Source of the DNA: an uncultured Actinomycetota bacterium
GTDB lineage: Bacteria > Actinomycetota > Actinomycetes > Mycobacteriales > Mycobacteriaceae
Assembly (NCBI GenBank): GCA_963730415.1
Contig: CAVSSC010000018.1
Span: forward strand, 28,273-92,272
Direction of reading: 5' to 3'
Length of the DNA stretch: 64,000 nt
Shown: positions 1 through 64,000 of the stretch, piece by piece
Layout: every line of letters starts with the position of its first letter
Numbering within the stretch: position 1 is the first letter of the stretch
Translations under genes and position numbers: made by a program
The notes under the pieces: generated by a model
What the model was told of the DNA's origin: nothing
What the model saw: the letters and a program-made list of their open reading frames with translations, nothing else
Database searches by the model: none

Positions 1-1275
1 GAAACGACCGAGGCTTTCGGCACCACCTACGAGGTTTCGCGGGCCAGCCTGGCGACCGGCGAATACCGCCAGATCTCGGGCAACACGGCACTGGCTTATG
101 GAATCGTCGCGGCGGGTCAGCTGGCTGATATTCCAGTCGTGCTCGGCAGTTATCCGATCACGCCGGCCTCAGACATCCTGCACGAGCTGTCCAAACACAA
201 GAACTTCAACGTGATCACCTTCCAGGCCGAAGACGAGATCGGCGGCATCTGCGCGGCGCTGGGTGCCGCCTACGGTGGTGCCCTGGGAGTCACCAGCACG
301 TCCGGACCGGGAATCTCGCTCAAGTCGGAAGCGCTCGGCCTTGGTGTGATGACCGAATTGCCGTTGCTGGTGATCGACGTTCAGCGGGGCGGACCCTCGA
401 CCGGCCTACCCACCAAAACCGAGCAGGCGGACCTGCTGCAGGCGTTGTACGGCCGCAATGGGGAATCACCGGTTGCGGTGCTGGCGCCACGCTCGCCGTC
501 CGATTGTTTCGAAACCGCGCTCGAGGCGGTGCGGATCGCGGTGTCGTATCACACCCCGGTAATCCTGTTGTCCGACGGTGCCATCGCCAACGGCTCCGAG
601 CCATGGCGAATCCCGGACGTCAGCACGCTGGCGCCCATCAAGCACACCTACGCCAAGCCGGACGAGCCCTTCCAGCCCTATGCTCGCGACCCGGAGACGC
701 TCGCTCGCCAATTCGCCGTTCCGGGCACTCCCGGCTTGGAGCACCGCATCGGTGGCCTGGAAGCGGCGAACGGCTCGGGCAACATCTCCTACGAGCCGGT
801 CAACCACGACCTGATGGTTCGGTTGCGTAAGGCCAAGATCGACGGCATCTCGGTTCCCGATCTGGAAGTCGACGATCCGACCGGAGACGCTGAGCTGCTG
901 CTGATTGGCTGGGGCAGCTCGTACGGCCCGATAGGTGAAGCCTGCCGGCGCGCTCGGCGCAAGGGCATCAAGGTCGCGCATGCCCATTTGCGCCATCTCA
1001 GCCCCTTCCCGGCGAACCTAGGTGATGTCCTGCGGCGTTACCCGCAAGTGGTGGCACCGGAGATGAACCTCGGCCAGCTGGCGCTGATACTTCGCGGCAA
1101 GTATCTGGTCGACGTGCAATCGGTCAGCAAAGTCCAGGGCGTCGCGTTCCTCGCCGATGAGATTGGGCGCGTTATCAGGGCCGCGCTAAACGGGACACTG
1201 GCCGAAATCGAGCAAGATAAGACGATGGTCGCCAGAATGGCGGCAGCAACGGTTGGAGCGGGAGCTAGCGCATGA
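1..1275 (+). CDS. korA: 2-oxoglutarate:ferredoxin oxidoreductase alpha subunit, 5'-truncated by window edge
   Basis: Frame 1 is open from nt 1 (ETTEAFGTTYEV...), so the Met at 139 in the track is internal. The sequence is a 2-oxoacid:ferredoxin oxidoreductase alpha-type protein (SGPGISLKSEALGL, GGPSTGLPTK). Its stop overlaps the next start (ATGA at 1272-1275). Confidence 0.9.
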   Translation, partial: ETTEAFGTTYEVSRASLATGEYRQISGNTALAYGIVAAGQLADIPVVLGSYPITPASDILHELSKHKNFNVITFQAEDEIGGICAALGAAYGGALGVTSTSGPGISLKSEALGLGVMTELPLLVIDVQRGGPSTGLPTKTEQADLLQALYGRNGESPVAVLAPRSPSDCFETALEAVRIAVSYHTPVILLSDGAIANGSEPWRIPDVSTLAPIKHTYAKPDEPFQPYARDPETLARQFAVPGTPGLEHRIGGLEAANGSGNISYEPVNHDLMVRLRKAKIDGISVPDLEVDDPTGDAELLLIGWGSSYGPIGEACRRARRKGIKVAHAHLRHLSPFPANLGDVLRRYPQVVAPEMNLGQLALILRGKYLVDVQSVSKVQGVAFLADEIGRVIRAALNGTLAEIEQDKTMVARMAAATVGAGASA

Positions 1276-2363
1276 CCGACGTGATCGGCAATCTGGCGGG
1301 CACAGACCTCGGGTTGACTCCGAGGTTGGCGAAAAACGACGGGGTGCCCGCTACGGATCAGCCGCAGAAGGCCAAGGACTTCACCAGCGACCAAGAGGTC
1401 CGCTGGTGTCCGGGCTGTGGTGACTACGTCATCCTCAACACCATCCGCAACTTCCTGCCCGAGCTGGGGCTGCGTCGCGAAAACATCGTGTTCATCAGCG
1501 GCATCGGCTGCTCCAGCAGGTTCCCGTATTACCTGGAGACCTACGGGTTCCACTCGATCCACGGCCGTGCGCCGGCTATCGCGACCGGTCTGGCGCTGGC
1601 TCGCGAGGACCTGTCGGTATGGGTGGTCACTGGCGACGGCGACGCATTGTCGATCGGCGGCAACCACCTGATTCACGCGCTGCGCCGCAACGTCAACATC
1701 ACGATCCTGTTGTTCAACAACCGCATCTACGGGCTGACCAAAGGCCAGTACTCGCCGACGTCGGAGGTCGGCAAGGTCACCAAGTCGACACCGATGGGGT
1801 CGCTGGATCACCCGTTCAACCCGGCGTCATTGGCGCTCGGCGCAGAGGCGACGTTTGTCGGCCGCGCACTCGACTCCGACCGCAACGGACTATCGGAGGT
1901 ATTGCGCGCCGCCGCAGAGCACCGCGGTGCTGCGGTGGTCGAAATCCTGCAAGACTGCCCCATCTTCAACGACGGCTCGTTTGACGTGCTGCGCAAGGAG
2001 GGCGCCGAAGAGCGGGTGATCTATGTCCGTCATGGTGAGCCGATAATCTTCGGCGCCGACGGCGAATACTGCGTGGTGAAATCCGGCTTCGGCCTCGACG
2101 TGGCCAAGACCGCCGACGTGGCTGTCGACGAGATCGTGGTGCACGACGCGCACGCCGACGACTCGGCCTACGCTTTTGCGCTGTCCCGGCTGTCCGATCA
2201 GAATCTCGAGCACACCGTGCTGGGCATCTTCCGCGACGTCAGCCGGCCCACTTACGATGACGCGGCGCGCTCACAGGTCCGTGCTGCGCGGACATCGACC
2301 CCGTTTGACGCCGTCGCCCTGCAATCGCTGTTGCGTGGGCGCGACACCTGGACCGTCGACTAA
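1272..2363 (+). CDS. korB: 2-oxoglutarate:ferredoxin oxidoreductase beta subunit (TPP-binding)
   Basis: 363 aa. It carries a CPGCGD motif and a TPP-binding [12 protein letters not shown] motif. It is translationally coupled to korA. Confidence 0.92.
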
Positions 2364-2364
2364 G

Positions 2365-2985
2365 GTGGGCGAGTCCGTGCCCGACGCAGTCTCACTGGCC
2401 GGGGTGGTGCTCGCTGGCGGTGCATCACGACGCATGGGCCGCGATAAGGCCAGCCTCCCGATCCCTGCACCTTCCGGTGAGGTCAACGCGACCACAATGG
2501 TCGAGTATGTGGTCGGCATTCTCCAACAGCGCTGCGACCCGGTTTTCGTGATGGCCGCCCAGGGGCAGCGGCTGCCCGAACTGCAGGCTCGGGTCATGCG
2601 CGACGAACTGCGGGGGCTGGGGCCATTACCCGCGACCGGGCGGGCGTTGCGTGCGGCCGCCGACGCTGGTGCTCGGCTCGCGTTCGTCTGCGCCGTCGAC
2701 ATGCCGTTCCTGGCCGTCGAACTCATCGATGATCTCACTCGCAGGGCTGTTGAGACCGGTGCGGAAGTGGTGCTGCCATGGGATGGCCAGGACCACTACC
2801 TGGCCGCGGTGTACCGGACTGACCTGGCCGACCGTGTCGACGCGCTGGTAGCCGCTGGCGAGCGCAAGATGCGTGCCTTGGTTGACGTCTCAGATGCACA
2901 GCGCATCGTGACGTCGGATTCGCGGTCCCTGACGAATGTCAACACCGACGCTGAGTTGCGCGCCCTAGCGCAGCCCCGCAGCTAA
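2365..2985 (+). CDS. mobA: molybdenum cofactor guanylyltransferase MobA
   Basis: N-terminal [19 protein letters not shown] signature. The track ORF (2176) overlaps korB. The likely start is GTG 2365 (alternative GTG 2377), just after the korB stop. Confidence 0.8.
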
Positions 2986-3712
2986 GAGCAACCCCGCCCG
3001 GCCGCCGGGTCGCCGAAATTTTGTCGCACAGGCTCAAACCGTTGCCGCATAAATTCTGTGTAAAAAATAGCGCATCGTGAACCGTCCGCGAAAATTTCAG
3101 CAATTTTATTTGACGTAAGATTAATCTTTGCTTCCCGTTGTTCTAATGGCTTGGGACAGCCCGCGGATGGTGAAGACTGTCAATCCGATCGGCCGTTGTG
3201 ATCTGTTGGCGCAGCAGCGATTTCGGGATGACGATTGCACGTAGGCAGATGCTGCGGTGCAGCACGCTTGGCGTTGGCGGCAAACTCTAGGCCCTGCGGG
3301 CAAATTTGCTTTGCGTAAATCGCAAGAACGCATTGCTCTCTCAGGGCCACTTGGGAGTGGCGGCGCTGCGTCTGCGGCCATGGTTGCCGCCACATCGTCG
3401 GTGACGAGCGAAAGTCATTGCAGCGGTGTGTAATTAGGCGAAATCTGTTACCGGTATGGGCAATACGACAGTTACCAGCTATCGGACAGGTGTAATCGGC
3501 TGGTGCCGATTCCTCTATGACGAACACTGTTGTGACAGAATCTAATTCGATGAACCTCCCGGTAATTCCTGCTTTGTCCCGACGTGGCGTGCGACAGATG
3601 GGCGTAACTTGCTGTAAGCTCCGCCGGCTTGCCGTCAGTTGACCGGGTTCGTTAAAGCCATCGGCGGATGGGTGTCGTCACGGCAAATGCGTGTGCCAGC
3701 TCACAAAATATG

Positions 3713-3728
3713 CGTGATTCGGCTCACG
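3713..3728. promoter_or_regulatory. candidate CRP/FNR-type palindrome cGTGA-N6-TCACg
   Basis: The 16-nt sequence cgtgattcggctcacg is a perfect inverted repeat with the GTGA-N6-TCAC core. It lies about 400 nt upstream of rpfE in the ORF-free gap. This is a pattern match only. Confidence 0.2.
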
Positions 3729-4078
3729 ATTGAGTCGTGAAGGCTATCGATGGGTACGCGCCGAAAATGCGCAGCTGACCTGCGATAACAATTTCGCGAC
3801 TGCGCTGTAATTGGCTCGTTATCGAACCGAGATATCCGTTTTCCGAAGATGACGAATGCAGCTTGGTCTCGTACGGTCCCTGTTAGCCCGCAACGGGTTA
3901 CGTAAGAGTAACGCGAAAATTGAATCACGGACCCGCGTGTGAGCGGGGCTGCGGACGGCAAGAGCCCGCCCGCGGCCGGTGGGTAGCAGCCCGCCGGGCA
4001 GATCAGGCCCCCGCTGTCGTGCCCGAACGAGACGGCACGTCCCAGAGCACCTATCTCGGACAAACCAAGCACCTTTAG

Positions 4079-4675
<597 letters not shown>

Positions 4676-4713
4676 CCCACGGCCGCAATCGACGGCTTCG
4701 CCGTCATAGAGGT

Positions 4714-4746
4714 AAGGAGTGCCGGGCCTCGTGCCCGGCACTCCTT
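4714..4746 (+). terminator. stem-loop downstream of rpfE (putative intrinsic terminator)
   Basis: A perfect 14-bp stem aaggagtgccgggc / gcccggcactcctt with loop ctcgt, followed by a T-containing tail (ttatct). It lies 39 nt after the rpfE stop. Confidence 0.55.
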
Positions 4747-4804
4747 ATCTCCAGGGGTTGCTGCCCCGGACGTACCTGATTTCCGTCGGGTAGCGTCGGG
4801 GGCC

Positions 4805-6064
4805 GTGACCGCAACGCCGCGCGAATTCGAGATCGTGTTGTACGGGGCGACCGGCTTCGTCGGGAAGCTGACCGCCGAATACCTGGCAAGGTCAGGGCCC
4901 GACGTGCGGATCGCGCTGGCCGGCAGGTCAACCGAACGCTTGCGCGCCGTTCGCGACACTCTGGGCCAATCCGCGCAGTCCTGGCCAGTTCTGGTCGCCG
5001 ATGCCTCGTCGCCGTCGACGCTGAACGAGATGGCGGCCCGCACACAAGTCGTCGTCACCACGGTCGGGCCCTACACCCGCTATGGGTTGCCGCTGGTGGC
5101 CGCGTGCGCCGCCGCGGGCACCGATTACGCCGACCTGACCGGTGAGGCGATGTTTGTCCGCGACAGCATCGACCTGTACCACAAGCAGGCCGCCGATACC
5201 GGTGCCCGCATTGTGCATGCCTGCGGATTCGATTCCGTCCCTTCGGATCTCAGCGTGTATGCGCTATACCGGGCGGCACAAGACCACGGCGCCGGCGAGC
5301 TCGTCGGCACCGACCTCGTCGTCCGGTCCTTCTCCGGCGGGTTCTCCGGCGGCACCATCGCGTCGATGATCGAAGTGCTGAACACAGCTTCCCGCGATCC
5401 CGACGCACGCCGCCAACTTGCCGACCCGTACACGCTGAGCACCGACCGCAGCGCCGAACCTGAACTCGGCCCGCAGCCCGACCTGCCGTGGCGTCGTGGT
5501 CATCAGATCGCGCCGGAACTGGCCGGCCTCTGGACGGCGGGATTCGTGATGGCGCCCTACAACACCCGAATCGTGCGCCGCAGCAACGCATTACTGGACT
5601 GGGCTTACGGCCGCCAGTTCCGCTACAGCGAAAGCATGAGCCTGGGGTCGTCGTCGCTCGCGCCACTGGCATCCGCCGCGGTGAGCGGGGTCGCCAGCGC
5701 AACCTTTGGATTGGGCAGCCGCTACTTTCGGCTGCTGCCGCGTCGGCTGCTGGAGCGCGTCGTCCCCAAACCCGGGACCGGCCCGAGTGCGGCGGCTCGG
5801 GAGCGCGGCTACTACCGGATCGAGACTTACACCAGCACAACCAGCGGCGCCCGTTATGTAGCGCGCATGGAGCAGCGGGGAGACCCCGGCTATAAGGCGA
5901 CCTCGGTGCTGTTGGGTGAGTGCGGCCTTGCGCTTGCATTCGACCGCGACAAGCTCTCAGACCTGCGTGGCGTGCTCACACCCGCGGCCGCGATGGGTGA
6001 TGCGTTACTGGCGAGATTCCCCGCCGCCGATGTGACATTGCAGGTCGATCCGCTGGCCGAGTGA
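4805..6064 (+). CDS. saccharopine dehydrogenase-family NAD(P)-binding protein (trans-acting enoyl reductase-like, Rv2449c-like)
   Basis: 419 aa. N-terminal Rossmann motif VLYGATGFVGKL. Position between rpfE and valS matches the backbone order. Confidence 0.8.
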   Translation: MTATPREFEIVLYGATGFVGKLTAEYLARSGPDVRIALAGRSTERLRAVRDTLGQSAQSWPVLVADASSPSTLNEMAARTQVVVTTVGPYTRYGLPLVAACAAAGTDYADLTGEAMFVRDSIDLYHKQAADTGARIVHACGFDSVPSDLSVYALYRAAQDHGAGELVGTDLVVRSFSGGFSGGTIASMIEVLNTASRDPDARRQLADPYTLSTDRSAEPELGPQPDLPWRRGHQIAPELAGLWTAGFVMAPYNTRIVRRSNALLDWAYGRQFRYSESMSLGSSSLAPLASAAVSGVASATFGLGSRYFRLLPRRLLERVVPKPGTGPSAAARERGYYRIETYTSTTSGARYVARMEQRGDPGYKATSVLLGECGLALAFDRDKLSDLRGVLTPAAAMGDALLARFPAADVTLQVDPLAE

Positions 6065-6127
6065 CCCCGCTCACCTGCAAATTTGGGCACTTACACCGGG
6101 GTAAACGGTGCTCCCTAGAATTGACGG

Positions 6128-8764
6128 GTGACCGCCAGCCGCAGCTCCGCCACCGACCTGCCCAAGTCCTGGGATCCCGGTGCGATAGAGAGCGCGATCT
6201 ACCAGAAGTGGCTGGATGCGGGCTACTTCGCGGCGGACGCAACTAGCACCAAACCCGCGTACTCGATCGTGCTGCCACCGCCGAATGTGACCGGCAGCCT
6301 TCACATGGGCCACGCGCTGGAACACACCATGATGGACGCCCTGACCCGCCGCAAGCGAATGCAGGGCTACGAGGTGTTGTGGCAACCCGGCATGGACCAC
6401 GCGGGTATCGCGACCCAGAGCGTGGTGGAAAACCAACTCGCGGTCGATGGCAAGACCAAAGAGGACTTCGGCCGCGAGCTGTTCATCGAGAAGGTCTGGG
6501 ATTGGAAGCGTGAGTCTGGCGGTGCCATCGGTGGCCAGATGCGCCGGCTCGGTGACGGGGTGGACTGGAGCCGCGACCGGTTCACCATGGACGAGGGGCT
6601 GTCGCGGGCGGTGCGGACCATCTTCAAGCGGCTCTACGACGCCGGGCTGATCTACCAGGCCGAGCGGCTGGTCAACTGGTCGCCGGTACTTCAGACCGCA
6701 ATCTCGGATCTCGAGGTCAACTATGTTGACGTCGAAGGTGAGCTGGTGTCGTTCCGGTACGGCTCGCTGGAGGACTCGCAACCTCACATCGTGGTCGCCA
6801 CCACCCGGGTCGAGACGATGTTGGGCGATACCGCGATCGCGGTACACCCCGATGACGAGCGCTACCGCCACCTCGTCGGTACCAGCCTGCCGCACCCTTT
6901 TGTGGACCGGCAGCTCGTCATTGTCGCCGACGAGCATGTGGACCCCGAATTCGGCACCGGAGCCGTCAAAGTCACGCCCGCGCACGACCCCAACGACTTC
7001 GAGATCGGGCTGCGGCACAGCTTGCCGATGATCTCGATTCTGGACACCAAGGGCCGGATCGTGGATACCGGAACGCAATTCGACGGCATGGATCGTTTCC
7101 AGGCTCGTATCGCGGTGCGCGAGGCTCTGGCGGCCCAGGGCCGAATCGTCGAAGAGAAACGGCCCTACCTGCACAGCGTCGGACACTCGGAGCGCAGCGG
7201 CGAGCCGATCGAGCCGCGGCTGTCGCTGCAGTGGTGGGTCCGGGTGGAGTCGCTGGCCAAGGCCGCCGGCGACGCAGTCCGCAACGGGGACACCGTGATT
7301 CATCCCGCCAGCCTGGAACCGCGCTGGTTCGCCTGGGTCGACGACATGCACGACTGGTGCATCTCGCGGCAGCTGTGGTGGGGCCACCGTATCCCGATCT
7401 GGTACGGGCCCAACGGCGAACAGGTGTGCGTCGGTCCGGACGAGACTCCCCCGGAGGGCTGGGAGCAGGACCCCGACGTGCTGGATACCTGGTTCTCGTC
7501 GGCGCTGTGGCCGTTCTCCACGCTGGGCTGGCCGGAAGAGACTCCGGAACTGGAAAAGTTCTATCCGACAAGCGTTCTGGTCACCGGCTACGACATCTTG
7601 TTCTTCTGGGTGGCCAGAATGATGATGTTCGGCACCTTCGTCGGCGGCGACGACGCCATCACCCTGGACGGCCGCCGAGGCCCGCAGGTGCCGTTCACGG
7701 ATGTGTTCCTACATGGGCTGATCCGTGACGAATTCGGCCGCAAGATGAGTAAGTCCAAGGGCAACGTCATCGACCCGCTGGACTGGGTGGAGATGTTCGG
7801 GGCCGACGCGCTGCGGTTCACGCTGGCCCGCGGCGCCAGCCCCGGTGGTGATCTGTCCGTCGGCGAGGACGCCGTCCGGGCCTCGCGCAGTTTCGTTACC
7901 AAGCTGTTCAATGCCACCCGGTTCGCGCTGCTCAACGGTGCCAGCCCGGCGCCGCTGCCCGAACTTGCTGACCTGACCGCCGAGGACAGCTGGATCTTGG
8001 GACGGATGGAGGAGGTTCGCGCCGAAGTTGATTCGGCGTTCGACGGCTACGAGTTCGGCCGGGCCTGCGAGGCGCTCTATCACTTCACATGGGACGAATT
8101 CTGCGACTGGTATGTCGAATTGGCGAAGGTGCAGCTTGCCGACGGCCTCGCGCATACCACCGCCGTGCTGGCCGCGGTACTCGATACACTGCTGCGGCTG
8201 CTGCACCCGGTGATCCCGTTCGTCACCGAGGCGCTGTGGCAAGCACTGACCGGCGGAGAGTCGCTGGTGGTCGCCGACTGGCCGACGCCGTCCGGGGTCA
8301 GCCTGGATCCCATTGCCGCCCAGCGGGTCAGCGATATGCAAAAGCTGGTGACCGAGGTCCGTCGGTTCCGCAGCGATCAGGGTCTGGCGGACCGGCAGAA
8401 GGTGCCGGCCCGCTTGGTCGGTGCTGGGAATCTGAGCGCACAGGTGATGGCCCTGACCTCGCTGGCCACACCGGGTCCCGAGTTCAGCCCCTCGGCGTCA
8501 CTGGAGGTCCGGCTCGGGCCCAGCATGGACCACACCGTCCTCGAACTCGACACCTCGGGCACCATCGACGTCTCCGCCGAGCGCCGCCGCCTGGAAAAGG
8601 ACCTGGCCGCAGCGCAAAAGGAGCTGGAATCGACCACCGCCAAATTGACCAACGCGGACTTTTTGGCCAAGGCTCCGCAAGACGTCGTCGGCAAGATTCG
8701 GGACCGTCAGCGCCTGGCCCAGGAGGAAACCGACCGGATCAACGCGCGGCTGGCCGGGCTGTAA
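6128..8764 (+). CDS. valS: valine--tRNA ligase
   Basis: 878 aa. Class I HIGH motif ([13 protein letters not shown]) and KMSKS motif ([11 protein letters not shown]). C-terminal coiled coil. Confidence 0.97.
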
Positions 8765-8774
8765 TGAGTGTTCA

Positions 8775-10220
8775 ATGACTGAGCCGTCCGAGTGGCCTGA
8801 GCACCGCGAAGCTACCAGCCTGGCTCCCACCCCGGACGAGATCGCGTCCCTATGGCAGGTCGAGCATCTGTTGGATCAACGCTGGCCGGAGACCCGCATC
8901 GAGCCGAGCCTGACCCGGATCAGCGCATTGATGGACTTGCTGGGCTCACCGCAACTGGCCTACCCGTCGATCCACATCGCGGGCACCAACGGCAAGACCT
9001 CGGTTTCGCGGATGGTCGACGCGCTGGTGACCGCGCTGCAACGGCGCACCGGGCGAACCACCAGCCCGCACCTGCAATCGGCGGTCGAACGCATCGCAAT
9101 CGATTCAAAACCGATCACTCCCGCCCAGTACGTGGCGACCTACCGGGAGATTGAGCCGTTCGTGCAGATGATCGATGCGAAGTCGCAGTCCGCCGGTGGG
9201 CCGCCGATGAGCAAGTTCGAGGTCCTGACCGCGATGGCGTTCGCCGCGTTCGCCGACGCCCCCGTCGACGTCGCGGTGGTCGAGGTGGGGATGGGCGGGC
9301 GTTGGGATGCCACCAACGTGATCAAGGCACCGGTTGCGGTCATTACCCCGATCGCCATCGACCACGTCGAATACCTCGGCGACGATATCGCCGGCATCGC
9401 CGGCGAGAAGGCCGGCATCATCACCAAGGCCGACGACGGTTCGCCGGATACCGTCGCGGTCATCGCACGTCAGGTGCCGGAAGCGATGGAAGTGCTGTTG
9501 GCCCAATCAGTGCGGGCCGACGCTGCGGTGGCCCGCGAGGATTCGGAGTTCGCAGTGTTGGGCCGTCAGGTTGCGATCGGCGGACAGGTGCTGCAGCTGC
9601 AAGGTCTTGGCGGGGTGTATTCCGATGTCTACCTGCCGCTGCACGGCGAACATCAGGCGCACAACGCTGCGGTGGCACTCGCGGCGGTCGAGGCCTTTTT
9701 CGGCGCTGGTGCGCAGCGCCAGCTCGACGTCGAGGCTGTCCGGGCCGGTTTCGCTGCCGTCACCAGCCCGGGCCGGCTGGAGCGCATGCGGAGCGCACCC
9801 ACGGTATTCATCGATGCCGCGCACAATCCGGCCGGTGCGGCCGCGCTGGCGCAGACTCTGGCCGGCGAATTCGACTTCCGATTTCTGGTCGGCGTGCTCA
9901 GCGTGCTGGCCGACAAGGACGTTGACGGCATCCTCGCGGCATTGGAGCCGGTGTTCGATTTCGTCGTCGTGACCCACAACGGGTCCCCGCGGGCACTGGA
10001 CGTCGAGTCGCTGGCGCTGGCGGCGCGGGAGCGGTTCGGACCCGATCGAGTCAGCACCGCCGAGAACCTGCGCGACGCCATCGACGTCGCAACCGCGCTG
10101 GTCGACGACGCTGCGGTGGATGGGCAAGCTGAAGCTTTCGCAGGCACCGGGATCGTCATCACCGGCTCGGTCCTCACCGCCGGGGCGGCACGGACCCTGT
10201 TTGGTCGTGATCCGGAATGA
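8775..10220 (+). CDS. folC: bifunctional folylpolyglutamate synthase / dihydrofolate synthase
   Basis: 481 aa. Mur-ligase P-loop HIAGTNGKTS. Position immediately after valS. Confidence 0.93.
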   Translation: MTEPSEWPEHREATSLAPTPDEIASLWQVEHLLDQRWPETRIEPSLTRISALMDLLGSPQLAYPSIHIAGTNGKTSVSRMVDALVTALQRRTGRTTSPHLQSAVERIAIDSKPITPAQYVATYREIEPFVQMIDAKSQSAGGPPMSKFEVLTAMAFAAFADAPVDVAVVEVGMGGRWDATNVIKAPVAVITPIAIDHVEYLGDDIAGIAGEKAGIITKADDGSPDTVAVIARQVPEAMEVLLAQSVRADAAVAREDSEFAVLGRQVAIGGQVLQLQGLGGVYSDVYLPLHGEHQAHNAAVALAAVEAFFGAGAQRQLDVEAVRAGFAAVTSPGRLERMRSAPTVFIDAAHNPAGAAALAQTLAGEFDFRFLVGVLSVLADKDVDGILAALEPVFDFVVVTHNGSPRALDVESLALAARERFGPDRVSTAENLRDAIDVATALVDDAAVDGQAEAFAGTGIVITGSVLTAGAARTLFGRDPE

Positions 10221-10624
10221 CCCACCCGGAGTCGCCTGAGAACCCTGAGGAGCGGGCCCCGGCGCCACCGGCAGACCCGTGGAAGAGCTTCAGTGCGGTG
10301 ATGGCCGCGACGCTGATTCTGGAAGCGATCGTGGTGTTGCTGGCGATTCCGGTGGTAGGCGCGGTTGGCGGTGGGCTGACTTCGGTGTCGCTCGGCTATT
10401 TGATCGGCCTGGCCGCACTGCTCATCCTGCTTGCCGGGCTGCAGCGCAGATCCTGGGCGATCTGGGCGAACTTGGGTGTCCAAGTGCTCCTGCTCGCCGG
10501 CTTCGCGGTGTACCCGGGTGTGGGATTCATCGGGGTGCTGTTCACCGGATTGTGGGCCTTGATCGCGTACTTCCGGGCAGAGGTCCGGCGACGCAGGCAA
10601 TACGGGCAGTTGCCGCCCGACTGA
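10217..10624 (+). CDS. small integral membrane protein (DUF4233-like, Rv2446c-like)
   Basis: 135 aa with about four hydrophobic helices. ATGA overlap with the folC stop. Confidence 0.75.
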
Positions 10625-10653
10625 TCGCCACCCGGTTCTGTACGCTGTCCGCC

Positions 10654-11064
10654 GTGACCGAACGGACACTGGTACTGATCAAGCCGGACGGCGTCGAGCG
10701 GCAGCTGGTAGGGGAAATCATTAGCCGCATCGAGCGAAAAGGCCTGACCATCGCTGCGCTGGAGCTCCGGCACGTCAGCCAAGATCTGGCCGCCCAGCAT
10801 TACGCGGAACACGAAGGTAAACCATTCTTCGGGCCGTTGCTGGAGTTCATCACTTCGGGACCGGTGGTGGCGGCAATCGTGGAGGGGCCGCGGGCGATTG
10901 CGGCGTTTCGGCAGCTCGCGGGTGGCACCGACCCGGTGGAGAATGCCACGCCCGGCACAATTCGGGGCGATTTTGGGCTGGAGACGCAGTTCAACCTGGT
11001 GCACGGGTCCGATTCGACCGAGTCTGCGAAGCGCGAAATCGGGCTCTGGTTTCCCGGCGCTTAG
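10654..11064 (+). CDS. ndk: nucleoside diphosphate kinase
   Basis: The true start is GTG 10654 ([16 protein letters not shown]...). The active-site region NLVHGSDS is present. The track start at 10279 is an artefactual extension overlapping the previous gene. Confidence 0.95.
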
Positions 11065-11404
11065 CGTTGCGACGATCGGGGCCGCACCGGGCGCTGAGCG
11101 GGTTTGCTTAACTGCCCTGGATCAGGGGAGGGTGGGCCCGCCAAGTGATGTGGGATACTGATGGCGGGTGAACGTCGCCGGACCGGCGTCAGACACCCGA
11201 ATGAAGACTTAGACAAGCGCGACCATCGCCACCCCGCGTTGGTGCGCGGCATGTCAGGCCGTCATTCAGCACGGCGCCGAGTGAGTTCTACCTGAACGGC
11301 TCGGGGCGAGACCATCACAAGCCCGGGAGAAGTTACCCGGGTCCATAGCGAAGCCCTCGCGTGGCCGCGTTGCAAGAACGCGCCCGGGGGCTTGAGGAGA
11401 ATAC

Positions 11405-14251
11405 GTGGTAGACGGTGCACCATCTGCAGACCCATCCGAAGAGCCGACCCGGCACGAGGAATTGCCGGATCGCCTAAGAGTCCATTCGCTGGCACGAACG
11501 CTGGGGACCACCAGCAAGCGCGTGCTGGACGCGCTGAGCGCACTCGATGGACGAATCCGCAGCGCACATTCCACTGTGGACCGTGATGACGCGCTGCGGG
11601 TACGCGATCTGCTAGCTGGCGCTCAGCCCCTAAAAAGCACTGAAAACACAGACAGCAGCGCGGCTGAAGCGGACGAACCCGAATCCCGCCTGATGCTGGA
11701 GACCGCGATCGAGCGGCCGCATTACATGCCATTGTTCGTCGCGCCGCAGCCGATAAAGACCGACGATGACGACGGTAGCGGCGACGACGATATCGACTCC
11801 GATGATTCCGACACCGACGACGAAGACCAGACCGATCGCCCGGCCAACCGGCGGCGACGTCGCGGCCGTCGAGGTCGTGGCCGCGGACGCGGTGAACAGG
11901 GCGGATCCGACGGCCAAACGGAGGAGGCCGATGACGACGAGGAGGCTCAACACCGGGCCCAAAAACCGGCCCAACCGGACTCCTCGGAATCTGAGGACGC
12001 CGACGGCCAAGACTCCGATGACTCTGACACCGGTGACGACGGTTCGGCGGAGGGGGGCAGTCGCCGCCGCCGCAGGCGCCGGCGCCGCAAATCGGGATCG
12101 GGTGACGACAACGACGAGGGTCCAGCGCCCGACGACCCGCCCAACACGGTGGTGCACCAGCGGGCGCCACGCAACGGCAAGAACGGTGCCGCCGACGATG
12201 CTGAGAACGGCGCATCGAGCGCCGAGATCAAGGGCATCGACGGCTCGACTCGACTGGAGGCCAAGCGGCAACGGCGCCGAGACGGACGCGATGCCGGACG
12301 GCGCCGCCTACCGGTACTGACCGAGGCAGAGTTCCTGGCGCGCCGTGAGGCCGTCGAACGGGTCATGGTCGTGCGCGACAGGGTCCGCACCGAGCCACCG
12401 CATCAGGGCTCGCGGTATACCCAGATCGCGGTGCTTGAAGACGGCATCGTCGTTGAGCACTTCGTGACGTCGGCCGCCTCGGCTTCCCTGGTGGGCAACA
12501 TCTACCTCGGGATCGTGCAGAACGTACTGCCCTCGATGGAGGCGGCTTTCGTCGACATCGGTCGCGGCCGCAACGGCGTGCTCTACGCCGGAGAAGTCAA
12601 CTGGGAAGCCGCGGGACTAGGCGGGTCTGACCGCAAGATCGAACAGGCGCTCAAACCCGGCGACTATATCGTGGTCCAGGTCAGCAAGGACCCGGTCGGG
12701 CACAAGGGCGCACGGCTCACTACGCAGGTGTCACTGGCGGGTCGGTACCTGGTTTATGTGCCGGGCGCGTCGTCGACCGGGATCAGCCGCAAGCTGCCCG
12801 ACACCGAACGCCAACGGCTCAAAGAGATCCTGCGCGAAGTGGTGCCGTCCGAAGCCGGGGTGATCATCCGCACTGCGTCCGAGGGTGTCAAAGAGGACGA
12901 CATCCGCAGCGACGTGACCCGTCTGCAGGAGCGCTGGAAACAAATTGAGGCCAAGGCAACCGAGATCAAGGAGAAGGCTGCTGGCGCTGCGGTAGCGCTC
13001 TACGAAGAGCCGGACGTGTTGGTCAAGGTCATTCGTGACTTGTTCAACGAGGACTTCGCTGGCCTCGTCGTCTCCGGCGACGAGGCTTGGAACACAATCA
13101 CCGAGTACGTGAATTCTGTTGCTCCCGAACTAGTTTCCAAGCTGACAAAGTACGAGCCCGCCACGGGGCCGGAGGGGAATGCCGGACCGGATGTGTTCGC
13201 GGTGCATCGCATCGACGAGCAACTCGCCAAAGCGATGGACCGCAAGGTGTGGCTGCCGTCGGGCGGCACGCTGGTGATTGACCGGACCGAGGCCATGACG
13301 GTGGTCGACGTCAACACCGGCAAGTTCACCGGGTCCGGGGGCAACCTCGAACAGACGGTCACGAAGAACAACCTGGAGGCGGCCGAGGAGATCGTCCGCC
13401 AACTGCGACTGCGCGACATCGGCGGCATCGTGGTCATCGACTTCATCGATATGGTGCTGGAGTCCAACCGCGATTTGGTGTTGCGTCGGCTGACCGAGGC
13501 GCTGGCCCGCGACCGCACCCGCCATCAGGTGTCCGAGGTCACTTCGCTGGGCTTGATTCAACTGACCCGCAAGCGGTTGGGAACCGGGCTGATCGAGGCG
13601 TTCTCGACATCGTGTCCGAACTGCGGCGGTCGCGGGATCCTGCTGCACACCGATCCGGTGGATTCGGCTCCGTCGAACGGGCGCAAGTCCGAGTCCGGTG
13701 GTCGCCGGGGCAGGCGATCTAAGAAGAGCCGAGCCGAAGAGCCAGTGGTGGCCAAGGTGCCCGCGCATGCTCCCGGCGAGCACCCGATGTTCAAGGCGAT
13801 GGCCGCCGGCTCGTCGGGGCAGGCTGCCCACAGTGACGAAGAATCCGGCGAGTCCGCCGAGGAAGCCGCCGGCGAGCTCGACGAGCAGAAGCAAGTGAGT
13901 GCTGCCGACTTGGAGGACACCGACCGGGAGGACTTCGAGGACTCCGACGAAGACACTGAAGAAGACGAAGACACTGAAGAAGACGAAGACGCTGAGGACG
14001 ACGACGACACTGAGGACGACGAAGACGAGCTCGACGACGAGGACCTCGACGACGAGGAAGACCTTGGTGACGATGACGAGGATCTCGAGCTGGATGACGA
14101 CGATCTGGACGTCGAGGATTCCGACTCCGAGCCCGACGACTCCGACGCCGACACCGCGGAGAGCTCCGTCAACGTCGGGTCGCCGTTCGGACGGCCGCGT
14201 CGGCGGCGCGCGGCGGGCAGGCCGGCCGGTCCGCCGATCCACACGGACTGA
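11405..14251 (+). CDS. rne: ribonuclease E
   Basis: 948 aa. It has a central S1/RNase E/G catalytic core (GNIYLGIVQNVLPSMEAAFVDIG..., VVIDFIDM) and a Zn-link CPNCGGRG. Arg-rich and highly acidic low-complexity N- and C-terminal arms flank the core. Confidence 0.95.
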   Translation: MVDGAPSADPSEEPTRHEELPDRLRVHSLARTLGTTSKRVLDALSALDGRIRSAHSTVDRDDALRVRDLLAGAQPLKSTENTDSSAAEADEPESRLMLETAIERPHYMPLFVAPQPIKTDDDDGSGDDDIDSDDSDTDDEDQTDRPANRRRRRGRRGRGRGRGEQGGSDGQTEEADDDEEAQHRAQKPAQPDSSESEDADGQDSDDSDTGDDGSAEGGSRRRRRRRRRKSGSGDDNDEGPAPDDPPNTVVHQRAPRNGKNGAADDAENGASSAEIKGIDGSTRLEAKRQRRRDGRDAGRRRLPVLTEAEFLARREAVERVMVVRDRVRTEPPHQGSRYTQIAVLEDGIVVEHFVTSAASASLVGNIYLGIVQNVLPSMEAAFVDIGRGRNGVLYAGEVNWEAAGLGGSDRKIEQALKPGDYIVVQVSKDPVGHKGARLTTQVSLAGRYLVYVPGASSTGISRKLPDTERQRLKEILREVVPSEAGVIIRTASEGVKEDDIRSDVTRLQERWKQIEAKATEIKEKAAGAAVALYEEPDVLVKVIRDLFNEDFAGLVVSGDEAWNTITEYVNSVAPELVSKLTKYEPATGPEGNAGPDVFAVHRIDEQLAKAMDRKVWLPSGGTLVIDRTEAMTVVDVNTGKFTGSGGNLEQTVTKNNLEAAEEIVRQLRLRDIGGIVVIDFIDMVLESNRDLVLRRLTEALARDRTRHQVSEVTSLGLIQLTRKRLGTGLIEAFSTSCPNCGGRGILLHTDPVDSAPSNGRKSESGGRRGRRSKKSRAEEPVVAKVPAHAPGEHPMFKAMAAGSSGQAAHSDEESGESAEEAAGELDEQKQVSAADLEDTDREDFEDSDEDTEEDEDTEEDEDAEDDDDTEDDEDELDDEDLDDEEDLGDDDEDLELDDDDLDVEDSDSEPDDSDADTAESSVNVGSPFGRPRRRRAAGRPAGPPIHTD
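13949..14026 (+). repeat. 18-nt in-frame tandem repeat (DTEEDE-type) in the acidic tail of rne
   Basis: gaagacactgaagaagac occurs twice in tandem (13949, 13967), followed by two diverged copies. Confidence 0.85.
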
Positions 14252-14504
14252 ACTGCACCACTGTGGACCAGCGGTCGCGGCCGGTTTGACCCTGTAGCCG
14301 CTGGTCACGTACCCTTGGACAGTTGTCGCCAGGCCAGGCGAGTAGACTGACCCGGCGACGATGCGGGCCGGTAGCGGCCCGGGACTCCCGGGCCATCGGC
14401 GCGGATCCGCGTCCCAGACCCACCACGCACACCGGCCGGTGGCGCGCGCGTGAAGCGCCGAGCAAGCGGCTGAGCAGAGGCTAGAAGAGAAGGCAGGAGC
14501 AACG

Positions 14505-14816
14505 ATGGCGACCTACGCAATCGTCAAGACGGGCGGCAAGCAGTACAAGGTCGCCGTCGGAGACGTGGTCAAGGTCGAGAAGCTTGACTCCGAGCCGGGT
14601 TCGAACGTGTCACTGCCGGTCACCCTGGTAGTAGACGGTGCGAAGGTGACCACCGATGCCGCCGCGCTGGTCAAGGTGGCAGTGACCGGCGAGGTGCTCG
14701 AGCACACCAAGGGCCCCAAGATCCGTATCCACAAATTCAAGAACAAGACCGGCTACCACAAGCGTCAGGGACACCGTCAGCAGCTGACGGTCCTGAAGGT
14801 CACCGGTATCGCGTGA
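14505..14816 (+). CDS. rplU: 50S ribosomal protein L21
   Basis: 103 aa: [16 protein letters not shown]... Confidence 0.97.
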
Positions 14817-14863
14817 TGAGCCGTCAGGCGAAGAACAGACAATACTGAGCGGAGTCCATAAAC

Positions 14864-15130
14864 ATGGCACACAAGAAGGGCGCTTCCAGCTCGCGCAACG
14901 GTCGCGATTCCAACGCTCAGCGGCTGGGCGTCAAGCGGTTCGGCGGCCAGATCGTCAAGGCCGGTGAAATCCTCGTCCGGCAGCGCGGCACCAAATTCCA
15001 TCCTGGCGCGGGCGTCGGGCGCGGAGGCGACGACACGTTGTTCGCCACGGAAGCCGGAGCCGTCGAGTTCGGGGTCAAGCGCGGACGCAAGACCGTCAGC
15101 ATCGTCGCGGCCGGACAGACTACCGACTGA
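14864..15130 (+). CDS. rpmA: 50S ribosomal protein L27
   Basis: 88 aa: [29 protein letters not shown]... Confidence 0.97.
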
Positions 15131-15250
15131 AGTTCTTTTCCCGGGCACCCAGCCCGGCTGCATCGGCGCCCGGCGGTAATTTGATTGCCTGGCTCCTCAG
15201 CTGGCCGTTCCGGCCCGCTTCGTCGCCAGGCGAAGGTGAGAGGACCCTCG

Positions 15251-16699
15251 ATGCCTCGGTTTGTCGATCGCGTCGTCATCCACGCGCGCGCGGGTTCCGG
15301 CGGTAACGGCTGCGCGTCGGTTCATCGCGAGAAATTCAAGCCGCTGGGCGGCCCCGACGGCGGCAATGGTGGTCGCGGCGGCAGCATCATCTTCGTCGTC
15401 GACCCTCAGGTCCACACCTTGCTGGACTTCCACTTCCATCCACACATCACCGCGCCGTCCGGCAAACAGGGGATGGGCAACAACCGCGACGGCGCCGCCG
15501 GCGCGGACCGAGAAGTGAAGGTCCCCGACGGCACCGTCGTACTGGACGAAAACCGCCGGCTGCTGGCTGACCTGGTGGGCGCGGGCACCCGCTTTGAGGC
15601 CGCCGCCGGTGGCCGCGGTGGCCTGGGCAACGCAGCGCTCGCATCGCGCGCCCGCAAGGCCCCCGGCTTCGCCCTGCTCGGTGAGCAGGGCGAGTCCCGG
15701 GACCTCACGCTAGAGCTCAAGACCGTCGCCGACGTAGGCCTGATCGGGTTTCCCTCGGCTGGGAAATCCTCACTGGTGTCTGCGATCTCAGCGGCCAAAC
15801 CGAAGATTGCCGACTACCCGTTCACCACGCTGGTTCCCAACCTCGGTGTGGTGTCGGCGGGCGAGCACACCTTTACCGTCGCCGATGTGCCGGGTCTTAT
15901 CCCGGGCGCATCCCAGGGCCGGGGCCTGGGCCTGGATTTCCTTCGGCACATCGAGCGGTGCGCCGTGCTGGTGCATGTCGTCGACTGCGCCACCACGGAA
16001 CCGGGCCGTGACCCCATCTCCGACATCGATGCGCTGGAAGCCGAACTCGCCGCGTATACCCCCACCCTGCAAGGGGATACGACTTTGGGGGACCTCGCCG
16101 AGCGGCCCCGGGCGGTGGTGCTCAACAAGATCGACGTGCCCGAGGCGCGTGAGCTCGCCGAATTCGTCCGTGACGACATCGCTGACCGTGGCTGGCCGGT
16201 GTTCTGCGTGTCAACCGTCACGCGGGAAAACCTGCAGCCGTTGGTGTTTGGGTTGTGGGAAATGATCTCGGCCTACAACGCCGCGCGGCCGCAAAGCGTG
16301 CCGCGGCGGCCGGTGATCCGTCCGGTGCCCGTGGACGACAGCGGCTTCACCGTCGAGCCAGATCCTCAGCAGCCGGGCGGTTTCGTCGTCAGCGGCGCGC
16401 GCCCCGAACGCTGGGTGCGCCAAACCAACTTCGACAACGACGAAGCCGTGGGATATCTGGCCGACCGCTTGGCGCGTCTCGGTGTCGAAGACGAACTGTT
16501 GCGGTTGGGGGCGCAACCCGGGTGCGCAGTGACCATCGGGGATGTCACGTTCGACTGGGAGCCGCAAACGCCTGCCGGACAACAGGTTGCGATGTCGGGC
16601 CGGGGGACTGATGCACGGCTGGAGCGCAGCGAGCGCGTCGGCGCCGCCGAGCGCAAGGCCGCCCGACGTCAGCGCCGCGAACGCGGTGACGACTCGTGA
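15251..16699 (+). CDS. obg: GTPase Obg/CgtA
   Basis: True start is ATG 15251 ([23 protein letters not shown]...), preceded by gaaggtgagagga. G1 motif GFPSAGKSS and G3 motif DVPGLI are present. Confidence 0.95.
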
Positions 16700-17814
16700 C
16701 CGAACATCGCGACGCCATCCGAACCGCCCGCAGTCTGGTGGTCAAAGTCGGGACCAACGCCCTGACCACACCGTCCGGGGTGTTCGACGCCGGTCGGCTG
16801 GCCGGACTCGCCGACGCGATAGAAGCGCGGATGAAGGCGGGCACCGACATCGTCATTGTGTCTTCGGGCGCCATCGCTGCCGGCATCGAGCCGCTCGGAT
16901 TGTCCCGTCGCCCAAAAGATCTGGCGACCAAGCAGGCCGCGGCCAGTGTTGGGCAGGTCGCACTGTTGAACTCGTGGAGTGCGGCGTTCGCCCGGTACGG
17001 CCGCACGGTCGGGCAGGTGCTGCTGAGCGCGCACGATATCTCGATGCGGGCTCAGCACACGAACGCCCAGCGCACCCTGGACCGGCTGCGCGCGTTGCAT
17101 GCGGTGGCGATCGTCAACGAAAACGATACGGTGGCCACCAACGAGATCCGGTTCGGCGACAACGATCGCCTTTCGGCGCTGGTGGCTCAGCTCGTCGGCG
17201 CCGAGGCTCTGGTGCTGCTTTCCGACATCGACGGGCTCTACGACTCCGATCCCCGAAAAACAAAGGGGGCGCGGTTTATTCCTGAGGTGTCCGGCTCGGC
17301 GGACCTGGACAGTGTGATCGCCGGCCCGGGCAGCGACTTGGGTACCGGTGGAATGGCGTCGAAGATGTCGTCAGCGCTGCTGGCCGCTGACGCCGGGGTC
17401 CCCGTGTTGCTGGCCGCGGCGGCCGACGCCGCGACCGCGCTCACCGACGCCTCAGCCGGCACGGTGTTTGCCGCGCGGCCCCATCGGATGTCGTCCCGGC
17501 GGTTCTGGGTGCGTTATGCCGCTGAGTCGACTGGCTCGCTGACGCTTGACGAGGGTGCGGTGCGTGCGGTGGTGCGGCAGCGCCGCTCGCTGCTGGCCGC
17601 GGGTATCACCGCGGTGTCTGGGCGGTTCTACGGTGGAGACGTCGTGGAGTTGCGCGGACCGGACTCGACGGTGGTGGCCCGTGGTGTGGTCGCTTACGAC
17701 GCGGCCGAGCTTGCCACCATGATGGGCCGGTCCACCTCCGAGCTGCCCGGTGAGCTGCGCCGGCCCGCGGTGCACGCCGACGACCTGGTTGCGGTGTCAC
17801 CGTTGTCCACTTAA
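16696..17814 (+). CDS. proB: glutamate 5-kinase
   Basis: 372 aa with an amino-acid kinase domain plus a C-terminal PUA domain. GTGA overlap with the obg stop. Confidence 0.93.
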
Positions 17815-17838
17815 ATCCGAACGGGCCGCCCTGAGGGG

Positions 17839-18258
17839 CTAACTAAAAGGGTTGCTGTTGGCCTGCCACTCGGCCGATTCGGGGCGCGGTCCGTAACGGC
17901 GGATGTAGTCCTCGTGCATCGCCGCTTGTTTTTCGTTTTTGATCACATCGACCAGGTTCGGGTCGAGGCCATGCTGCGCCAGCCGGTGTCGACGCCAGAC
18001 CTTGTTCAACGCAAGCGAGACCAGCAGGGCCCAGATGTAGAGCGGCACCGTCATCTCTGTATGCATATACAGCGATGCGGGCAGCAGCCAGAACGGTGCG
18101 AGAACGAACAGTGGTGGTATTGCCCAACGGATCATGTGCCGGCGCACGGCTCCTTTGCCCGCTAGATCGTTGGCGACCCAGCTGCGCATCGAGCTGGGTA
18201 GGCATCGACCGTACGAGTAGCCGATGTACTGCCAAAGGTTGGGTTTGGTGCTGGTCAT
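17839..18258 (-). CDS. small membrane protein of unknown function (two predicted TM helices; possibly DUF5313-type)
   Basis: 139 aa. Two hydrophobic segments (WAIPPLFVLAPFWLLPASLY, VPLYIWALLVSLAL). It lies 24 nt downstream of the MarR gene on the same strand. Confidence 0.6.
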   Translation of the reverse strand: MTSTKPNLWQYIGYSYGRCLPSSMRSWVANDLAGKGAVRRHMIRWAIPPLFVLAPFWLLPASLYMHTEMTVPLYIWALLVSLALNKVWRRHRLAQHGLDPNLVDVIKNEKQAAMHEDYIRRYGPRPESAEWQANSNPFS

Positions 18259-18282
18259 GGTGGCTCCTATCGGCGGGCGGTC

Positions 18283-18774
18283 TCAGGACTGCAATGTGCT
18301 GGCTGCCAGGGCGGCCGAGTTTATCCGGGTCAGCACCTGATGCAAGTGCTGAAGTTCGCCCATGTCGACGCCCAGACGTGCGACAACGGCGGGCGGAATC
18401 TTCAGCGCACGCCGACGTAAGGCGGTGCCGCTGTCGGTGAGTTTGACGTCGGTGGAGCGCTCGTCGACGGCGTTTCGGGTACGAGTGATCAGGCCGAGCG
18501 CCTCCAAGCGCTTGAGCATGGGCGACAGCGTGGCCGAATCCATCTGCAACGTGGCCGCAATCTCCTTGACCGACAGCGGTTTCTGCTGCCCCGATGATGC
18601 CTTCTGGTGATCCCAGAGCGTCAGCATCACTAGATACTGCGGATGGGTCAGCCCCAACGGCTCCAATAACGGCCGGTACACCGCCAAAACGGCGCGGTTG
18701 GTGATGCTCAGCGCGAAACAGACCTGCTGTTCGAGGGCAAGCGGGTCGATCTCCGGTGCGGTCAGCGCGGTCAT
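18283..18774 (-). CDS. MarR-family transcriptional regulator, OhrR-like
   Basis: 163 aa with a winged HTH. The N-terminal LEQQVCFAL resembles the redox-sensing Cys motif of OhrR regulators. Confidence 0.75.
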   Translation of the reverse strand: MTALTAPEIDPLALEQQVCFALSITNRAVLAVYRPLLEPLGLTHPQYLVMLTLWDHQKASSGQQKPLSVKEIAATLQMDSATLSPMLKRLEALGLITRTRNAVDERSTDVKLTDSGTALRRRALKIPPAVVARLGVDMGELQHLHQVLTRINSAALAASTLQS

Positions 18775-18791
18775 ATTTGTACCGTACGCTA

Positions 18792-18811
18792 ATAGATAGC
18801 ACGCTAACTAT
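18792..18811. promoter_or_regulatory. candidate MarR operator (imperfect 20-nt palindrome)
   Basis: atagatagcacgctaactat has 16 of 20 self-complementary positions. It lies 18 nt upstream of the MarR start. Confidence 0.3.
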
Positions 18812-18981
18812 GTTGTTCTCGTCACAGGGAACGTCATGGCAGGCCGCGACGAGGTTGCGTCCCGCACAGCAGCGCCTCTCTTGGTCAAGTCGGCCCCGAT
18901 TCCTGCTCGTAGGGAGTCCGGAAAATAACTGGCCCGACGTGCTTGCCAAATTCTCGTGGCGGCCGGCGACCTCGCTGCGCA

Positions 18982-19626
18982 TCAGCGCACCGAAGCGGCC
19001 TTGAGATACAGTGCGCCCCAGACGATTTCAGCCAGCGTCGCAGCCAGCTCCGTGTCGTAATCGGGTGGCTTTGCCGGTAGGTTCTGCTGGCAAGCCCGCT
19101 CGACCATCCAGGTCAGCGCACTGGCAGTGGTGGTCGCAGGCAGCTCAGGGCGGATGGAGCCGTCGGCCTGGCCGTCTTCGATGACACGGGTTAATCGCTG
19201 CGAGATAGCGGTCAGCAATTCGCGATAGGTCTGCGCCGTCAGTGGGTCGTAAGCGGCCATCTCGTTGAGAGCGACGAGCACCGGTTGATGACGCCGATAG
19301 CTTTCGATGACGCCCGCCATCGCGGCGCGAACATCATCTGGATTGTGTCGCCAGGCCACACTCCACCAGCGTTCGGCGCCGGTGGCGAGATCGCCGAATA
19401 CCTGGCCGGCGAGCCGGCGAAGCAGATGGCCCTTGTCTTCGAAGTAGATGTAAAAGCTGGCCCGCGAAATACCCGCCTCGGTTGACAGCCGATCCACGCT
19501 GAGCTCGGTGAAGCTGGTGCCGTCGCGCATCAGCCGTTCGGTGGCGTCCAGCAGCCGGCGCTCCATCTGCTCTCGCCGCTGCTCGCGATTGGCGTGCGGC
19601 TTGCGGGTAACCGACGGCATTTGCAA
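18982..19626 (-). CDS. TetR/AcrR-family transcriptional regulator
   Basis: 214 aa. N-terminal HTH region FTELSVDRLSTEAGISRASFYIYFEDK. Confidence 0.88.
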   Translation of the reverse strand: MQMPSVTRKPHANREQRREQMERRLLDATERLMRDGTSFTELSVDRLSTEAGISRASFYIYFEDKGHLLRRLAGQVFGDLATGAERWWSVAWRHNPDDVRAAMAGVIESYRRHQPVLVALNEMAAYDPLTAQTYRELLTAISQRLTRVIEDGQADGSIRPELPATTTASALTWMVERACQQNLPAKPPDYDTELAATLAEIVWGALYLKAASVR

Positions 19627-19653
19627 AGCATAGCTGTACTTTGAACATATTGA

Positions 19654-19670
19654 CTAGACACTATGTCTAG
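19654..19670. promoter_or_regulatory. candidate TetR operator CTAGACA-cta-TGTCTAG
   Basis: Perfect 7-bp inverted arms in the 100-nt divergent TetR/P450 intergenic region. Confidence 0.45.
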
Positions 19671-19726
19671 GCATATCGTCACTTCCAGTCTGTGACGGGG
19701 GTCATAGGTGAGGGAGGATTGCCGGC

Positions 19727-20995
19727 ATGACAACGATGGCAGGAACGTCTGGCAGTAGCCGCGCCTACGACGCAATCGATCTGTCCTCGCGGGCGTTCTG
19801 GTCCACGACCGCGGCGGAGCGGGAACGCTCGTTCGCGGTGCTGCGGGCCGAGCGCCCGGTGAGCTGGCATCCTCCGGTCGAAGACGCCCTGATGCACGAC
19901 CCCGAGGACCGCGGCTATTGGGCGATCACCCGGCGCTCCGACATCGTCACGGTCAGCCGCGCCAACGAGGTGTTCCTGTCCGGCAAGGGGGTGATTTTCG
20001 AGAACGTTCCCGAGGAACTACTCGAAGCGTCGCAGTCCTTCCTGGCGATGGATCCACCGCGACATACCAAGCTCCGCAAGCTCGTCAGCGCCGCGTTCAC
20101 CCCGCGGCAGGTCCGCCGCATCGAGGACTCGATCAAGTCGAACGCCAAGGCCATCGTCGAAGAGCTACAGGACGCCGGCAGCGGTGCCGATTTCGTCGAG
20201 CACTGCGCTAAGCAACTGCCCATCCGGACGCTGTCGGACATGGTGGGGATTCCGGAGTCCGAACGCGAGCACGTGGCGCACGCCGCCGATGCGCTGGTGT
20301 CGTGGGCCGACCCGATTTACCTCGACGGTCGCAGCCCGCTGGAGGTCTTGGTCGAGAACCAGATGTATCTGCACCAAGTTGCCGGCACGTTGGCCGCCGA
20401 GCGCCGCGAGCGCCCCGGCGACGACCTGTTCAGCGGTCTGGTGAACGCCGAGGTCGATGGCGACCGGCTAGCCGATGCGGATGTGGCAGCGTTCTTTGTG
20501 TTGCTTTCCGTGGCCGCCAACGACACCACGCGTCAGACCACCAGCCACGCGATGAAGGCCCTCACCGACTTTCCCGACCGGAGGGCATGGCTTCTCGAGG
20601 ATTTCGACCAACGCATCGGCACGGCGGTCGAGGAGCTCATCCGTTGGGCCTCGCCGGTTATGACTTTCCGTCGCACGGCCGCAACAGATTTCGAGCTAGG
20701 CGGCCAGCGGATTCTGGCGGGGGAAAAGGTGGTGATGTTTTATCCGTCCGGCAACTGGGATACCGAGGTGTTCGACTATCCCGAGCGCTTCGACCTGAGC
20801 CGGGATCCCAACCCCCACGTCAGCTTCGGTGGTGGCGGCGTGCACTTTTGCCTTGGTGCCCACGTGGCCCGGGCGCAACTACGCGCCATCTTCGGCGAGC
20901 TGCTCCGGCAGCTACCGGATATCCAGGCAGGTGAACCCGCATACGTGCCGGGCAATTTCATCCACGCCATCCGCAGCATGCCCTGCACCTTCTAG
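19727..20995 (+). CDS. cytochrome P450 monooxygenase
   Basis: 422 aa. Heme-thiolate loop FGGGGVHFCLGAHVA, ExxR motif (EELIRW) and I-helix region AANDTT. Confidence 0.92.
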   Translation: MTTMAGTSGSSRAYDAIDLSSRAFWSTTAAERERSFAVLRAERPVSWHPPVEDALMHDPEDRGYWAITRRSDIVTVSRANEVFLSGKGVIFENVPEELLEASQSFLAMDPPRHTKLRKLVSAAFTPRQVRRIEDSIKSNAKAIVEELQDAGSGADFVEHCAKQLPIRTLSDMVGIPESEREHVAHAADALVSWADPIYLDGRSPLEVLVENQMYLHQVAGTLAAERRERPGDDLFSGLVNAEVDGDRLADADVAAFFVLLSVAANDTTRQTTSHAMKALTDFPDRRAWLLEDFDQRIGTAVEELIRWASPVMTFRRTAATDFELGGQRILAGEKVVMFYPSGNWDTEVFDYPERFDLSRDPNPHVSFGGGGVHFCLGAHVARAQLRAIFGELLRQLPDIQAGEPAYVPGNFIHAIRSMPCTF

Positions 20996-21840
20996 TGCAG
21001 GGATATCGGCAGCAGCTCTTCGCTGAGCAGCACCAGCAATTCGGAGCAGCCGCCGTCGACCTTCACGGTGGCCAGGTCATCGCCGCGGGTGCTGCCGCGG
21101 TTGACGATAGCTATCGGGACGCCCAGCGCGGCGGCGTGACGCACGAATCGGTAGCCGGAGAACACGGTCAGCGACGAGCCCGCGACCAGCAGTGCCTCGG
21201 CCTGGTCGACCAGTGAATAGGCTTCTGCTACAAGCTCTTTGGGCACGTTTTCGCCGAAGTAGACGATGTCTGGCTTGAGCATGCCCCCGCAGCACGGACA
21301 GTCGAGATAGCGGAACGACGTGGTATCGGCGACGACTGCGTCGGCGTCAGGAGCTACCGCCAACCCGCCCACAGCTTCGGCGCGCTCGATGAATCCCGGG
21401 TTGAGTGCTTCCAGCTGTTTGGCCAATGCGGCGCGGCTCATGGTGTAGCCGCAGCTCAGGCAGATCACTTGCGCATAGGTGCCGTGCAGATTGACGACGT
21501 TTGCACTGCCGGCCTTGGTGTGCAGCAGGTCGACGTTCTGGGTGATCACGCCGGTCACCACCGAAGCATGCTCGAGTGCGGCCAATGCCCGGTGGCCGGC
21601 GTTGGGCAGGGTGTCGTCCATGTGCCGCCAGCCGACGTGGTTGCGCGCCCAGTACCGCTGCCGGAACACCGGGTCCGAGGTGAACTGGCGGATGGTCATG
21701 GGGTTGCTCGGCGGTGATTCAGGCCCCCGGTAGTCGGGAATGCCCGAGTCGGTGGAAATCCCCGCACCCGTCAGCACCGCGATCCGGCGACCGGCCAGCA
21801 GCGCGACCAGCTCCGGCGATTCTGCGCAGCGGGCGGTCAC
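20992..21840 (-). CDS. NAD-dependent protein deacylase (Sir2/sirtuin family)
   Basis: 282 aa. GAGISTDSGIPDYRGP and QNVDLLH motifs. Zn-ribbon cysteines CLSCG...CPCCGG. Confidence 0.9.
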   Translation of the reverse strand: MTARCAESPELVALLAGRRIAVLTGAGISTDSGIPDYRGPESPPSNPMTIRQFTSDPVFRQRYWARNHVGWRHMDDTLPNAGHRALAALEHASVVTGVITQNVDLLHTKAGSANVVNLHGTYAQVICLSCGYTMSRAALAKQLEALNPGFIERAEAVGGLAVAPDADAVVADTTSFRYLDCPCCGGMLKPDIVYFGENVPKELVAEAYSLVDQAEALLVAGSSLTVFSGYRFVRHAAALGVPIAIVNRGSTRGDDLATVKVDGGCSELLVLLSEELLPISLH

Positions 21841-21858
21841 CTCATCAAGGGTACGGGC

Positions 21859-22087
21859 CTAACGTAGGCAATCTTCCACGGTCCTGAGCTCGGCGGACAT
21901 ATTCCGCCCCATCATCTTGAGCGCCGCCGCGCCCAGGTCGGCGTCGATGTGGGCGACGGCGTCGGTCGCGATCACGACGGGGAAGTTGCGCACGTAAGTG
22001 TCAAGGGCGCTTGGGTATTAGCTCTTCAGCGTCGGGATGCTGATAAGTGTTCATCATGTCGACCACCAGGACAGCAGTGTCGCTCAT
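21859..22087 (-). pseudogene. isochorismatase/cysteine-hydrolase family gene remnant (internal deletion plus frame change)
   Basis: My hand translation of the - strand gives MSDTAVLVVDMMNTYQHPDAEELIPKRP followed by a stop at 22001-22003. In another frame it continues LDTYVRNFPVVIATDAVAHIDADLGAAALKMMGRNMSAELRTVEDCLR and stops at 21859. These look like the N- and C-termini of an approximately 180-200 aa family, with the middle missing. Confidence 0.65.
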
Positions 22088-22145
22088 GCTGTGGGGATAC
22101 CCGGCGGCTACGAGTTGACACCCTTCAGGCGACAATGGAAGGGCG

Positions 22146-24188
22146 ATGGACTTTTACAACGTTTACAGCCAGGGGTTTGTCCGCGTCGCCGCGTGCACCC
22201 ATCACGTCGAGATCGGCGATCCGGCGGCCAATGCCGAGTCGGTCTTGCGGTTGGCGCGCGAGTGCCACGACGACGGCGTCGCCGTGGCCATTTTCCCGGA
22301 GCTGGCGCTGTCCGGGTACTCCATCGAGGACATCGTGCTGCAAGACCTGTTGCTCGACGACGTCAAAGACGCCGTCGAGAATGTCGTCGCGTCCTCGACC
22401 GATCTCTTGCCGGTTTTGGTCGTCGGCGCCCCGCTGCGCTATCGGCACCGCATCTACAACACCGCAGTGGTCATCCACCGCGGCGCGGTACTCGGTGTGG
22501 CGCCCAAGTCGTACCTTCCCACCTACCGGGAGTTCTACGAGCGCCGCCAAATCGCACCCGGAGACGACGAGCGCGGCACCATCCGCATCTGTGACATCGA
22601 GGCCCCGTTCGGCCCCGATCTGCTATTCGCCGCATCTGACGTACCCGGCTTCGTATTGCACGTCGAAATCTGCGAGGACATGTTTGTGCCGATTCCGCCC
22701 AGCGCGGAAGCGGCGTTGGCGGGGGCGACGGTGCTGGCCAACCTGTCGGGCAGCCCGATCACGATCGGCCGCTCCGAGGATCGAAAGCTGTTGGCCCGCT
22801 CGGCATCGGCGCGGTGTCTGGCCGCCTACATGTACGCCGCCGCCGGACAGGGCGAATCGACAACCGACCTGGCATGGGACGGCCAGACCATGATCTGGGA
22901 GAACGGTGTGCTGCTCGCCGAATCCGAGCGCTTCCCCTTGGGAGAGCGACGGTCGGTCGCCGACGTCGACACCGGGCTGCTTCGCTCAGAACGGCTGCGA
23001 ATGGGGACCTTCGACGATAACCGGCGTCACCACCGGGGGTCGGCGGAGTCGTTCCGGCGCATCGAGTTCCGGCTGGACCCGCCGGCCGGCGACATCGGAC
23101 TACGGCGCGAAGTTGAGCGCTTTCCGTTCGTCCCCGCCGATCCGCAACGGCTGCAACAGGACTGCTATGAGGCCTACAACATCCAGGTCTCCGGACTCGA
23201 ACAGCGGCTGCGTGCGTTGAACTACCCGAAGGTCGTCATCGGGATTTCCGGTGGGCTGGACTCGACCCACGCGCTGATCGTCGCCGCACGTGCGATGGAT
23301 CGCGAAGACCGCCCGCGCAGCGACATTCTGGCGTTCACCCTTCCCGGCTTCGCGACCGGCGATCGCACAAAGCGCAATGCAATCGAGCTGTGCCGGGCAC
23401 TTGGTGTCACCTTCTCCGAAATCGACATCACCGAGACCGCAAAGTTGATGCTCAAGGAGATCGACCATCCGTTCTCGCGCGGTGAGAAGGTTTACGACGT
23501 CACCTTCGAGAACGTCCAAGCTGGCCTGCGCACCGACTACCTTTTCCGGCTGGCCAACCAGCGCGGCGGCATCGTGTTGGGCACCGGTGACCTCTCCGAG
23601 CTGGGGCTGGGCTGGTCGACATACGGGGTCGGCGACCAGATGTCGCACTACAACGTCAATGCCGGCGTGCCCAAGACGCTGATCCAGCACCTGATCCGCT
23701 GGGTCATCTCATCGGAGCAGTTCGACTCACAAGTGGGCGAGGTACTGCAGTCGGTGCTCGACACCGAGATCACCCCGGAACTCGTTCCGAGCGGTGAAGA
23801 GGAAGAGCTGCAGAGCAGCGAGGCGAAGGTCGGACCGTTCGCTCTGCAAGACTTTTCACTCTTCCATGTGCTGCGCTACGGATTCCGGCCGTCGAAGATC
23901 GCGTTCCTGGCCTGGCATGCGTGGAGCGACCCCGAGCACGGCAACTGGCCGCCCGGATTCCCCGATGACAAACGGCCGTCCTACTCGCTCAAGGAGATTC
24001 GGCACTGGCTGCAAGTCTTCGTGCAGCGGTTCTACTCGTTCAGCCAGTTCAAACGCTCGGCATTGCCCAACGGCCCCAAGGTGGCGCACGGGGGTGCGCT
24101 GTCGCCGCGGGGAGATTGGCGCGCCCCGTCGGATATGTCCGCGCGCATCTGGCTCGACGAGATCGAACACGAGGTTCCCGAGGAGTAG
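22146..24188 (+). CDS. nadE: glutamine-dependent NAD+ synthetase
   Basis: 680 aa. N-terminal CN-hydrolase (glutaminase) domain plus a C-terminal NAD synthetase domain with the SGGLDS PP-loop. Confidence 0.96.
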
Positions 24189-24196
24189 CGCGATCA

Positions 24197-24749
24197 TCAG
24201 CCGGGGCGCTCGTAGGTGCCGGTCAATACGCCCCGGGCCAGCACATGACCGCTCATCGCGGCCAGCAGAGCTTTGGATGTGGTGACGGTGTCGCCAATGG
24301 GTTCGTCGATCGCGAAGACATGAAATCGGTAGTGGTGCGGCCCATGGCCGGGGATCGGGCGTGGTCCGGCATAGCCGTGGTGACCCAAATCCGCCCGGAT
24401 GAACCGCATTCCCGGGCTTCCCGGCTGCAACGAATCCGCGGCGGTGCCGTCAAGCGTAGGTTCGACCACCGCGACGGTGTGCCGCATTGGGCGGGGCAGC
24501 GGAACATCGACGTCGTCGATGATGAGCACTACCTGCCGGGGTCCCGGCTGGTAGCCCGTCCCAGCGCAACGGCGGGGAAACGTTGTCGCCGACGCCCTTT
24601 CCGGCGCTGGAAGTCGGCATGACGCCGCCGTCGGTGAACGCGGTGCTGGTCACCGTGATGGAGGTGGGCGCGTCAAAGCCACTGCCGGCCAGCGGACTTC
24701 GATGCGCGCCCGCGCGGACTCCGCGGAGCAGCCTTCCCAGTAGCGCCAT
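24197..24749 (-). pseudogene. YbhB/YbcL (PEBP) family protein, frameshifted
   Basis: The N-terminal part (ITVTSTAFTDGGVMP...NVSPPLRWDGLPAGT) is in ORF 24450..24749. The C-terminal part (LIIDDVDVPLP...GPHHYRFHVFAID) is in ORF 24197..24529. The frames join around the C/G run at 24536-24545. The start overlaps the leuD-like stop (TAATG). Confidence 0.7.
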
Positions 24750-25309
24750 TAGGCGCCACTCCCGGCGCCGCGGATCGCCACGGTGGGTGACCGCAGCAGG
24801 TCGCCGAGCTCGACCGGCAGGTAACCCTGTGCCACCAACCGCGGCAATACGCCGCCGCTTTCGATGATGTCGAGGATGAGGTCGGGCAGTTTAGGGACGC
24901 TTCCCGACACCCCCGTGGTGTCGTTACGCCATGTGCCGGCGGTCAGATCGAACGTTCCGGTGTCACCCTCCCGAAACAGGGCGGTGGCGTCGGGAACGGT
25001 CATCGCCGGTAGGCCGGCGTTGACGGCATTGCGGAAAAACAGGGAATTGAATTCCTCGGCGACGAGTCCGGCGACGCCGAGCTCGACGAAAAGGGCCGCC
25101 ACTGGCCGCGACGACCCGAGCCCGAAATTCTTGCCGGCCAGCACGATGTCACCCGGTGCCACCTGGTCCGTCCAACCCGGGCGGACCTCGTAGAAGATAT
25201 GCTTGGCCGCCTCCGGCGGGTCCATCTTCATGGCGAAAGCCGGGTACATGGCATCGGTATTCAGGTTGTCGCCGAACACCCACACCTTTCCGCTAAAGAC
25301 GACCGTCAT
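24749..25309 (-). CDS. aconitase-family dehydratase small subunit (LeuD-like)
   Basis: 186 aa starting [23 protein letters not shown]..., with [14 protein letters not shown] overlap with the large subunit. The rest of the 458-aa track ORF is an artefactual extension. Confidence 0.85.
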
Positions 25310-26547
25310 GCCGTCACACTCCTTGGGTCGGTGATATAGCCGGTGATCGCAGACGCAGCAACCGTCGCCGGTGACGCCATGAAGATCTCCGCCTCGGTGC
25401 TGCCCATGCGTCCGGTGAAGTTGCGGGTGCTCGAGGTGATGCACACTTCCCCGGGGCCCAGCACACCCATGTGGTAACCGAAACACGCGCCGCAGGTGGA
25501 GTTCGTGATGACCGCACCGGCGTCCGCCAGGTCCTGCAAGTACCCCAACCGCATGGCTTCCCGGTACACGGCCTGTGAGGCGGGCGTAACCAATAGTCGA
25601 ACGCCCGGAGCAACGGCCTTGCCGCGCAGCACCTGTGCGGCGATCTGGAGGTCCTCGAGCTGGCCGTTGGCGCAGGAGCCGATGAATGCTTGGTCCACCT
25701 TCTGCCGGCCCAGCTGTGAGACCGGCAGCCCATTGCGGCTGACGGTGCCCGGCCGCGCTACATACGGTTCCAGCGTCGCCAGGTCGACATGCCGGACCTC
25801 TTGGTACGTTGCGTCGGAATCCGGTGTGGCAGCGTCGTATTCGGTGACGCCACGCTCGCCGAGAAACGACGTCAAAACGTCGTCGGGCTCGAACGTGCCG
25901 AAGTCGGCGGAAACCTCGGCGCACTGGGTCGCGATGGTGCGCCGATCGTGCATCGGGATGCCGGCCAGACCGGAGCCGCCGAATTCCAGGTTCAGGTTGG
26001 GGGCGTCGCCGTACTCGTTGGCAATATGCAGGAAGATGTCCTTGCCGCTCACAGTGTGTGGCTTGGCGCCGTCGAGCTGGTAGCGGATGGTCGGCGCGAC
26101 TTGGAACCACGTCGTGCCGGTGCACATGATCGAATAGACCTCCGCGGGCCCCAGCCCCCGCGCCGCGGTGTTGTAGGCGCCCGCAGCGCAGGTATGAGAA
26201 TCGGTGCAGGCCAGTATTTCTCCCGGGCGGGCCAGTCCGTTCTCGGCGATCACCTGATGGCAGATACCGTGCCGTCCGACATCATAGAACCGCTCGATGC
26301 CGAAGTCGGCGACGAATTTTCGGGCGTGTGAGCCGCCGGCGGCATCTTTGATGGTTGGTGCCGGCACGGCGTGGTCCATGACGACCGCCAGCTTATCGGG
26401 GTCGTGAATCCGATTGGGCGCAATCCACATCGTGGCGAACTGCAGATCGATGAGGACGGTCATATCGACCCCGACCACGACGGTGTCACCCGGCGACACC
26501 GAATCCAGACCTGCCTTGCGGGCGAAGATCTTTTCGATGATCGTCAT
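25306..26547 (-). CDS. aconitase-family dehydratase large subunit (LeuC / homoaconitase-like)
   Basis: [13 protein letters not shown]... Fe-S ligand regions are present: CTDSHT, and GSCANG followed by NSTCGAC. The start at 26547 gives an ATGA overlap with the upstream gene (alternative ATG 26553). Confidence 0.87.
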
Positions 26548-27428
26548 GCCCATAAGGGGTCCTTCCGAGAGTAGCGGGCGTCGAGCTCGAGCCATTCGGC
26601 CATCCCCACCAAGTTGAAGAAATCGGCGGGCTTGGTGGGCAGATGCGGGGCGATGTCAGTGCCGTTGAGTTCGCAAAGGCTTTGCAGCATACCGAAAGTG
26701 GCCTGTATCAGGAGGTTGCTTGGATGGATCGCGATTGCGTATCCCAACTCCTGCAGCCGCGACGCCGACTGCAGCGGCGTCATGCCACCGAGCACCAGAT
26801 TGATCAGCAGGGGAGCGTCCACTTCACGTGCGATGCGCTCGATTTCGCCGGTGTCCTGCGGCGCCTCCACAAAGATGATGTCCGCGCCCGCTTGCGCGTA
26901 CCGGTTGGCACGCTCGATCGCCGCGTCCAGGCCGAGTGGGGCGCGTGCGTCGGTGCGGGCCACCACCAGCAGGTTCTCGTCGGACCTGGCGTCCAGCGCG
27001 GCGGCGAGCGTCTGTGCGAATACTGCCGCGTCGACGACCTGCTTGTCCGGCAGGTGCCCGCAACGCTTGGGGAACACCTGATCTTCCAACTGGATCGCGG
27101 CCACACCCGCTGCGTCGTAGGAACGGACCGTGCGGACCACGTTCATGGGTGCGCCGTAGCCGGTGTCGGCGTCGGCGATCAGCGGAATGTCGCCTAATGC
27201 GCCGGCGATCATCGCGACCCGATCGGCCATTTCGGTCGCCGTGACGAGACCGATGTCGGGCAACCCGAAGCCCGACGCCGCCACGCCGGCCCCGGTCATA
27301 TACGCAGCTACGTGGCCGGTCCGCTTGGTCAGGTGCGCGGAGATACCGTCGAAAACGCCCGGCGCAATGATGAGTTCGTGCTTGTCCAGCAGGTCTTTCA
27401 GCCGCTGGCGGGCCGGTGTCGTGGCCAT
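26544..27428 (-). CDS. isocitrate lyase / PEP mutase superfamily enzyme (2-methylisocitrate lyase-like)
   Basis: 294 aa. Family motifs DADTGYG and EDQVFPKRCGHL (the KRCGH catalytic loop). Confidence 0.85.
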   Translation of the reverse strand: MATTPARQRLKDLLDKHELIIAPGVFDGISAHLTKRTGHVAAYMTGAGVAASGFGLPDIGLVTATEMADRVAMIAGALGDIPLIADADTGYGAPMNVVRTVRSYDAAGVAAIQLEDQVFPKRCGHLPDKQVVDAAVFAQTLAAALDARSDENLLVVARTDARAPLGLDAAIERANRYAQAGADIIFVEAPQDTGEIERIAREVDAPLLINLVLGGMTPLQSASRLQELGYAIAIHPSNLLIQATFGMLQSLCELNGTDIAPHLPTKPADFFNLVGMAEWLELDARYSRKDPLWA

Positions 27429-27441
27429 GGTGCTCGTCCTT

Positions 27442-28872
27442 TCAGTCCAGTGCCCCCGCGACAGGGGCGGCGAGCAGATCTACCAGGTAGTTGGTGTCGT
27501 CAAGCTCGTCGAGACCGATTACCGCCTGCTCGATCGCGTCGGCGCGCCCGCGGCTGGTGACCCGGTCGGCGAGCGCGTGGAACTTCGCGACAAGTTCTTC
27601 GTCGGTGACCGGGTCGGTGGGCGCGCCGTGCGGCGCAGCGACGCAGGCATGGTGCACGGCACCATCACGCGTGGTCACCGCGACATCGGTGCGGAACTTC
27701 TCGGTGATGTCGGCGTGGGTCAGCGATTCGTCGAGGTGAACCGTCGTTGCCGCGATCAGCGACCAGATGTCGTCGGAATCGAGGCGGGCGGGGGTGAACT
27801 GCTCGGGCAGCACGTTGCCGTCGAGCAGCGCCGCGGCCGTGGCATACCCGATATTCATCTGGGCCCCAATCGGGGTGAGCGGGCGCTGTGGCAGCCACCA
27901 GCCGTGCTTGTAGATGGTTTCGCCGACGGTGATGTCGATCTGCGAGATATCTTCGGGCGCAACGGATCCGCGCAGTTGCCTGGCGCTGTCGATGGCTCCG
28001 TGCAATCCGCCCATTGCGGCGTAGGACTTGACCATGATGATGCTGGTCTCCCACCGCTGGCCGAGTTGGCCGGTCAGCAGCGAGGCATCGGGATCGTGGC
28101 CCTCACCGAAAACACTGAGAAATCCGCCATATTCGCGCTCGAACACCCGCTTGATTCCGGTATAGCCGGCTGCCGCCAGCCCCGCGGCGTAGAAGCCGTT
28201 GCGTGCCGCCAGGCCATGGTGCATGCGCTTGCTCATGGCCTCGTACTGGGCGGCCATCAGCCCCGAGGACTGGGTGCCGGCCAATCCGAGCGCGTCTTCC
28301 AGTTGCCCTGGTGGAAGTCCGCGCAACTTGCCGGATGCCATGGCCGCCGAGTGGGTGCCAAAGACGGATCCCGAGTGCCAGCCGCGGTCGAGCATCTGGG
28401 TGCCGTGCAGCGTGTAGCCGACCCGGGGACCAACTTCGAAGCCGGCGATTGCTGCCAGCAGGAGTTCGGCGCCCGTCGTTGGTTCCGGCCGTGTTGACGC
28501 CGTCGACAGCAGTGCCGGAATGAGCAGCGAGCAGCTGTGCAGCGGGGCGAGAGGATGGAAGTCATCGAGCTCGAAGCCCTGAATGAAGGTGCCGTTGAGT
28601 ATCGCTGCCGCGGGTGCGCCGGTCGTATGTCCAGTGCCGATGACGACAGTGTCGCCGGGGCTTTCCAAGCCGAGGACACCCTCGGTGGCGATTCGTGACC
28701 ACGGCAATTGCGCCCCGACCAGGGCGCAGCCCATGCCGTCCAGCAGGAGGTGTTTTGCACGGTCGACGACGGTCTGGGGGACATCATCGAGCGTGAGACC
28801 GGCAACCCAGGTGGCAAGTCGCCCGGTCGGCCCTGCTGGATCAGTGGCGGCCTGCTGTTGTACCGCGGTCAT
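27442..28872 (-). CDS. MmgE/PrpD-family protein (2-methylcitrate dehydratase / cis-aconitate decarboxylase family)
   Basis: About 476 aa from ATG 28872 (MTAVQQQAATDP...LATWVAGLTLDDVP...AKHLLLDGMGCAL), which is typical of the PrpD fold. Confidence 0.85.
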   Translation of the reverse strand: MTAVQQQAATDPAGPTGRLATWVAGLTLDDVPQTVVDRAKHLLLDGMGCALVGAQLPWSRIATEGVLGLESPGDTVVIGTGHTTGAPAAAILNGTFIQGFELDDFHPLAPLHSCSLLIPALLSTASTRPEPTTGAELLLAAIAGFEVGPRVGYTLHGTQMLDRGWHSGSVFGTHSAAMASGKLRGLPPGQLEDALGLAGTQSSGLMAAQYEAMSKRMHHGLAARNGFYAAGLAAAGYTGIKRVFEREYGGFLSVFGEGHDPDASLLTGQLGQRWETSIIMVKSYAAMGGLHGAIDSARQLRGSVAPEDISQIDITVGETIYKHGWWLPQRPLTPIGAQMNIGYATAAALLDGNVLPEQFTPARLDSDDIWSLIAATTVHLDESLTHADITEKFRTDVAVTTRDGAVHHACVAAPHGAPTDPVTDEELVAKFHALADRVTSRGRADAIEQAVIGLDELDDTNYLVDLLAAPVAGALD

Positions 28873-28893
28873 CCGATCTCCCCTTAAGCCTGT

Positions 28894-28917
28894 AGTTGTT
28901 ATATACATATAACAACT
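28894..28917. promoter_or_regulatory. candidate GntR operator: AGTTGTTATAT-ac-ATATAACAACT
   Basis: Perfect 11-bp inverted arms containing a GT-N-TA-N-AC-type core. It is the only AT-rich element in the 68-nt divergent region between the PrpD-like and GntR genes. Confidence 0.6.
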
Positions 28918-28940
28918 GATCGGACTACGCAAGGGACCGT

Positions 28941-29765
28941 GTGGAAGCATTGACCACCATGCACCAGAGCAGCAGTAAGGCCGGACCGGTGTCGACCGTG
29001 GCCGGGGTGCCGTTGCACCGGCAGCTGTTCTTGGTGCTGCACGACGAGATCGACCGCGGCGTCATCGCGCCCGGCGATGCGTTGCCCACCGAGCAGACAC
29101 TGTGCGACCAGTTCGGGGTTTCTCGTATCACGGTGCGCCGGGCACTGGCGGACCTAGCCGAACAGGGATACATCGAGCGCAGGCGCGGCGTCGGTTCGTT
29201 TGTGCGCCAGCACGGTCCGGCGGACGTGTCATCGGGGGGCCGCTCATACACGGAAGGGCTGCGACAGACCCAGTTCGAAACCGAGGTCGACGTGGTCGAA
29301 CTCGGCGTGCGACGCCCCCCGCGGGTCATCGCCGAAGCGCTCGAGACGTCTGGCGAGCTGGTGCACATTGTGCGGGTACGGCGGCAACGCAGGACCGGCG
29401 AGCCGTTGATGGTGAGTGACGCCTGGCTGCCGCAGGAACTGGCCGACGTGTTGACCGAGCCCGCGTTGCGGCGCGCGCCGCTCTACGATCTGCTGTCAGA
29501 TGCCGGAGTCGTCGTGGATCGCGTCCGGCACGAAATTACGGCCGAGATCGCGGGCCCACGCAACGCACAGTTGCTCGACACGGCGATCGGCGCTGCGCTG
29601 CTGCGCGTCAACCGCCTGGCATTTGTGGCTGACGCGCCGCATCACTACCTGTCGGCTCTACTATCGCCGAGCCGCAGTCGCGTGCTGCTCAGCCAAACGG
29701 CGGACGAAATGGAGAATGCCGACGGCATCACAATCGCCCACGACGTCGGCCGGCATTCCAGCTAG
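28941..29765 (+). CDS. GntR-family transcriptional regulator (HutC subfamily, UTRA effector domain)
   Basis: wHTH region LPTEQTLCDQFGVSRITVRRALADLAEQGYIERRRGVGSFV, followed by a UTRA-like C-terminal domain. Start is GTG 28941 or ATG 28959. Confidence 0.88.
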   Translation: MEALTTMHQSSSKAGPVSTVAGVPLHRQLFLVLHDEIDRGVIAPGDALPTEQTLCDQFGVSRITVRRALADLAEQGYIERRRGVGSFVRQHGPADVSSGGRSYTEGLRQTQFETEVDVVELGVRRPPRVIAEALETSGELVHIVRVRRQRRTGEPLMVSDAWLPQELADVLTEPALRRAPLYDLLSDAGVVVDRVRHEITAEIAGPRNAQLLDTAIGAALLRVNRLAFVADAPHHYLSALLSPSRSRVLLSQTADEMENADGITIAHDVGRHSS

Positions 29766-30694
29766 CGTGGTGTCTCCTGCGCGTCCCGCAGCATCGCGTC
29801 GATCGCTTCGGCATCCGGTGCGCAGTCACCGGCGCCGGGCACCAGTGTCGCGAGCGCACCGGCGGCGCAGGCACGCTGCAACGCGCGCAGCCGCTCGGCC
29901 CTTAAAGCTGGATTGGCACCTGGATTGCGCGGCCAGTTGGCGGCCAGCACTCCCGCGAACACGTCGCCGGCTCCGGAGGTGTCCACCGCCGCCACCGCGG
30001 GGGTGGGTACGGCAAATTCGCCGTCGGCGCCAACGTACCGGGCGCCGCGCGCACCGAGCGTAATCACCAAGTGGGTTGGGCGCCACGGCCAATCGTTGGC
30101 TTCGGCTTCGTTGGCAATCACTACGTCTGCGGCGGCTGCCAGTTCAGGCAAGGTGCTTCGGTCCTGGCCGACCGGCGAGGCATTGACGATGACGACCGCC
30201 CCGGCCGAACGGGCTTGTTGTGCCGCCGCCACCGCTGTCCTCACCGGAATCTCCAACTGGGTCAACAACACATCGCAGTCGGAAATGACCGTGCGCACAG
30301 CCCCGGCGGCTAGCGTCAGCTGCCCATTGGCACCCGGCGCGACCACAATAATGTTCTCGGCGTTGGCATCGACCACGACGATCGCCGTGCCGCTCGGCCC
30401 GGGGAGCTCGACGGTCCCCTCCAGCCCAACACCGTTGGCCAGCAGGTGAGCACGCAACTGTCCGGCGGCTGGGTCGTCGCCGACGGCGCCGACGAACTGC
30501 ACCCGCGCGCCGGCGCGCGCCGCTGCCACGGCCTGATTGCCGCCCTTGCCGCCGGGGGCGTACGTCAACGACGACGCCAGTACCGTCTCGCCCCGACGTG
30601 GAAGGGCATCGACGCCCAACGACAGATCCATGTTCACGCTGCCGACCACACAGACTCGTCCCACTGCGCCGACCTTAGTCGGGTCGAGTTTCAC
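29762..30694 (-). CDS. rbsK: ribokinase
   Basis: PfkB family: GGKGGNQA and DTSGAGD motifs. The start is GTG 30694 or GTG 30664. The 461-aa track ORF over-extends upstream. Confidence 0.88.
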   Translation of the reverse strand: MKLDPTKVGAVGRVCVVGSVNMDLSLGVDALPRRGETVLASSLTYAPGGKGGNQAVAAARAGARVQFVGAVGDDPAAGQLRAHLLANGVGLEGTVELPGPSGTAIVVVDANAENIIVVAPGANGQLTLAAGAVRTVISDCDVLLTQLEIPVRTAVAAAQQARSAGAVVIVNASPVGQDRSTLPELAAAADVVIANEAEANDWPWRPTHLVITLGARGARYVGADGEFAVPTPAVAAVDTSGAGDVFAGVLAANWPRNPGANPALRAERLRALQRACAAGALATLVPGAGDCAPDAEAIDAMLRDAQETPR

Positions 30695-30821
30695 TGCGCA
30701 GCGGAGCGCCGGCAGCTTGGACGCTAAATCGCTTTGCGGCAAACGCCGATATCTCGAGGTCGGCACGCTAGTCTGCTGCCTTAGCAATGCCGATATCCAG
30801 TCACAGAAATGGGGAAGGCGA

Positions 30822-33017
30822 TTGACATCGAGCGAACTGAAAGACGCCGAACCAGCCGCCGAACCCGTCCCGGCCCAAAGGGCCTTGAAGCGTACTCGCC
30901 GGCCGCTGGTGTGGATGCGTTTCCGGTTCGGCATCCAGTCCAAGATCCTGATCGCAATGCTGCTGTCGAGCATTCTGGGCGTGGCGGTGATCGGCGCTAT
31001 CGGGGCCATATCCGGCCGCAGCGCGCTGCGGGAAGTCGAGTCCGAGCGGTTGATCGAGTTGCGCGAGTCCCAGAAGCGGGCGGTGCAGGCGCTGTTCAAG
31101 GAAGTGACGAATTCGCTGATCGTCCACACGGGTGGATTCAGCATCAACGAGGCAACGGCTGCGTTAACCTCGGGCTTCGCTCAATTGGCCAACGCGACGA
31201 TCACGCCCGCCCAACAGCAGGCGCTCGTCAGCTACTACGACAACGAGATGCTCAAACCGATCAAACGGGTCACCGGCGACAACATTGATATCAACGCAGT
31301 TTTGCCGAGTTCCAACGCGCAGAAATACGTTCAGGCGTACTACACCGCACCGCCCAGGCCGACCACCGACTCGCTGCCCGTCGAGGACGCCGGCGACGGC
31401 AGCGCATGGTCGGCAGCTAATGCCCGCTTCGATTTTTTCATGCGCGGTATCGTCACCCGCTTCGATTATCGGGACGCGCTACTGCTGGACATGCAAGGCA
31501 ATGTGGTCTACAGCGTCATGAAAGGTCCCGACCTCGGGACCAATATCCTCACCGGCCCTTATCGCGAATCAAAACTGCGAGATGCATACCAAAAAGCTTT
31601 GGCCTCCAACGACGTCGACTTCGTCTGGATCACCGATTTTCAGCCGTATCAGCCGCAACTAGACACCCCCACGGCGTGGGTGGTGTCGCCGGTCGGGATG
31701 AACGGAAAAATGGACGGGCTTATGGCCCTGCCGGTGCCGATCGCGAAGATCAACAAGATCATGACCGCCGACAAGCACTGGGCGGCCGCGGGCATGGGCA
31801 CTGCGACCGAGACGTATTTGGCGGGTCCCGACAACTTGATGCGTTCTGACTCGCGGCTTTTCCTAGAAGACCCGAAGGAATACCGGCGTGAGGCTATAGA
31901 CGCCGGCACTCCGCCGGACGTCGTGGACCGAGCGATCCGTTTGGGTGGTACGACGCTGGTGCAGCCCGTTCCGAGCGCGGGTCTGCGTGCGGCCCAACGC
32001 GGAGAGACCGGAGTTGTCAGCGCAACCGATTACACGGGCAATAAAGAGTTGGAAGCCTACAGCCCGTTGAACGTGCCGAACTCCGATCTGCACTGGTCGA
32101 TTCTGGCGACGCGAGACAACTCCGATGCTTTTGCGCGGCTGGGTAGGTTCAGTAAATCGCTCGTGATTGCAGTCACGGGGATGATTTTCGCCATCTGTGT
32201 GGCCTCGATGATCATCGCCCAGGCAGCGATGCGACCGGTCCGGCGCCTTGAGGAAGGCGCGCGGAAGATCAGCTCCGGCGACTATGACATCAATATTCCG
32301 GTCACGGCACGCGACGAATTCGGTGATCTCACAGCAGCTTTCAACGAGATGAGCCGGAACCTCGCGATCAAGGAAGAGCTGCTCAACGAGCAGCGCCGCG
32401 AAAACGACCGCCTATTGCTGGCGCTGATGCCCGAGTCGGTTGTGCAACGTTATCGCGAGGGTGAGCAGACCATTGCCCAGAAACACCAGGACGTCGCGCT
32501 AATTTATGCCGACATCGTTGGCCTCGACGAGATCTCCAACGATCTTCCGGGGGACGAATTGGTCGGGATTGTCGACGAACTGTTCCGGCAGTTTGATTCG
32601 GCCGCTGAATCCCTTGGCGTCGAACGGATTCGCACGTTCCACAACGGCTATCTCGCCAGCTGTGGGGTCATCACCCCTCGGTTGGACAGCATTCACCGCA
32701 GCGTTGACTTCGCCCTCGAAATCGGCCGCATCATCGATCGGTTCAACAGCCAAACCGGCCACCAGCTGGGTCTTCGGGTCGGCGTCAATACAGGCAACGT
32801 CGTGAGCGGGCTGGTGGGCCGCTCCGGCCTTGTCTATGACATGTGGGGTGGTGCGGTAAGTCTGGCCTACCAAATGCACAGTGGCGCACCGCAGCCGGGC
32901 ATCTATGTCAGCTCGCAGGTATACGAAGCGATGCGAGACGTCCGGCAGTTCAGTCCCGTCGGCACGATTTCGGTCGGAGGTACTGATCAGGCGATCTACC
33001 GGTTGTTGGAGCGGTGA
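30822..33017 (+). CDS. membrane receptor-type class III adenylate/guanylate cyclase homologue (TM - extracytoplasmic sensor domain - TM - HAMP - cyclase homology domain), Rv2435c-like
   Basis: The proposed start is TTG 30822, 7 nt after ggggaagg (alternatives GTG 30909 or ATG 30915). There are two TM segments and a HAMP region (RRLEEGARKISSGDYD). In the cyclase domain (ALIYADIVGL...), several canonical catalytic positions appear substituted. Confidence 0.85.
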   Translation: MTSSELKDAEPAAEPVPAQRALKRTRRPLVWMRFRFGIQSKILIAMLLSSILGVAVIGAIGAISGRSALREVESERLIELRESQKRAVQALFKEVTNSLIVHTGGFSINEATAALTSGFAQLANATITPAQQQALVSYYDNEMLKPIKRVTGDNIDINAVLPSSNAQKYVQAYYTAPPRPTTDSLPVEDAGDGSAWSAANARFDFFMRGIVTRFDYRDALLLDMQGNVVYSVMKGPDLGTNILTGPYRESKLRDAYQKALASNDVDFVWITDFQPYQPQLDTPTAWVVSPVGMNGKMDGLMALPVPIAKINKIMTADKHWAAAGMGTATETYLAGPDNLMRSDSRLFLEDPKEYRREAIDAGTPPDVVDRAIRLGGTTLVQPVPSAGLRAAQRGETGVVSATDYTGNKELEAYSPLNVPNSDLHWSILATRDNSDAFARLGRFSKSLVIAVTGMIFAICVASMIIAQAAMRPVRRLEEGARKISSGDYDINIPVTARDEFGDLTAAFNEMSRNLAIKEELLNEQRRENDRLLLALMPESVVQRYREGEQTIAQKHQDVALIYADIVGLDEISNDLPGDELVGIVDELFRQFDSAAESLGVERIRTFHNGYLASCGVITPRLDSIHRSVDFALEIGRIIDRFNSQTGHQLGLRVGVNTGNVVSGLVGRSGLVYDMWGGAVSLAYQMHSGAPQPGIYVSSQVYEAMRDVRQFSPVGTISVGGTDQAIYRLLER

Positions 33018-34420
33018 TGAACATCTGGCGCGACCCGTGGTTCTACTGGGCGGTTGGTATCGCGGTCGGATTACCGGTCGGGCTGATCCTTCTCACCGAG
33101 CTGCACGACGCACTCGCTCGCAGGAACAGCCCGCTGGCCAGGCAGGTAAGCATGCTGCGCAACTACCTGCTGCCGCTCGGTGCGCTTTTGCTGTTGCTTG
33201 TCGAGGCCTCGCAGGTCCCGGCCCGAGACATCCCGGTGCGAATCCTCACCACGGTGTTCGGCTTGCTGGTGCTGGTGCTGTTGCTGTCGGGGCTCAACGC
33301 AACCGTGTTCGAGGGCGCGCCCGAAAAGAGCTGGCGCAAACGGCTACCCGGCATCTTCCTCGACGTTGCCCGCTTCGCTCTGATCGGCGTCGGGCTGGCG
33401 CTGATGTTGTCCTACATCTGGGGCGTCCGGATCGGCGGCCTTTTCACCGCGCTGGGCGTCACATCGCTCGTCATCGGCCTGATGCTGCAGAACTCCGTCG
33501 GCCAGATCGTGTCGGGCTTGTTCATGCTGTTCGAGCAGCCCTTCCGGATCGGTGATTGGCTGGACACGGGGACAGCGCGGGGACGCGTGGTCGAGGTGAA
33601 CTGGCGCGCCGTGCACATCGACACCGGTAGTGGAATGCGGATCATGCCGAACTCGATGCTGGCCACTACCTCGTTCACAAATCTCAGTAGCCCGCCCGGC
33701 GTACACAAATTGGCGATGACGACGACATTCTCCAGCGCCGATCCGCCCGACCGGGTATGCGCGATGCTGTCGCGCGTTGCCCGCGCGTTGCCGCAGCTCA
33801 AGGCGGGCAGCGTGCCCCGCTCGGCGCCCGTCGGCGCCGCCGAGTACCGCACTACCATCGGGCTGAACTCACCCGCCGACGCCGGCGCCGCGAAGGCAAT
33901 ATTTTTGCGGTGGGCCTGGTACGCCGCACGACGGGAGAACCTCCACCTCGACGACGCCGACGACGACTTTTCGACGACCGAACGTGTGGAGCATGCATTG
34001 CGCACTGTGGTGGCGCCGGCATTGCGGCTGAGCCTTGAGGAACAGCGGTCTCTGCAATCGTGTGCGAAGATCGTCCGATACGGCGCCGACGAAATCGTGG
34101 AGTACGCCGGTCAGGTGCCGGCCGGGATGACGTTCTTGGTGTCTGGACGCGTACAGCTGACCACAACGATCGACGACGGGTCGGTCGTGCCGACCAGCAC
34201 GCTGGTCGAGGGCTCGTTTTTGGGGCTGACCGCGCTGACGCGGCAGCCGAACCTTGCCACCGCGTACGCGCTGGAAGAGGTAACCGCGCTGGAGGTCGAT
34301 CGCGAACACCTCGAGCATCTGGTGATGCGTGAACCGTTGCTGCTACAGAACTTCGGCCGCATCCTTGAAGAGCGTCGAAGCAAAGTGCGGCAGGCCCGGT
34401 GCGGTGAGCCGGTAGGGTAG
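33014..34420 (+). CDS. MscS-family mechanosensitive channel with C-terminal cyclic-nucleotide-binding-like domain (Rv2434c-like)
   Basis: 468 aa. It has N-terminal TM helices, an MscS core ([33 protein letters not shown]) and a C-terminal cNMP-binding fold. ATGA overlap with the cyclase gene. Confidence 0.85.
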
Positions 34421-34479
34421 GCCGACACTCAGGAGCGGGTCGCCTTACCCGGCTATGCGACGCCCGATACCCTGGTTCA

Positions 34480-35739
34480 ATGAGTCTGCAAGCACCATCG
34501 CTTCCTGACTTGCGGCGGGAGGTCCACAACGCCGCACGCCGCGCCCGGGTCGCATCCCGCGTCTTGGCGTTGTTGCCGACGGTCGCCAAGGACCAGGCGC
34601 TGCGGTCCGCGGCAGAGGCGGTAGCGGCCCACGCCGAGTTGATCATTTCGGCCAATGCCGAAGATCTCAATGCTGCCCGGGCCGCCGGCACACCGAGCGC
34701 GATGCTGGACCGGTTGGCGTTGGACTCCAAGCGTGTCGAGGGAATCGCCGCCGGTCTGCGCCAGGTCGCCGGGCTGCCCGACCCGGTCGGGGAGGTGCTG
34801 CGCGGCTATACCTTGCCGAATGGTCTGCATTTGCGTCAGCAGCGGGTGCCGCTCGGCGTCATCGGAATGATTTACGAGGGCCGGCCCAACGTCACCGTCG
34901 ACGCATTCGGTTTGGCGCTCAAGTCCGGCAATGCCGTGTTGTTGCGCGGAAGTTCGTCGGCGGCGCGGTCCAACCAGGCGCTGGTCCAGGTGTTGCGCGC
35001 TTCGCTGGTCAGTGAGGACTTGCCCGCGGATGCGGTCCAACTGCTCTCGGCCGCTGATCGATCCACGGTGACACACCTGATCCAGGCCCGGGGCCTGGTC
35101 GACGTGGTGATCCCGCGCGGGGGAGCGAGCCTGATCGAGGCGGTGGTCCGCGACGCGCAGGTGCCCACCATCGAGACCGGTGTCGGCAACTGTCACGTGT
35201 ATGTGCACGAAGGCGCCGACCTGGACGTGGCAGAACGCATCCTGCTGAACTCCAAGACCCGTCGGCCCAGCGTCTGCAACGCCGCCGAGACGCTACTGAT
35301 CGATGCCGCGATCGCCGGGCAGGCGCTGCCCAGGCTGGTGGCTGCCCTGCAGGATGCCGGTGTGACTGTGCACGGTGGTGTTTCCGGAGACGCGGGGGAG
35401 GACGACCTGCGCCGCGAATACCTGTCGATGGACATCGCGGTGGCGGTAGTCGAGGGTATCGACGCCGCGATCGCCCACATCAACGAGTACGGCACCGGAC
35501 ACACCGAGGCCATCGTGACCAGCAATATGGCTGCGGCACAACGATTTGCGGACGGCGTCGACGCTGCCGCGGTAATGGTCAACGCTTCCACGGCATTCAC
35601 TGACGGTGAGCAGTTCGGTTTCGGCGCGGAAATCGGCATCTCCACTCAGAAATTGCATGCACGCGGTCCGATGGGGCTGCCGGAATTGACCTCGACCAAG
35701 TGGATTGCGTGGGGAGACGGGCAGATTCGTCCGGCCTGA
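34480..35739 (+). CDS. proA: gamma-glutamyl phosphate reductase
   Basis: 419 aa, aldehyde dehydrogenase fold, with the catalytic Cys region [13 protein letters not shown]. Confidence 0.95.
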
Positions 35740-35776
35740 CATACGCGACAGAAAGTGCTTTAGGAGAACTGAGATT

Positions 35777-36652
35777 GTGAGCGTGCCCGCCCGGCCCAAG
35801 CCGCTATTCGCCGACATCGACGACGTCTCGCGACGGTTGGCCGAGACCGGTTACCTGCCAGACACCGCCACTGCGACTGCGGTGTTCCTGGCCGACCGGC
35901 TCGGCAAGCCGCTGCTGGTGGAAGGCCCCGCCGGCGTCGGCAAGACCGAGCTGGCCCGCGCCGTCGCCCAAGCCACCGGCTCGGGACTGGTCCGCCTGCA
36001 GTGTTATGAGGGGGTCGATGAGGCCCGCGCGCTTTACGAGTGGAATCACGCCAAGCAGATCCTGCGCATCCAGGCCGGTTCCGGAGACTGGGAGGCGACC
36101 AAGACCGATGTGTTCAGCGAGGAGTTCCTGCTATCTCGTCCGCTGCTGACGGCCATCCGGCGCACCGAGCCGACGGTGCTGTTGATCGACGAAACCGACA
36201 AGGCCGATATCGAGATCGAGGGACTGCTGCTGGAGGTGCTGTCCGACTTCGCGGTGACCGTCCCTGAACTGGGCACGCTCACTGCAAAGCGGGCTCCGTT
36301 CGTTTTGCTGACCTCCAACGCCACCCGCGAGCTGTCTGAGGCGCTCAAGCGTCGGTGCCTGTTCTTACACATCGACTTTCCCAGTCCCGACCTGGAACGC
36401 CGCATCCTGTTGTCGCGAGTCCCCGAGCTGCCCGAGCATCTCGCGGAGGAACTGGTGCGCATCATCGGCGTGCTGCGTGGGATGCAACTCAAGAAAGTGC
36501 CGTCCATCGCCGAGACCATCGACTGGGGCCGCACGCTACTCGCGCTGGGCCTGGACACCATTGACGACGCGGTCGTTGCCGCCACGCTCGGCGTGGTCCT
36601 CAAACATCAATCCGACCAGCAGCGCGCAAGCGGCGAGCTCCGGCTGAATTAG
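35777..36652 (+). CDS. MoxR-family AAA+ ATPase
   Basis: GTG 35777 lies 8 nt after aggaga. Walker A GPAGVGKT and Walker B LLIDETDKA are present. Confidence 0.9.
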   Translation: MSVPARPKPLFADIDDVSRRLAETGYLPDTATATAVFLADRLGKPLLVEGPAGVGKTELARAVAQATGSGLVRLQCYEGVDEARALYEWNHAKQILRIQAGSGDWEATKTDVFSEEFLLSRPLLTAIRRTEPTVLLIDETDKADIEIEGLLLEVLSDFAVTVPELGTLTAKRAPFVLLTSNATRELSEALKRRCLFLHIDFPSPDLERRILLSRVPELPEHLAEELVRIIGVLRGMQLKKVPSIAETIDWGRTLLALGLDTIDDAVVAATLGVVLKHQSDQQRASGELRLN

Positions 36653-36659
36653 GAAGGCA

Positions 36660-38111
36660 TTGATGGCTGCCCGCCGTATCCGACCCACCCGGCCGCTCGC
36701 CCCGCACGGGCTGCCCGGTCATTTGGTGGGATTCGTGGAAGCGCTTCGTGCACAGGGTATTTCGGTCGGACCGTCGGAGACGGTCGACGCCGGCCGAGTG
36801 ATGGCCACGCTCGGCCTGGGCGATCGTGAGGTGCTGCGCGAGGGTATCGCCTGCGCCGTGCTGCGCCGGCCCGATCACCGCGAGACCTACGACGCCATGT
36901 TCGACCTGTGGTTCCCGGCGGCATTGGGTGCACGCGCGGTGGTCTTGGAAGATGAAGCCGACGAGGCGCACGACGACAACTCCTTGCCACCCGACGACGT
37001 CGAGGCGATGCGTCAGATGCTGCTGGATCTGCTCACCGAAAATCCCGACCTCGCCGACATGGACGAGCGCCTGGTCGCGATGATCGCACGGATCGTCGAG
37101 GCCTATGGCAAATACAGTTCCAGCCGCGGCCCGTCGTTCTCGTCGTATCAGGCGCTCAAGGCGATGGCGCTGGACGAATTAGAGGGCAAGCTGCTGGCGG
37201 GGCTGCTCGCCCCATACGGGGACGAGCCCACACCCACCCAGGAGCAGATTGCCAAAGCGCTTGCCGCGCAGAGGATCACGCAGTTGCGCAAGATGGTCGA
37301 CGCCGAGACCAAAAGGCGCACCGCCGAGCAACTGGGCCGTGACCACGTCCAGATGTACGGCATCCCACAGCTTTCCGAGAATGTCGAGTTCCTGCGCGCC
37401 TCCGGCGAACAGTTGCGCCAGATGCGCCGGGTGGTGGCGCCACTGGCCCGCACTCTGGCGACCCGGCTGGCGGCCCGTCGACGACGCACCCGCGCCGGGT
37501 CGATTGACCTACGCAAGACGCTGCGCAAGTCGATGTCCACCGGCGGGGTCCCAATCGACGTGGTGCTGGCCAAACCCCGCCCGGCGCGGCCGGAACTGGT
37601 GGTGCTATGCGACGTGTCCGGTTCCGTCGCCGGGTTCAGCCATTTCACTCTGCTGTTGGTGCACGCTTTGCGCCAACAGTTCTCGCGTGTTCGCGTGTTC
37701 GCCTTCATCGACACCACCGACGAGGTGACCCACATGTTCGGCCCGGAAGCCGACCTGGCCGTGGCCATCCAGCGGATCACCCGGGAGGCCGGCGTCTACA
37801 GTCGCGACGGCCATTCCGACTATGGCAACGCGTTTGCTTCGTTCGTGCAGGCGTTTCCCAATGTGCTGTCGCCGCGTAGCTCGCTGCTGGTGCTCGGAGA
37901 CGGGCGCACCAATTACCGCAATCCAGAGACCGAGCTGCTGGCCCACATGGTGACCGCGAGCCGGCACGCGCACTGGCTGAATCCCGAGCCCAAGCATCTG
38001 TGGGGCAGCGGCGACTCGGCGGTGCCGCGCTACCAAGAGGTAATCACGATGCACGAATGTCGGTCTGCCAAACAGTTAGCCGCGGTGATCGACCAGCTGC
38101 TGCCGGTGTGA
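36660..38111 (+). CDS. VWA domain-containing CoxE-like protein
   Basis: 483 aa. The C-terminal VWA domain carries the MIDAS motif DVSGS (LVVLCDVSGSVAGF). It is adjacent to the MoxR ATPase. Confidence 0.85.
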   Translation: MMAARRIRPTRPLAPHGLPGHLVGFVEALRAQGISVGPSETVDAGRVMATLGLGDREVLREGIACAVLRRPDHRETYDAMFDLWFPAALGARAVVLEDEADEAHDDNSLPPDDVEAMRQMLLDLLTENPDLADMDERLVAMIARIVEAYGKYSSSRGPSFSSYQALKAMALDELEGKLLAGLLAPYGDEPTPTQEQIAKALAAQRITQLRKMVDAETKRRTAEQLGRDHVQMYGIPQLSENVEFLRASGEQLRQMRRVVAPLARTLATRLAARRRRTRAGSIDLRKTLRKSMSTGGVPIDVVLAKPRPARPELVVLCDVSGSVAGFSHFTLLLVHALRQQFSRVRVFAFIDTTDEVTHMFGPEADLAVAIQRITREAGVYSRDGHSDYGNAFASFVQAFPNVLSPRSSLLVLGDGRTNYRNPETELLAHMVTASRHAHWLNPEPKHLWGSGDSAVPRYQEVITMHECRSAKQLAAVIDQLLPV

Positions 38112-38192
38112 GTCCTGTGTGGGCGCATCCCACCCGGTTGCAGGCACCTGGGAAATCGGCCCGGATCGCTGGCTCAAGTAAGCTGGCAAATC

Positions 38193-38861
38193 GTGCAAAA
38201 GCAGCTTCGCAGGCTGGGAGTGATGGGTGGGACGTTCGATCCCATCCATTACGGCCACCTGGTTGCCGCCAGTGAGGTCGCCGACCGGTTCGACCTCGAT
38301 GAGGTGGTGTTCGTGCCCAGCGGCCAACCGTGGCAGAAGGATCGGCAAGTCTCCGCTGCCGAGGACCGGTACCTGATGACGGTGATCGCCACCGCGTCCA
38401 ACCCTCGTTTCTCGGTGAGCCGGGTCGACATCGACCGCGAGGGGCCCACTTATACCAGGGACACACTGAAGGATCTGCACGCCCTCAACCCTGGTTCCGA
38501 GCTGTACTTCATCACCGGCGCCGACGCGCTGGCTTCCATTCTGTCGTGGCAAGGTTGGGAGAAGCTGTTTGAGTTGGCGCGCTTTGTCGGCGTCAGCCGG
38601 CCTGGATACGAGCTGCGGCGCGAACACATCACCGGCGTGCTGGGCGAGCTGGCCGAGGATGTGTTGACCCTGGTCGAGATCCCGGCGCTGGCGATTTCGT
38701 CGACCGATTGTCGCCGACGCGCCGAGCAGCGCCGGCCGCTGTGGTACCTGATGCCCGACGGCGTCGTGCAGTACGTCTCCAAGCGCCGGCTGTACCGCAC
38801 CGACAACAAGACCGAGGAGACCGTGAGCCAAACGACCCCGGCCGCTGGGGACAACACATGA
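38193..38861 (+). CDS. nadD: nicotinate-nucleotide adenylyltransferase
   Basis: [14 protein letters not shown] signature. Start is GTG 38193 (alternative ATG 38223). Confidence 0.93.
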
Positions 38862-39274
38862 CCGCCACCCAGGAAGCGATCGATATGGCGACTGTGGCCG
38901 CCGGCGCCGCGGCCGCCAAGCTGGCCAACGATGTCGTCGTCATCGACGTCTCGGGCCAGCTGGTCATCACCGACTGCTTCGTCATCGCCTCGGCGTCCAA
39001 TGAGCGGCAGGTCAATGCCATCGTCGATGAGGTCGAGGAGAAAATGCGTAGGGCGGGCTACCGCCCGGCGCGCCGGGAGGGTGCCCGGGAAGGCCGCTGG
39101 ACGCTGTTGGATTACCGCGACATCGTCGTGCACATCCAGCACCAGGATGACCGCAACTTTTATGCCCTGGACCGGTTGTGGGGCGACTGCCCGCTGGTGT
39201 CGGTGGATTTGGCCGAGGATCCAGGGAACCTGGAGGACTCAGCCGACTCAGCGGACTCGGCGAGCGCGCAATGA
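38858..39274 (+). CDS. rsfS: ribosome silencing factor RsfS
   Basis: 138 aa from ATG 38858 (ATGA overlap with nadD). Family region [26 protein letters not shown]. Confidence 0.9.
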
Positions 39275-39945
39275 GGATCCGCCGTCTGGTGATGCTGCGG
39301 CACGGGCAAACCGACTTCAACCTCGGTAGCCGGATGCAGGGCCAGCTGGACACGGCGCTCAGTGAACTGGGTCGCGCGCAGGCGGTTGCCGCCGCCGAGG
39401 TGCTGGGCAAGTTGCAGCCGTCGCGGATTGTCTCGTCGGACCTGCGGCGCGCCTACGACACGGCGATCAAGCTGGGGGAGCGGACCGGGCTGAGGGTGTG
39501 GGTGGACGACCGGTTACGGGAGACCCACCTCGGCGATTGGCAGGGCTTGACCCACACGCAGATCGACACCGAGGTGCCGGGTGCCCGCCTGGCATGGCGC
39601 GAAGACGCTACCTGGGCACCGCATGGCGGGGAGAGCAGGGTCGATGTGGCCGCCCGCAGCCTGCCGGTGGTTGCCGAGCTGGTGTCCGTCGATCCGGAAT
39701 GGGGCGACCCGAACCATGCGGATCGACCGGTGGTGCTGGTGGCCCACGGCGGTCTTATCGCCGCGTTGTCGGCCGCGCTGCTGAGGCTTCCGGTCGCGAA
39801 TTGGCCGATTCTGGGTGGCATGGGCAACGCCAGTTGGGTACAGCTCAGCGGGCACGCGCAAGACCCCGGCGGCGACTTTGACAGTATCCGCTGGCGCCTC
39901 GATGTGTGGAACGCTTCGGCTCAGGTCTCCAACGATGTCCTCTGA
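39271..39945 (+). CDS. gpgP: histidine phosphatase family protein (glucosyl-3-phosphoglycerate phosphatase GpgP-like, Rv2419c-like)
   Basis: ATG 39271 (ATGA overlap with rsfS). The catalytic RHG motif is present (LRHGQTDFN). Confidence 0.85.
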
Positions 39946-40678
39946 ACAGCGGTCGAGGCCCGCGCTGCTGGTATTCGCCGACTCGCTGGCCTATTACGGG
40001 CCCACCGGGGGGCTGCCCGCCGACGATTCGCGTATCTGGCCGAATATCGTTGCATCGCAATTGGATTGGGACTTGGAGCTGATTGGCCGCATCGGCTGGA
40101 CCTGCCGGGACATCTGGTGGGCGGCAACCCAGGACCCGCGGGCCTGGGCGGCGCTGCCCAGGGCGGGCGCCGTGATATTCGCGACCGGTGGGATGGATTC
40201 GCTGCCTTCGGTGTTGCCCACCGCGTTGCGTGAACTGATCCGCTATGTACGTCCGCCGTGGTTGCGGCGTTGGGCCCGCGATGGCTACGCCTGGTTGCAG
40301 CCCAGGCTCTCGCCGGTGGCCAGGTCTGCGTTACCGCCGCACCTGAGCGCCGAATACCTTGAACAGACGCGTGGCGCAATCGATTTCAACCGTCCTGGCA
40401 TCCCCATTGTGGCGGCGCTGCCATCAGTGCATATCGCTGAAACATACGGCAGGGCTCACCATGGTCGCCCGGCGACCGCGGCGGCGATCACCGAATGGGC
40501 GCAAAGCCATGATGTTCCGCTGGTGGATCTCAAAGCCGCTGTGGCCGAACATATTATGAGTGGGCAGGGAAATCCCGACGGCATTCACTGGAATTTCGAA
40601 GCCCACCAGGCGGTCGCGGAGCTGATGCTCAAGGTCTTGGCCGAAGCAGGCGTGCCGAACGAGAAATCGCGCGGCTGA
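39935..40678 (+). CDS. octT: SGNH/GDSL hydrolase-fold acyltransferase (Rv2418c / OctT-like)
   Basis: ATG 39935 overlaps the gpgP end by 11 nt. N-terminal [12 protein letters not shown] (GDSL-type Ser block) and C-terminal DGIHW block. Confidence 0.7.
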
Positions 40679-40681
40679 ACC

Positions 40682-41515
40682 ATGTCTGTCGTGGTGGTGA
40701 CCGACGCGTCAGCGCGCTTGCCGGCCGATTTGCTCGAAAAATGGGCGATACGTGTAGTTCCGCTGCACATCCTGCTCGACGGTGTTGATCTGCGCGACGG
40801 TGTGGACGAGATCCCCGACGACGTCTACAAGCGCCACGCCACGACCGCGGCGGCCACGCCAGCTGAACTGGCCGACGCTTACCAACAGGCGTTGGCCGAC
40901 AGCGGCGGGGACGGCGTGGTCGCAGTGCACATTTCGTCGGCACTGTCGGGAACCTACGGTGCCGCCGAACGGACCGCGGCCGACCTCGACCCGAGCGTGC
41001 GGGTTATCGACTCGAAGTCGGCCGCGATGGGCACTGGCTTTGTGGCGTTGGCCGCCGCGCGGGCCGCCGCCGCAGGCGGCGACCTCGACACCGTCGCCGA
41101 CGCTGCGAATTCGGCCGTGTCGCGCGGCCATGCGTTCATGGTGGTGCACCGGCTGGACAACCTACGCCGGAGCGGACGGATCGGCGGGGCCAAGGCGTGG
41201 CTGGGCACCGCGCTGGCGCTCAAGCCGCTGTTGCGTATCGAGGACGGCAAACTGGTTCTGGCCCAACGGGTGCGCACCGTCAGCACCGCGACGGAGACGA
41301 TGATCGACCGGGTCTGCGAGGTTGTGGGCGAGCGCTCTGCTGCTCTGGCGGTGCACCACGTTGCCAATCCGGACGGCGCCAACGAGGTAGCAGCGGCACT
41401 GGCGCAGCGGTTACCGGCGTGCGAGCCGGCGATCGTTACCCCGTTGGGGCCGGTGCTGGCGTTGCACGTCGGCGCCGGAGCCGTCGCGGTCTGTCTGCAA
41501 CTGGCAGAAACCTAG
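40682..41515 (+). CDS. DegV-family fatty-acid-binding protein
   Basis: 277 aa. Begins MSVVVVTDASARLP, then HISSALSGTY, which is typical of DegV. Confidence 0.88.
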   Translation: MSVVVVTDASARLPADLLEKWAIRVVPLHILLDGVDLRDGVDEIPDDVYKRHATTAAATPAELADAYQQALADSGGDGVVAVHISSALSGTYGAAERTAADLDPSVRVIDSKSAAMGTGFVALAAARAAAAGGDLDTVADAANSAVSRGHAFMVVHRLDNLRRSGRIGGAKAWLGTALALKPLLRIEDGKLVLAQRVRTVSTATETMIDRVCEVVGERSAALAVHHVANPDGANEVAAALAQRLPACEPAIVTPLGPVLALHVGAGAVAVCLQLAET

Positions 41516-44421
41516 GCGTTTACCGCCCGTCGGGCGTTGTCACCGCGCGGGTGGACAACTTGCGGCCACCAGAACCACCGTCCGAGCAGGGTGGCGATCG
41601 ACGGCATCAATAGCGTCCGCACGATCAGCGTGTCGAGCAGCAGACCAATACAGACCGTCGACCCGAACTGGCCCAACACTCGCAAGTCGCTGCCGAGCAT
41701 GGACGCCATGGTGAAGGCGAAAACCAGACCCGCTGCTGTCACCACTCCGCCGGTGCCCGCCATCGATCGGATGATCCCCGTCTTGAGCCCGGCGTGGATC
41801 TCTTCTTTAAATCGAGAGACCAGCAGCAGGTTGTAGTCGGATCCAACAGCCAACAAGATGATGACGGACAGCGCCATGACGATCCAGTGGATTTTGATAC
41901 CGAACAGATCCTGCCAAATCAGTACGGACAGTCCGAATGAGGCGGCGATCGAGCTGGCCGCGGTGCCGACGATCACCAGCGCGGCGACCACACTTCGGGT
42001 GAGCAGCAGCATGATCATAAAGATCAGCGTGAGGGCCGACACCACTGCGATCATCAGATCGTATTTGGCGCCGTCGTGCATGTCCTTGAAGGTTGCGGCG
42101 GTGCCGCCGAGAAAAACCTTGGCGTCAGCCAGGGAGGATTGCTTCAGGCCCTCCTGCGCGGCGGTCCGCTCCGAATCGACGCGCGAAATGCCCTCCGGGG
42201 TCATGGGATCGCCCTGATGGGTGATGAAAAACCGCGCCGACTTACCATCCGGCGACAAGAACATTCGAAGCCCCGTCTGAAAGTCCGGGTTCTGAAAGGC
42301 TTCCGGCGGCAGGTAGAAGAAGTCGTCATTCTTCGACTGGTCGAAACTTTGCCCCATCACCACGGCGGTGTTGCTCATGGCCTCCATCTGGTCGATCATC
42401 GCCTTGAACGTCTGGTAGAGCGTCAGCGTGATGCCCCTGGTGGTCTTCAGCGTCGTGATCAGCGTGGGAAACAACATCATCAACTCATGCGTGGCCGAGG
42501 CGGTGTGCTGGATGTCGGCCGTGAGCTTGTGGAACTGCTCGGCAAGCTGGTCGAAGCCGTCCAGCGAGTCAAACAGGGACCGCAACCCGAAGCACAAGGG
42601 AATATCGAAACAGTGTTTCTCCCAATAGAAGTACGTGCGTACCGGCCGGAAGGTGTCGTCGAAGTCCGCGATGTGGTTGCGCAGGGTATCGGTGATCTCC
42701 GAGGTCTCCGCTGTGGTCGCCGCGCTGTCGTCGGCGGCTTTCGAAAGATCTTTCGTCACCTCGTACTGGCGCTGCGTGGTGTCGATCTGGACCTGCAGGT
42801 CGTCGGACATCCTGAGGATGTCGGCGATGCGCTCCTTGAGAAAGCCCATGTTCTGCATGGTCGTCTGGCTTTGCATGCTGTTCTGGAACGGTATCGAGCT
42901 GTGCTGAATCGGAATGCCCAGCGGCCTGGTGATGTCCTGGATCATGGCGATACCAACCGTGCGCATCACATTTTTGGCCACCCTGTCCAACACCAGCATG
43001 TCCGCCGTATTACGCATGTCATGGTCGGCCTCGACCATCAACATGTCGGGGTTCATCCGGGCCTGAGAGAAATGCCGGTCCGCGGCCGCTTGCCCGAGAT
43101 TGGACGGGGCCGAGGTCGGCAGGTAGTAGCGGTCGTTGTAGCTCGTCTTGTAGCTCGGCAGGGCGACCATGCCGACCAGGACGATCGCGGCACTTACGGC
43201 GAGAATCGGTGCGGGCCAACGCACTACCGCGGTGCCCACCCGCCGCCATAGCCGGCCTCTCTTGGCCGCCCGCTTGGACTCGAAGAGATGGAAGCGGCTG
43301 CCCACGAAAACAACCGCGGGACCCAGTGTGAGCCCGGCCAACACCACGACCAGCATCCCGATCGCGACGGGTGCGCCCATGGTGTTGAACCAGGGCAGCC
43401 GGGCGAAGCTCAGACAGTAGGTTGCCCCGGCAATCGTCAGGCCCGACCCCAAGACAACCGGAGCTACCCCGCGAAATGTGGTGTAGTATGCGGTTTCTCG
43501 ATCTTCGCCGGCTCTAAGCGCCTCTTGATAGCGGCCGACGAGGAAGATGCCGTAGTCCGTCCCGGCTGCGATCGCCAACATGGTCAGGATGTTGGCGGCG
43601 AACGTGGTGAGCCCGAATGCATTGTGATACGCGAGAACCGCGACGACTCCCCGTGAGCATGCCAATGCGACGAAGGTCATGAACAGCTGGACCAGCGTGG
43701 TGACGAGAGACCGGTAGACGAGAAACAACATTATTGCGATGGCAGCCAAGGTGAACAGCGTGATCTTGGCCAGGCTGGCGTTTCCGATGATGTGCATGTC
43801 GTCGCTGAGCGCCGCGGGACCGGTGACGTAGGCCTTCACCCCGGGTGGTGGTTGGTTCCGGGCGATCACCTTGCGCACGGCGTCGACCGACTCGTTCGCC
43901 TGCGTGGTGCCCTGGTTGCCGGCGAGGTTCAACATGACGTAGGCGCCCTTGGCGTCGGCGCTCTGCGCCCCCGCAGCGGTTAGCCGGTCTCCCCAGAAGT
44001 CCTGGATGTGTTGGATGTGCTTGGGATCCGCGCGCAGTTGGCGGACCAGGTTGTCGTAGTAGTGGTGCGCGTCGTCGCCAAGGGGTTGCTGACCTTCCAG
44101 CACGATCATCACGGTGCTGTTGGAGTCGAATTCGTGGAAGTTGTGACCCAGCAGCATCATCGCCTTCATGGACGGCGCGTCCAGTGGCGTCATCGGCGCC
44201 GAGTGCAGTTCGCCGACGACTTCCAATCGCGGGACGATGACGTTCACCAGGACCGTCACAAATACCCAGGCCAGGATGATCGGCACCGCGAAGATGCGGA
44301 TTGCGTGGGGGAGGTAGGGCCGGTGGCCGCGCTCGGTCTTTGCGGGGCTTTGGGTCCTGATCGGCCCGGTGTCCTCAGTGTCTTCAGTGCCCATGTGGCC
44401 CCTGCTGTTCAAGTCACTCAT
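41512..44421 (-). CDS. mmpL: MmpL-family RND transporter (MmpL4/MmpL5-like)
   Basis: 969 aa and about 12 TM helices, with a large periplasmic domain containing a long helical insert. ATGA overlap with the upstream mmpS. Confidence 0.93.
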   Translation of the reverse strand: MSDLNSRGHMGTEDTEDTGPIRTQSPAKTERGHRPYLPHAIRIFAVPIILAWVFVTVLVNVIVPRLEVVGELHSAPMTPLDAPSMKAMMLLGHNFHEFDSNSTVMIVLEGQQPLGDDAHHYYDNLVRQLRADPKHIQHIQDFWGDRLTAAGAQSADAKGAYVMLNLAGNQGTTQANESVDAVRKVIARNQPPPGVKAYVTGPAALSDDMHIIGNASLAKITLFTLAAIAIMLFLVYRSLVTTLVQLFMTFVALACSRGVVAVLAYHNAFGLTTFAANILTMLAIAAGTDYGIFLVGRYQEALRAGEDRETAYYTTFRGVAPVVLGSGLTIAGATYCLSFARLPWFNTMGAPVAIGMLVVVLAGLTLGPAVVFVGSRFHLFESKRAAKRGRLWRRVGTAVVRWPAPILAVSAAIVLVGMVALPSYKTSYNDRYYLPTSAPSNLGQAAADRHFSQARMNPDMLMVEADHDMRNTADMLVLDRVAKNVMRTVGIAMIQDITRPLGIPIQHSSIPFQNSMQSQTTMQNMGFLKERIADILRMSDDLQVQIDTTQRQYEVTKDLSKAADDSAATTAETSEITDTLRNHIADFDDTFRPVRTYFYWEKHCFDIPLCFGLRSLFDSLDGFDQLAEQFHKLTADIQHTASATHELMMLFPTLITTLKTTRGITLTLYQTFKAMIDQMEAMSNTAVVMGQSFDQSKNDDFFYLPPEAFQNPDFQTGLRMFLSPDGKSARFFITHQGDPMTPEGISRVDSERTAAQEGLKQSSLADAKVFLGGTAATFKDMHDGAKYDLMIAVVSALTLIFMIMLLLTRSVVAALVIVGTAASSIAASFGLSVLIWQDLFGIKIHWIVMALSVIILLAVGSDYNLLLVSRFKEEIHAGLKTGIIRSMAGTGGVVTAAGLVFAFTMASMLGSDLRVLGQFGSTVCIGLLLDTLIVRTLLMPSIATLLGRWFWWPQVVHPRGDNARRAVNA

Positions 44422-44885
44422 GCGGACTTCACCAGGCAGAAGGTTTGGGCGTTGTGGCCGTCGGAGTTTTGCTGTTCGCGGACGACGCCGTCCACGGTGA
44501 TACGGCAGCCGATGTGATTGCCGTCGGTTTGCGCCATGATGTTGGCGCTAACCGCCGGCAGTGTCGTCGAGATCGTGAACGACCACGGCAGCGGGGCCGC
44601 ATTGACCTGGTGCGTGTTGGCGTTCTCGTCCCAGTAGTTGATGTTCGCGGTCGCCCCGGGCGGGCCAGAGACCTCATATTTGACGACCTTCGGGTTGAAC
44701 TGCACGATCTCGATCCCGGCGCCGGCGCCGGCATTGAGGTCCTGAGAGCCGAAGATTTTATGCAGCCGCGACACGACCAATGCCGAAACAGCCAGGACAA
44801 CCACCAGAAGCAGCGGTATCCACGCTCGTTTGACCGCGCGGGTTATGGCACCGGTCCTTGAACCTGAGTTTGGACTAGCCATCAC
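44418..44885 (-). CDS. mmpS: MmpS-family membrane protein
   Basis: 155 aa with a single N-terminal TM helix (WIPLLLVVVLAVSALVV) and a C-terminal beta-rich domain ending CRITVDGVV... Confidence 0.9.
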   Translation of the reverse strand: MMASPNSGSRTGAITRAVKRAWIPLLLVVVLAVSALVVSRLHKIFGSQDLNAGAGAGIEIVQFNPKVVKYEVSGPPGATANINYWDENANTHQVNAAPLPWSFTISTTLPAVSANIMAQTDGNHIGCRITVDGVVREQQNSDGHNAQTFCLVKSA

Positions 44886-45053
44886 CTGACCGCCTTCCGC
44901 TCACCGCTGCGGGCCCCTGCCGTCCTGCCGCAAAGCTCACCAACGTCGCCGACGACACCAATGTCGACGAAACATTTGCTCAGCTAAGCATGCTAAACCT
45001 TAGTGCACGCAAGCGTTCCTCCGGGGCCCTTCGGTGTGGCGAACGGCATAGGT

Positions 45054-46112
45054 TTAGCGCACCACGCGACCGGTGACCGGCGGCAAATCGGCCAACGTCG
45101 CGATCCCGGGTTTGGCTGCCACCACCGCCGGGACTGCATTGGTAACCGGCATAGCGGTGTAGATCATTCCCAGTCCCATGAACCCGGGCTCGGTCCAATC
45201 CCTCGGCGGCAGGCAGTGCAGGACGGTGCGCATGTTGGGCAACCCGAACACCTGGATGACATGACCGTGCTCAAGCGGCTTAGGCGGGACGACGTGACTG
45301 CCCATGGTCCAGTTGAATCCGACGCTGACCACGTTGCGATCGCCTTGCCAGCCGCGGTGGTAGCCGTAGACGCCGCCGACCGTTCCCGCGGGGATCTTCA
45401 TGAAGCCCAAATCGGAGTCGGCGGTGGCCGCGGTAAAAGTGACGTCGAAGGTCATCTTGTCCAGCTTCGCCCCGATCGCGTCGGCCATCATCGCGGCCGA
45501 TTCGGCGAAGACCTCGCTTTCTCGCCGCACACTCTCCGCCAGCCCCGGGGTGTCTGGATCCTGTGAGAAACCCATCGCTGTTTGAGTTTCCGCCGATTCG
45601 TAGGTCGAGCAGTCCACCGACTCGGTGATTCGGATCTCGTCGACGCGCTCGCAGGCCGCGCTGAGCACCATGCCGACCATATTCGTCATCCCGGGATGCG
45701 CCCCGCTGCCGAAAATCGTCGAACCGCCCCGTTTACAGGCGTCCAGGATGCGTTCGCGGTCCTCATGCGTCTGCTTGCCGCCGGTGATCCAGGCCGCGCT
45801 GGAGCACACGTTGATGCCCGACTCCAGCAACCGCACCAATTCGTCGACGCTGGGCCACAACGGGTTATAGCAACACGCGTCGGCGCCCAGGGCGAGCAGC
45901 GTGTCGATGTCATTCGTCGCTTGCACCCCGGTCGGATCCGGCCAGCCTGCCAGTTCGGCGGCATCGACACCGACTTTGTCCGGCCCGTGCGCGTACACCC
46001 CGACCAACTCCATGTCGGGTCTGCCGATGATGGCGTGCAGCGAACGCTTCCCGATGTTCCCGGTCGTCCACTGGATCACCCGTAGCGGACGGTCTGTGCT
46101 TGTCGTGCTCAT
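45054..46112 (-). CDS. NAD(P)-binding oxidoreductase, DapB-N-like (amine dehydrogenase / dihydrodipicolinate reductase-like family)
   Basis: ATG 46112 is preceded by aggagc. N-terminal LRVIQWTTGNIGKRSL Rossmann motif. Confidence 0.65.
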   Translation of the reverse strand: MSTTSTDRPLRVIQWTTGNIGKRSLHAIIGRPDMELVGVYAHGPDKVGVDAAELAGWPDPTGVQATNDIDTLLALGADACCYNPLWPSVDELVRLLESGINVCSSAAWITGGKQTHEDRERILDACKRGGSTIFGSGAHPGMTNMVGMVLSAACERVDEIRITESVDCSTYESAETQTAMGFSQDPDTPGLAESVRRESEVFAESAAMMADAIGAKLDKMTFDVTFTAATADSDLGFMKIPAGTVGGVYGYHRGWQGDRNVVSVGFNWTMGSHVVPPKPLEHGHVIQVFGLPNMRTVLHCLPPRDWTEPGFMGLGMIYTAMPVTNAVPAVVAAKPGIATLADLPPVTGRVVR

Positions 46113-46145
46113 CGGGGCTCCTTTGACGGCGGGCGAGCGGATCAA

Positions 46146-46579
46146 TCAGTTGCTGACATCGAATCCGGCATTGACCTTGGTGGGGCGCACGCGCACCACC
46201 AGTTCGCCGGGAACGGAGTTGCGTCTGCCGAACTCGTCGGCGCGGTCGGCGCCCATGTACCGCGCACCGGTCCGGGTGGCGATGTCCAGTAAGTCCTGTG
46301 GATCCTCGCTCGCCGTGGCCACGCCCTGCACCTGCACGAAAGAGTAGGGCGGGTGAGGGTCCCCAGACCACCGCAGTCGCAGATCACAACTCGCGGATCA
46401 CGGGACAGTGCATGGCCTTTCGACGTATCACGGCCGGTGTTGAACACCAGTTGGCCGTCGTCGACGATGAACCACACCGGCGCGACCAGTGGTCGGCCGT
46501 CAGCGGCGACGTAACCGAGCATGCCGGTGCGGGTGCCCGCCGACAGGAACTCGACAACCTTTTCTGAGAGCTCCGCCAT
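46146..46579 (-). pseudogene. PPOX-class (F420/FMN-dependent, pyridoxamine 5'-phosphate oxidase fold) protein, frameshifted
   Basis: The N-terminal half (GMLGYVAADGRPLVAPVWFIVDDGQLVFNTG...DPRVVIC) is in one frame. The C-terminal half (PPYSFVQVQGVATASEDPQDLLDIA...VVRVRPTKV) is in another. The switch lies within about 46354-46378. Confidence 0.65.
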
Positions 46580-46606
46580 GTACGTCGCCTTTTCTGAAGC
46601 GTTGTT

Positions 46607-47713
46607 CTAGAGCCGCGCCAAGTCGTACTCGGCGATGTGCTCAATCAGGACCTGGAGGTGGTCCTGCGAGGACCCCAGGGTGTGCTCGATCGCGGTGAGC
46701 CGGGCCGCATAGTGGGCAACCGGATATTCCGCGGTCATGCCGATACCGCCATGCAGCTGGATCGACTCCTGCGCGATGTGCCGGCCCGACCGGCCGACCT
46801 GCAGCTTGGCCCGCGATGCGATCAGCGGGTCGAGGTTGCCGTCGGCGATCGACATCGCGGCGTAGAGGCTCATGCTGCGCGCTAATTCGAGCGACACGTA
46901 CATGTCGGCGGCCCGCTGGGTAAGCGCCTGAAATTTGTTGAGCGTGACACCGAATTGCTTGCGGGTCTTGAGGTAATCGGTGGTCAGCCGAAGCGCTTCG
47001 TCCATTGCACCGACTGCTTCGGAGCATAACGCGGACTGGATGCGGACGATGGCGTCGCGGATGGCAGGTGATGCGTCGACCGCGTCGCCAAGAGGTTCGG
47101 CGGCTGTGCGGTCGAGGTCGATCTGCGCGCCGCGCTGTCCATCGAATGTCGGGTACGGGTGCCTGGTCACAGCATCACCATCGACCAGGAACAACCCGGT
47201 GCCGCCGCCGGGCAACGCGGCGCTGATCACCAGCGTGTCAGCGCAGTCCCCGGCAAGCACCGGGTTCTTCCGCCCGCTCAGTGCCCACGAATTGCCTTGC
47301 TGCACAGCCTTGGTGCTCACATCGGGGGATGGCTTGCGGTGGTCGGGTTCAAGGTGGGCGAACGCCAGTAGCCGTTGTCCCGCGGCGACCTCGTCGAGTA
47401 GCCGCTTCTGCTCCTCACTGCCTTGCGCGGCGATCAGCGCGCCGGGAGCCAGTGCGGCATGCACGACGGGTTCGGGCGCCAGCCGGCGCCCGATTTCGGT
47501 GAGCACCACCATGATCTCGATCTGCCCTGACTCGTCCGGGTCGAAGCCGAGGCCGAGAATCCCGGTGTCGGCGAGCTGACTCCAGACATCGCGGCTCCAG
47601 CCAAGGTCGGTGTCGATGATCTTATTGCGGCTTTCCGGGTCATAGGTGCGCGACAGTAGCTCGCGGGTGGTGTCGCGGAGCAGAACCTGCTCGTCGCTCA
47701 GCTGAAAGTCCAT
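46607..47713 (-). CDS. acyl-CoA dehydrogenase family protein
   Basis: 368 aa from ATG 47713 (MDFQLSDEQVLLRDTTRELL...). C-terminal QLHGGIGMTAEYPVAHY block. Confidence 0.88.
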   Translation of the reverse strand: MDFQLSDEQVLLRDTTRELLSRTYDPESRNKIIDTDLGWSRDVWSQLADTGILGLGFDPDESGQIEIMVVLTEIGRRLAPEPVVHAALAPGALIAAQGSEEQKRLLDEVAAGQRLLAFAHLEPDHRKPSPDVSTKAVQQGNSWALSGRKNPVLAGDCADTLVISAALPGGGTGLFLVDGDAVTRHPYPTFDGQRGAQIDLDRTAAEPLGDAVDASPAIRDAIVRIQSALCSEAVGAMDEALRLTTDYLKTRKQFGVTLNKFQALTQRAADMYVSLELARSMSLYAAMSIADGNLDPLIASRAKLQVGRSGRHIAQESIQLHGGIGMTAEYPVAHYAARLTAIEHTLGSSQDHLQVLIEHIAEYDLARL

Positions 47714-47720
47714 GGCTGCC

Positions 47721-48878
<1,158 letters not shown>

Positions 48879-49073
48879 GGCGGCCTCCTGTCGTCTGGGG
48901 GTGAACGTCGCTACCAGCTTCGGATGGGCGTCCGGTCCTGGTCGTGCGTTCCGCATTCCATCTTGACCCATCCCGCACGGCCCTTGTGCACAGCCTCGGG
49001 TTAATCCACAGCCGGGCGTCGCGACGCCGTTGGGCGGGGCCATTGTGACGGTCGGCGCACCTACGGTCGGCCC

Positions 49074-49937
49074 ATGCGAACAGAACTTCCCGCTGAGCGA
49101 CTGCATCGACGACTTTGTGCTGAACCGGATACCGATGCGCACACCGAGTCCGAGGGCGCGGGGTCGACGTCGAACGAGGACGCGCCAGATGAGGACCAGA
49201 ATTCGCTGCTGCCGCGGTGGCTTCCCGACGCGTCCCAGGGCCGGGGCTGGGTGGCCAGGGTGCGCGCCGACCCGGGACGCGCTGGTGCCATCGGGATAGC
49301 GATTGCGGCTGCCCTGGCCGTACTGGTCACGGTGTTCACGTTGGTGCGCGACCGGCCGGCTCCGGTGATGTCGGCCAAACTGCCACCGGTGGAGAAGGCG
49401 TCGACGTCGAGCCCCAGGTCGTCAACAAGTCCGGGTGCCGGCCAGCCGGCCAGTCCCGACCGACCGGTGGTGGTCAGCGTGGTTGGCCTGGTGCGCACCC
49501 CCGGGTTGGTCACCCTGGCGCCTGGCGCGCGCATCGCCGATGCGCTGCAGGCCGCCGGTGGCGCGGTGAACGGCGCGGACACCATCGGGCTGAACATGGC
49601 CCGCCCGCTCGGCGACGGTGAGCAGATCGTCGTCGGGCTCGCTCCTGTCTCAGGGCAGCCGACGGCGCTGGGTAGCTCGGTGGCTTCCGGCTCCACACCG
49701 ACAGTGAAGGTACCGACACCGGGATCGGTGAAGCCGAAGGCGGGTGGGGTGCTCGACCTCAACACCGCGACCGTGCAGGAACTGGATGCTCTGCCCGGGG
49801 TCGGACCGGTCACCGCCGCTGCGATCGTGGCGTGGCGGCAGGCCAACGGCAAATTCACCAGCGTCGACCAGCTCGCCGATGTCGACGGCATCGGCCCGGC
49901 GCGGCTGGACAAGCTGCGCGCCCTGGTCCGCGTCTGA
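49074..49937 (+). CDS. comEA: ComEA-family DNA-binding membrane protein
   Basis: One TM helix, an SLBB-like region, and a C-terminal tandem helix-hairpin-helix (LDLNTATVQELDALPGVGPVTAAAIVAWR...VDGIGPARLDKL). Confidence 0.88.
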   Translation: MRTELPAERLHRRLCAEPDTDAHTESEGAGSTSNEDAPDEDQNSLLPRWLPDASQGRGWVARVRADPGRAGAIGIAIAAALAVLVTVFTLVRDRPAPVMSAKLPPVEKASTSSPRSSTSPGAGQPASPDRPVVVSVVGLVRTPGLVTLAPGARIADALQAAGGAVNGADTIGLNMARPLGDGEQIVVGLAPVSGQPTALGSSVASGSTPTVKVPTPGSVKPKAGGVLDLNTATVQELDALPGVGPVTAAAIVAWRQANGKFTSVDQLADVDGIGPARLDKLRALVRV

Positions 49938-49942
49938 TACTG

Positions 49943-51535
49943 GTGCGCCATCCCGGCTTCGGCGAATCGCCCTCGGCGCACATTGATGTGCGCCTGGCGC
50001 CGGCCGCGCTCACTTGCTGGGTGGTGACCGCTGCCGGGATCTGGTGGCCGGTCGGCCGGACAGTGGCTTTGTGCTGTGTCGTACTAGTCGCCGCCTCCGG
50101 TGCGCTGACGTGGCGCGCGGCGCGCCGTCCTGGCGGAAGTGGGCGGCTGCGTGCGATCAGCGCCGGCCTGGTCGTGATCGGTGTTGTAGGCGCGGGGTTT
50201 GGGCTCGCAATTGCGCTGCGCGCCGACGCGGTAGGTCGCCACCCCATCACCGCGGCGTTCGGAACTGCCGCTCCGGTGACGGTCACCCCCACCGAGAGCG
50301 CGGTGTCCTTGGGCAGCGGCCGGCTGATGTTTCGCGGCACCCTGCAGCGCCTGCGCGCCGCGGAGATGTCTGGCCGGGTAGTCGTTTTCGCGCGCACCTC
50401 GGACTTCGGCCCCGAAACCGGCGGAGTGATGGTGGGCCAGCCGGTGGGATTCACGGCGCGCATCAGCCGTCCGACCCGTCGCGACCTGACGGTCGCGGTG
50501 CTCAATGCGTCGGGCCGGCCAACCATGGGCACCGCAGGCGCGGTACAGCGGGCCGCTCACATTGTGCGCAGTCGATTCTCCGCCGCCGTCCGCGACGCAT
50601 TGCCTGGCGAGCAGGCAGCGATGTTGCCCGCCCTGGTGCTCGGTGACACCTCGGCGGTTACCGCCGAAACCAGCCGCGACTTTCGCGCGGCGGGCATGAC
50701 GCACTTGATGGCGGTATCGGGCGCCAACGTCACGATCGTGTTCGCCGCCGTGCTGTTCTCGGCCCGGTTAATCGGCCCGCGGGCGGCCGTCGTGCTTGCC
50801 GCGCTGGCGCTGGTGGCGTTCGTCATCGTCGTGCAACCGACGGCAAGTGTGTTGCGGGCGGCCGTGATGGGTGCCATCGCGTTGGCGGGGATGCTGTCTT
50901 CGCGTCGGCGGCAGGCCATTCCGGCTCTCTGCGCTACCGTGCTGGTGTTGCTGGCAGTTGCTCCACAGTTAGCCGTTGACGTGGGCTTCGCGCTGTCCGT
51001 GCTCGCGACGGCCGCGCTGGTCGTCATCGCGCCGGTCTGGTCACGGCGCCTGGTAAGGAAAGGCTGCCCCAAGCCGCTGGCCGATGCACTCGCGGTTGCA
51101 TGGGCCGCACATGTGGTGACCGCTCCGCTGGTGGCCGGTATCTCGGGCCGAGTCAGCCTGGTGGCCGTGGGCGCCAATCTCGCGGTGGCACCCGTGATAG
51201 CACCGATCACCGTGTTGGGCAGTGCGGCGGCCGTGCTGTGCGTGCTGTGGCTGGCCGGTGCGCAGCTGTTGATCCGTTTCACCGGCCCCGAACTGTGGTG
51301 GGTCTTGCGTGTGGCTCAGTGGTCGGCCGGTGTGCCCGCGGCGACGGTGCCCGTTCCGGCCGGGGTGCCCGGTGTGCTGGTGGTCGGTGGGGCCACAGCG
51401 TTGGTACTTCTGCTGGCCATGCTGCTGCGGAGCCGGCGCTGGTTTCGCATCGCGGTCGGTCTGGGCGCGGCGATAGTTGTCATTTGCTCGCTGGCCTGGT
51501 TGTTATCGAAGCTGTTGGATCCCAGAGCGGCGTAG
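49943..51535 (+). CDS. comEC: ComEC/Rec2-family integral membrane protein
   Basis: Polytopic membrane protein with the competence-domain region MTHLMAVSGANVTIV. The start GTG 49943 is approximate. Confidence 0.85.
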   Translation: MRHPGFGESPSAHIDVRLAPAALTCWVVTAAGIWWPVGRTVALCCVVLVAASGALTWRAARRPGGSGRLRAISAGLVVIGVVGAGFGLAIALRADAVGRHPITAAFGTAAPVTVTPTESAVSLGSGRLMFRGTLQRLRAAEMSGRVVVFARTSDFGPETGGVMVGQPVGFTARISRPTRRDLTVAVLNASGRPTMGTAGAVQRAAHIVRSRFSAAVRDALPGEQAAMLPALVLGDTSAVTAETSRDFRAAGMTHLMAVSGANVTIVFAAVLFSARLIGPRAAVVLAALALVAFVIVVQPTASVLRAAVMGAIALAGMLSSRRRQAIPALCATVLVLLAVAPQLAVDVGFALSVLATAALVVIAPVWSRRLVRKGCPKPLADALAVAWAAHVVTAPLVAGISGRVSLVAVGANLAVAPVIAPITVLGSAAAVLCVLWLAGAQLLIRFTGPELWWVLRVAQWSAGVPAATVPVPAGVPGVLVVGGATALVLLLAMLLRSRRWFRIAVGLGAAIVVICSLAWLLSKLLDPRAA

Positions 51536-51561
51536 TCGGTCCGTCGTGACACCATCGTGGG

Positions 51562-52542
51562 GTGAGCGAGGTTTCGCCGTTGCACCTGGTCTTGGGAGAC
51601 GAGGAACTGCTGGTCGAGCGGGCGGTGACAGAAGTGCTGCGGGCGGTCCGCAAGCAGGGCGGCACTGACCTAGGAACGGACAATGTTGCGGTCAACCGAA
51701 TGCGGGCGGGTGACGTCGGTACTTACGAGCTCGCCGAACTGCTAAGCCCGTCACTGTTCGGCGACGAACGCATCGTTGTGCTGGACGCCGCCGGGGAAGC
51801 GGGCAAGGAAGCGGCCGCTTTGATCGCTTCGGCCGCGGCCGACGTTCCGGAGGGGACGGTGCTGGTGGTGGTGCACTCGGGCGGTGGTCGAGCCAAAGCA
51901 CTCGCCAACGAGCTGCAGTCGCTTGGCGCTGTCGTGCATCCGTGCGCGCGGATCACCAAGGTCAGCGAACGCGTCGATTTCATCCGCAAGGAATTTCGCG
52001 CCCTGCAGGTCAAAGTCGATGAGGAGACGGTGACTGCTCTGCTGGACGCGGTTGGCTCCGACGCGCGGGAGCTGGCGGCTGCCTGTTCGCAGTTAGTAGC
52101 CGACACCGGCGGGGCTGTGAATGCCGCCGCGGTGCGGCGCTATCACAGCGGCAAAGCCGAAGTGAAGGGCTTCGACATCGCAGACAAGGCGGTGGCCGGC
52201 GACGTCGAAGGAGCCGCCGAGGCGCTGCGGTGGGCGATGATGCGGGGTGAACCGCTGGTGGTGCTGGCCGACGCGCTAGCCGAAGCCGTCCACACGATCG
52301 GCCGGGTGGGGCCGCTGTCGGGCGATCCCTACCGTCTGGCGGCTCAGCTGGGGATGCCGCCCTGGCGGGTGCAGAAAGCCCAGAAGCAGGCCCGGTATTG
52401 GTCGCGCGACACGGTGGCGACCGCGATGAAAGTGGTGGCAGCGCTCAACGCCAACGTTAAAGGGGCCGTGGCGGACGCCGATTACGCGCTGGAATCCGCG
52501 GTCAGGAAGGTTGCCGAGCTGGCCGCCAACCGGCGCCACTGA
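51562..52542 (+). CDS. holA: DNA polymerase III delta subunit
   Basis: 326 aa, HolA family. Position after comEC and convergent with rpsT. Confidence 0.88.
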
Positions 52543-52567
52543 GGGGGCGGGCGCTGGCCGGTGGGCC

Positions 52568-52828
52568 TCAGAGCTTGTTGAGGGCCTGCGCCAGCGCCGA
52601 CTTCTTATTGGCCGCCTGATTCTTGTGGATCACACCCTTGCTCGCCGCTTTGTCCAGCTTGCGGTTGGTCGACGCCAGCAACTCCGCGGCCTTTTCTTTG
52701 TCGCCGGCGTGGGCGGCCTCGCGGAAGGCGCGGACAGCGGTGCGGACCGAAGACTTCACCGACTTGTTGCGCAGCCGAGCGCGCTCGTTCGTACGGTTGC
52801 GCTTCTGCTGCGACTTGATGTTGGCCAC
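52568..52828 (-). CDS. rpsT: 30S ribosomal protein S20
   Basis: 86 aa: [23 protein letters not shown]... Confidence 0.97.
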
Positions 52829-52984
52829 GCGTCAGTTCCTTCTTGATATATTCGATGTTTGCTTCGGCTGCTTCGGCGCCGGATACCACCACAGCGACTG
52901 CTCAGGTTATCAGTCGGTTACGTTTTCTCCCAAAACGGGAACCCGCGGCCTGCCACAACGTCAATTTAGGGCAGCATCTGAAAA

Positions 52985-54675
<1,691 letters not shown>

Positions 54676-54676
<1 letters not shown>

Positions 54677-55653
54677 TGCTGGCCCGCAACGCGGAGGCGC
54701 TCTACTGGATCGGTCGATACGTCGAGCGGGCCGACGACACCGCGCGAATCCTGGATGTCGCACTGCACCAACTGCTCGAGGATTCCAGCGTCGATCCCGA
54801 CCAGACGTCTCGGCTGTTGCTGCGGGTGCTGGGTATCGATCCCCCGGACCATGACTTGGACGTCTGGTCGCTGACCGATCTGGTGGCCTACGGCACCGAG
54901 GTTTCCGGTGGGTCCTCGATCGTTGACGCGATCACGGCGGCGCGAGAGAACGCGAAGTCGGCGCGGGAAGTGACATCCAGCGAGATCTGGGAGTGCCTGA
55001 ACACCACATACCATGCCCTGGCCGAACGCGAACGTGCCGCCAAACGCCTCGGGCCACATGAGTTCCTGTCGTTCATCGAGGGCCGGGCGGCGATGTTCGC
55101 CGGACTGGCTGACTCGACGCTGTCACGTGACGACGGATACCGCTTCATGGTGCTCGGCCGCGCGATCGAACGGGTTGACATGACGGTGCGACTGTTGCTG
55201 TCGCGGGTCGGGGACAGCGCGTCGTCCCCAGCGTGGGTGACGCTGTTGCGCTCGGCGGGTGCGCACGACACTTACCTGCGCACTTACCGCGGTGTGCTGG
55301 ATGCAGCGCGGGTGGTCGAGTTCATGCTGCTCGACCGGCTGTTTCCGCGTTCGGTGTTCTACTCGCTGAGACTGGCCGAACACAACCTGGACGAACTCAT
55401 GCACAATCCGCACAGCCGGATCGGGGCCACCACCGAGGCGCAGCGGTTGCTCGGGCAGGCCCGCAGCGAACTGGAATTCGTGCAACCCGGTGCGCTGCTG
55501 GAATCATTGGAGACTCGCTTGGCGGGCTTGCAGCAAACATGCCGCGATGTCGGAGAAGCGTTGTCGCTGCAGTACTTTCACGTCACTCCCTGGGTGGCGT
55601 GGTCGGATGCCGGTCACCGCGGTCGACTGGTCGCCAGGCAAGGAGAAGCCTGA
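54676..55653 (+). CDS. alpha-E domain-containing protein (Rv2410c-like)
   Basis: 325 aa: MLARNAEALYWIGRYVERADDTARILDV... TGATG overlap with the ATP-grasp gene. Confidence 0.85.
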
Positions 55654-56492
55654 TGTGGCGGCTGCGGGTGGTGCACACCACCGGGTACGCCTACCAATCG
55701 CCGGTGACCGCCTCCTACAACGAAGTCCGGCTGACCCCGCGGTCGAACAGCAGGCAAAACGTCATCCTCAACCGTGTCGAGACCATCCCCGCGACCCGGT
55801 CCTACCGCTACATCGACTATTGGGGTACCGCCGTAACGGCATTTGACTTACACGCGCCGCACACCGATCTCACGGTGACGTCTTCGTCGGTCGTCGAGAC
55901 CGATCAGCCAGAGCCGCAGGTGGTCGAGGCCCGCTGGAGCGACCTGCAATCCGAGGCCGTGATCGATCGGTTCGACGAGTTGCTCCGCCCCACCGAGAAC
56001 ACCCCGGCAAGCAAGCGGGTTGCGTCCGTTGCCAAGAAGATCGCCAAAACTCACAAGCCCGCCGAAGCCGTCGTCGCCGCAGCCAACTGGGTGCGCGGCG
56101 AGCTCGATTACCTCCCAGGGACCACCAGCGTGCACTCGTCCGGGCTGGACGCGCTGAACGCGGGAAAGGGTGTCTGCCAGGACATCGTGCACCTGTCGCT
56201 AATGGTGTTGCGCAGCATGGGAATTCCCGCACATTACGTGTCGGGTTACTTGCACCCCAAACGTCACGCCATCGTAGGGGATACGGTGGACGGGCGAAGT
56301 CACGCCTGGATTGAGGCTTGGACCGGTGCTTGGTGGAGCTATGACCCCACCAACGAAACCGAGATCACCGAGCAGTACGTCAGCGTTGGTGAGGGCCGCG
56401 ACTACGCCGATGTTTCCCCGTTGAAAGGTATCTACTCTGGGGAGGGGGCAACCGACCTCGACGTGATCGTGGAGGTCACCCGGCTGGCTTAG
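55653..56492 (+). CDS. transglutaminase-like cysteine peptidase-fold protein (Rv2409c-like)
   Basis: 279 aa from ATG 55653 (TGATG overlap). Bact_transglu_N-like N-terminus (MWRLRVVHTTGYAY) and a core with GKGVCQD...HAW...DPTN (Cys-His-Asp). Confidence 0.87.
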   Translation: MWRLRVVHTTGYAYQSPVTASYNEVRLTPRSNSRQNVILNRVETIPATRSYRYIDYWGTAVTAFDLHAPHTDLTVTSSSVVETDQPEPQVVEARWSDLQSEAVIDRFDELLRPTENTPASKRVASVAKKIAKTHKPAEAVVAAANWVRGELDYLPGTTSVHSSGLDALNAGKGVCQDIVHLSLMVLRSMGIPAHYVSGYLHPKRHAIVGDTVDGRSHAWIEAWTGAWWSYDPTNETEITEQYVSVGEGRDYADVSPLKGIYSGEGATDLDVIVEVTRLA

Positions 56493-56994
56493 CTCCGGGA
56501 TCGGGCAATCGGGCCAGTGTGCGGTATCCGGGGTGGACATGCGGTGCCAGACCCTGCTGTTGTGCCACCGCGGTAAGCAGGCCGCGCAGTGCGCCGCATT
56601 GTTCAGGGTCAAGCGCGGCGGTGAGCACGAGCTCGTGCTGGCGCGCGAGCTGGGAAAGCTTGCGCATCAGCCTTTTTCCCGCAGCAGTGAGGTACAGAGC
56701 GTGCAGTCGGCGGTCGTCGGGGTTGCGGCGACGCTCGACATAACCGCGCTCCTCGAGTTCGTCGACGTAGACGACGACACGGCTGGGCAACATACCCAAT
56801 TGAGTGCTGAGGGCCTGCTGGCTGCGGCCGGGGTCGGCGGCGATGGCGCGCAGTATTCCCGCGCGGGGCGGCGTCAAATCGATAGTGGCCACCTGTTCGG
56901 CGAATAGCGTCGCGGCGTGATGGCCGAGTTGGGCTAGCAGGAACGCCACGCCATCGGGGCGGTCGTCGCTGGCTGCGGTTGATGACACCGCCAC
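56476..56994 (-). CDS. MarR-family transcriptional regulator
   Basis: 172 aa with a wHTH (QQALSTQLGMLPSRVVVYVDELEERGYVERRRNPDDRR). The 3' end overlaps the convergent gene by 17 nt. Confidence 0.88.
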   Translation of the reverse strand: MAVSSTAASDDRPDGVAFLLAQLGHHAATLFAEQVATIDLTPPRAGILRAIAADPGRSQQALSTQLGMLPSRVVVYVDELEERGYVERRRNPDDRRLHALYLTAAGKRLMRKLSQLARQHELVLTAALDPEQCGALRGLLTAVAQQQGLAPHVHPGYRTLARLPDPGAKPAG

Positions 56995-57007
56995 ATCATA
57001 GTCTTTG

Positions 57008-57021
57008 CGAATAATTCTTCG
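57008..57021. promoter_or_regulatory. candidate MarR operator (CGAAtAATTcTTCG)
   Basis: 12 of 14 positions are palindromic. The AT-rich element sits in the divergent MarR / membrane-protein intergenic region. Confidence 0.25.
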
Positions 57022-57077
57022 AGTGAATCTTCCCGAAGGTCTTGCCGCTAAGCGCCCTCAGGCATACCGTTCATTCC

Positions 57078-57827
57078 ATGAACGATTCATCAGCAGATAC
57101 AACTCGGCCGGTTTCGAGTCGCCGCCGGCAAGGGGGACCGCCGTTGGTACTGCTTTCCGCGGTTTGTGTCGGGCTGCTCTTCGGTGGACTTGCCATAGGA
57201 GTCGCCCTGGGCGGCGTGATGCCGTTGCCGTACGGCCCGCTGACCGCTGTTGTGGCGTACGTCCGCGCCCAGCCGGTCGCCGTGCAAGTCATCGCCACTG
57301 CGGCGTTCGCGTCGTCGGTGCCGTTGGCGATCTACGCGGCGACGGCCAGTACCCGGTTGAGGCAACTTGGAGTTACCGCGCCGGGAGCCACGATCGCGCT
57401 CACGGGCGGCACCTTGGCGGCCGGCGCGCTGGGTCTGGCCGGATTGTTGGCCTGGACGTTGTCACGACCGGAACTCAGTACGGATACGGCGCTGGTTAGG
57501 GCGGTCTACTTGCTGGTGTTTTTGGTCGGCGGCCCGGGGCACATCGTCGCCTTGGGCCTGCTGGTCGCTGGGATGGCGGTGCCCAGCCTCATCCTGGGAT
57601 TGACGCCGAGACCAGTCGCGTGGATCGGCGTGGGGACTGCCGCCCTTTGCGAGTTGACGACGGTGGTGTTGGTCTGGCCGGAACTGGGCGTGATTTTGCC
57701 GATCGCACGGGTCTTGGCGTTGATATGGCTGGTGGTGGCCGGGGCGCTATTGCCGGTGCGGCGCAACGATATTCGGCATCCCCGCAAGCGATCGCCGCGC
57801 CCGGCGGGCGCCTCGATCGGTGGATGA
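57078..57827 (+). CDS. polytopic membrane protein of unknown function
   Basis: About 249 aa from ATG 57078, with about six hydrophobic helices. It is divergent from the MarR gene. Confidence 0.65.
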   Translation: MNDSSADTTRPVSSRRRQGGPPLVLLSAVCVGLLFGGLAIGVALGGVMPLPYGPLTAVVAYVRAQPVAVQVIATAAFASSVPLAIYAATASTRLRQLGVTAPGATIALTGGTLAAGALGLAGLLAWTLSRPELSTDTALVRAVYLLVFLVGGPGHIVALGLLVAGMAVPSLILGLTPRPVAWIGVGTAALCELTTVVLVWPELGVILPIARVLALIWLVVAGALLPVRRNDIRHPRKRSPRPAGASIGG

Positions 57828-57830
57828 TGG

Positions 57831-58670
57831 CTACGGTGCGTCGACCTCAACCCGGTGCAGGTCGTCGCCGAGCTCGATCCGCCCGCCGAACTCGGCAGCC
57901 GCCAGCGCCCGCCACTGTTCTTCTTGACCCGGCACCAGCGCCGGCACATAGTGCGTCATGACGAGGGTGCCCACATCCGCGCGGGCCGCGGTTGCTGCCG
58001 CTTCTTCTACCGACGAGTGGTAGTCGCAGATGTCCTTGAGACGCTGTTGCGGGATGTTGATGACGATGTCCTTGCGGATCACGGTGTGCACCAATGCGCC
58101 GGCGCCGGCTGCCAGCTCGTCCAGGCTGGCGCAGGGCACCGTGTCCCCGGCGAGCACCACCGACGCTGTCCCGTATTCGATGCGGAACCCGATGGTCGGC
58201 GCCACGGGCCGGTGATCGGTCGGGGCCACCCGGATCGATACGCCGTCGCGGTCCCACACCGGACCTTCGGTGTATTCGTGGACCTCGACCGCTGGCGGCG
58301 CATTCAGATCGGCATGATGAGCGATCCGGTAACCGATGTCGTCGCGGAACGCCTTTAGCGTCGCCTCGACCGTCTCCGCGGTGCCGGGCGGTCCGATGAT
58401 CGGCAGCGGCGCGGGATCAGGCCCGAAGGTGCTGATCCAACGTGTGATGAGGACGTCGCCGAGGTCGCCGATGTGGTCGCTGTGCAGGTGAGTGAGCAGC
58501 AGCGCCGACAACCCGCTGGCGCCCACGCCGACTGCCGCCGCGCGCTGCAGCACTCCGCGCCCGCAATCCACCAAGAACACCTGCCCGCCGGCCCGCACTA
58601 GAGTCGACGGCCCGGCGCGGTTCGGGTCGGGGATCGGGCTTCCGGTTCCCAGCAGCGTGATCTCGATCAT
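57831..58670 (-). CDS. rnz: metallo-beta-lactamase fold ribonuclease Z-like protein
   Basis: 279 aa from ATG 58670 ([16 protein letters not shown]...) with the HLHSDH metal motif. The track ORF is over-extended. Confidence 0.85.
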
Positions 58671-58905
58671 GGCCCTATCTTGCAAGCCGCACCCGCGCGC
58701 GGTGGCCCAATCGCCTGATCCAGCCGGCGCACGACCGGATTCCGTCCTCACGCTGCAGCGGCGAATGCGCCGATCGCCGTCGCGTTTCAACCGTCGACGT
58801 CAGGGTATGGACACAATCGGGTTGCCGGTTCTCGTGGTGGCTTTCCCGCCGCGCGAGTTAGCCGTAGCCTGGTGTGGAGCGGATCACAACCGGCTGGAGG
58901 CCTTG

Positions 58906-59334
58906 ATGCGGATTGCGGACGTCTTGCGGAATAAGGGCGCGGCGGTGGTGACCATCAACCCGGATGCGACGGTCCGTGAGTTGCTCGCCGGCCTCGCCGA
59001 TCAGAACATCGGCGCCATGGTGGTAGTCGGCGCCGAGGGCGTCGTTGGCATCGTGTCGGAGCGCGACGTCGTGCGCCAGCTGCACACACATGGCGCCAGC
59101 GTGCTGTCTCGCCCGGTGTCCAAGATCATGACCGCCACGGTTGCCACCTGCACGAAGTCCGACACGGTTGACTCCGTTAGCGTGCTGATGACGAAAAACC
59201 GGGTGCGCCATGTGCCGGTGCTGGACGGGAAAAAGCTGATCGGCATCGTCAGCATCGGTGACGTGGTGAAGACCCGAATGGAAGAACTCGAGGCCGAGCA
59301 GCAGCAGCTGCAGTCCTACATCACGCAAGGCTGA
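58906..59334 (+). CDS. CBS domain pair protein (Rv2406c-like)
   Basis: 142 aa from ATG 58906, 5 nt after ggagg. Two CBS repeats (GIVSERDVV..., GIVSIGDVV...). Confidence 0.88.
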   Translation: MRIADVLRNKGAAVVTINPDATVRELLAGLADQNIGAMVVVGAEGVVGIVSERDVVRQLHTHGASVLSRPVSKIMTATVATCTKSDTVDSVSVLMTKNRVRHVPVLDGKKLIGIVSIGDVVKTRMEELEAEQQQLQSYITQG

Positions 59335-59342
59335 TTGCCCGG

Positions 59343-59374
59343 CTCGCCGCCTCGCCGCCTCGCCGCTTCGCGGC
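59343..59374. repeat. octanucleotide tandem repeat (ctcgccgc x3 plus a diverged copy ttcgcggc)
   Basis: Read directly between the convergent CBS and PemK-like genes. The last units form a small hairpin gccgc-ttc-gcggc. Confidence 0.8.
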
Positions 59375-59396
59375 TGGCATTGTCGCGGGGCGGCCC

Positions 59397-59999
59397 TCAG
59401 TGCCAGGAGTAGTCCGCGCGTAACCGGGCGGCCACCACATCGAAGATTTCGCGATCCAGAATTGCGCCCTCGCGGCGAATACCCTCCTCGGGCACGTCGA
59501 GCACCCGGTCCAACCGGACCCAGCTTTCTCTGCCTTCGTAATCCCAAGTACCAGAACCGATCGCAACCCAGTCCGGGTCGGTGGCGTAGTGCTCCTGGCT
59601 GGACAACATCAACCCCAGCAGGACGCTGCGGTCACGCCCCACGACGAGGACGGGCCGGTCTTTGCCGCGGGTGGGATCGTCCTCGTAGACCACCCACGTC
59701 CAGACGATCTCCCCGGGATCGGCCCGACCATCAAGATTCGGTGCGTACACCAGCTTGCGGGCCCGCTGCGCGGTGGGGAAGCTGGTGCTGGTCACCGGTC
59801 GGCCCGCGGTGACCGCGGCAGGTGGTTGCGGCGCGGCGGCGGCGATAACGGTCGCGGTGATCTTCACGGCTTGCTGGAGTTCTCGCAGGACGGTCTGCGA
59901 GTTCTGCACGTGCCGGGCGAGCCGCGGAGCCCCGTTGAAAACAAGGTTCTCGGCAAACCGCTGAAACGTCTTCCACTGTGATTTCCGGGCAGACGCCAT
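59397..59999 (-). CDS. conserved protein with C-terminal PemK/MazF-like (SH3-barrel) fold and an approximately 90-aa N-terminal extension (Rv2405-like)
   Basis: 200 aa. The C-terminal PGEIVWTWVVYEDDPTRGKDRPVLVVGR...SWVRLDRVLDV resembles the PemK/MazF toxin core. The functional call is tentative. Confidence 0.5.
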   Translation of the reverse strand: MASARKSQWKTFQRFAENLVFNGAPRLARHVQNSQTVLRELQQAVKITATVIAAAAPQPPAAVTAGRPVTSTSFPTAQRARKLVYAPNLDGRADPGEIVWTWVVYEDDPTRGKDRPVLVVGRDRSVLLGLMLSSQEHYATDPDWVAIGSGTWDYEGRESWVRLDRVLDVPEEGIRREGAILDREIFDVVAARLRADYSWH

Positions 60000-60147
60000 A
60001 TTCGCAGCATAGACGGGAGCGGCCGGGTCCGATTGTGTCCAAGTGTGTCCCGGCCACCCTGCATAGATACGCTGGACATGCTCGCGAACCGCCGCTCGAA
60101 GCAGCTGCGAAGCGCCCTACAGAACATCAGTCCATCAGGAGATTCCC

Positions 60148-62019
60148 ATCAGCAGTTTCGCCGACAAGACCTTCACCGCGCCGGCGCAGATTCGGAATTT
60201 CTGCATCATCGCTCACATCGACCACGGCAAGTCCACGCTGGCGGACCGGATGCTGCAGCTCACTGGTGTCGTCGATGAGCGATCGATGCGTGCCCAGTAC
60301 CTGGACCGGATGGACATCGAGCGGGAGCGGGGGATCACCATCAAGGCGCAGAATGTCCGGCTGCCGTGGAAAGTATCCGGCGGTCCAGAAAAAGGTGTTG
60401 CCGCCGGTGACTATGTTCTGCACCTGATCGATACCCCAGGGCACGTCGACTTCACCTACGAGGTGTCGCGCGCGCTGGAGGCCTGTGAGGGCGCGGTACT
60501 GCTGGTCGACGCCGCCCAGGGCATCGAAGCTCAGACGCTGGCCAATCTCTACCTGGCGCTGGACCGCGACCTGACCGTCATCCCGGTGCTCAACAAGATC
60601 GACCTGCCGGCCGCCGATCCGGACCGCTACGCAGGTGAGCTCGCCCACATCATCGGCTGCGAGCCGAACGACGTGCTGCGGGTGTCCGGCAAAACCGGCG
60701 AGGGCGTGGCCCACCTTCTCGACGAGGTGGTCCGGCAGGTGCCGCCCCCGCAAGGGGACGCCGACGCGCCGCTGCGCGCGATGATCTTCGACTCCGTCTA
60801 CGACATCTACCGCGGTGTGGTGACCTACGTCCGCGTGGTGGACGGCAAGATCACCCCGCGTGAGCGCATCTTGATGATGTCTACCGGCGCCACCCACGAA
60901 CTGCTCGAGGTCGGCATCGTCTCGCCCGAACCGAAGCCCAGCGACGGCCTGGGCGTGGGGGAGGTGGGCTACCTGATCACCGGAGTTAAGGACGTCCGCC
61001 AATCCAAGGTTGGAGACACCGTGACGACGGCCCGCAACGGTGCCGCCCAAGCGCTGACCGGCTACCGCGAACCCAAGCCGATGGTCTATTCGGGGCTCTA
61101 TCCCGTCGACGGTTCGGACTATCCGGATCTGCGCGACGCCCTGGACAGGCTGCAGCTCAACGACGCGGCCCTGACCTACGAGCCGGAGACTTCAGTGGCG
61201 TTGGGCTTTGGGTTTCGGTGTGGCTTCCTGGGCTTGCTGCACATGGAGATCACCCGGGAGCGCCTGGAGCGAGAGTTCGATCTGGACCTGATCTCGACGT
61301 CGCCGAACGTCGTATACCGGGTGATCTTGGAGGGCGGGGCAGATGACGGCATTCTCGTGACCAACCCGTCCGACTGGCCGGAGGGCAAAATCCGCACGGT
61401 TTATGAGCCCGTGGTCAAGACCACCATCATCGCGCCCAGCGAGTTCATCGGCACCATCATGGAACTGTGTCAGTCGCGCCGCGGCGAGCTGGGGGGAATG
61501 GATTATCTGTCGCCCGAGCGAGTTGAACTGCGCTACACGATGCCGCTCGGCGAGATCATCTTCGACTTCTTCGACTCACTGAAGTCGCGCACCCGCGGCT
61601 ATGCCAGCCTCGACTATGAGGAGGCCGGCGAGCAGGAGGCCCAACTGGTCAAGGTCGACATCTTGTTGCAGGGTGAGCCGGTCGACGCGTTCAGCGCGAT
61701 TGTGCACAAGGATTCGGCGTTCGCCTACGGCAACAAGATGACCACCAAACTCAAAGAACTGATCCCGCGCCAGCAGTTCGAGGTGCCGGTGCAGGCGGCC
61801 ATCGGATCGAAAATCATTGCACGCGAAAATATCCGCGCCATCCGAAAGGACGTGCTGTCCAAGTGCTACGGCGGTGACATCACCCGCAAACGCAAACTTC
61901 TGGAAAAGCAGAAGGAAGGCAAGAAGCGGATGAAGACTATCGGGCGAGTGGATGTGCCGCAGGAGGCCTTCGTTGCGGCGTTATCGACCGACGCCGCGGG
62001 CGACAAGGGCAAGAAGTAG
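60148..62019 (+). CDS. lepA: elongation factor 4 (LepA); 5' end unresolved
   Basis: The G-domain P-loop AHIDHGKST (60211-60237) lies upstream of the first ATG (60250). The frame is open back to TAG at 60064 with no ATG, GTG or TTG. AGGAG (60137-60141) lies 6 nt before ATC 60148, which I take as a provisional start. The remainder is typical LepA through ...AAGDKGKK. Confidence 0.85.
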
Positions 62020-62029
62020 CCGCGAACGC

Positions 62030-62818
62030 ATGAGAAGCCGTCGGTGCGTCATGGCCTTCTTATTGGTCGTCGTGCTGGCCACCGGCTGCACCTCCGTCGT
62101 CGCCGGCAATGCGCGACCCGCCGCGGGATTGAAGCCGCGACCAGTCACCGGGCAAACCGTCATGCGGGTGCTCCTCGACGGCGGTGAGCTGTCGAAGCTT
62201 CTCGGCCAGTCCTTTACAGCTAAGTCGGAAATTCCATCGCGGTTCGGCGGTCCCGAGATGTTGCAGCCGGCCTTTGGAGTGGTTTCGCCTGTCGACTGTG
62301 TGGGCGTCACCACGATGATGGAGAAGAGCGCCTACCAATCCGGCCAAGTCAAAAATGTCGCGCGGGAGGCGTGGTGGAACCTCCGCGGGCCGGCGAAAGT
62401 GATCAGTGTGGCGGAGGGTGTGGTCGCTTTGTCCACCGCCGCCGAGGCCAGCGCGCTCTTCGAGAAGTTCTCGCAGCGATGGGACAACTGCGATGGCACG
62501 ACTGTGACCATTGAGCGCCCCAGCATCATCATTGACCGCGCCGGCATCAGCTTCTCGGACAAGATCTCCGACGTGCGTGTTGCCGATTCTGTACTCGCGG
62601 CAACCGTTTCGATTGAAACACGATTGTCCGGCTCGCCGCCGATCGGACCCAGGCCAGCAGCGCGAGCCATTGGCGTCCGAGGGAATTGCCTCGTCGAAGT
62701 CGATGTGGCGTTTTTCAGTACGCAAAGCCCGACGGACCCCGGGTCGGGCCCCGATATGAACACCAGCGCCGTTGACATCGCGCACGCCATGATGGACAAA
62801 GTCAGTGCACTGAGCTGA
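62030..62818 (+). CDS. lppR: lipoprotein with PknH-like extracellular sensor domain (LppR-like), copy 1
   Basis: ATG 62030 lies 11 nt after the lepA stop. The signal peptide has the lipobox LATGC. The mature domain contains conserved Cys residues (PVDCVGV, NCDG, GNCLVEV). Confidence 0.85.
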   Translation: MRSRRCVMAFLLVVVLATGCTSVVAGNARPAAGLKPRPVTGQTVMRVLLDGGELSKLLGQSFTAKSEIPSRFGGPEMLQPAFGVVSPVDCVGVTTMMEKSAYQSGQVKNVAREAWWNLRGPAKVISVAEGVVALSTAAEASALFEKFSQRWDNCDGTTVTIERPSIIIDRAGISFSDKISDVRVADSVLAATVSIETRLSGSPPIGPRPAARAIGVRGNCLVEVDVAFFSTQSPTDPGSGPDMNTSAVDIAHAMMDKVSALS

Positions 62819-62859
62819 CGCGGCGCCGAGCCATGAACCTGAGACGTCGCTGGTGTTGG

Positions 62860-63043
62860 GCTGTGTCTTCGGTGTGGCTTACGGCGGTCACCTCACCCAT
62901 AAACGTAAACTGCTGGTCAAGCAGAAGGTAAGGCAAGAAGCCGATGGAGAGCATCTGGAAGGTCGAGGTGCCCCAGGACGCGCTTGTCGCCGCGTTGTCC
63001 ACTAGACGCCGCGGGAGACGAGGGCGGGAACTGCGATGACCGC
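62860..63043 (+). pseudogene. degenerate copy of the lepA 3' terminus (duplication scar)
   Basis: ggcttacggcggtcacctcacccataaacgtaaactgctggtcaagcagaaggtaaggcaagaag...gacgccgcgggagacgagggc aligns by eye with lepA 61866-62019 (ctacggcggtgacatcacccgcaaacgcaaacttctggaaaagcagaaggaaggcaagaag...gacgccgcgggcgacaagggc). The reading frame is broken. Confidence 0.75.
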
Positions 63044-63802
63044 ATGAGAAGCCGCTGGTGCCTCGCGGCCCTGCTGACAGTCGTGATGTTGGTCGCGGGC
63101 TGCGGCGTGACGGTCGGCGGCACAGCACAGCCGGCACCGAACTTGACGCCGCGATCCCTTGGTGGGCAAACCATCAAGCGGGTGCTGCTCGGCAAGAGTG
63201 CGCTGTCGCGAATTGTTAAGCAGCCCTTAAACGTTGATCCTCGTTTTCCACCGAGTTTTGGGGGCCCCGAGACGTTGCAGGGCGATAGATCGGCCTGGCC
63301 CGTCGACTGCATCGGAGTCGCAGTGATGATGCAGCAAAGCGTCTACCAAGCCAGCGACGTCAAAAACGTCGCGGTTGAGACGTGGCGGCCCGCTGCCATG
63401 TCCGCAGCGGTGACCAGGGTAAAGGAGGGCGTAGTCAGCTTGCCCACGGCCGCCGACGCCAACGCCCTGTTCGCGAAATTCTCCCAGCAGTGGCAAAGAT
63501 GCGATGGCAAGACGCTGCCCTTGTCGACCGGGATGTTCGGGCTTAAGGTGAAAGTCACTAACGTACAAATTGCCACTTCTGTTCTCGCGGCAACTATTTC
63601 GATCGAGTCGAACTTGCCCGGCTTGAATTCGGCATCCGTTCCAGCAGGGCGCGCTATCGGTGTGCGGGGCAATTGCCTTATCGAGGTCGAGGTCGACTTT
63701 CTTAATACACCAAACCCGTCGCTCCAAGGACCAGACGATATCAACACCAGCGCGCTGGACATTGCGCAAATCATGAGGGACAAAGTCAGCGCGCTGAGCT
63801 GA
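63044..63802 (+). CDS. lipoprotein with PknH-like extracellular sensor domain (LppR-like), copy 2
   Basis: ATG 63044. Lipobox LVAGC. It is colinear with copy 1 at roughly half identical residues, and both end in the same C-terminus DKVSALS. Confidence 0.85.
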   Translation: MRSRWCLAALLTVVMLVAGCGVTVGGTAQPAPNLTPRSLGGQTIKRVLLGKSALSRIVKQPLNVDPRFPPSFGGPETLQGDRSAWPVDCIGVAVMMQQSVYQASDVKNVAVETWRPAAMSAAVTRVKEGVVSLPTAADANALFAKFSQQWQRCDGKTLPLSTGMFGLKVKVTNVQIATSVLAATISIESNLPGLNSASVPAGRAIGVRGNCLIEVEVDFLNTPNPSLQGPDDINTSALDIAQIMRDKVSALS

Positions 63803-63818
63803 CGCAGGGCCGCCGTGG

Positions 63819-64000
63819 CTACACCTGCTTATTCGCTATGAGCTCTCCGGACGCCGCGTTAATCGTGACTTTGTGTTCGACGATGTAGTAGTCCCAGACG
63901 TCGGCTTGCCACACGGTGCTGCCGTTGCTGTCGCCGAGGCTCATCTCGGTGATGGAGCCGTTGGGAACCGCGGCCAGAAACTTGTCCACCGCTGCGCGGT
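63819..64000 (-). CDS. C-terminal end of a PepSY-like domain protein, truncated by window edge
   Basis: My hand translation of the - strand gives ...RAAVDKFLAAVPNGSITEMSLGDSNGSTVWQADVWDYYIVEHKVTINAASGELIANKQV, with a stop at 63819-63821. The pattern resembles a PepSY domain. It is not in the ORF track because it is partial. Confidence 0.4.
   Translation of the reverse strand, partial: RAAVDKFLAAVPNGSITEMSLGDSNGSTVWQADVWDYYIVEHKVTINAASGELIANKQV

Follow-up and report, generated by a model that had tools for sequence, protein, structure and literature searches.

After the synthase step, the methylcitrate cycle proceeds through a dehydratase, a hydratase and a lyase. In the nicotinate fermentation of Eubacterium barkeri, a 3-methylitaconate isomerase of the PrpF fold feeds dimethylmaleate hydratase (DmdAB), which is followed by 2,3-dimethylmalate lyase (Dml). 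Those MmgE/PrpD enzymes that have been characterized all use free acids with a succinate substructure and act via an enolate, and one of them, methylsuccinate isomerase, belongs to a gene cluster that serves the catabolism of branched C5 acids (PMC12290011). In human ACOD1, four site residues (H103, H159, K207 and K272) hydrogen-bond citraconate, and His103 is positioned to protonate citraconate C2 (PMC13495696). Fungal maleidride clusters encode alkylcitrate dehydratase together with PEBP-like proteins, whose role is obscure, and have alkyl-maleic acid or anhydride intermediates (PMC9890510).

In this study, we analysed a stretch of 64,000 nucleotides (the window) from a bacterium of the family Mycobacteriaceae, in which a MmgE/PrpD-family gene lies beside genes for a lyase, a two-subunit hydratase and a PEBP-domain protein. 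The most likely outcome of this five-gene set is the conversion of a small branched dicarboxylic acid to pyruvate and a short acid via a maleate-type intermediate. In the literature searched we found neither a paper that assigns the cluster nor activity, induction or phenotype data for any orthologue, in agreement with an earlier reading of the sequence alone (the sequence-only reading), which had called the cluster uncharacterized.

Gene organization and the putative operator

Between the TGA stop of the PrpD-like gene (Table 1) and the lyase ATG at 27428 lie 13 nt (aaggacgagcacc). An ATGA overlap at 26547-26544 joins the lyase stop to the LeuC-like start, and another at 25309-25306 joins the LeuC-like stop to the LeuD-like start. 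ORF coordinates and junction sequences therefore agree on the tight coupling of four genes, with one 13-nt gap and two ATGA overlaps, that had been proposed. The sequence-only reading had these four enzyme genes right, and overlooked a fifth coupled gene, which is PEBP/YbhB-like, a putative palindromic operator, and the recurrence of the gene set in other phyla and a fungus. The ATG of the PEBP gene shares one base with the TAA of the LeuD-like gene (TAATG). In the window this gene is split by a +1 frameshift at about 24541-24544, where a C-run has one C more than in loci L001, L004 and L016; two reading frames are seen and tblastn returns two segments. The frameshift-repaired protein scored 82.5 bits against the Pfam PBP model.

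Table 1. Features of the cluster, with positions in the window
Feature	Positions	Strand	Description
PEBP/YbhB-like gene	24197..24749	-	operon gene five; frameshifted in window; PBP PF01161 after repair
LeuD-like gene	24749..25309	-	186 aa, LeuD/DmdB family; Aconitase_C (Pfam)
LeuC-like gene	25306..26547	-	413 aa, archaeal-type LeuC/HacA; Aconitase (Pfam)
KRCGH lyase gene	26544..27428	-	294 aa; PEP_mutase + ICL (Pfam)
PrpD-like gene	27442..28872	-	476 aa; MmgE_PrpD_N + MmgE_PrpD_C (Pfam)
Putative operator, 20-bp perfect palindrome TTGTTATATACATATAACAA	28896..28915	.	intergenic, PrpD-like/GntR
GntR/HutC regulator gene	28941..29765	+	GntR + UTRA (Pfam); divergent

The regulator combines a winged helix-turn-helix (Pfam GntR, 70.3 bits) with a UTRA effector domain (67.1 bits) and scores 105.8 against the HutC equivalog, under the cut-off of 220. 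It probably starts at the conserved GTG at 28941, and its N-terminal ME(A/T)LTT codons are kept across the aligned loci. Because the GntR gene is divergently transcribed, it is not a member of the operon, and the earlier description is corrected accordingly. The palindrome, a putative operator, occupies the centre of the 68 bp between the two genes, with 23 nt separating it from the PrpD-like ATG and 25 nt from the GntR GTG. It occurs only once in the window even when three mismatches are allowed (shuffles expect 0), and TTGTTATA-N4-TATAACAA is the sole block at least 90% conserved in an intergenic alignment of 46 mycobacterial loci. GTTATA..TATAAC-like sites adjoin the GntR gene at L084 and L081. 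The GntR/HutC protein bound to the 20-bp palindrome would repress both divergent promoters, and an acid or pathway intermediate occupying the UTRA domain would lead to derepression.

Within ~9 kb on either side of the block, no gene for citrate synthase, methylcitrate synthase or a CoA ligase was found, as the sequence-only reading had claimed. One flank carries Obg, ProB, TetR, P450, Sir2 and NadE, and the other a PfkB kinase, an adenylate cyclase, MscS-cNMP, an aldehyde dehydrogenase-family protein and AAA/VWA proteins. No transporter gene is present in the mycobacterial cluster.

Family relationships and active sites of the enzymes

The PrpD-like protein matched MmgE_PrpD_N (218 bits) and MmgE_PrpD_C (125 bits) in Pfam and scored 20.8 against the NCBIfam PrpD equivalog, whose cut-off is 950. 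Its nearest solved structures are cis-aconitate decarboxylase (CAD), B. subtilis 'IRG1' and iminodisuccinate (IDS) epimerase (E ~1e-31 to 1e-28). Its solved-structure matches, even those with E up to 10, did not include any PrpD. The previous assignment to the MmgE/PrpD family is thus sound, with true PrpD less close than CAD and the epimerase/isomerase members, and the step catalysed may therefore be an isomerization or decarboxylation rather than a dehydration. H112, H166, K215 and K282 are invariant and correspond to human CAD H103, H159, K207 and K272; the Tyr/Phe lid residue is retained as well. Glu101 replaces CAD Asp93, and an alignment gap falls at CAD Thr97, at an overall identity of 26%. 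As the predicted entry enzyme, the protein would act on a succinate/maleate-type acid through an enolate and without a cofactor.

Alternatively, the PrpD-like enzyme might be an epimerase or racemase in the manner of IDS epimerase or (S)-(R)-methylsuccinate isomerase, which turns the unusable stereoisomer of a 3-alkylmalate or similar acid into the form taken by the LeuCD-like enzyme and the lyase, and not a maleate producer. Two of the four characterized family activities are epimerizations of free acids (PMC12290011; PMC9875883), and IDS epimerase is among the nearest structures. The Glu at the position of CAD Asp93 also points this way: by residue numbering, its spacing of 11 to the catalytic His equals that of Glu91/His102 in methylsuccinate isomerase, compared with 10 in CAD. 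However, an Asp stands four residues before His166, where, again by numbering, methylsuccinate isomerase has its second catalytic base, Tyr148. Moreover, conservation within the set is highest for the PrpD-like gene, which in some cases has a transporter operon of its own, so it looks more like an entry enzyme than a side-branch one. We consider this alternative fairly unlikely.

The LeuC-like protein scored 272 bits against Pfam Aconitase and passed the subfamily models PRK00402 (442 vs 385) and hacA_fam (410 vs 386), but failed the LEU2 (376 vs 611) and leuC equivalogs of NCBIfam. Its best solved-structure match is the large subunit of the M. jannaschii isopropylmalate/citramalate isomerase (2e-90), and the Fe-S ligation motifs GSC and CGAC are visible in the translation. 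The LeuD-like protein passed the LeuD/DmdB family model TIGR02087 (129.6 vs 109) but failed the leuD equivalogs (107 vs 246). Its loop FAMK, which we take from the M. jannaschii literature to be the specificity determinant, aligns with YLVY (IPMI), YLRT (homoaconitase) and YNLT (P. horikoshii). The alignment favours a likeness of this hydrophobic loop to YLVY of isopropylmalate/citramalate isomerase and not to YLRT of homoaconitase.

The lyase matched Pfam PEP_mutase (152 bits) and ICL, and its translation contains FPKRCGH. Its best NCBIfam match is prpB TIGR02317 (254 vs a cut-off of 354), and it falls under both prpB cut-offs. Petal death protein (PDP) is the best solved-structure match (3e-58). 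As the lyase is equally 37-43% identical to PDP, dimethylmalate lyase (DML; 38% for that of A. niger) and methylisocitrate lyase (MICL), with 4iqd in the same range, overall similarity gives no single functional clade. The set D58, D86, D88, E115, K121, C123, H125, R158, E188 and N210 is invariant. In the alignment, the Thr and Arg of MICL have V212 and I241 as their counterparts, V212 agrees with DML and PDP (V/I), and the methyl pocket F186/I234/P236 is retained. The putative roles of residues 186, 212, 234, 236 and 241 follow the E. coli PrpB literature, and positions 212 and 241 are presumably the distal-carboxylate binding sites in MICL. The predicted substrate of the lyase is a 2-methyl-(3-alkyl)malate, from which cleavage would yield pyruvate and a short acid. 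Together, V212/I241, the methyl pocket and the hydrophobic FAMK loop favour the alkyl-maleate/alkyl-malate type of substrate suggested earlier, and make an alkyl-substituted dicarboxylate a better candidate than methylisocitrate.

The PrpD, PrpB, LEU2 and leuD scores are all far under the NCBIfam equivalog cut-offs, consistent with the sequence-only reading, which had set the cluster apart from the standard methylcitrate cycle and the leucine pathway. It is quite unlikely, in our view, that the cluster backs up the lower methylcitrate cycle or represents a variant of it in which 2-methylcitrate or another alkylcitrate is dehydrated, rehydrated and cleaved to pyruvate and succinate. The activities of the cluster do correspond one to one with the three steps that follow the synthase, prpB is the top NCBIfam match of the lyase, and remoter PrpD-like relatives (44-46% identity) adjoin PrpF, TctA/TctB/TctC and further PrpD paralogues, a context that hints at tricarboxylates. 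Nevertheless, the PrpD equivalog score and the absence of a PrpD structure from the matches, the sub-threshold prpB scores together with V212 and I241, and the hydrophobic LeuD loop all argue against it, as do the absence of prpC or an acyl-CoA synthetase gene from the examined flanks and a regulator of HutC rather than PrpR type.

Distribution and direction of the pathway

The block is intact, in the same gene order, in 55 of the 61 assessable Mycobacterium loci, and the PEBP gene was found in 57 of the 61 mycobacterial loci. Orthologues of the PrpD-like (54-57% identity), lyase (43-47%), GntR (39-40%) and often PEBP (35-40%) genes recur in Burkholderiaceae, where the regulator gene adjoins the clusters, as well as in metagenomes from soil and in a fungus, Paecilomyces variotii. 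The PEBP gene is also present in Ralstonia (L082), at L084/L085, at many metagenome loci and in P. variotii (L089). In each non-mycobacterial setting the gene set is paired with another, non-orthologous aconitase-family hydratase: bacterial LeuCD, frequently accompanied by MFS transporter and porin genes, in the Paraburkholderia, Ralstonia and metagenome loci, a fused PRK07229-type protein at L086, and an 815-aa fungal aconitase in P. variotii. The hydratase found in Paraburkholderia comes close to a canonical LeuCD, which fits an alkyl-maleate substrate and not a tricarboxylate. Many PrpD-like orthologues (52-55% identity) are solitary or accompanied only by a lyase, TctC receptor or hydrolase gene, so the PrpD-like enzyme does not always need a hydratase. 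The relevance to host dicarboxylates that had been suggested is unsupported, the module being common in soil/peat metagenome bins, Burkholderiaceae and a mould.

We regard it as moderately probable that the cluster is an inducible catabolic module, working without CoA or ATP, in which the PrpD-like enzyme, the hydratase and the lyase act in that order on a small substituted C4-dicarboxylic acid. The His/His/Lys/Lys enolate site of the PrpD-like enzyme would turn the incoming acid into a cis-alkyl-maleate, the simplest being citraconate. This acid could be an itaconate-type alkylidene-succinate or a 2-alkylmalate stereoisomer unusable by the hydratase, e.g. (S)-citramalate, and the chemistry either a 1,3-proton shift or a syn-dehydration, decarboxylation being the less likely option. 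The [4Fe-4S] LeuCD-like hydratase would then add water to give a (2R)-2-methyl-(3-alkyl)malate, such as (R)-citramalate or 2,3-dimethylmalate, and the KRCGH lyase would break the C2-C3 bond to yield pyruvate and acetate, propionate or another short acid. Counting against this reading are the absence of a transporter gene from the mycobacterial cluster, the similarity of the lyase to several functional clades alike, the PrpD-like orthologues found without a hydratase gene, and the PrpF and TctA genes beside the remoter relatives. We know of no enzymatic role for PEBP proteins; here the protein may bind anions and assist the PrpD-like step, perhaps by handling the maleate or an anhydride intermediate.

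ICL-family reactions are reversible, and the genus of P. variotii includes producers of maleidrides. In a biosynthetic direction, the lyase would condense pyruvate with a short acid, the hydratase would dehydrate the product to an alkylmaleate, and the CAD-like enzyme with the PEBP protein would give an exported alkyl-maleic/itaconic acid or anhydride; the MFS and porin genes could act in this export. Apart from this module, a PrpD-family enzyme that is paired with PEBP is known only from maleidride clusters of fungi (PMC9890510). However, synthase, PKS and KSI-like cyclase genes were unseen in the contexts examined, and these bacteria have no known product. HutC-type repressors with divergent operons are, furthermore, typical of catabolism, and we judge the biosynthetic direction very unlikely. 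That the genes are neighbours through conserved synteny alone, with no common pathway, is extremely improbable: the block does lie within a housekeeping-gene region and its composition is unremarkable, but adjacent genes share 4 nt or 1 nt, and the same families have been assembled independently in other phyla and a fungus, in other orders and with other hydratase types.

Comparison with known systems

Cis-aconitate decarboxylase (ACOD1/IRG1/CadA) is the nearest solved structure to the PrpD-like protein, which keeps its His103, His159, Lys207, Lys272 and aromatic lid but departs from it in the low identity, the Asp93 exchange and the Thr97 gap noted above. Given the hydratase and lyase genes beside it, itaconate is unlikely to be the end product. 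(S)-(R)-methylsuccinate isomerase and iminodisuccinate epimerase likewise act on free di-/polycarboxylates, cofactor-free and via an enolate (PMC12290011). Their genes sit with a CoA-transferase, acyl-CoA dehydrogenase or C-N lyase, whereas the PrpD-like gene sits with a hydratase and an ICL-type lyase; the catalytic Tyr148 of the isomerase, matched by residue numbering, is Asp in the PrpD-like protein. To our knowledge, fungal maleidride clusters are the only other setting in which a MmgE/PrpD-family enzyme is conserved beside PEBP-domain proteins. Unlike them, the module described here has no PKS, alkylcitrate synthase or KSI-like cyclase, is equipped with both lyase and hydratase, and is found in bacteria.

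The lower 2-methylcitrate cycle (PrpD, AcnA/AcnB, PrpB) draws on the same three superfamilies, a cofactor-free MmgE/PrpD enzyme, an Fe-S hydratase and a KRCGH lyase that frees pyruvate, and follows the same logic, in which a cis-unsaturated acid is made, rehydrated to an isomeric hydroxy-acid and cleaved. In contrast to that cycle, the cluster proteins are all under the PrpD, PrpB and aconitase equivalog cut-offs, the synthase gene is absent, and the cluster has a LeuCD-type hydratase instead of AcnA/AcnB, a HutC-type regulator and an added PEBP gene. Its lyase and LeuD-like subunit are also without the features that we take to be associated with third-carboxylate binding. In comparison with DmdAB and Dml, the upstream enzyme belongs to the MmgE/PrpD family and is not a PrpF-fold isomerase, the cluster is without other nicotinate-pathway genes, and the hosts are aerobic actinobacteria, proteobacteria and a fungus. 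What the two systems have in common is a two-subunit hydratase of the LeuCD/DmdB family (TIGR02087 being passed) beside an ICL-superfamily lyase with Val/Ile at position 212, with an upstream enzyme that furnishes, or in the cluster would furnish, a substituted maleate.

Gene order, regulation and conservation in Mycobacterium

The gene block described in the sequence-only reading is correct: the families assigned to its members were confirmed with Pfam and NCBIfam models, and the junctions it had claimed match the window sequence. The TGA stop codon of the PrpD-like gene is followed by 13 nt (aaggacgagcacc) and then by the ATG of the lyase gene, and there is an ATGA overlap at both the lyase/LeuC-like and the LeuC-like/LeuD-like junctions. 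The absence of a citrate or methylcitrate synthase and of a CoA ligase, to which the same reading had drawn attention, was also borne out, no citrate-synthase-like gene or CoA ligase gene being present in the flanks of about 9 kb on either side. These flanks carry housekeeping or unrelated genes (Obg, ProB, TetR, P450, Sir2, NadE and a PfkB kinase, as well as adenylate cyclase, MscS-cNMP, an aldehyde dehydrogenase-family protein and AAA/VWA proteins). The TetR regulator, cytochrome P450 and Sir2-family deacetylase between ProB and NadE (18982-21840 of the window) are apparently unrelated to the module. A prpC/citrate-synthase-family gene was likewise absent from the annotated or Pfam-labelled contexts of the other clusters. 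The G+C content of the window is about 65% and the best protein matches are from Mycobacterium. A horizontal-transfer island was ruled out because the G+C content is 0.65-0.66 both inside and outside the block and the flanking gene order is the same in the mycobacterial loci examined.

Features of the module in the window
Feature	Position	Strand or placement	Basis or remark
MmgE/PrpD-family protein, 476 aa	28872..27442	-	Pfam, NCBIfam
PEP-mutase/isocitrate-lyase-superfamily protein with FPKRCGH, 294 aa	27428..26544	-	Pfam, NCBIfam
Aconitase-family large subunit, 413 aa	26547..25306	-	Pfam, NCBIfam
Aconitase-family small subunit, 186 aa	25309..24749	-	Pfam, NCBIfam
PEBP/YbhB-like gene	24749-24197	-	Two frames, shift at ~24541-24544
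GntR/HutC regulator (GntR + UTRA domains)	28941..29765	Divergent from enzyme genes	
Putative operator, perfect palindrome TTGTTATATACATATAACAA	28896-28915	Middle of 68-bp spacer	Conserved, unique in window

A fifth gene of the minus strand, overlooked in the first reading, begins with an ATG that overlaps the TAA of the LeuD-like gene by one base (TAATG). When its two frames are joined, the resulting 183-aa protein scores 82.5 bits with the Pfam PBP model (PF01161), the intact orthologue at L001 (the closest related locus, 93% identity) and the Ralstonia orthologue scoring 79.8 and 89.2 bits, respectively, and it narrowly misses the YbhB/YbcL subfamily model (52.4 against a cut-off of 57.75). 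Since the C-run at the frameshift has one C more than in three close loci, the window copy is either a pseudogene or the product of a homopolymer sequencing error. The PEBP gene is present in 57 of the 61 assessable mycobacterial loci, and in 51 of those 57 one uninterrupted match spans 90% or more of the protein.

Scanning species-representative genomes gave 80 loci with 79-93% identity, all from Mycobacterium or uncultured Actinomycetota bins and including M. colombiense, M. mantenii, M. scrofulaceum, M. paraffinicum and M. ahvazicum. Relatives of the M. avium and M. simiae complexes carry the module, which to our knowledge is absent from M. tuberculosis; its distribution may distinguish environmental and opportunistic species metabolically from obligate pathogens. 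The order in all 80 loci is cyclase, PfkB kinase, GntR, then divergently PrpD-like, lyase, LeuC, LeuD, (PEBP) and NadE, and all five core genes are intact in 55 of the 61 loci with sufficient flanking DNA to be counted. The spacer between PEBP and NadE varies across loci and holds unrelated genes (PE/PPE-like, kinase-like and GGDEF-like ORFs, as judged by eye), with no transporter or pathway gene in this spacer in the other loci. Some mycobacterial loci have another MmgE/PrpD paralogue, distant at about 29% identity, just downstream of PEBP (L039, 14671-15510; L055, 14676-15665), and at L001 an IS110-family transposase gene (Transposase_20/DEDD_Tnp_IS110; 11428-13054) is located between the PrpD-like and lyase genes. 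One Mycobacterium bin (L076, 10001-12020) has lost the lyase and both hydratase genes and has kept GntR, PrpD-like and PEBP beside NadE, which suggests that the PrpD-like and PEBP proteins may form a functional pair by themselves.

The regulator has an N-terminal winged HTH and a C-terminal UTRA domain (GntR 70.3 bits, UTRA 67.1 bits) and is not HutC itself (HutC model 105.8 against a cut-off of 220). In an alignment of 46 mycobacterial loci, TTGTTATA-N4-TATAACAA is the sole block of at least 90% conservation in the GntR/PrpD-like intergenic region. The palindrome TTGTTATATACATATAACAA is unique in the 64 kb when up to three mismatches are allowed, the number expected from shuffles being 0, and related sites resembling GTTATA..TATAAC adjoin the GntR orthologues of proteobacterial clusters. 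We infer that the GntR protein is autoregulatory and represses both divergent promoters through this putative operator. A scan for the sigma-70 consensus promoter gave no match, a result of little weight for mycobacteria. On one proteobacterial contig (L084), operator-like GTTAT..ATAAC sites at 12131-12147 and 12302-12318 lie upstream of an adjoining PrpF-MFS operon, so that the regulon there may extend to a PrpF-type isomerase and a second transporter.

Family assignment of the three enzymes

MmgE/PrpD homologues occur in about one-fifth of sequenced prokaryotic species and most are uncharacterised; four activities were known as of 2025, namely 2-methylcitrate dehydratase, cis-aconitate decarboxylase, iminodisuccinate epimerase and (S)-(R)-methylsuccinate isomerase, and the characterised members act on free acids with a succinate substructure by a proposed enolate route (PMC12290011). 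The PrpD-like protein has the two-domain MmgE/PrpD fold (MmgE_PrpD_N 218 bits, MmgE_PrpD_C 124.7 bits) and scores 20.8 against a cut-off of 950 with the actinobacterial PrpD equivalog NF042438 (PrpD_hiGCgrampos). The closest solved structures are those of cis-aconitate decarboxylase (CAD), B. subtilis 'IRG1' and iminodisuccinate epimerase, with no PrpD structure among the matches at E values up to 10. H112, H166, K215 and K282 correspond to His103, His159, Lys207 and Lys272 of human ACOD1 and are invariant across the orthologous group (PrpD-like alignment A3), in which a Tyr or Phe is also retained at the aromatic lid (Tyr318 of CAD). The protein is 26% identical to human CAD, with Asp93 replaced by Glu and an alignment gap at Thr97. 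In citraconate-bound ACOD1, the same four residues grip both carboxylates and His103 is positioned to protonate C2 (PMC13495696).

The overall identity of the lyase does not discriminate between its characterised relatives, being 37-43% to the petal death protein (PDP), the A. niger dimethylmalate lyase (DML) and methylisocitrate lyases alike, with the values for PDP and DML (37-38%) not above those for methylisocitrate lyase; we therefore relied on individual positions. The lyase falls below both prpB cut-offs (TIGR02317, 254.2 against 354.4; NF008455, 207.8 against 353). D58, D86, D88, E115, K121, C123, H125, R158, E188 and N210 are invariant (lyase alignment A1), and the numbering coincides with that of E. 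coli PrpB at C123, R158, E188 and N210. Thr212 and Arg241, which from E. coli PrpB structures we take to bind the distal carboxylate of the succinate moiety, are V212 and I241 in the window lyase (the latter counted from N210 in the translation). Position 212 is Val in the orthologues and in DML, Ile in PDP and Thr in methylisocitrate lyase, and position 241 is Ser, Lys, Gly or Leu in the orthologues. F186, I234 and P236, presumably the pocket for the C2 methyl group, are retained. Alignments to PDP and DML reach residues 285-289, and those to methylisocitrate lyase end at about residue 238.

The hydratase, which has the Fe-S cysteine motifs GSCANG and CGACFG, passes only subfamily models (PRK00402, 441.9 against 385; hacA_fam, 409.8 against 385.7; TIGR02087, 129.6 against 108.95) and fails the leucine equivalogs (LEU2 TIGR02083, 376 against 611; leuC TIGR00170, 176 against 560; leud TIGR02084, 107 against 246). 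These scores place it in the archaeal-type LeuC/HacA plus LeuD/DmdB subfamily, and among solved structures the large subunit is closest to the M. jannaschii isopropylmalate/citramalate isomerase. The loop of the small subunit reads FAMK, with Met at the Arg position, as compared with YLRT in homoaconitase 2pkp and YLVY in isopropylmalate isomerase 3vba; on the basis of work on M. jannaschii, we assume that this loop separates the two enzymes and that its Arg binds the extra carboxylate.

Occurrence outside Mycobacterium

Searching plasmids by tblastn revealed PrpD-like orthologues of 53-57% identity in Ralstonia, Paraburkholderia and Caballeronia replicons. The annotated order in Paraburkholderia sp. 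22B1P is lyase, leuC, leuD / GntR / MmgE-PrpD, MFS, and that in Ralstonia is GntR / MFS, lyase, LeuC, LeuD, PEBP, PrpD-like, porin; the same arrangements occur in soil metagenome contigs. The lyase (43-47% identity), GntR (39-40%) and PEBP (35-40%) proteins have their orthologues in the window module. The hydratase does not: in Paraburkholderia a LeuCD of the bacterial type, which shares only about 30% identity with the window protein and passes the leuC and leuD equivalogs, takes its place. On a Paraburkholderia plasmid (L081, 5949-7962) the cluster hydratase is annotated as leucine-biosynthesis LeuCD with GO terms, which, given its genomic context, is probably a mis-annotation. A further locus, L086, has the order PrpD-like, fused 658-aa PRK07229-type aconitase, lyase. 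Its fused protein (5009-6985) carries GSSANPG where GSC is usual and keeps the CNGC pair, so that serine appears to take the place of the first Fe-S cysteine ligand. In the mould Paecilomyces variotii, a PrpD-like gene 47% identical to that of the window has an ICL-family lyase, an 815-aa aconitase-family protein, a zinc-cluster transcription factor and a PBP-domain protein within 8 kb. As a test for third-carboxylate binding, the fused hydratases of L086 and P. variotii were inspected for a counterpart of aconitase Arg580, which was obscured by introns and loop divergence. Altogether, four hydratase architectures are paired with the same PrpD-like/lyase(/PEBP) set, and this recruitment of different hydratases is strong evidence that the partners work together.

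The partnership is not found everywhere. Ten non-mycobacterial metagenome loci, a small sample, have at least 3.5 kb on each side; lyase plus hydratase accompany the PrpD-like gene in six of them and PEBP in four. At other loci it is accompanied solely by a lyase, TctC receptor or hydrolase gene, and relatives of 44-46% identity adjoin further PrpD paralogues, PrpF and TctA genes. Hydrolase genes often adjoin PrpD-like orthologues that lack the full module (L086, 2382-3161; L162, 6867-7847; L117, 8239-9435; L105, 6137-6835), comprising a metallo-beta-lactamase fold, a dienelactone hydrolase, an alpha/beta hydrolase and a putative esterase. Such neighbours hint at a lactone, anhydride or ester as the compound from which the substrate might be released.

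Fungal maleidride clusters are the only comparable association of PrpD-family and PEBP proteins known to us. In these clusters, PEBP-domain proteins lie beside a PrpD-family alkylcitrate dehydratase and raise product yield; a chaperone function towards anionic or unstable maleic-anhydride intermediates has been suggested, and what they do is still described as obscure (PMC9890510). The Pfam-labelled contexts of the bacterial and P. variotii clusters contain no hrPKS, alkylcitrate synthase or KSI-like dimerising cyclase. The conserved PEBP partner provides a handle on what bacterial PEBP proteins do and may explain the PEBP/PrpD-family pairing of the maleidride clusters.

Proposed route and comparison with known systems

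The residue features of the lyase and hydratase, together with the near-canonical LeuCD of Paraburkholderia, point to an alkyl-substituted maleate or malate dicarboxylate as the type of substrate, with pyruvate as one product. The sequence-only reading had proposed a substituted-maleate pathway resembling the dimethylmaleate hydratase and dimethylmalate lyase steps, and this proposal agrees with every computational test run here. Its suggestion of relevance to host dicarboxylates is unsupported, as the module occurs abundantly in metagenome bins from soil and peat, in Burkholderiaceae and in a mould. A full-text literature search found the cluster assigned to no pathway; a paper on isoprene in Variovorax and one on citramalate in A. 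niger proved to have no bearing on it.

The whole route would be inducible and independent of CoA and ATP. The PrpD-like enzyme would convert the incoming acid to a cis-alkylmaleate, in the simplest case citraconate; the Fe-S hydratase would then form (2R)-2-methyl-(3-alkyl)malate, which the lyase would cleave to pyruvate and acetate, propionate or another short acid. The position of entry enzyme would fit the PrpD-like protein, since its gene is the best-conserved member of the set, shares an operon with an MFS gene in Paraburkholderia and survives together with PEBP at L076. The entry reaction could be a 1,3-proton shift on an itaconate-type alkylidene-succinate, which in mechanistic terms is half of what the decarboxylase does; a syn-dehydration, as with PrpD beside aconitase, of a 2-alkylmalate isomer on which the hydratase cannot act; an epimerisation; or, less likely, a decarboxylation. 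We consider it rather improbable that the first of these applies in full, that is, that the PrpD-like protein is a CAD relative performing only the proton-shuttling half (itaconate or alkylidene-succinate to citraconate or alkyl-maleate), which would open a CoA-independent breakdown of itaconate-family acids with PEBP handling the maleate or anhydride. If this were true, isomerase, Fe-S hydratase and lyase would in turn give pyruvate and acetate from itaconate-family acids, by a route common to non-tuberculous mycobacteria, Burkholderiaceae and fungi, and a bacterial PEBP would have its first metabolic role.

It is plausible that the PrpD-like enzyme is a pure epimerase, iminodisuccinate epimerase being among its closest solved structures. 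A module running in the biosynthetic direction is possible in principle, but the repressor/transporter architecture fits it poorly and synthase and cyclase genes are absent. A variant of the methylcitrate cycle, the obvious alternative, is less likely, since the family-model and residue results given above and the lack of a synthase gene speak against it. The known itaconate cluster does not degrade citraconate or (R)-citramalate (PMC9875883), so that the alkylmaleate/alkylmalate route that we favour, as a CoA-independent route for branched C5-type dicarboxylates including these two, would close a gap in what is known of such pathways. The cluster also offers a well-delimited MmgE/PrpD orthologous group with fixed partners, which makes its function directly testable, and its interest lies in this together with the unexplained PEBP partner and the reappearance of these genes as a set in other phyla and in a fungus.

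In comparison with known systems, the window hydratase falls below the equivalog cut-offs of leucine-biosynthesis LeuC/LeuD and lacks the small-subunit loop Arg of homoaconitase/aconitase, and the module as a whole differs from the maleidride clusters in its missing hrPKS, alkylcitrate synthase and KSI-like cyclase. The PrpD-like protein has the fold in common with PrpD (EC 4.2.1.79), but not the equivalog score, nearest relatives or prpC association; with CAD/ACOD1 it shares the active-site His/Lys set and the aromatic lid, at 26% identity. The lyase shares its catalytic residues with PrpB but neither the presumed distal-carboxylate residues nor the equivalog score; with the DML/PDP-type 2-alkylmalate lyases, which split (2R,3S)-dialkylmalates into a 2-oxoacid and a carboxylate, it shares a hydrophobic residue 212, the C2-alkyl pocket and full-length similarity including the C-terminal segment. 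All parts of the module come from families already known, and there are close precedents for the predicted chemistry.
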